DNA of 20,585 bases, taken from NCBI GenBank assembly GCA_043804695.1, contig JAZDIV010000100.1:1-20585 (forward strand), in the 5' to 3' direction. Under the pieces are notes generated by a model. It made no database searches, was not told the DNA's origin, and saw nothing but the letters and a program-made list of their open reading frames with translations. Positions 1 to 20,585 of the stretch are shown piece after piece (positions within the stretch are counted from its first letter, which is position 1; every line of letters begins with the position of its first letter). Both the position numbers and the translations under genes were made by a program. This DNA comes from PVC group bacterium (GTDB lineage Bacteria; Auribacterota; Erginobacteria; Erginobacterales; Erginobacteraceae).

Positions 1-86
1 GATATTAGGATTTAGGATTTCCTGCTCAAAAACCTTTTCGAACAGGGTCATGCTAACTTGCTGCTTCGGAATTTTTCTGAAATTCA

Positions 87-1304
87 TCATTCATAATCCG
101 TCTCCCGGACAATTGATACGAAACTCCCCTCCCGGAGACGGGTCTCCACCAGGACACCCGTCTCCAGCAGGGCGGCTGAGGTCACGATCATACCATCTTC
201 CACTCGCCGGGTAAAGCTGTAGCCCCGGGCGAGGACGGCCTGCGGACTCAATGACTCCAGACGGTTCCGGAGAGACTCGACCTCCTGCCGCCGGAACCGG
301 AGACGGCTCCCGGCCAGCCGGTTCATCCGGGCGGACAGCTCATCCAGCCGCTGCTGGGATTGCCGGAGCAGCCGGCGGGGGTCGTGGAGGATCGTGCTCC
401 GGAGAGCCCGCTCGACCCGTCCCCGGAGAGACCCCAGCAGGTGCTCCAGCGCTCTCTCCATCCGGCGTTCCAGCTGCTCCACGCCGGCCAGAAGCTCGCT
501 TTTGCGGGCGATCACCAGTTCGGCGGCGGCCGACGGGGTCGGGGCCCTGAGATCGGCAACCAGATCGGAGAGGGTCCAGTCGATCTCGTGCCCGACCGCG
601 GAGATGACCGGGATCTCCGAGGCAAAGATGCTGCGGACGACCGCCTCCTCGTTAAAGGCCCAGAGATCCTCCAGGCTGCCGCCCCCCCGGCCAACAATGA
701 TGACATCGACATTCTTCCACCGGTTGAATTCGCCGATCGCCCGGGCAATCTCTCCGGCGGCGCCTTCGCCCTGAACCGGAACCGGATTGATGATGATTCG
801 GATGCCGCCGAAACGGCGCCGGATGACCTGGAGAATGTCGCGGATGGCGGCCCCGGTCGGCGAGGTGACGATGCCGATCCGGGAAGGGAGCGCCGGCAGC
901 GGTTTCTTCCACCGGGCATCGAACAGACCTTCCCCGGCCAGTCTGGTTTTGAGCTGCTCCAGCGCCCGCTGGAGCGCCCCGGCGCCGCGCGGCTCCAGGG
1001 CGGTGACGGCCAGCTGGTAGTTCCCCCGGGGCCGGTAAACGGTGATCCGCCCCCAGGCCGTCACCTCCAGTCCGTCGCGCATCTCACAGCGCGCGCGGCG
1101 GGCGTCTTCGCGGAAGAAAACCGCCGGGAGCTGGCTGCCGGCGTCTTTCAGGGTGAAATAGAGATGTCCGGAGGGCGGCCGGCGCAGGTTGGAGATCTCT
1201 CCCACCACGCCGATCCGGACAAACTGCTCCTCTAGAAGGTTTTTGATCCGGCCGGTCAGCTCGCTGACGGTGTAGACGGCCCCTTTTTGCTCTTCCAAGT
1301 TCAT
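87..1304 (-). CDS. xseA: Exodeoxyribonuclease VII large subunit
   Basis: N-terminal OB fold (VVGEISN..SGHLYFTLKD) and motifs IGIVTSPTGAAIRD, RGGGSLEDLWAFN and SAVGHEIDWTLSDLVAD.RAPTPSAAAE. Start set at ATG 1304 (MNLEEQ) rather than 1340. Confidence 0.97.
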   Translation of the reverse strand: MNLEEQKGAVYTVSELTGRIKNLLEEQFVRIGVVGEISNLRRPPSGHLYFTLKDAGSQLPAVFFREDARRARCEMRDGLEVTAWGRITVYRPRGNYQLAVTALEPRGAGALQRALEQLKTRLAGEGLFDARWKKPLPALPSRIGIVTSPTGAAIRDILQVIRRRFGGIRIIINPVPVQGEGAAGEIARAIGEFNRWKNVDVIIVGRGGGSLEDLWAFNEEAVVRSIFASEIPVISAVGHEIDWTLSDLVADLRAPTPSAAAELVIARKSELLAGVEQLERRMERALEHLLGSLRGRVERALRSTILHDPRRLLRQSQQRLDELSARMNRLAGSRLRFRRQEVESLRNRLESLSPQAVLARGYSFTRRVEDGMIVTSAALLETGVLVETRLREGSFVSIVRETDYE

Positions 1305-1345
1305 TATTACGCTTCCGCGTTTTCCCCTGCCCAGGGCCATTTTTT

Positions 1346-1384
1346 ATCCGACCGATCAGTCAGATCGGTCGGATCAGACAGATC
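1346..1384. repeat. Intergenic 9-bp-period repeat forming a perfect 12-bp hairpin
   Basis: GATCAGTCA-GATCGGTCG-GATCAGACA-GATC; ATCCGACCGATC (1346-1357) pairs with GATCGGTCGGAT (1363-1374). Confidence 0.8.
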
Positions 1385-1434
1385 GTCGCCCGCTCTTTCG
1401 CCTACGGTTTCAGGCGACGTTGGCCACCCGATGT

Positions 1435-2232
1435 TCAAATATGACTCTCTTCCCACACCCTCCGGATCCCGACCGCCTTCCCGGTCAGAACGTCGACATC
1501 CACGATCGCTCCCTGCAGGACCGGTTTCTCCCCCGAGACGGTGAAAGGGGCCGGGAGACGGCTGATAAAATGCTTCAGCACGGGCGCGATGTTTCTTCCC
1601 AGAATGGAGTCTATCCCCCCGGTCATGCCGGCATCGGTCAGGTAAGCCGTCCCCCGGTCCAGAAGCCTTTCGTCGGCGGTCGGCACGTGGGTGTGGGTGC
1701 CGATCAGAGCCGAGACCCGGCCGTTGCAATGATACCCCAGGGCCATTTTCTCGGAGGTGGCTTCGGCATGAAAGTCGATCAGGATGATTTTTGTTTGCCC
1801 GGCGAGACTTTCAATCTCCCGGTCGCACTGCCGGAAGGGACAGTCAATCGGATTCATGAAGACCCGTCCGAGCAGGTTGATGACCCCGACGGCGACGCCT
1901 TCCGACGAGACGAAGACGCCGCTTCCCCGGCCCGGAGACCCGGGGGGAAAGTTGGCCGGCCGGAGGACGCGCGACTGGCCGGAAAAAATGGCGAAGATCT
2001 CCTTGTTCCGCCAGACATGATCGCCCGAGGTCAGAACATCGGCTCCCGCCAGCAGCAGCTGGGTAACGGCCCGGTTATTCAATCCCGAACCGCCGGCCGA
2101 ATTTTCGGCGTTGACCACGCAGAAGCGGATACCCTCCCTCTCCCGGAGACGGGGATATACCTCGGCGAAAGCCTTCCGGCCCGGTTTGCCGACCACGTCG
2201 CCGACGAATAATATTCGAACTATATTTTGCAT
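1435..2232 (-). CDS. ymdB: YmdB-family (TIGR00282) metallophosphoesterase
   Basis: ILFVGDVVGKPG, NAENSAGG, TSGDH, DFHAEATSEK, GTHTHV and TDAGMTG; directly downstream of rny, its usual position. Confidence 0.93.
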   Translation of the reverse strand: MQNIVRILFVGDVVGKPGRKAFAEVYPRLREREGIRFCVVNAENSAGGSGLNNRAVTQLLLAGADVLTSGDHVWRNKEIFAIFSGQSRVLRPANFPPGSPGRGSGVFVSSEGVAVGVINLLGRVFMNPIDCPFRQCDREIESLAGQTKIILIDFHAEATSEKMALGYHCNGRVSALIGTHTHVPTADERLLDRGTAYLTDAGMTGGIDSILGRNIAPVLKHFISRLPAPFTVSGEKPVLQGAIVDVDVLTGKAVGIRRVWEESHI

Positions 2233-2275
2233 TGGATGTTGAACACTGGATATTTAATATTCGCTGTTTAATGAA

Positions 2276-2320
2276 CCAGGGCTGACGCCCTTTGCTATTG
2301 TCTGTCGCCCCTTCGGGGCT
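2276..2320. repeat. REP-like double hairpin flanked by degenerate 7-mer repeats
   Basis: AGGGC-TGAC-GCCCT (2278-2291) and GCCCC-TTC-GGGGC (2307-2319; GAA loop on the minus strand). 7-mer periodicity at 2232-2262 and 2333-2359. Confidence 0.65.
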
Positions 2321-2369
2321 TTTGTCTTTCGGCGTTGAACGTTCAACGTTGGAAGTTCATTCCTTTACT

Positions 2370-3932
2370 TCACTTAGCGTACTCCACCGCCCGGGTCTCC
2401 CGGACCACGGTCACCCGGACCTGGCCGGGGTAGTCCATCTCTTCTTCAATCCGCTTGCTGATGTTCCGGGCGATGGTGATGGTTTCGCTGTCGTTCACTT
2501 TATCCGGCTCGACCATGACCCGGACCTCGCGTCCGGCCTGAATGGCGTAGGCTTTTTTTACTCCCGGAAACGAGAGCGCCAGCTCTTCCAGCTTCTCCAG
2601 CCGCTTGATATAGCCCTCCACGGTCTCCGAACGGGCGCCCGGCCGGGCGGCGGAGATGGCGTCTCCGGCCTGGGCCAGGACATCATAGACGGACTGCGGC
2701 TCCACCTCGCCGTGATGGGACGCGATCGCCTGGACGACCACCGGGGGGAGACCGAATTTTTTCGCCAGGTTGGCGCCGATCTGGGCGTGGGTCCCCTCCA
2801 CTTCATGATCGACCGCCTTGCCGATATCGTGAAGGAGACCGACCTTCTTGGCGGTCTGGATGTCCAGATGCAGCTCGGCGGCCATGATCCCCATCACGAA
2901 GGCGACTTCCCGGGAGTGGTCCAGAACGTTTTGCCCGTAGCTGGTCCGGTAGCGGAGTCTCCCCAGGAGCTTGACCAGATCAGGCTTCAGGCCGTGGATG
3001 CCGACGTCAAAAGCCGCCTGCTCGCCGGCCTCCCGGATGGAACGATCGATCTCCTTGGCGGTTTTCTTCACGATCTCTTCGATCCGGGGGGGATGGATCC
3101 GGCCGTCGCTCACCAGTTTCTTCAGGGAAACCCGGGCGATCTCGCGGCGGACCGGGTCGAATCCGGAGAGGACCACCACTTCCGGGGTGTCGTCAACGAT
3201 GATGTCCACCCCGGTCGCCGCCTGAAAGGCCCGGATGTTGCGCCCCTCCCGGCCGATGATTCTACCTTTCATCTCGTCGTTCGGCAGCGAAAGGGTGGAA
3301 ACGGCCACTTCGGAGACCTGATCGGAGGCGTAACGCTGGATGGCGAGGGTGATGATCTTGCGGGCCTCGTTCTCGGCTTTGTCCCGGGCCTCCGCCTCGA
3401 TCTGGCGGGCCATCAGGGCGGCGTTTCGCTCCGCCTCCTCCTTCAGAGAGGAGAGCAGGATGTTCTTCGCCTCCTCGCGGCTCAGACCCGAGATCTGCTG
3501 CAGCTTGATCTGCTGTTTTTCCAGAAGCCCGCGCAGCTGCTCTTCTTTCTGAACGAACTTTTCCTCCCGTTCCTTGAACTTGCGTTCCCGCTCCTGGCAC
3601 TTGCCCTCCCGGCGTTCCAGAAAGTTCAGCTTGCGTTCCAGGTTTTCTTCCCGGACCGTGATCCGTTTCTCGGTGTTTTTTAGTTCCAGCCGCTGTTCCC
3701 GGGTCTCTTTTTCGAACTGAGCCCGGGTCTGATAGAGCTCTTCCTTGGCCTGAAGAGCCAGTTCCTTGCGTTTCGCAGCCACCTCCCGGTCGGCCTCGGT
3801 GATAACCTTTTTTGCCCGCTGGACGGCCGAGGCGACCTGCCGCCTTGCCCAGAGGGCATACGCCCCGAATCCCAGGCCGATGCCGGCCGTTCCGCAGACG
3901 GCCGCGATTATATATCCCGTGGTAGGGTTCAT
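2370..3932 (-). CDS. rny: Ribonuclease Y
   Basis: N-terminal TM helix, coiled coil, KH domain ([13 protein letters not shown]), HD domain (LLHDIGKA) and C-terminal [16 protein letters not shown] lies just upstream of ATG 3932; alternative GTG start at 3941. Confidence 0.97.
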
Positions 3933-3995
3933 TGTCGTCACCTCGCTCGCAGATTATTGTTTTTAGTACCTTCAACAAGAGACATCTCGACCGAT

Positions 3996-4172
3996 AAATT
4001 AGCTCCCTTCGGTGCAACTTTTAGCCACTAAGACTCCAAAACACCAAGAAAAACCAAATTAAGGTGAGTAGTATGCTCTTTTTTACTTTTCTTGGTGCCT
4101 TTGTGCCTTGGTGGCTAATAATTATTGTGCGCCAGAGGCGCATCAGCCTCGGGCTGAAAATACCAAAGCAGT
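3996..4172 (-). repeat. Composite intergenic element: GAA hairpin, inverted 9-mer repeat arms, palindromes and end motif
   Basis: Minus-strand hairpin AAGTTGCACC-GAA-GGGAGCTAATTT (3996-4020). Inverted arms TTAGCCACTAAGACTCCAAAACACCAAGAAAA and TTTTCTTGGTGCCTTTGTGCCTTGGTGGCTAA. 4146-4172 matches 13361-13387 at 24/27 nt. Confidence 0.7.
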
Positions 4173-4175
4173 CAA

Positions 4176-4751
4176 TCAGGTGCTGCAACAATCGATTACA
4201 CGCTCCTCCGTGATGACCGCGTCCACCGCCACATCATGATGAGCGGCGGGGATGCGATTGACCACCTGACACTCGAACGCCAGAGCGATCTTGGAAGCGC
4301 CCGGGCGAATCTTCTTCAGAAAAGCGTCGTAATATGCCTCCCCCATGCCCAGCCGGTTGCCGGCCGGGTCAAAAGCGATGCCGGGGACGATGACCAGGTC
4401 CAGTTCCGCCGGCGCCACTTCTTCCGCCCGGCCGGGGACCGGCTCTGGAATACCCCGGAAACCGGGGGCGAGATCCCCTTCGGGATCTCGAATAAGCATC
4501 GCCCGCAGATTTCTCTCCGCGACCCGGGTAAGGGGTACAGCGATCCGGCGCCCTTCCCGAAGCGCCCTGCTTATCATCCGGCCGGTATGAACTTCACTAC
4601 CGCGGGACACATAGAACATGACCGTCCCGGCGTCCCGGTAATCCGGGCGGCCCCGGAGACTTTCGGCAATGACCCGGCTTTTTAACAGAATCTCCTCCCG
4701 GGTCAGAGCATTCCTCCTCCGGAGTATTTCCGATCTGATACTGCGCTTCAT
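4176..4751 (-). CDS. 5-formyltetrahydrofolate cyclo-ligase (YgfA/Fau family)
   Basis: DLVIVPGIAFD..GNRLG.G..YYD, HDVAVDAVITE and GIPEP motifs; ATGA overlap with the rarA stop. Confidence 0.93.
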   Translation of the reverse strand: MKRSIRSEILRRRNALTREEILLKSRVIAESLRGRPDYRDAGTVMFYVSRGSEVHTGRMISRALREGRRIAVPLTRVAERNLRAMLIRDPEGDLAPGFRGIPEPVPGRAEEVAPAELDLVIVPGIAFDPAGNRLGMGEAYYDAFLKKIRPGASKIALAFECQVVNRIPAAHHDVAVDAVITEERVIDCCST

Positions 4752-6073
4752 TTCTCCACCGAAGAATCCGATTTGAAGGTCTTCATCCTTTTCCGGATAA
4801 CAGCCTCATCGCCGCGATCGGTCGGAAAATAGTATTTTTTCCCGATCTGCAGATAGCTCTGTTCGACCCACCCCCCCGGGTAATCGTGAGGGTAGAGATA
4901 CCGGTCCTTTTCTTCCCGCGGATTTTTCCCTCCGGCGGGAACATTCTTGAGCCGGGGCGGAACCGGCTGGACCGGACCGGCATCGATATCATGGAGCGCA
5001 TTTTTCAAGCCCAGATAGGAGGCGTTGCTCTTGGGGGCGGCCGCCAGATAGATCGCCGCCTGGGCCAGGGCCAGTTCTCCTTCCGGCATCCCGACGTACT
5101 CGACCGCCCGGGCCGCGTTTATTGCCAGGGCGAGGGCGGCGGGGTCGGCATTGCCGATATCCTCGGAAGCCAGGATGACGAGCCTTCGGGCGATAAAGCG
5201 CTCATCCTCCCCCCCCCTGATCATCTTGGCCAGCCAGTACAGGGCCGCGTCCGGATCGCTACCGCGCACGCTCTTGATAAAAGCTGAGATGGTGTCATAG
5301 TGCTCATCCCCCTCCCGGTCATAGGAGATGAGCTTCTTTTGAGCGGCTTCCGCCACGGCCTCCGGCGTGACGGTTATCATCCCCGAGGAATCGGGCCGGG
5401 CGGTGGCGACCGCCAGCTCCAGTGTATTCAGGGCGCGGCGGGCGTCGCCCTCGCCGATCCTGATCAGGCTCGAGATCGCGTCATCCGTCGCCGCGGCGCG
5501 ATACCTTCCCAGGCCGCGCTCCCGATCGGAGAGGGCCTGTTCGACGATGCGCCTGATCGTGTCCGGGGAGAGCGCCTGAAACTGAAAAAGCTGCGACCGC
5601 GAGAGCAGGGCGGGAGCCATGGCGTGGAACGGGTTGCTGGTGGTAATTCCGATGAAAGAAATGGTCCCGTCTTCAATGGAGGGCAGGAGCACTTCCTGCT
5701 GGGCGCGGTTGAAGCGGTGAAACTCGTCCACGAAAAGCAGGGTTCCCGAGCCGGCATTGGCCCGGCGGTTGCGAGCCCCGGCGATCACTTCCTTGACCCG
5801 GGCGACGTTCGAGGTGACGGCGCTGAGGGTGACGAAGCAGGACCGGGTGGTCGATCCGATGATCTGCACCAGGCTGGTCTTTCCCGAACCGGGAGGGCCG
5901 AAAAAGATCGCGGAGCCGATCCGGTCTTCCTCGATCAGCCGGCGCAGGAGCCTCCCGCTGCCGAGGAGGCTTTCCTGGCCGGCCATTTCGGAGAGGGAAC
6001 GCGGCCGCATCCGGAAGGCGAGCGGGACGTGTTTCTGATCGGCCGGTGCCGTTTCGTCCGTGAAAAGATCCAT
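4748..6073 (-). CDS. rarA: Replication-associated recombination protein A (RarA/MgsA AAA+ ATPase)
   Basis: PLAFRMRP, Walker A GPPGSGKT, Walker B FVDEFHRFN, HYDTISAFIKSVRGSDPDAALYWLA and SEDIGNADP. Start placed at ATG 6073. Confidence 0.96.
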   Translation of the reverse strand: MDLFTDETAPADQKHVPLAFRMRPRSLSEMAGQESLLGSGRLLRRLIEEDRIGSAIFFGPPGSGKTSLVQIIGSTTRSCFVTLSAVTSNVARVKEVIAGARNRRANAGSGTLLFVDEFHRFNRAQQEVLLPSIEDGTISFIGITTSNPFHAMAPALLSRSQLFQFQALSPDTIRRIVEQALSDRERGLGRYRAAATDDAISSLIRIGEGDARRALNTLELAVATARPDSSGMITVTPEAVAEAAQKKLISYDREGDEHYDTISAFIKSVRGSDPDAALYWLAKMIRGGEDERFIARRLVILASEDIGNADPAALALAINAARAVEYVGMPEGELALAQAAIYLAAAPKSNASYLGLKNALHDIDAGPVQPVPPRLKNVPAGGKNPREEKDRYLYPHDYPGGWVEQSYLQIGKKYYFPTDRGDEAVIRKRMKTFKSDSSVEK

Positions 6074-6111
6074 AAAAAAAGCCCTGCCCGACAACAGCGG
6101 TTGGGCAGGGC
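6074..6111 (-). terminator. Rho-independent terminator
   Basis: Minus strand GCCCTGCCCAAC-(loop)-GTCGGGCAGGGC followed by a 7-nt T tract. Confidence 0.75.
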
Positions 6112-6116
6112 AACGT

Positions 6117-6332
6117 CCGGTAAAGGGCCGAAAACGGGGCGGAGACAGAAAATTATCCGATCATGTTACAACCAAACCCGGTGTCTGGATTCCTGTCCTG
6201 TTCACGTTTTGGACCCTGAATGCGATGATCTACGTCGAAATCAGCAAAATGGTTGTGCTGAGAAGTGTTCGCGAATACCCGGTTGCTGCCTTTTCCGCGG
6301 CCGCGCCCCCACCTTTTTTCAGCCCTTCCCGG
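6117..6332 (-). ncRNA. ssrS: Probable 6S RNA (long rod-like ncRNA)
   Basis: The ends pair: CCGG/CCGG, AAGGGCTGAAAA/TTTTCGGCCCTT, GGGGCG/CGCCCC, CGGAAAA/TTTTCTG and GCAACC/GGTTGT. About 215 nt, followed by a terminator, and lying between pheT and the 5-FCL/rny genes where ssrS is commonly found. Not confirmed by a covariance model. Confidence 0.55.
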
Positions 6333-6379
6333 GAGCGGGCGGCCGCTTAACCGCCTGTCGAAGCGTTCGATACGACTGT

Positions 6380-8779
6380 TTACCTGAAACTGCAGCCCAG
6401 CGCCTGAATCAGCAATTCCTGGAACCCGGCGTGGACCTTATTTACCTTTGTTTCACAAAGAGTATCATATGACGAACGATATTTCAAGCTGAAGGCGAAA
6501 CTTTTTTTTCCCTCTGGAATCGGGTCCCCGGAATAGAGATCGAAGAGGGCGTACTCCTCCAGAAGCTCGGGACGGTGAGCCTCGATCGCTTCTTTCACGG
6601 ATTGATAGGGGACCGACTCGTCGATGACCAGGGCCATGTCCCGCCGGACCGCCGGGTACTGATCCGGGCTCCGGAACCGGGGAACGCCGGCCGGCGCCTC
6701 CAGAAAGGGCCGCATCTCCAGTTCGGCCAGGAAGACGGGCGACGGGATCGAATAGCTGTCGAGCACGGCGGCGGCGACCGTGCCGGCGACCCCGGCCACG
6801 GTCTTCCCGATCAGCAGCCGGGCGCTCTGTCCGGCCTGAAAAACGGGGTGAGCCGCCGGGACGCTGATCATTTCCGCCGTCCCCATCCGCTCCCCCAGTA
6901 GCTCCAGCATGCCTTTCAGGGTGTAGAAATCGAGGGCCGGCTCGGGCCGGCACCAGTCCGGCTTATCGGGGCGCCTCCAGAGAGCGAGGGAGAGCAGGGT
7001 CCGCTCCCCGGGGGGCGCGGGCTCTTCGCTGCTGAAGACTTTTCCCAGTTCGAAGATCCTGACCTGAGTGAGCTTCTGATTCAGGTTCCTCTCCACGGTC
7101 TCCAGCAGCCCCGGGATCAGGGTTGTTCTCAGCAGGCCCTGTTCCTTGTTGACCGGATTGGAAATCCGGCAGGCCCGGCGGAGCGGGTCTTCCGCGGGGA
7201 GCAGCAGGCGGTCCAGGGACTTGGGGGCCATGAAACTGTAGGTGATGACCTCGTCCAGACCGAGACCGCAGAGGATCTCCCTGATCCGGTCCGCGACGAT
7301 CTGTCCGGGGGATCTCTTCCGGTAGGTTATCCGGCTGACCGGCATCACCGCGGGGATGCGGTCAAAGCCCGCGATCCGCGCGACTTCCTCGATCAGGTCA
7401 ACTTCCCTGGTCAGGTCCGGCCGCCAGGTCGGAACGGAAAAAGTAAGCCGGTCTTCTTCCTGCTTTTCCCGTTTCAGGCCCAGGCGGGAGAGCGATTCCG
7501 TTATCGCTTCGGGGGCCGGGGCCCAGCCCAGGAGATGGTTGGTCCGGGAAGGGCGGAGGGCAACCGTGCCGGGAGGGAAGTCATCGCGCTTCTCGTCGAT
7601 GCGCCCCTCCGCCACCGAGCCTCCGGCCAGATCGAGGATCAGCCCGGCGGTCCGGTCAAGGGCGAGGGGAGCAGCCCGGGGATCCGCCCCCCGCTCAAAC
7701 CTCCGCGAGGCTTCCGTGCTTATCCCCAGCATCCGGGAGGTGCGGCGGATGCCGACCGGGGCGAAATAGGCGCTCTCCAGGAGGATGGCGGTGGTGGCAT
7801 CGCCGATCTCGGAGAAGAGCCCCCCCATGACGCCGGCGACCGCCACCGGTTTTTCCGCGTCGGCGATAACCAGCATGGAGGGGTGGAGCTGCCGCTCATC
7901 TCCATCGATGGTGACGATGCTCTCTCCTGCGGCGGCGGCGCGGACGATGATCTTTTGGCCGGCCAGCCGCTGAAGATCGAACGCGTGCAGGGGATGGCCC
8001 AGCTCGAGAAGCGCGTAGTTGGTGGCGTCGACCACGTTGTTGACCGGCTTGATCCCGCAGAGGGACAGCCGCCGCCGGATCGGGAAGGGGCTCTCCGTGA
8101 TCCGGACCCCCCGGATCAGACGAGCGCAGTACCGGGGACAGAGCGAGAAGTCCCTGACGGTCACCGAGGTTTCCTTTCCGATCGGAGGAGCCGTCTCCGG
8201 CAAAACCGTCTCCCGCTCGGACATTTTCTGTCCGGTCAGAGCGGCGATGTCCCGGGCGACTCCCCGGACGCTCAACAGGTCGGGCCGGTTGGGGGTAACG
8301 TCGATATCGAGGATAACATCAGCCAGTTCCAGCGCCTTTTCCAGCGGTAGTCCGGCCTGAAGACCGGGGGGGAGTTCCATAATGCCCCGATCGTTTTCGC
8401 CCAGATCCAGCTCTTTCTCCGAGCAGAGAACGGCCTCCGAGACCCGGCCGCCGATCTTTCTTTGCTCAATCCCGACCCCCCCGGCCAGCACCCCGCCCGG
8501 GAGGGCGACCGCGGTGAGGAGTCCCGGCGACACGTTGGGGGCCGCGCAGAGGGTGGTCACCTCCCGCGCGCCGATATCCACCCGGCACCAGGTCCATCCC
8601 GGTTTCCCGGCGGCCGGGTCGAGGGAAACAATCAGTCCCGTGACCACCCCGGTGAAGGAGGGGCGGATCCGCTCCACCCGGTCCACTTCCACGCCGGCGA
8701 GCGTCAGCCGGTCGGCCAGCGCGGCGGGGTCAAGCTCGATCGGAACAAACTCCTTTAACCAGTTATAACTTACCTTCAT
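6380..8779 (-). CDS. pheT: Phenylalanine--tRNA ligase beta subunit
   Basis: MKVSYNWLKEFV, IDVTPNRPD, NNVVDATNY, GHPLHAFD, RFERG, DLIEEVARI and a C-terminal FDX-ACB domain. Confidence 0.98.
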   Translation of the reverse strand: MKVSYNWLKEFVPIELDPAALADRLTLAGVEVDRVERIRPSFTGVVTGLIVSLDPAAGKPGWTWCRVDIGAREVTTLCAAPNVSPGLLTAVALPGGVLAGGVGIEQRKIGGRVSEAVLCSEKELDLGENDRGIMELPPGLQAGLPLEKALELADVILDIDVTPNRPDLLSVRGVARDIAALTGQKMSERETVLPETAPPIGKETSVTVRDFSLCPRYCARLIRGVRITESPFPIRRRLSLCGIKPVNNVVDATNYALLELGHPLHAFDLQRLAGQKIIVRAAAAGESIVTIDGDERQLHPSMLVIADAEKPVAVAGVMGGLFSEIGDATTAILLESAYFAPVGIRRTSRMLGISTEASRRFERGADPRAAPLALDRTAGLILDLAGGSVAEGRIDEKRDDFPPGTVALRPSRTNHLLGWAPAPEAITESLSRLGLKREKQEEDRLTFSVPTWRPDLTREVDLIEEVARIAGFDRIPAVMPVSRITYRKRSPGQIVADRIREILCGLGLDEVITYSFMAPKSLDRLLLPAEDPLRRACRISNPVNKEQGLLRTTLIPGLLETVERNLNQKLTQVRIFELGKVFSSEEPAPPGERTLLSLALWRRPDKPDWCRPEPALDFYTLKGMLELLGERMGTAEMISVPAAHPVFQAGQSARLLIGKTVAGVAGTVAAAVLDSYSIPSPVFLAELEMRPFLEAPAGVPRFRSPDQYPAVRRDMALVIDESVPYQSVKEAIEAHRPELLEEYALFDLYSGDPIPEGKKSFAFSLKYRSSYDTLCETKVNKVHAGFQELLIQALGCSFR

Positions 8780-8808
8780 AAATTAGCTCGCTGCGCTCGC
8801 AAATTTAT
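8778..8808 (-). repeat. GCA-triloop / tandem-GA hairpin overlapping the pheT start
   Basis: ATAAATT-T-GC-GA-GC-GCA-GC-GA-GC-T-AATTTAT(G). Confidence 0.75.
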
Positions 8809-8812
8809 ACTG

Positions 8813-8841
8813 GCCTCCCCGACTGATTCAGTCGGGGAGGC
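8813..8841. repeat. Perfect palindrome in the pheS-pheT spacer
   Basis: GCCTCCCCGACTGA-T-TCAGTCGGGGAGGC (14-bp arms). Confidence 0.85.
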
Positions 8842-8963
8842 TGCTGGTTAAACTGAAATAAATTAATCGAGGCAACAAGATAAAAAAGCCTTTTAAAATT
8901 TTACCAGCGTTTTCCCCCGGGGATAAAATTTTTCTATTGGCATGAATCAAACCATTCTAATTT

Positions 8964-8990
8964 TTATCCCCCGATGCAATCGGGGGATAA
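8964..8990. repeat. Perfect palindrome directly after the pheS stop
   Basis: TTATCCCCCGAT-GCA-ATCGGGGGATAA. Confidence 0.85.
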
Positions 8991-8993
8991 GAA

Positions 8994-10013
8994 TTAGAAC
9001 TGATGCAGAAACCGCAGGTCGTTCTCGAAGAAGAGCCGGATATCGTCTATCCCGTGCTTGAGCATGGCGATCCGCTCGATGCCCATGCCGAAGGCAAAGC
9101 CGGTGTATGTCTCGGGATCGTAGCCGACCGCCCGAAAGACTTCCGGATCAACCATCCCCGCGCCCAGGATCTCAAGCCATCCCCGCCGCGAACAGAGCTG
9201 GCACCCGGCGCCGCCGCACACCACGCAGGAGATATCGACCTCCGCGCTCGGTTCGGTGAAGGGGAAGAAACTGGGACGGAAACGGAGCCGGGTCTTTTCT
9301 CCGAACAGCTGCCGGGCAAAAGCTGTCAGGACCCCCTTCAATTCCGCCAGGGTGACCCGGGTGTCGACCATCAGGCCCTCCAGCTGATGAAACATCGGCG
9401 AGTGCGAGGCGTCCGCCGTGTCGGCCCGGAAGGCCTTGCCGGCGCAGATCATGCGCAGGGGCGGCTGTTGCTTCTCCATGGTCCTGATCTGAACCGGAGA
9501 AGTGTGGGTTCGAAGAACGATCCCCGGACGGAGGTAGAGCGTGTCCTGCATGTCCCGGGCCGGGTGGTCGAGGGGCATGTTCAGGGCGTCGAAGTTGTAA
9601 TACTCGGTCTCAATCTCGGGGCCTTCCTCCAGCTTGAATCCCAGGCCGGAGAAGATGTCGATTATTTCATTCAGGGTGGAGGTGACCGGGTGACATCGGC
9701 CCCGGCGGAAAGAAACGCCGGGGAGGGTGACATCGATCGCCTCTTCCCTGATCTTCTTTTCGGCTTCCCGCTCCCGGAGAACTTCCCGCGCCCGGTCGAA
9801 GCGGTTCTGGAGTTCGGTTTTCAGCCGGTTAATCGATTCCCCCATCCGGGGCCGATCGGCGGGAGGAAGCATCACGATTGACCGGGTAAGCGCCGTCAGC
9901 CGGCCTTTCCGCCCCAGGTAAACGACCCGGGCGTTTTCCAGCGCCTCCTCGTCGGCGGCGGACTCCAGATCGATGGTCGCCTCGCGCTCTACCTGCTGGA
10001 GTTCTTTTTCCAT
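8994..10013 (-). CDS. pheS: Phenylalanine--tRNA ligase alpha subunit
   Basis: NFDALN...HPARDMQDT, LRTHTSPVQ, FHQLEGL, RFRPSFFPFTEPS and GFAFGMGIERIAML. Confidence 0.98.
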   Translation of the reverse strand: MEKELQQVEREATIDLESAADEEALENARVVYLGRKGRLTALTRSIVMLPPADRPRMGESINRLKTELQNRFDRAREVLREREAEKKIREEAIDVTLPGVSFRRGRCHPVTSTLNEIIDIFSGLGFKLEEGPEIETEYYNFDALNMPLDHPARDMQDTLYLRPGIVLRTHTSPVQIRTMEKQQPPLRMICAGKAFRADTADASHSPMFHQLEGLMVDTRVTLAELKGVLTAFARQLFGEKTRLRFRPSFFPFTEPSAEVDISCVVCGGAGCQLCSRRGWLEILGAGMVDPEVFRAVGYDPETYTGFAFGMGIERIAMLKHGIDDIRLFFENDLRFLHQF

Positions 10014-10030
10014 CTCACGGGTACCCCGGG

Positions 10031-10387
10031 TTAAGCGGCGGTTTCCCTGACCGACTGAACGAACCGGGAGAAGGCATCGGGGTGATGAACGGCCAGGTCG
10101 GACATGATCTTGCGGTTGATGACTATCCCGGCTTTTCCGATCATCCCCATGAAGCGGGAATAAGAAATCCCTTCCCGGCTGACACCGGCCCGGATCCGGG
10201 TCACCCAGAGAGCGCGGAAATCGCGTTTCCGCTGCTTGCGTCCGCGGTATGACTGCGCCATGGAACGCATGACCGCTTCCCGCGCGGTCCGATGAAGTTT
10301 ACCCCTTCCCCCCCGGAAGCCTTTGGCCTGTTGCCGGATCTTCTTCCGGCGGCGGTGTCCGGCCGGTGCTGTTTTAACTCGTGTCAT
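10031..10387 (-). CDS. rplT: 50S ribosomal protein L20
   Basis: MTRVK, AKGFRG and RKQRKRDFRALWVTRI; RBS GAGGAG. Confidence 0.97.
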   Translation of the reverse strand: MTRVKTAPAGHRRRKKIRQQAKGFRGGRGKLHRTAREAVMRSMAQSYRGRKQRKRDFRALWVTRIRAGVSREGISYSRFMGMIGKAGIVINRKIMSDLAVHHPDAFSRFVQSVRETAA

Positions 10388-10559
10388 GATTGCTCCTCAT
10401 TGCCATGTGGCGCCTGCGGGCAAACGGTCCCGGCCACGGATTGGCGGGGTCGGGCGTTCATGTGCAGCCGCGGCAGGCTGATTGAAGTCTGCGGTTCTCG
10501 GCGGTTTCGCGCGTGGCGCATGATTTCGGTTGACAGGGACAATTCAAGAAGCGGCCGGG

Positions 10560-10748
10560 CTATAGGAACCGCTTGATCTTCCTGGCCGTGGTCCCTCCCA
10601 GGGTTCTCTCGGTGCGGAGCCTTCTCTTCCGCTTGCGGTTTTTGGTGGTCAGGAGGTGGCTCTTCCCCGCTCGCTTGATCTGAACTTTTCCCCCCTTGGT
10701 GACTTTGATCCTCTTCCGGATTCCTTTTTTGCTCTTTAGCTTTGGCAT
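10560..10748 (-). CDS. rpmI: 50S ribosomal protein L35
   Basis: MPKLKSKKG..KRIKVT..GK and SHLLTTK; synteny infC-rpmI-rplT. Confidence 0.96.
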   Translation of the reverse strand: MPKLKSKKGIRKRIKVTKGGKVQIKRAGKSHLLTTKNRKRKRRLRTERTLGGTTARKIKRFL

Positions 10749-10963
10749 AATACTAACTCCCTGATAATTTCTGTTTTAACCGGCAACGATCGCGGCAAGT
10801 GAACTATTCATTCCACCGACCTGTATCCCGGGGCGCAACCGGCGGTGGCTTTTCCGGCCCTCCATCCCCGCCGCCCGGTGACGGAAAAATCCCGGGACGG
10901 TCTTCGGCCCGAGCCGGTCCCGGGGCCGGAGGAAATGCCGTCGGTAAGGGGGAGAGTCCCTCT

Positions 10964-11491
10964 TCAGGTTTTATGAGATCGCGGATTGACGGGGCTGAGA
11001 ACGGTGGTCAGGCGCCGGCCCATCATCCGGGCACCGCCTTCGAGGGTGCCGTGCTCTTTCAGATCAGCGATCATCCGGTCGATTATCTGGCGTCCCAGGT
11101 CCTGGCGGATCATCTCCCGGCCGCGGAAAGCCAGGGTCAGCCGCAGTTTATCCCCCCGCTGTAAAAATTCAACCGCCTTGCGCAGCTTGACCTGGTAATC
11201 GTGCTCTTCGATCCGGGATTTCAGCTTGATCTCCTTCAGTCGTCCGGCGTGCTGCTGTTTCTTCCCCTCTTTCTCCCGCTTGCTCAATTCGTATTTGTAT
11301 TTTCCGTAATCGAGAATGCGGCAGACCGGGGGAACCGACTGCGGCGACACGCAGACCAGATCAAGCTCTCTTTCCCGGGCCAGGTTCAGCGCCTCCGGGA
11401 GCAACAGTATCCCCAGCTGGGTCCCGTCCGTGTCAATGGTTCTGACTTTATTGGCACGGATGTCATTGTTGATAAAAATGTGGTTGAGAAT
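10964..11491 (-). CDS. infC: Translation initiation factor IF-3 (ATT start)
   Basis: The frame extends upstream of the ORF-track start (INNDIRANKVRTID..G.QLGI) to ATT at 11491, preceded by TAAGGAGGTGAT (11497-11508). Motifs PPVCRILDYGKYKYE and FRGREM. Confidence 0.95.
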   Translation of the reverse strand: MLNHIFINNDIRANKVRTIDTDGTQLGILLLPEALNLARERELDLVCVSPQSVPPVCRILDYGKYKYELSKREKEGKKQQHAGRLKEIKLKSRIEEHDYQVKLRKAVEFLQRGDKLRLTLAFRGREMIRQDLGRQIIDRMIADLKEHGTLEGGARMMGRRLTTVLSPVNPRSHKT

Positions 11492-11508
11492 CGCCGATCA
11501 CCTCCTTA

Positions 11509-11539
11509 TTAAATTAGCTCACTGCGTTCGCAAATTTAA
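11509..11539 (-). repeat. GCA-triloop / tandem-GA hairpin abutting the infC Shine-Dalgarno
   Basis: TTAAATT-T-GC-GA-AC-GCA-GT-GA-GC-T-AATTTAA. Confidence 0.75.
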
Positions 11540-11557
11540 AAGTTCTCTGTAAAAAAT

Positions 11558-13279
11558 TTAAACCCGATCCTGAATTTCCTGTTTCAACGTCTCGAGGCAT
11601 TTTTCGACGGGCCAATCGCCCAGCTGCCCCTTTTTCATGCTCCGGACCGAGACGGTCCCCGCGCCGGCCTCCGCCGGACCCGCCACCAGCAGGTAGGGGA
11701 TCCGTTCCAGCCGGGCCGAACGGATCTTGTAACCGATCTTCTCGTTGCGCTCGTCCAGATCAACCAGGAGTCCGGCCGCTTCCAGCCTGGTCCGGATCTC
11801 CCGCGCGTAGTCGATGGTTTTTTCGGAGATGGGCAGGACGATGGCCTGAACCGGCGCCAGCCAGAGGGGGAGCAGCCCCCCGTAATGCTCAAGCAGAATG
11901 GCCAGAAAACGTTCGATCGACCCGAAGGCCGCCCGGTGAATCATGACCGGCCGGTGCTTCCGTCCGTCCGCCCCCACGTATTCCAGACCGAACCGCTCCG
12001 GCATCGAGAAATCAAGCTGAATCGTCCCGCACTGATGGCTCCGCTTCAGGCAGTCCCGGATATGAAAATCGATCTTCGGCCCGTAAAAGGCCCCCTCCCC
12101 TTCGCTGACCGAGTAGGAGCTGCCGTTCTGATCGAGCGCTCGGCGCAGGCTCGCGGTAGCCAGCTCCCAGTCATCGTCGCTCCCGATCGAAGACTCGGGC
12201 CGGGTGGAAATCTCGATCTCGAACTCGTCAAAGCCCAGCGTCCGGTAGATCGAGAGAATCAGGTCGATCACCTTCATTATCTCGCCCGTGATTTGCTCCG
12301 GGAGGCAGAAGATATGAGCGTCATCGATGACGAAGCTCTGAACCCGGAAGAGGCCGTGAAGCACCCCCGTCATCTCCCGGCGGTACACCCGGCCCAGTTC
12401 GGCGATCCTGAGGGGGAACTCCCGGTAGGAATGCTGGTTCTCCTTGTAATAGAGAAGGGTGCCGGGGCAGTTCATCGGCTTGACGGCGAACGTTTGCTCC
12501 CCGACCGCGCTCAGGTACATGTGATCCCGATAGTGTTCCCAGTGTCCGCTCCGGTGCCAGAGTTCATCGCGGAGAATGAGCGGCGTCATGATCTCCTGAT
12601 AGCCGTGCCGTCGGTGAACGTCCCGCCAGAAATCGAGCAGCGTCCGGTAAAGAACGGTCCCCCGGGGATGAAAGAAAGGAACCCCCGGGGATTCTTCGTG
12701 GAAGCTGAATAGATTCATCTCCCGTCCCAACCGGCGATGATCTCTCTTCTTTGCTTCCTCGATCCCGGCCAGATAGTGGAGGAGGGCTTTGCCGTCCGGA
12801 AAAGCCGTGGCATAGATCCGCTGCAGCATCGGGCGCTGCTCATCGCCTTTCCAGTAGGCGCCCGCCACGCTCAGAAGCTTGAAAGCTTTGATCTCCCCGG
12901 GATGCTCCAGGGTGGGCCCGCGGCAGAGGTCGATGAAATCCCCGGTGCGGTAAATGCTGATCGTCTCGTCTTTTAGTCCTTCCAGCAGTTCCAGCTTGTA
13001 TGTTTCTCCCTGCCGGCCGAGGAGAGCTTTCCCCTCTTCAAAAGAGAGTTCCTGGCGCTGAAAAGGATGATCGGTATCGATGATCCTCCGCATCTCCTCT
13101 TCAATCCGGTCGAAATCCTCCGGGGTCAGGGTCCGGGCCAGGTCGAAGTCGTAATAGAAGCCGTCTTCGATCGGGGGGCCGATCCCCAGTTTTGCGTCCG
13201 GGAAGAGGCGTTTCACCGCCTGGGCCATCACGTGCGCCGCGCTGTGGCGATACCGGTCCAGAAATTCTCTATCTTCCAT
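11558..13279 (-). CDS. thrS: Threonine--tRNA ligase (short form lacking the N1/TGS domain)
   Basis: RHSAAHVMAQA, GFYYDF, DLCRGP, RDHRRLG, KPMNCP, GAFYGPKID, IHRA..GSIERF and anticodon-binding domain. ATG at 13279; the ORF-track extension runs into a repeat. Confidence 0.97.
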   Translation of the reverse strand: MEDREFLDRYRHSAAHVMAQAVKRLFPDAKLGIGPPIEDGFYYDFDLARTLTPEDFDRIEEEMRRIIDTDHPFQRQELSFEEGKALLGRQGETYKLELLEGLKDETISIYRTGDFIDLCRGPTLEHPGEIKAFKLLSVAGAYWKGDEQRPMLQRIYATAFPDGKALLHYLAGIEEAKKRDHRRLGREMNLFSFHEESPGVPFFHPRGTVLYRTLLDFWRDVHRRHGYQEIMTPLILRDELWHRSGHWEHYRDHMYLSAVGEQTFAVKPMNCPGTLLYYKENQHSYREFPLRIAELGRVYRREMTGVLHGLFRVQSFVIDDAHIFCLPEQITGEIMKVIDLILSIYRTLGFDEFEIEISTRPESSIGSDDDWELATASLRRALDQNGSSYSVSEGEGAFYGPKIDFHIRDCLKRSHQCGTIQLDFSMPERFGLEYVGADGRKHRPVMIHRAAFGSIERFLAILLEHYGGLLPLWLAPVQAIVLPISEKTIDYAREIRTRLEAAGLLVDLDERNEKIGYKIRSARLERIPYLLVAGPAEAGAGTVSVRSMKKGQLGDWPVEKCLETLKQEIQDRV

Positions 13280-13287
13280 AAAAAGGG

Positions 13288-13412
13288 ACTTAGCCCTCAC
13301 TTCGTTCGGGCAACGTTCTGAAGTGCCTAAAGTGCCTAAAGTTTTCAGCCTCTGGCTGAAGCCTCAGGCTGAAAATTCCGAAGCAGTAAAATTAGCTCGT
13401 TTCGTTCATAAG
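13288..13412 (-). repeat. Composite intergenic element between tRNA-Val and thrS
   Basis: Hairpin GCCC-GA-AC-GAA-GT-GA-GGGC, 9-mer AAGTGCCTA x2, CAGCC..GGCTG palindromes, AAAATTCCGAAGCAGT, and a degenerate second hairpin at 13389-13412. 13288-13333 matches 17098-17143 at 45/46 nt. Confidence 0.8.
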
Positions 13413-13440
13413 TATATTATTTTACGAAGTAAAAATAATA

Positions 13441-13515
13441 TGGGCGATACTGGACTCGAACCAGCGACCTCTACGATGTCAACGTAGCGCTCTAACCAGG
13501 CTGAGCTAATCGCCC
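13441..13515 (-). tRNA. tRNA-Val(GAC)
   Basis: Acceptor stem GGGCGAT/ATCGCCC plus discriminator A; D arm GCTC..GAGC; anticodon arm CTACG-TT-GAC-AT-CGTAG; T arm GCTGG-TTCGAGT-CCAGT. CCA is not encoded. Confidence 0.97.
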
Positions 13516-13544
13516 CTAAAATTTTTCCTTCGGAAAAACTTTAT

Positions 13545-13587
13545 TTTATATAGTCTGCCCTACCTATTTTCAATATAAATATTGAAA
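13545..13587 (-). promoter_or_regulatory. Candidate sigma70 promoter for tRNA-Val/thrS, overlapped by a palindrome
   Basis: TTGAAA-N17-TATAAA on the minus strand; inverted repeat TTTCAATAT-AA-ATATTGAAA (13568-13587) covers the -35. Confidence 0.5.
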
Positions 13588-13650
13588 TTCCGAAGCAGCA
13601 AGGATGGCACGCTCCCGCCGCCGCCGGCGGACCGGATGAAAAAACAGGAC

Positions 13651-13700
13651 CGGAAAGAAAGGGGATGCCCGGCCGGATTCATCCACTCCGGGCATCCCCT
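13651..13700 (-). terminator. Probable Rho-independent terminator after the small membrane-protein gene
   Basis: AGGGGATGCCCGG-(loop)-CCGGGCATCCCCT followed by TTCTTT on the minus strand. Confidence 0.6.
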
Positions 13701-13763
13701 GCTCTCTCCGGTCCTGCGCGCATTTGTTGATAACCGGCGCGGCTGCAACGAGGACGGCGGCGG

Positions 13764-13913
13764 TCAGTTCGTCCGCTCCTCTTTCTCCGCCCCGCTCTCT
13801 CCGGGGCCCGGTGTCCCGTCGGTGGCCGCTCCGCAGGAACAGGATCGGTTGGCAATCAGGTAGACAACAATGATCGCGACGATCGCGACGATAAAAATCC
13901 ATACTATACCCAT
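13764..13913 (-). CDS. Small single-pass membrane protein, 49 aa, with CxC after the TM helix
   Basis: Strong SD AGGAGGTG 7 nt before ATG 13913; MGIVWIFIVAIVAIIVVYLIANRSCSCG...; downstream terminator. Confidence 0.7.
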   Translation of the reverse strand: MGIVWIFIVAIVAIIVVYLIANRSCSCGAATDGTPGPGESGAEKEERTN

Positions 13914-13999
13914 GGCAAAGCACCTCCTGCAGTTAACCAGCCGGCGCAACCCGCCAGCGGAGACCTCTCATAAACCATTTTTGGGTGGCCTGAACCTGT

Positions 14000-16900
14000 C
14001 TACCGGCAGGCAGGGCGACCAGTGCGAGGGGTATTGTCCCGACAATTATCGGGAAACCCCGAAACAGAATTCATTGTGAGCTCCAGGGTAACATCCGCCA
14101 CCGGCGGTGTCAAGATAATCTGCCGGCAGACGATCACCAGGGCGCCGTCGTTGACCTGGACCAGCCCCCGGACGTAGAACGGACCGGAAGAAACAAGGTG
14201 ATGACCGAAGCGGGCGTAGCAGTCCGGGAAAAGGATGACCTCGAAAAGACCGGCGGCATCCTCCAGGGTAAGGAATTTCATCAGTCTCCTGTCACCCCGG
14301 GTCCTGACCAGCCGGCTGGTCACCGGACTCCCGATCATCTGCACTTCCCTGCCCGCCCAGAGAAGCAGCTCATCCGCCCTGATCAGGGGAAGACCCGGGA
14401 CAAGGTTTTGCAGTTTCCGCGCACAGTCCTCTGCTTCCGGCGGGAGGAGGGAGAAGCCCATCCCGCCCGCCTCGTCTTCGCGCCGGGGTATGGAATTCTC
14501 GATCAGGCGGGGGAGCGGCGGCCCCGACTCCTCCCGGAAAGAGGGGAAGAGAGGATCGGGGGGAGATGCCCTTCTTCCCCCGGCGAGATGCCAGGCCAGC
14601 GCGGCCCGGCCGGGCCCCAGGGAAGCGAGGGCGCCGCTCCGGATCAGGGACGCGCATTCGCCGGCGTCGGGCCGGACCCGGCAGAGGAAATCCTCCCAGG
14701 AGGAGAACGGCCGCTCTTTTTGTCCGGCCAGGATTCGGCGGGCGGCGGGGATACCCAGGTTCTTGATCTCCATCAGCCCGATCCGGATCCCCTCCCCTTC
14801 CGCCCGGCAGTGATCGCCGCTCCGGTTGACGTCGGGAGGATGAATCTTCAGCCCCATCCGCCGGGCTTCCTGAACGTATTCCCCGGTCGGGTAGAACCCT
14901 CCCCGGCGGGAGATCAGGGCCGCCATGAACCGCGCCGGGTAATGGGCTTTCAGGTAAGCGGTCTGAAATGAAAGGCGGGCGAAGGAAGCGCTGTGGGCCT
15001 TGCAGAAGGCATAGGACGCAAACCCCTCGATCTGCCGCCAGAGTTCGGCCGCGGTTTTTTCCGGGATGCGGTTCGCCGTCGCTCCCCGGAGAAACCGCGC
15101 CCGGTAATTCTCCAGCGCCTGCCCGCCCGGCTTCTTACTCATGCAGCGGCGAAACTCATCGGCGTCGGCCGGGCTCATCCCGGCCGCCTCGCTCACCACC
15201 CGCATCACCTGCTCCTGATAGATCATCACCCCGCAAGTCTCGTCCAGGATCGCGTCCACCAGGGGGTGGATGGGAACCGGCTTCTCCCGACCCCGGCGGC
15301 GGGCGATATACCGCTCGGCGCAGCCGGTATTGGAAACCCCGGGCCGGATGACGGAGCTGGCCGCGACCAGGGTCTCGAAGTCACGGCAGCGCAGCCGTTT
15401 CAGGAGAGAGCGCATCACCGGGGACTCGATGTAGAAACAGCCGACGGTCCGCCCGGCCGCGATCAGGTCCCCGGTCGCGCGGTCCCCCGCCGGGTCGATC
15501 GCCTCCAGATCGAGCCGGCGCCCGCTTGTCCTGACCTCCCGGACCACGTCTTCCACCACCGCCAGGGCGCGCTGCCCGAGGATGTCGATCTTGAGCAGCC
15601 CCAGCTGCTTCACGCTGTACATATCGGGCTGGGTGACGGCGATCCCCTTGGCCGCCCGCTCCAGGGCCAGGTAACGGGTGAGCGGTTCCGGGGCGATCAC
15701 CACCCCGCTGGGGTGAACGGAGAGATGGTGGGGGAGCCCTTCCAGCCGGCCGGCGAGGCGCACGAGGTCCCGGAACCGGGGCTCTCCCCAGGGAAGGCTC
15801 CGGCATTCCGGCACTTCCCGGCGCAGCCGGTCCGGGTCCCGCAGGCTGGCGAAATACGGGAGATGCCGCGTCAGGCGGCGGGCTCCGGCTTCTCCCAGCC
15901 CCATCGCCCGCGCCGTCTCCCCCAGCGCCGATCGGGCCCGGAAACGGACCGTGGTCGAGAGGGTCGCGACCCGGTCGGGCCCGAAACGCCGGTAGATCCA
16001 TTCGATCACCTCTTCCCGCCGGTGGGTGGGGAAATCGAGGTCGATATCCGGCGGGTCCGTCCGTCCGGCGTTGAGAAAGCGCTCGAAGTAGAGGTTGTGC
16101 CGGAGCGGATCCACCCCGGTCAGCCCCAGCAGGTAACAGACCAGGCTGTTGGCGGCCGAGCCGCGGCCGAGGAGGGGGATCCCCCGCCGGCGCGCAAAGC
16201 GGGCGATCTCCTCCACCAGGAGGAAATAATCGGCCATCCCCAGGGCGACGATCACCGCCAGTTCTTTTTGCAGCCGTTCCCGGAGGCGGGGAGGAGCGGT
16301 CCGGTAGCGCCGGCGAACGCCTCTCCGGCAGAGGGCCCGCAGCCGCTCCCCGGCCGTCTCCCCCGGCGGGAGCGGGTAGCGGGGCAGGCGGAGGCGCCCC
16401 AGTTCCAGTTCCACTCCGCACCCGTCCGCGATCCGCCGGGCGGCCGCCCGCGCCGCCGGATAATCATCCCAAAAACGGGGGTCAGACCTTGTTTTTCCCG
16501 TATCGGGCGTTGCCTCCCCGGCAGTGCGGGCCCGGATCGCGGCGAGGAGGCGGAAAAGCGGGTCATCGGCCCGGTCCGGGAAGTGGAGATCATTGGCGGC
16601 GGCGAGAACGATCCGATGCGATTCGGCCGCCCGCGACAGTTCTCGCATCCGTCGGGCCGACATCCCGGGAGTGAGCTCCAGGAAACAAGTCGGCGGGGCC
16701 GGGGAAGGGACAAGTTCCGGGTGGGCGGTGAGGATGAAGACATCCTCTCCCGCCTCCCGGACCGCCCCGACCAGCGAGAAATCGTCCGCCAGGTGCCGGG
16801 CGGTGGTCAGCTCGCAGATCCGCTCCCAGCCGCCCCGGTTGCGGGCCAGCAAGACCGCCCGGCGTTCCCTCCCCCCGGGGGACGGTTTCTCCGTCAGTTC

Positions 16901-17092
16901 CACGCCCAGGATAGGCTTGATCCCCGTCTCCCGGCAGGCCCGGTAGAACTCCACCGCGCCATAGATGCCGTCCCGGTCGGTCAGGGCCAGCGCGCCCATT
17001 CTTCGCTCCGCTGCCCCCAGCGCGAGTTCCGCCGGAGAGGCGGTCCCCCGGAGAAACGAGTAATAGCTGTGGCAGTGAAGATGCGGGAACAT
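14000..17092 (-). CDS. dnaE2: DNA polymerase III alpha-family protein, DnaE2-like (probably error-prone/accessory)
   Basis: PHP domain (HLHCHS, TDRDG), GRGSAANSLVCY, catalytic PPDIDLDF and KIDILG, HLSVHPSG, FCKAHSASF and C-terminal OB fold. About 1030 aa with no tau-binding CTD. SAAN, FCKAH and the length fit DnaE2-like rather than replicative DnaE. Confidence 0.85.
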   Translation of the reverse strand: MFPHLHCHSYYSFLRGTASPAELALGAAERRMGALALTDRDGIYGAVEFYRACRETGIKPILGVELTEKPSPGGRERRAVLLARNRGGWERICELTTARHLADDFSLVGAVREAGEDVFILTAHPELVPSPAPPTCFLELTPGMSARRMRELSRAAESHRIVLAAANDLHFPDRADDPLFRLLAAIRARTAGEATPDTGKTRSDPRFWDDYPAARAAARRIADGCGVELELGRLRLPRYPLPPGETAGERLRALCRRGVRRRYRTAPPRLRERLQKELAVIVALGMADYFLLVEEIARFARRRGIPLLGRGSAANSLVCYLLGLTGVDPLRHNLYFERFLNAGRTDPPDIDLDFPTHRREEVIEWIYRRFGPDRVATLSTTVRFRARSALGETARAMGLGEAGARRLTRHLPYFASLRDPDRLRREVPECRSLPWGEPRFRDLVRLAGRLEGLPHHLSVHPSGVVIAPEPLTRYLALERAAKGIAVTQPDMYSVKQLGLLKIDILGQRALAVVEDVVREVRTSGRRLDLEAIDPAGDRATGDLIAAGRTVGCFYIESPVMRSLLKRLRCRDFETLVAASSVIRPGVSNTGCAERYIARRRGREKPVPIHPLVDAILDETCGVMIYQEQVMRVVSEAAGMSPADADEFRRCMSKKPGGQALENYRARFLRGATANRIPEKTAAELWRQIEGFASYAFCKAHSASFARLSFQTAYLKAHYPARFMAALISRRGGFYPTGEYVQEARRMGLKIHPPDVNRSGDHCRAEGEGIRIGLMEIKNLGIPAARRILAGQKERPFSSWEDFLCRVRPDAGECASLIRSGALASLGPGRAALAWHLAGGRRASPPDPLFPSFREESGPPLPRLIENSIPRREDEAGGMGFSLLPPEAEDCARKLQNLVPGLPLIRADELLLWAGREVQMIGSPVTSRLVRTRGDRRLMKFLTLEDAAGLFEVILFPDCYARFGHHLVSSGPFYVRGLVQVNDGALVIVCRQIILTPPVADVTLELTMNSVSGFPDNCRDNTPRTGRPACR

Positions 17093-17097
17093 GTAGA

Positions 17098-17229
17098 ACT
17101 TAGCTCTCACTTCGTTCGGGCAACGTTCTGAAGTGCCTAAAGTTAAAAAATTCCTCATCGCCACCGGAGTGGAAACGCTATATTGTTTAGTATTTTGACA
17201 GTTATTAAAATTCCGAATGAGTAAATTAG
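17098..17229 (-). repeat. Composite element upstream of dnaE2
   Basis: 46-bp near-copy of the thrS upstream element (17098-17143), plus AAAATTCCGAATGAGTAAATTAG (17207-17229) resembling AAAATTCCGAAGCAGTAAAATTAG (13372-13395). Confidence 0.75.
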
Positions 17230-17437
17230 TTTATTTTTTTCGGAGAAAAAAAATAATACCATATATATTTATGGTATTCAAGCGCAAAAAAAAGACCGAT
17301 TCCCCGGTTAAATGAGTTATCATGCTTTACGCGCGGCGCTCGCTTTTGAATCGGGTGCAGACTGAAAACAGACCCAGCGTCACCGGCGGCACCTGTACCG
17401 CCGTTCAAGTCAATCGGGAGAGAGGATTGGAAGAGCA

Positions 17438-19420
17438 ATGCGAAAGCATCTTCTTGTTGCCGGGTTCGTGTTATTGGTGAGCCCGGGATGCGGCGCCCCG
17501 GGGAAGCGGCCGCCATCGCTTCCGGTACCGGCGGCCGCCGGGCAGGAGTTTGTTCCGCGGTATGTTCAGCCCCTCTGGAAGGTCCGGACCGATGCCCCGG
17601 TCTATTCATCCCCGGCCGTCGCCGACGGGCTGGTCTGCTTCGGGAGCAATGACGGCAGCCTTTACGCGGTTGATCCCTCAACCGGGGAAGAACGCTGGCT
17701 GTTCAAGACCGATGGAGCCGTCTGTTCTTCTCCGGCCATAGCTGACGGGGCCGTCTATGTCGGCAGCCTGGATGGGCATCTCTACGCAATCGATGCCGTG
17801 ACCGGGCGGGAACGCTGGAAGTTCGTGACCGGCAATGAGATCGCTTCGTCCCCCGCGATCGCGGGCGGCAGCCTCTTCTTCGGCTGTAATGACGGGACCC
17901 TTTATGCCCTGGAGACGGCCACCGGCAGGGAAAAGTGGTCTTATAAAACGGGGGGCGGGATCTGGTCATCGCCGCTGGTGTCCGGGGATGCCGTGTACGT
18001 CGGCAGCAATGATACATACCTCCATGCGCTGGATGCAGGAACGGGCCGTCTCCGCTGGCGGTTCAAAACCGGGGATCAGGTCTGGTCATCCCCCGCCGTG
18101 GCCTTCGGAAAAGTTTATTGCGGCAGCAACGACGGCGTGCTCTACGCAGTGGACAGCGCCACCGGCCGGTTGCGGTGGCGCTTTTCGTGCGGCGGCGCGG
18201 CGTTTTCCCCGGCGATAGCCGGAGAGACGGTATATGTCGGCAGCATGGATCATTATCTCTACGCGATCGACAGGAAGACCGGCCGGGAACAGTGGCGCTT
18301 TGCCACCGGCGGACCGATCCGGTCTGCCCCGGCAGTGGTAGACGGGGTGGTCTGCCTGGGCAGCGGCGACGGCGATTTCTATGCGATCGACTTGTCAACC
18401 GGGAGGGAGAAATGGCGTTGCCGGACCGGCAACGTGGTCTGGTCTTCGCCCGCCGCGGCGGGCGATTTTCTTTATTTCGGGAGCTTCGACGGTTGTCTCT
18501 ACGCGGTGAACGGCAACCCGCCTCCGCCGACCCCGACCGCCTCTCCCCTCTTGATGCCGTCTCCGACATCCACCGCGACTCCTCCTCCTCCCGCCGCCTC
18601 CCCCACCCCCTCTCCCGCGCCCGTGCCGTCCGTGACCGCGTTGCCGTCCCCGGCCCCGCAGTCCGCGGCCTCCCCCTCCCCCGTTCCATCAGCTTCCGCG
18701 ACCCCGACGCCGTCCCCCGCGGTAACGCCTCCGGCCGTTCCTCCGGCGACCAGCACGCCGGCCCCTTCAGAAACGTCCCCGCCGACCGCGACCCGGCCGC
18801 CGCCCTCCCCGACCGTCTCACCGGCGTCCACGCTCCCGCCCTCTCTTCCGCCATCGCCTTCGCCAACATCCACAATACCGCCGCCGTCACCCTCTCCCGC
18901 CGTTCAACCGCTCCGATCACCTTCGCCGTCTCCGACCGGGCCGCCGGGTCCGCTGAAATCTCCGCCGCCGGCACCATCACGGCCCGCGACACCCTCCCCG
19001 ACCGGAACTCCGAAAGTGACTCCTTCTCCCACCGGCACATCGACGCCGGCACCATCTCCGACAGGGACAGCAGCACTGAAGGCATCCCCACCCGGGACAC
19101 CGGAGCCGCCTAAATCCCCGACGCCGATACCACCTCCGGCATTGACACCGGAACCCGCCCCCTCTTCTCCAGCAGCACTACCCTCCCCTCCCCCGGCCAG
19201 TGTGCCGACGGTAACGCCGGCCCCGCTCCCGACCCCCGGCGGACCGGGAAGCGCATCTGGCATCATCTTCCGAAAGAAGAACGGTGCCGCCGCGGTCAGC
19301 ATTATCGGGAGCGGCGACACCCCCCTTTCAATTACAATCGGAGGGAGAGAAAAGGCAACCAACCGGGGGCAGCGACGGCAGCGGCAGCGAATGACCCCAT
19401 TACCTTTCCCATCACCCTGA
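17438..19420 (+). CDS. Predicted lipoprotein: 8-bladed PQQ-like (BamB-type) beta-propeller plus ~245-aa Pro/Ser/Thr-rich region
   Basis: Signal peptide ending in a lipobox-like SPGC (Cys18); eight ~40-aa repeats W.F.TG..V.SSPA..G..VY.GS.DG.LYA.D..TG (17576-18517); P/S/T tract at ~18518-19250. Confidence 0.85.
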   Translation: MRKHLLVAGFVLLVSPGCGAPGKRPPSLPVPAAAGQEFVPRYVQPLWKVRTDAPVYSSPAVADGLVCFGSNDGSLYAVDPSTGEERWLFKTDGAVCSSPAIADGAVYVGSLDGHLYAIDAVTGRERWKFVTGNEIASSPAIAGGSLFFGCNDGTLYALETATGREKWSYKTGGGIWSSPLVSGDAVYVGSNDTYLHALDAGTGRLRWRFKTGDQVWSSPAVAFGKVYCGSNDGVLYAVDSATGRLRWRFSCGGAAFSPAIAGETVYVGSMDHYLYAIDRKTGREQWRFATGGPIRSAPAVVDGVVCLGSGDGDFYAIDLSTGREKWRCRTGNVVWSSPAAAGDFLYFGSFDGCLYAVNGNPPPPTPTASPLLMPSPTSTATPPPPAASPTPSPAPVPSVTALPSPAPQSAASPSPVPSASATPTPSPAVTPPAVPPATSTPAPSETSPPTATRPPPSPTVSPASTLPPSLPPSPSPTSTIPPPSPSPAVQPLRSPSPSPTGPPGPLKSPPPAPSRPATPSPTGTPKVTPSPTGTSTPAPSPTGTAALKASPPGTPEPPKSPTPIPPPALTPEPAPSSPAALPSPPPASVPTVTPAPLPTPGGPGSASGIIFRKKNGAAAVSIIGSGDTPLSITIGGREKATNRGQRRQRQRMTPLPFPSP

Positions 19421-19482
19421 ATAGATTGCCGGGACTCGGTGCATTTAAGTGAATTTGCCACCGTCCACGACCGCGACAATCT

Positions 19483-19690
19483 TCATCGGTTGGCGGTCAG
19501 GGGGATATAATCGGCCACACAGTAATACGCTGGTAAAGTTTCTTTCCGCCCATAAACCCCACTTGTTCCGGAATCCGGCGGCGTCACCGGTCTCATCCCC
19601 GTCGTAATCGGCCACAACCGCTTCGTCGGCCCCCCCCGAAATATATTCGTCTTTTTCCTCTCATGGCCCAGAGCCCGGAATCCACCGATT
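19483..19690 (-). pseudogene. Frameshifted remnant of a DxDGD (FG-GAP/VCBS-like) repeat protein C-terminus
   Basis: Across two frameshifts it reads SGLWAMRGKRRIYFGG / ADEAVVADYDGDETGDAAGFRNKWGLWAERNFTSV / YCVADYIPLTANR*. GLWA repeats on both sides of the first shift, which lies in a G8 run (19630-19637). Confidence 0.6.
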
Positions 19691-19790
19691 GTTCCGATAC
19701 CCAGGTATGCTCCAGATCTATGAACTCGGCATATTCGACCCGGTTAGGCTGGGTGGAGGCGTCCCGGCCGAACGTCAAATAATACATGAC

Positions 19791-19824
19791 TTGACATCTG
19801 GCGTGACTCATGCCATATTATGGC
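19791..19824 (+). promoter_or_regulatory. sigma70 promoter and candidate operator of the TA operon
   Basis: TTGACA (19791-19796)-N17-CATATT (19814-19819) with an extended TG; palindrome GCCAT-ATT-ATGGC (19812-19824) overlaps the -10. Confidence 0.7.
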
Positions 19825-19828
19825 CACA

Positions 19829-20122
19829 ATGACATATCGGATCACATTGTCGCCGCAAACAAGGACACAGTTCCATAACCTTTCTGCTTACGACAGGGCG
19901 AAAGTGCGAGACGCGATTGACGACCATCTCCAGCATCGTCCGACGGTAGAAAGCAAGAGCCGGATCAAGCGACTGCGGGACTTGAAGAAGCCGCAATACC
20001 GGCTTCGCGTGGGCGACCTCCGTGTTTTCTATGACGTCGAGGAAGCTCAGGTGATTGTCCATGGCGTCGTTGACAAGACACATGCGGAGGAATGGCTCGC
20101 GGAAATAGGAGAACGAACATGA
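19829..20122 (+). CDS. RelE/ParE-family type II toxin
   Basis: MTYRITLS, SRIKRLR and YRLRVGDLRVFYDV. ATG 19829 is favoured because ATG 19820 abuts the -10 box. Confidence 0.88.
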   Translation: MTYRITLSPQTRTQFHNLSAYDRAKVRDAIDDHLQHRPTVESKSRIKRLRDLKKPQYRLRVGDLRVFYDVEEAQVIVHGVVDKTHAEEWLAEIGERT

Positions 20123-20379
20123 AAAAAGTTGCATTTGCCGAAGTCAGAGACCACCTCTCAAGATATCTTGTTGAGGCGAGTGAAGAGCAGATCGTCATTA
20201 CAAAACACGGGAAGCCGGCGGGTGTTCTCAGCGGCTTCGCGACCGAGGACGACTGGTTCGACTTTCGTCTGGAGAATGACCCTAGGTTTCTGAAGAAAAT
20301 CGAGGAATCAAGAGCCAGTATTCGCGCCGGTCAAGGCATTCCCTGGGAACGCGTCAAGAAGGAAGACGATGAGCGGTAA
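20119..20379 (+). CDS. Phd/YefM-family antitoxin
   Basis: MKKVAFAEVRDHLSRYL..EEQIVITKHGKPAGVL; ATGA overlap with the toxin stop; SD AGGAG. Confidence 0.9.
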   Translation: MKKVAFAEVRDHLSRYLVEASEEQIVITKHGKPAGVLSGFATEDDWFDFRLENDPRFLKKIEESRASIRAGQGIPWERVKKEDDER

Positions 20380-20398
20380 TAGTTTAGCACGCCCATAT

Positions 20399-20476
20399 TG
20401 GCCATATTGGGGTCAAATCTTTCCTCTTGACAATTGGTGGCCATATTGGGGTCAAATCTTTCCTCTTGACAATTGG
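20399..20476. repeat. Exact 39-bp tandem duplication containing the end of the adjacent gene
   Basis: TGGCCATATTGGGGTCAAATCTTTCCTCTTGACAATTGG at 20399-20437 and 20438-20476, with a partial CCATATTGG at 20393. Confidence 0.92.
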
Positions 20477-20585
20477 ATCAACTGATCGTTTAGTTTCTCG
20501 AATTTTCTTCTCGCTTCCGGATTCTCCCTCATCCGCTTCTGGAATCTCTTCCGGGCCTGGCTGACCGCGCTATAATCGATTCCTC
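20452..20585 (-). CDS. 3' end of a probable RAYT/IS200-like tyrosine transposase with a C-terminal DnaA-C/TrpR-like HTH (partial, runs off the window)
   Basis: Not in the ORF track. Reads GIDYSAVSQARKRFQKRMRENPEARRKFEKLNDQLIQLSRGKI*, with the stop inside TGACCCC. The helix pattern and terminal motif match my recollection of this family; only 43 aa are visible. Confidence 0.6.
   Translation of the reverse strand, partial: GIDYSAVSQARKRFQKRMRENPEARRKFEKLNDQLIQLSRGKI

Follow-up and report, generated by a model that had tools for sequence, protein, structure and literature searches.

A short palindrome-like motif stands ahead of several housekeeping genes in the DNA analysed here, a single 20.6-kb stretch (the window, to which alone all copy counts refer). 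It raises the question of what the motif is, and whether it acts in DNA or in RNA. A sequence-only reading had described it as a hairpin with a GNA loop and tandem G.A pairs that recurs upstream of five genes.

Six copies of the motif in one orientation

We identified six copies within the window, every one of which is intergenic and on the minus strand. They are listed below with their scores under our covariance model (R1).

8779..8807, minus strand: pheT copy; 29-nt imperfect palindrome, core hairpin at 8786-8800 (minus strand) reading GC-GA-GC-GCA-GC-GA-GC; 42.6 bits
11510..11538, minus strand: infC copy, in the thrS-infC spacer of 62-66 nt; core 11517-11531; 42.7 bits
13290..13313, minus strand: thrS copy, long type; core 13293-13311, sequence GCCC-GA-AC-GAA-GT-GA-GGGC + CTAA; 32.4 bits
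17100..17123, minus strand: dnaE copy, long type; core 17103-17121, with one mismatch in the stem; 34.6 bits
3999..4017, minus strand: rny copy; core 4002-4015, sequence GC-A-CC-GAA-GG-GA-GC + CTAA; 38.5 bits
13392..13411, minus strand: decayed copy, 29 nt past tRNA-Val and 112 nt ahead of thrS; sequence kept (CGAAACGAGCTAA), no foldable stem (0 kcal/mol); 33.1 bits

When checked at all six copies, the sequences, coordinates, strand and GCTAA endings were as first described. The gene label dnaE2 is not established, as the NCBIfam models for error-prone and for replicative polymerases give equal scores, both below cutoff; we therefore refer to a dnaE-family gene. The motif consists of a 4-nt head (GTTG or TTTG), an imperfect palindrome of 15-19 nt and a CTAA tail, which directly follows the hairpin core in 6/6 copies. 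On the strand carrying the G.A pairs the head is GTTG in three copies, TTTG in two and CTTA in one; the other strand reads TTAG. The 3' half (GAG...CTAA) is invariant among the six copies, and so are the loop G and A, as the claim of a constant GNA loop had it. C-G-N-A-G is present in 5/6 copies; in the decayed copy the closing G is replaced by A.

The copies fall into two subtypes, short and long (thrS, dnaE). In the long type, CC is added on the 5' side and is matched by GG on the 3' side (GA in dnaE). Within the short type, the infC and pheT copies are identical at 27/29 positions, and both differences lie in one predicted pair, which changes from G-C to A-T.

Recurrence of the motif

The recurrence of the motif is real and beyond chance. 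We scanned the intergenic DNA of the window (2,974 nt, 14% of its length) and found the core CG-N-A-NN-GAG-(0-2)-CTAA six times on the minus strand, versus 0.01 expected (0/2000 shuffles), and not once on the plus strand. The shorter string GAGCTAA occurs six times versus 1.22 expected, with 0/100 shuffles reaching six; this count includes one plus-strand match inside a tRNA and omits the thrS copy, which reads GAGGGCTAA. Under the covariance model the six copies score 32-43 bits, and the next-best match in the window scores 11 bits. The same model gave no match at E<=10 in 80 loci of other phyla, 1,353,533 nt in total. These loci came from a PheT search with a 34-sequence clade alignment; they show 34-44% identity, and none is from the clade among the matches listed. 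A comparison of 13280-13420 with plasmids and phages gave no similarity match.

Position relative to genes and start codons

The distance from CTAA to the start codon is 3 nt at pheT, 7 at dnaE, 10 at thrS, 22 at infC and 66 at rny, and the decayed copy lies 112 nt away, with no start codon close by. Three of the six end no more than 10 nt ahead of a start, versus 0.57 expected (p ~ 0.01). The 3/7/10-nt spacings to the pheT, dnaE and thrS ATGs were thus reproduced, and we confirmed that none of these three starts has a usable (well-spaced) Shine-Dalgarno sequence (SD). The pheT copy ends on the first base of its gene's ATG (8779); the thrS ATG is at 13279 and the dnaE-family ATG at 17092. The description "upstream of five genes" holds closely for these three, but the infC and rny copies are more distant and precede genes with their own SD: infC has an ATT start preceded by a 12-nt strong SD, and rny has an ATG at 3932 with the strong SD GAGGTGA, its copy lying 11 nt ahead of a 15-codon upstream ORF.

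Relative to the neighbouring genes, 6/6 copies are in sense orientation. The infC and pheT copies are within intercistronic spacers, and about 130 nt upstream of the dnaE copy stands a sigma-70-like promoter (17281-17253). Since the motif occupies the strand that is coding and also G-rich, a bias due to transcription and one due to replication are inseparable in the window.

We considered several conventional signals as accounts of the motif and rejected them. (i) For sigma-70 promoters, defined by two hexamers 16-18 nt apart, 0/9 promoter-like sites coincide with copies, and the TTGC-to-TAA spacing is variable at 11-15 nt. (ii) Alternative-sigma promoters of the -24/-12 and ECF types, judged against their consensus sequences, have unsuitable spacing or sequence. 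(iii) For intrinsic terminators, defined by a GC-rich stem with a T run directly after it, 0/25 terminator-like sites coincide with copies, whose tails read TAATTT or TAAGT. (iv) As to an upstream ORF or leader peptide, the two subtypes do not share their reading frames; a TTG-started mini-ORF ending at the motif TAA exists in the long type only (thrS, dnaE).

We also used protein calls extended at the N-terminus to read the upstream DNA of relatives. Among ThrS relatives an N-terminal extension is present in 5/32, and of these only P0003 (...VAPKALSSLFMDD) allows a motif-like sequence, in a degenerate reading. PheT relatives gave no such case, and no DnaE relative extends as far as the motif position.

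Putative hairpin structure and covariation

An imperfect palindrome is present in 5/6 copies, with 4-6 Watson-Crick pairs around the tandem G.A. The inner pairs had been said to covary. The paired change between pheT and infC and the matched CC/GG insertion agree with this, but a formal test supported 1/6 pairs, and 37/500 shuffles did equally well. The covarying pair, columns 13-19, is AU in three copies, GC in one, CG in one and unpaired in one.

Predicted folding energies are modest. Shuffled sequences fold as well as the short hairpin for 5/6 copies as RNA and for 6/6 copies with DNA parameters; the thrS copy has a predicted fold of -8.0 kcal/mol (z -2.2). The minimum free energy of the pheT copy is -8.4 kcal/mol, in a fold whose lower AU stem takes in the AUG. 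With flanking sequence, the hairpin plus this lower stem appears in 4/6 minimum-energy folds (extended folds z ~ -1), and the pheT AUG falls inside the predicted stem, which at infC adjoins the SD or takes in its beginning. The lower AU stem is paired at 33/60 positions versus 25.9 +/- 3.7 in shuffled sequence. We rejected it, as a control slid by one base pairs equally well (35/60). Candidate long-range partners within +/-200 nt of the motif paired no better than shuffles, and a long-range helix at pheT was rejected on the finding that 15% of shuffles match it. Taken together, the hairpin reading of the motif is plausible but weakly supported by these models.

Companion repeats

The motif is accompanied by other repeated sequences. 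The thrS and dnaE copies are contained in a 46-nt repeat (13288-13333 and 17098-17143, respectively) that is 98% identical, and these two copies are therefore not independent. A second repeat family, module B, is found at the following positions.

13368..13389, minus strand: module B1 (TTTTACTGCTTCGGAATTTT...)
13580-13601, minus strand: module B
17203-17224, minus strand: module B
~4155-4175, minus strand: module B
56-78, plus strand: module B

Module B gives six matches versus 2.19 expected. It is not itself palindromic, and its likeness to the short type in reverse complement is weak: compared with the reverse complement of the infC copy, 4/5 module B copies give values of 9-11 and B4 gives 6, versus 5.6 +/- 1.2 for shuffled sequence. 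On this sequence resemblance, module B is possibly, and only tentatively, a diverged inverted relative of the motif. RNA duplex energies between module B and the motif were no better than those of shuffles. Ahead of each of thrS, dnaE and rny, the motif, module B and a TTTAGGCAC repeat are arranged in a constant order.

The direct repeat GAAC-N7-GAAC, which we take to be of the LexA type, occurs three times versus 0.79 expected, only in the thrS/dnaE 46-nt repeat. We rejected a LexA-type site as an account of the motif, because this confinement leaves the family unexplained.

Comparison with known elements

REP, REPIN and BIME elements are short, abundant and almost exclusively intergenic, and are recognised as single-stranded hairpins (PMC3686654, PMC3337134, PMC3116915). 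A REP is defined by the 5' tetranucleotide GT(A/G)G followed by a palindrome, and its cognate enzyme is a RAYT, a Y1 HUH nuclease (PMC3686654). Within the window, the motif resembles such elements (~20-35 nt) in being short, locally dense and intergenic, in having a short head apparently followed by an imperfect palindrome, and in forming subfamilies and mosaics with other short modules. It differs from REPs, as so defined, in its head, GTTG or TTTG in place of GT(A/G)G, and from known REPs in its palindrome, which is much weaker and is interrupted by the tandem G.A pairs. Its copies are also all sense-oriented, several of them adjoining start codons. Known REPs usually lie 3' of genes and not 3-10 nt before starts. 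Unlike REPINs, in which two REPs stand close together in inverted orientation, the six copies share one orientation and form no clear inverted doublets. The window contains no HUH/RAYT gene, which in a REP/RAYT system has the repeats on its flanks, and no transposon or other element end or origin feature.

The loop invites comparison with DNA mini-hairpins, for which a C-GNA-G loop combined with G.A pairs is a hallmark, RNA versions being much less stable; such mini-hairpins are known at ssi sites and at the phage N4 hairpin promoter (PMC13037366). The premise that C-GNA-G loops and sheared G.A pairs are unusually stable in single-stranded DNA (ssDNA) agrees with that source. Judged from its sequence, the motif is like the GCGNAGC class of mini-hairpins, with a GNA loop closed by C...G on a GC stem, and the exact heptamers GCGCAGC in the pheT copy and CCGAAGG in the rny copy match described mini-hairpin classes (PMC13037366, PMC3201870). 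However, the mini-hairpins of ssi sites, phage G4-type origins and the N4 virion-RNAP promoter are single sites on phage or plasmid ssDNA, whereas the motif recurs six times on a chromosome, in the leaders of housekeeping genes and outside any replication or phage context.

The motif can also be compared with elements that act in RNA. We found no overlap between any copy and an Rfam family (including T-box, L20 leader and thrS-type leaders) at gathering score or E<=5. SD-independent or structured initiation regions include the E. coli rpsA leader, the thrS operator and the phage coat-protein operators. As in these, the motif hairpin lies 5' of or includes the start, with an AU-rich single strand after it and no usable SD; unlike them, the motif stands before unrelated genes at variable distance, once without a start, and has no sequence or structure homology to them. 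Pneumococcal BOX elements are repeats built from short modules; they lie in leaders and spacers, fold once transcribed and can alter expression of their neighbours. The motif family is likewise modular, short and located in leaders and spacers, but BOX modules are longer and unrelated in sequence, and the likeness is one of description.

Origin and possible function

The motif is best explained as one module of a short intergenic repeat family, and not as a regulator dedicated to these five genes. The near-identical 46-nt pair, the decayed stemless copy and the neighbouring repeat modules all show repeat-like behaviour. Our preferred reading, to which we give somewhat less than an even chance, is that the motif is a lineage-specific (Candidatus Auribacterota-like) REP-like interspersed repeat that is sense-transcribed in leaders and spacers and probably affects translation initiation or mRNA stability. 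Its copies would have arisen through DNA-level copying, one candidate agent being an enzyme with specificity for single-stranded hairpins. Each copy would then lie in sense orientation in a probable transcript, in a leader or an intercistronic spacer, so that the sense strand could fold into a compact irregular hairpin, with a predicted lower AU stem, a U.U mismatch, GC pairs, the tandem G.A, two pairs and the GNA loop. This hairpin would border the translation-initiation region on its 5' side and would most likely modulate ribosome access or mRNA stability; at pheT, thrS and dnaE, which are without a usable SD, it may delimit an AU-rich landing site. The RNA-level step is weakened by the far lower stability of GNA mini-hairpins in RNA than in DNA, as reported in PMC13037366. 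The range of start distances (3-112 nt) and the strong SDs of infC and rny also speak against the preferred reading. Of the two roles originally proposed, an ssDNA recognition site or a translational control element, each has support; covariation is weak, and the window cannot separate the two.

In an unlikely alternative, the motif would be no mobile or neutral repeat but an operator dedicated to post-transcriptional control: through this RNA hairpin, one trans-acting protein or small RNA would co-regulate thrS, infC, pheT, dnaE and rny. It would account for the uniform sense orientation, the three copies within 10 nt of SD-less starts, the invariant GAG...CTAA half and loop G and A, the compensatory differences, and an extended stem that covers the pheT AUG and the first infC SD bases. 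However, a regulon that takes in five of some eight transcription units of an arbitrarily chosen window would be very dense. The 98%-identical pair and the startless decayed copy resemble repeat dynamics, start spacing ranges over 3-66 nt, and the hairpins are energetically weak.

We consider it distinctly unlikely that the motif is purely a DNA-level ssDNA hairpin, whether a target of HUH nucleases such as a RAYT or a priming or hairpin-promoter signal, with incidental effects on genes. Proximity to start codons would then follow from a bias towards AT-rich target sites, the genome being GC-rich. The motif lies on the G-rich strand, which under the usual skew rule is exposed as the template of lagging-strand synthesis. 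The repeat-like dynamics, including the near-identical pair, the retention of the closing C-G pair of the loop in 5/6 copies, and the exceptional stability of C-GNA-G and sheared G.A in DNA relative to RNA (PMC13037366) also fit this explanation. Against it stand the lack of a HUH/RAYT gene, transposon end or origin in the window, the absence of the GT(A/G)G head (PMC3686654), and the improbability that three copies would by chance fall 3-10 nt from starts within spacers of 160-346 nt. The folds obtained with DNA parameters are weak as well, although such parameters may miss mini-hairpin stability (PMC13037366).

It is improbable, in our estimate, that the motif is a REP-like hairpin domesticated in this candidate phylum and read by a dedicated protein through its tandem G.A pairs and GNA triloop, acting as an SD-independent start-site element or as a phylum-specific post-transcriptional operator for thrS, infC, pheT, the dnaE-family gene and rny.

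A double-stranded DNA site, either a transcription-factor operator with direct half-sites GARC-N5-GAGC or part of an alternative-sigma promoter, is quite improbable. Sequence is conserved more strongly than structure, with an invariant 3' half, the AT-rich flanks look like -10 boxes in 4/6 copies, and the enriched GAAC-N7-GAAC repeat lies within the thrS/dnaE pair, all of which would suit such a site. However, the TTGC-to-CTAA distance shifts by 4 nt between subtypes, and fixed promoter geometry therefore does not fit; the sigma-70 promoters of the window lie elsewhere, none coinciding with a copy; and the pheT copy overlaps the ATG and therefore cannot be the pheT promoter. Pairing, and not protein contacts, accounts for the matched CC/GG insertion.

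Chance likeness among AT-rich intergenic sequences, which could draw on the AT content of these regions (50% vs 38% overall) and on lower-stem pairing no better than the slid control, is effectively refuted by the six copies against 0.01 expected, the gap between 32-43 and 11 bits, and the 0 matches in 1.35 Mb.

Should the motif prove to be a dispersed repeat, Candidatus Auribacterota, an uncultured phylum of the PVC group, would have its first described family of this kind, and the motif would provide a handle for finding its copying enzyme; abstracts of the literature on this phylum contained no description of such a repeat family that we could find. If it is active at start sites, it would show how SD-less core genes are initiated or co-regulated in this lineage. 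For annotation, the motif should be expected in leaders, and ORFs starting at a motif TTG or GTG should not be called.

Recurrence of the motif

The window has a G+C content of 61.6%, and almost every gene is encoded on the minus strand:

Minus strand: xseA, a YmdB-like phosphoesterase gene and rny
Minus strand: MTHFS and rarA
Minus strand: the cluster thrS-infC-rpmI-rplT-pheS-pheT, and a tRNA-Val gene
Minus strand: a small ORF and a dnaE-family polymerase gene (1030 aa)
Plus strand: a PQQ-repeat protein gene and a ParE/Phd pair

The sequence-only reading had reported six copies of a short hairpin-like repeat with a C-GNA-G loop. We found all six where it placed them on the minus strand, each followed by CTAA, and they fall into two types:

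3999..4017, minus strand: short type, rny
8779..8807, minus strand: short type, pheT
11510..11538, minus strand: short type, infC
13392..13411, minus strand: short type, decayed copy
13290..13313, minus strand: long type, thrS, embedded in a 46-nt repeat
17100..17123, minus strand: long type, dnaE, embedded in the same 46-nt repeat

The claimed recurrence was confirmed. The core CG-N-A-NN-GAG-(0-2 nt)-CTAA occurs six times on the minus strand of the intergenic DNA (2,974 nt) and never on the plus strand, against a shuffled expectation of 0.01 (0 of 2000 shuffles had as many). GAGCTAA occurs six times versus 1.22 expected, a count reached by 0 of 100 shuffles; one of these matches is on the plus strand, within the tRNA. 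R1, a covariance model built from an alignment of the six copies (A3), necessarily recovers them, at 32-43 bits. It found nothing above 11 bits in the rest of the window on either strand, and no match at E<=10 in 80 loci of other phyla (1,353,533 nt). From these counts and searches we conclude that the motif is real and, as far as tested, lineage-restricted. Auribacterota is a candidate phylum within the PVC group. Among named relatives, ThrS, PheT and DnaE are best matched (61-76% identity) by MAG proteins that carry the label Candidatus Auribacterota or Candidatus Erginobacter; further matches are as high as 73-87%.

The thrS and dnaE copies were counted as a single event. Their 46-nt repeat (13288-13333 ahead of thrS and 17098-17143 ahead of the dnaE-family gene, minus strand) is 98% identical and itself an imperfect palindrome. 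Within it is GAAC-N7-GAAC (three in the window vs 0.79 expected), which we take to resemble a LexA box of the direct-repeat type; this would be noteworthy ahead of a polymerase that may be error-prone. A LexA-type box was set aside as an account of the motif; a double-stranded DNA operator in general is a less probable reading. The name dnaE2 used in the sequence-only reading could not be established, as neither the error-prone (633.7 bits) nor the replicative NCBIfam model (633.4 bits) reaches its cutoff. ThrS (11558-13279, minus strand; 573 aa) is without the N-terminal TGS domain (no PF02824), which is also missing from its clade relatives and present in Firmicutes homologues of ~635 aa.

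Predicted folding

Between the pheT and infC copies 27 of 29 positions agree, and the other two form a single predicted pair, changed from G-C to A-T; at this pair the rny copy has C-G. In the long type the outer stem is extended by CC in its 5' arm and GG (GA in dnaE) in its 3' arm. The covariation proposed earlier is only partly confirmed: one pair of six changes on both sides, and in the alignment pair count, with 85.7% of cells paired, 37 of 500 shuffles do equally well.

With 8-10 nt of flank included, the hairpin and a lower stem are present in four of six minimum-energy folds, and the predicted lower stem takes in the AUG of pheT and reaches the first SD bases of infC. These extended folds have z of -0.6 to -1.1, and lower-stem pairing (33/60 versus 25.9 +/- 3.7 in shuffles) is equalled by a one-base slide (35/60). 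The bare hairpin as RNA beats most shuffles only in thrS (-8.0 kcal/mol; 5 of 200 as good), and is not the minimum-energy RNA fold in infC and dnaE. Under DNA parameters, none of the six copies stands out. DNA mini-hairpin stability escapes conventional thermodynamic models, and their RNA versions are far less stable, according to a review (PMC13037366). Pairing in the motif is probably selected, on thin evidence that would fit either a folded RNA or a folded DNA, and a purely single-stranded DNA site is a less probable alternative.

Position relative to start codons and transcripts

The motif had been described as lying upstream of five genes. This is partly confirmed: the next start codon is 3, 7 and 10 nt from CTAA for pheT, dnaE and thrS, 22 nt for infC and 66 nt for rny; for the decayed copy it is 112 nt away. 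The infC distance was measured to ATT behind AAGGAGGTGATC. For rny it was measured to the ATG at 3932, which GAGGTGA precedes; the GTG at 3941 is simply where that frame first has a start codon. When each copy was placed at random in its own spacer, at least three ended up 10 nt or less from a start in ~1% of trials. As proposed, a well-spaced SD-like sequence is missing from pheT, thrS and dnaE; the best that thrS and dnaE offer is GTGAG(G) of the motif itself, 14 nt from the start. The motif does not occur at xseA, the YmdB-like gene and rarA, which are likewise SD-poor. A perfect 12-bp hairpin (1345-1375, minus strand) ends 5 nt before the ATG of xseA, which has no Shine-Dalgarno. The infC start is apparently ATT, 4 bases past a perfect 12-nt Shine-Dalgarno (11489-11510, minus strand).

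A sigma-70-like promoter at 17281-17253 would place the dnaE copy ~130-150 nt into the transcript, and the copies at infC and pheT are intercistronic; hence the copies are very likely transcribed in sense. GC skew of the plus strand is negative in 15 of 19 windows, so the motif strand is also the G-rich strand, and transcription and replication bias are inseparable here.

Repeat-like behavior and module B

A second repeat family, module B, with the pattern TT[GA]CTGCTTCGGAATTT, accompanies the motif:

56-78, plus strand: module B
~4155-4175, minus strand: module B
13368-13389, minus strand: module B
13580-13601, minus strand: module B
17203-17224, minus strand: module B

Its core, CTGCTTCGGAATTT, has six matches at <=3 mismatches versus 2.19 expected, one on the plus strand; the match at 14054-14067 (3 mismatches, inside dnaE) was left out of the copy count. 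Module B mostly stands directly behind a stop codon or CTAA. The 56-78 copy, in minus-strand reading, ends 1 nt before the ATG at 51 of the partial ORF after xseA. TTTAGGCAC was found three times, and thrS, dnaE and rny share the upstream order B, hairpin, AGGCAC, motif. Module B aligns moderately with the reverse-complemented short type: four of five copies score 9-11 and B4 scores 6 (shuffled, 5.6 +/- 1.2). A relationship by inversion is treated as no more than tentative, because B itself is not palindromic, B-motif RNA duplexes have energies no better than shuffles, and scores against the long type are just 4-7.

The motif resembles a dispersed repeat family more than a set of operators for particular genes, given its density (six copies per 20.6 kb), the near-identical pair, the co-occurring modules and the decayed copy, which keeps the sequence, has lost the stem and adjoins no start codon. 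The operator of a dedicated regulon is a less probable reading. Promoter, terminator, upstream ORF, known RNA family, long-range pairing partner, and plasmid or phage homology were examined and set aside. In its succession of head, imperfect palindrome and tail the motif recalls REP elements as defined in PMC3686654, but it lacks the GT(A/G)G head of that definition, and inverted doublets are absent among the copies. The evidence best supports an interspersed hairpin repeat that is REP-like and lineage-specific, is transcribed in sense and abuts translation-initiation regions. Its likeliest consequence would be a post-transcriptional effect on the downstream gene, and its copying may involve recognition of an ssDNA hairpin.

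Other structured elements

The MTHFS-rny spacer (4014-4126, minus strand) holds a long, very stable hairpin (region fold z -4.0) and AAGGCAC twice; a sub-threshold microRNA-precursor-like Rfam match (37 bits, E 1.6e-4) probably reflects no more than the shape of the hairpin. The TGA of a 15-codon upstream ORF (3940-3987, minus strand) falls within the rny Shine-Dalgarno. Antisense to the rny-ymdB spacer is an Acido-Lenti-1 RNA motif (2277-2320, plus strand; 44.3 bits vs a gathering score of 37) containing a GCCCC-TTC-GGGGC stem, then a T run. The pheS-pheT spacer (8780-8993, minus strand; 214 nt, AT-rich) has three strong hairpins (-82.8 kcal/mol, z -6.1), which is unusual between genes for the subunits of a single enzyme. 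Downstream of dnaE, the small ORF is followed by a long GC-rich hairpin with a T run (13633-13726, minus strand), probably the operon's terminator, and tRNA-Val has its own promoter-like site, TTGAAA-17-TATAAA, near 13575-13547. The ParE-like toxin and Phd/YefM antitoxin pair (19791-20476, plus strand) is preceded by a near-consensus promoter, TTGACA-17-CATATT, which ends at the start codon; after the pair comes a perfect tandem duplication of 39 nt (20399-20476).
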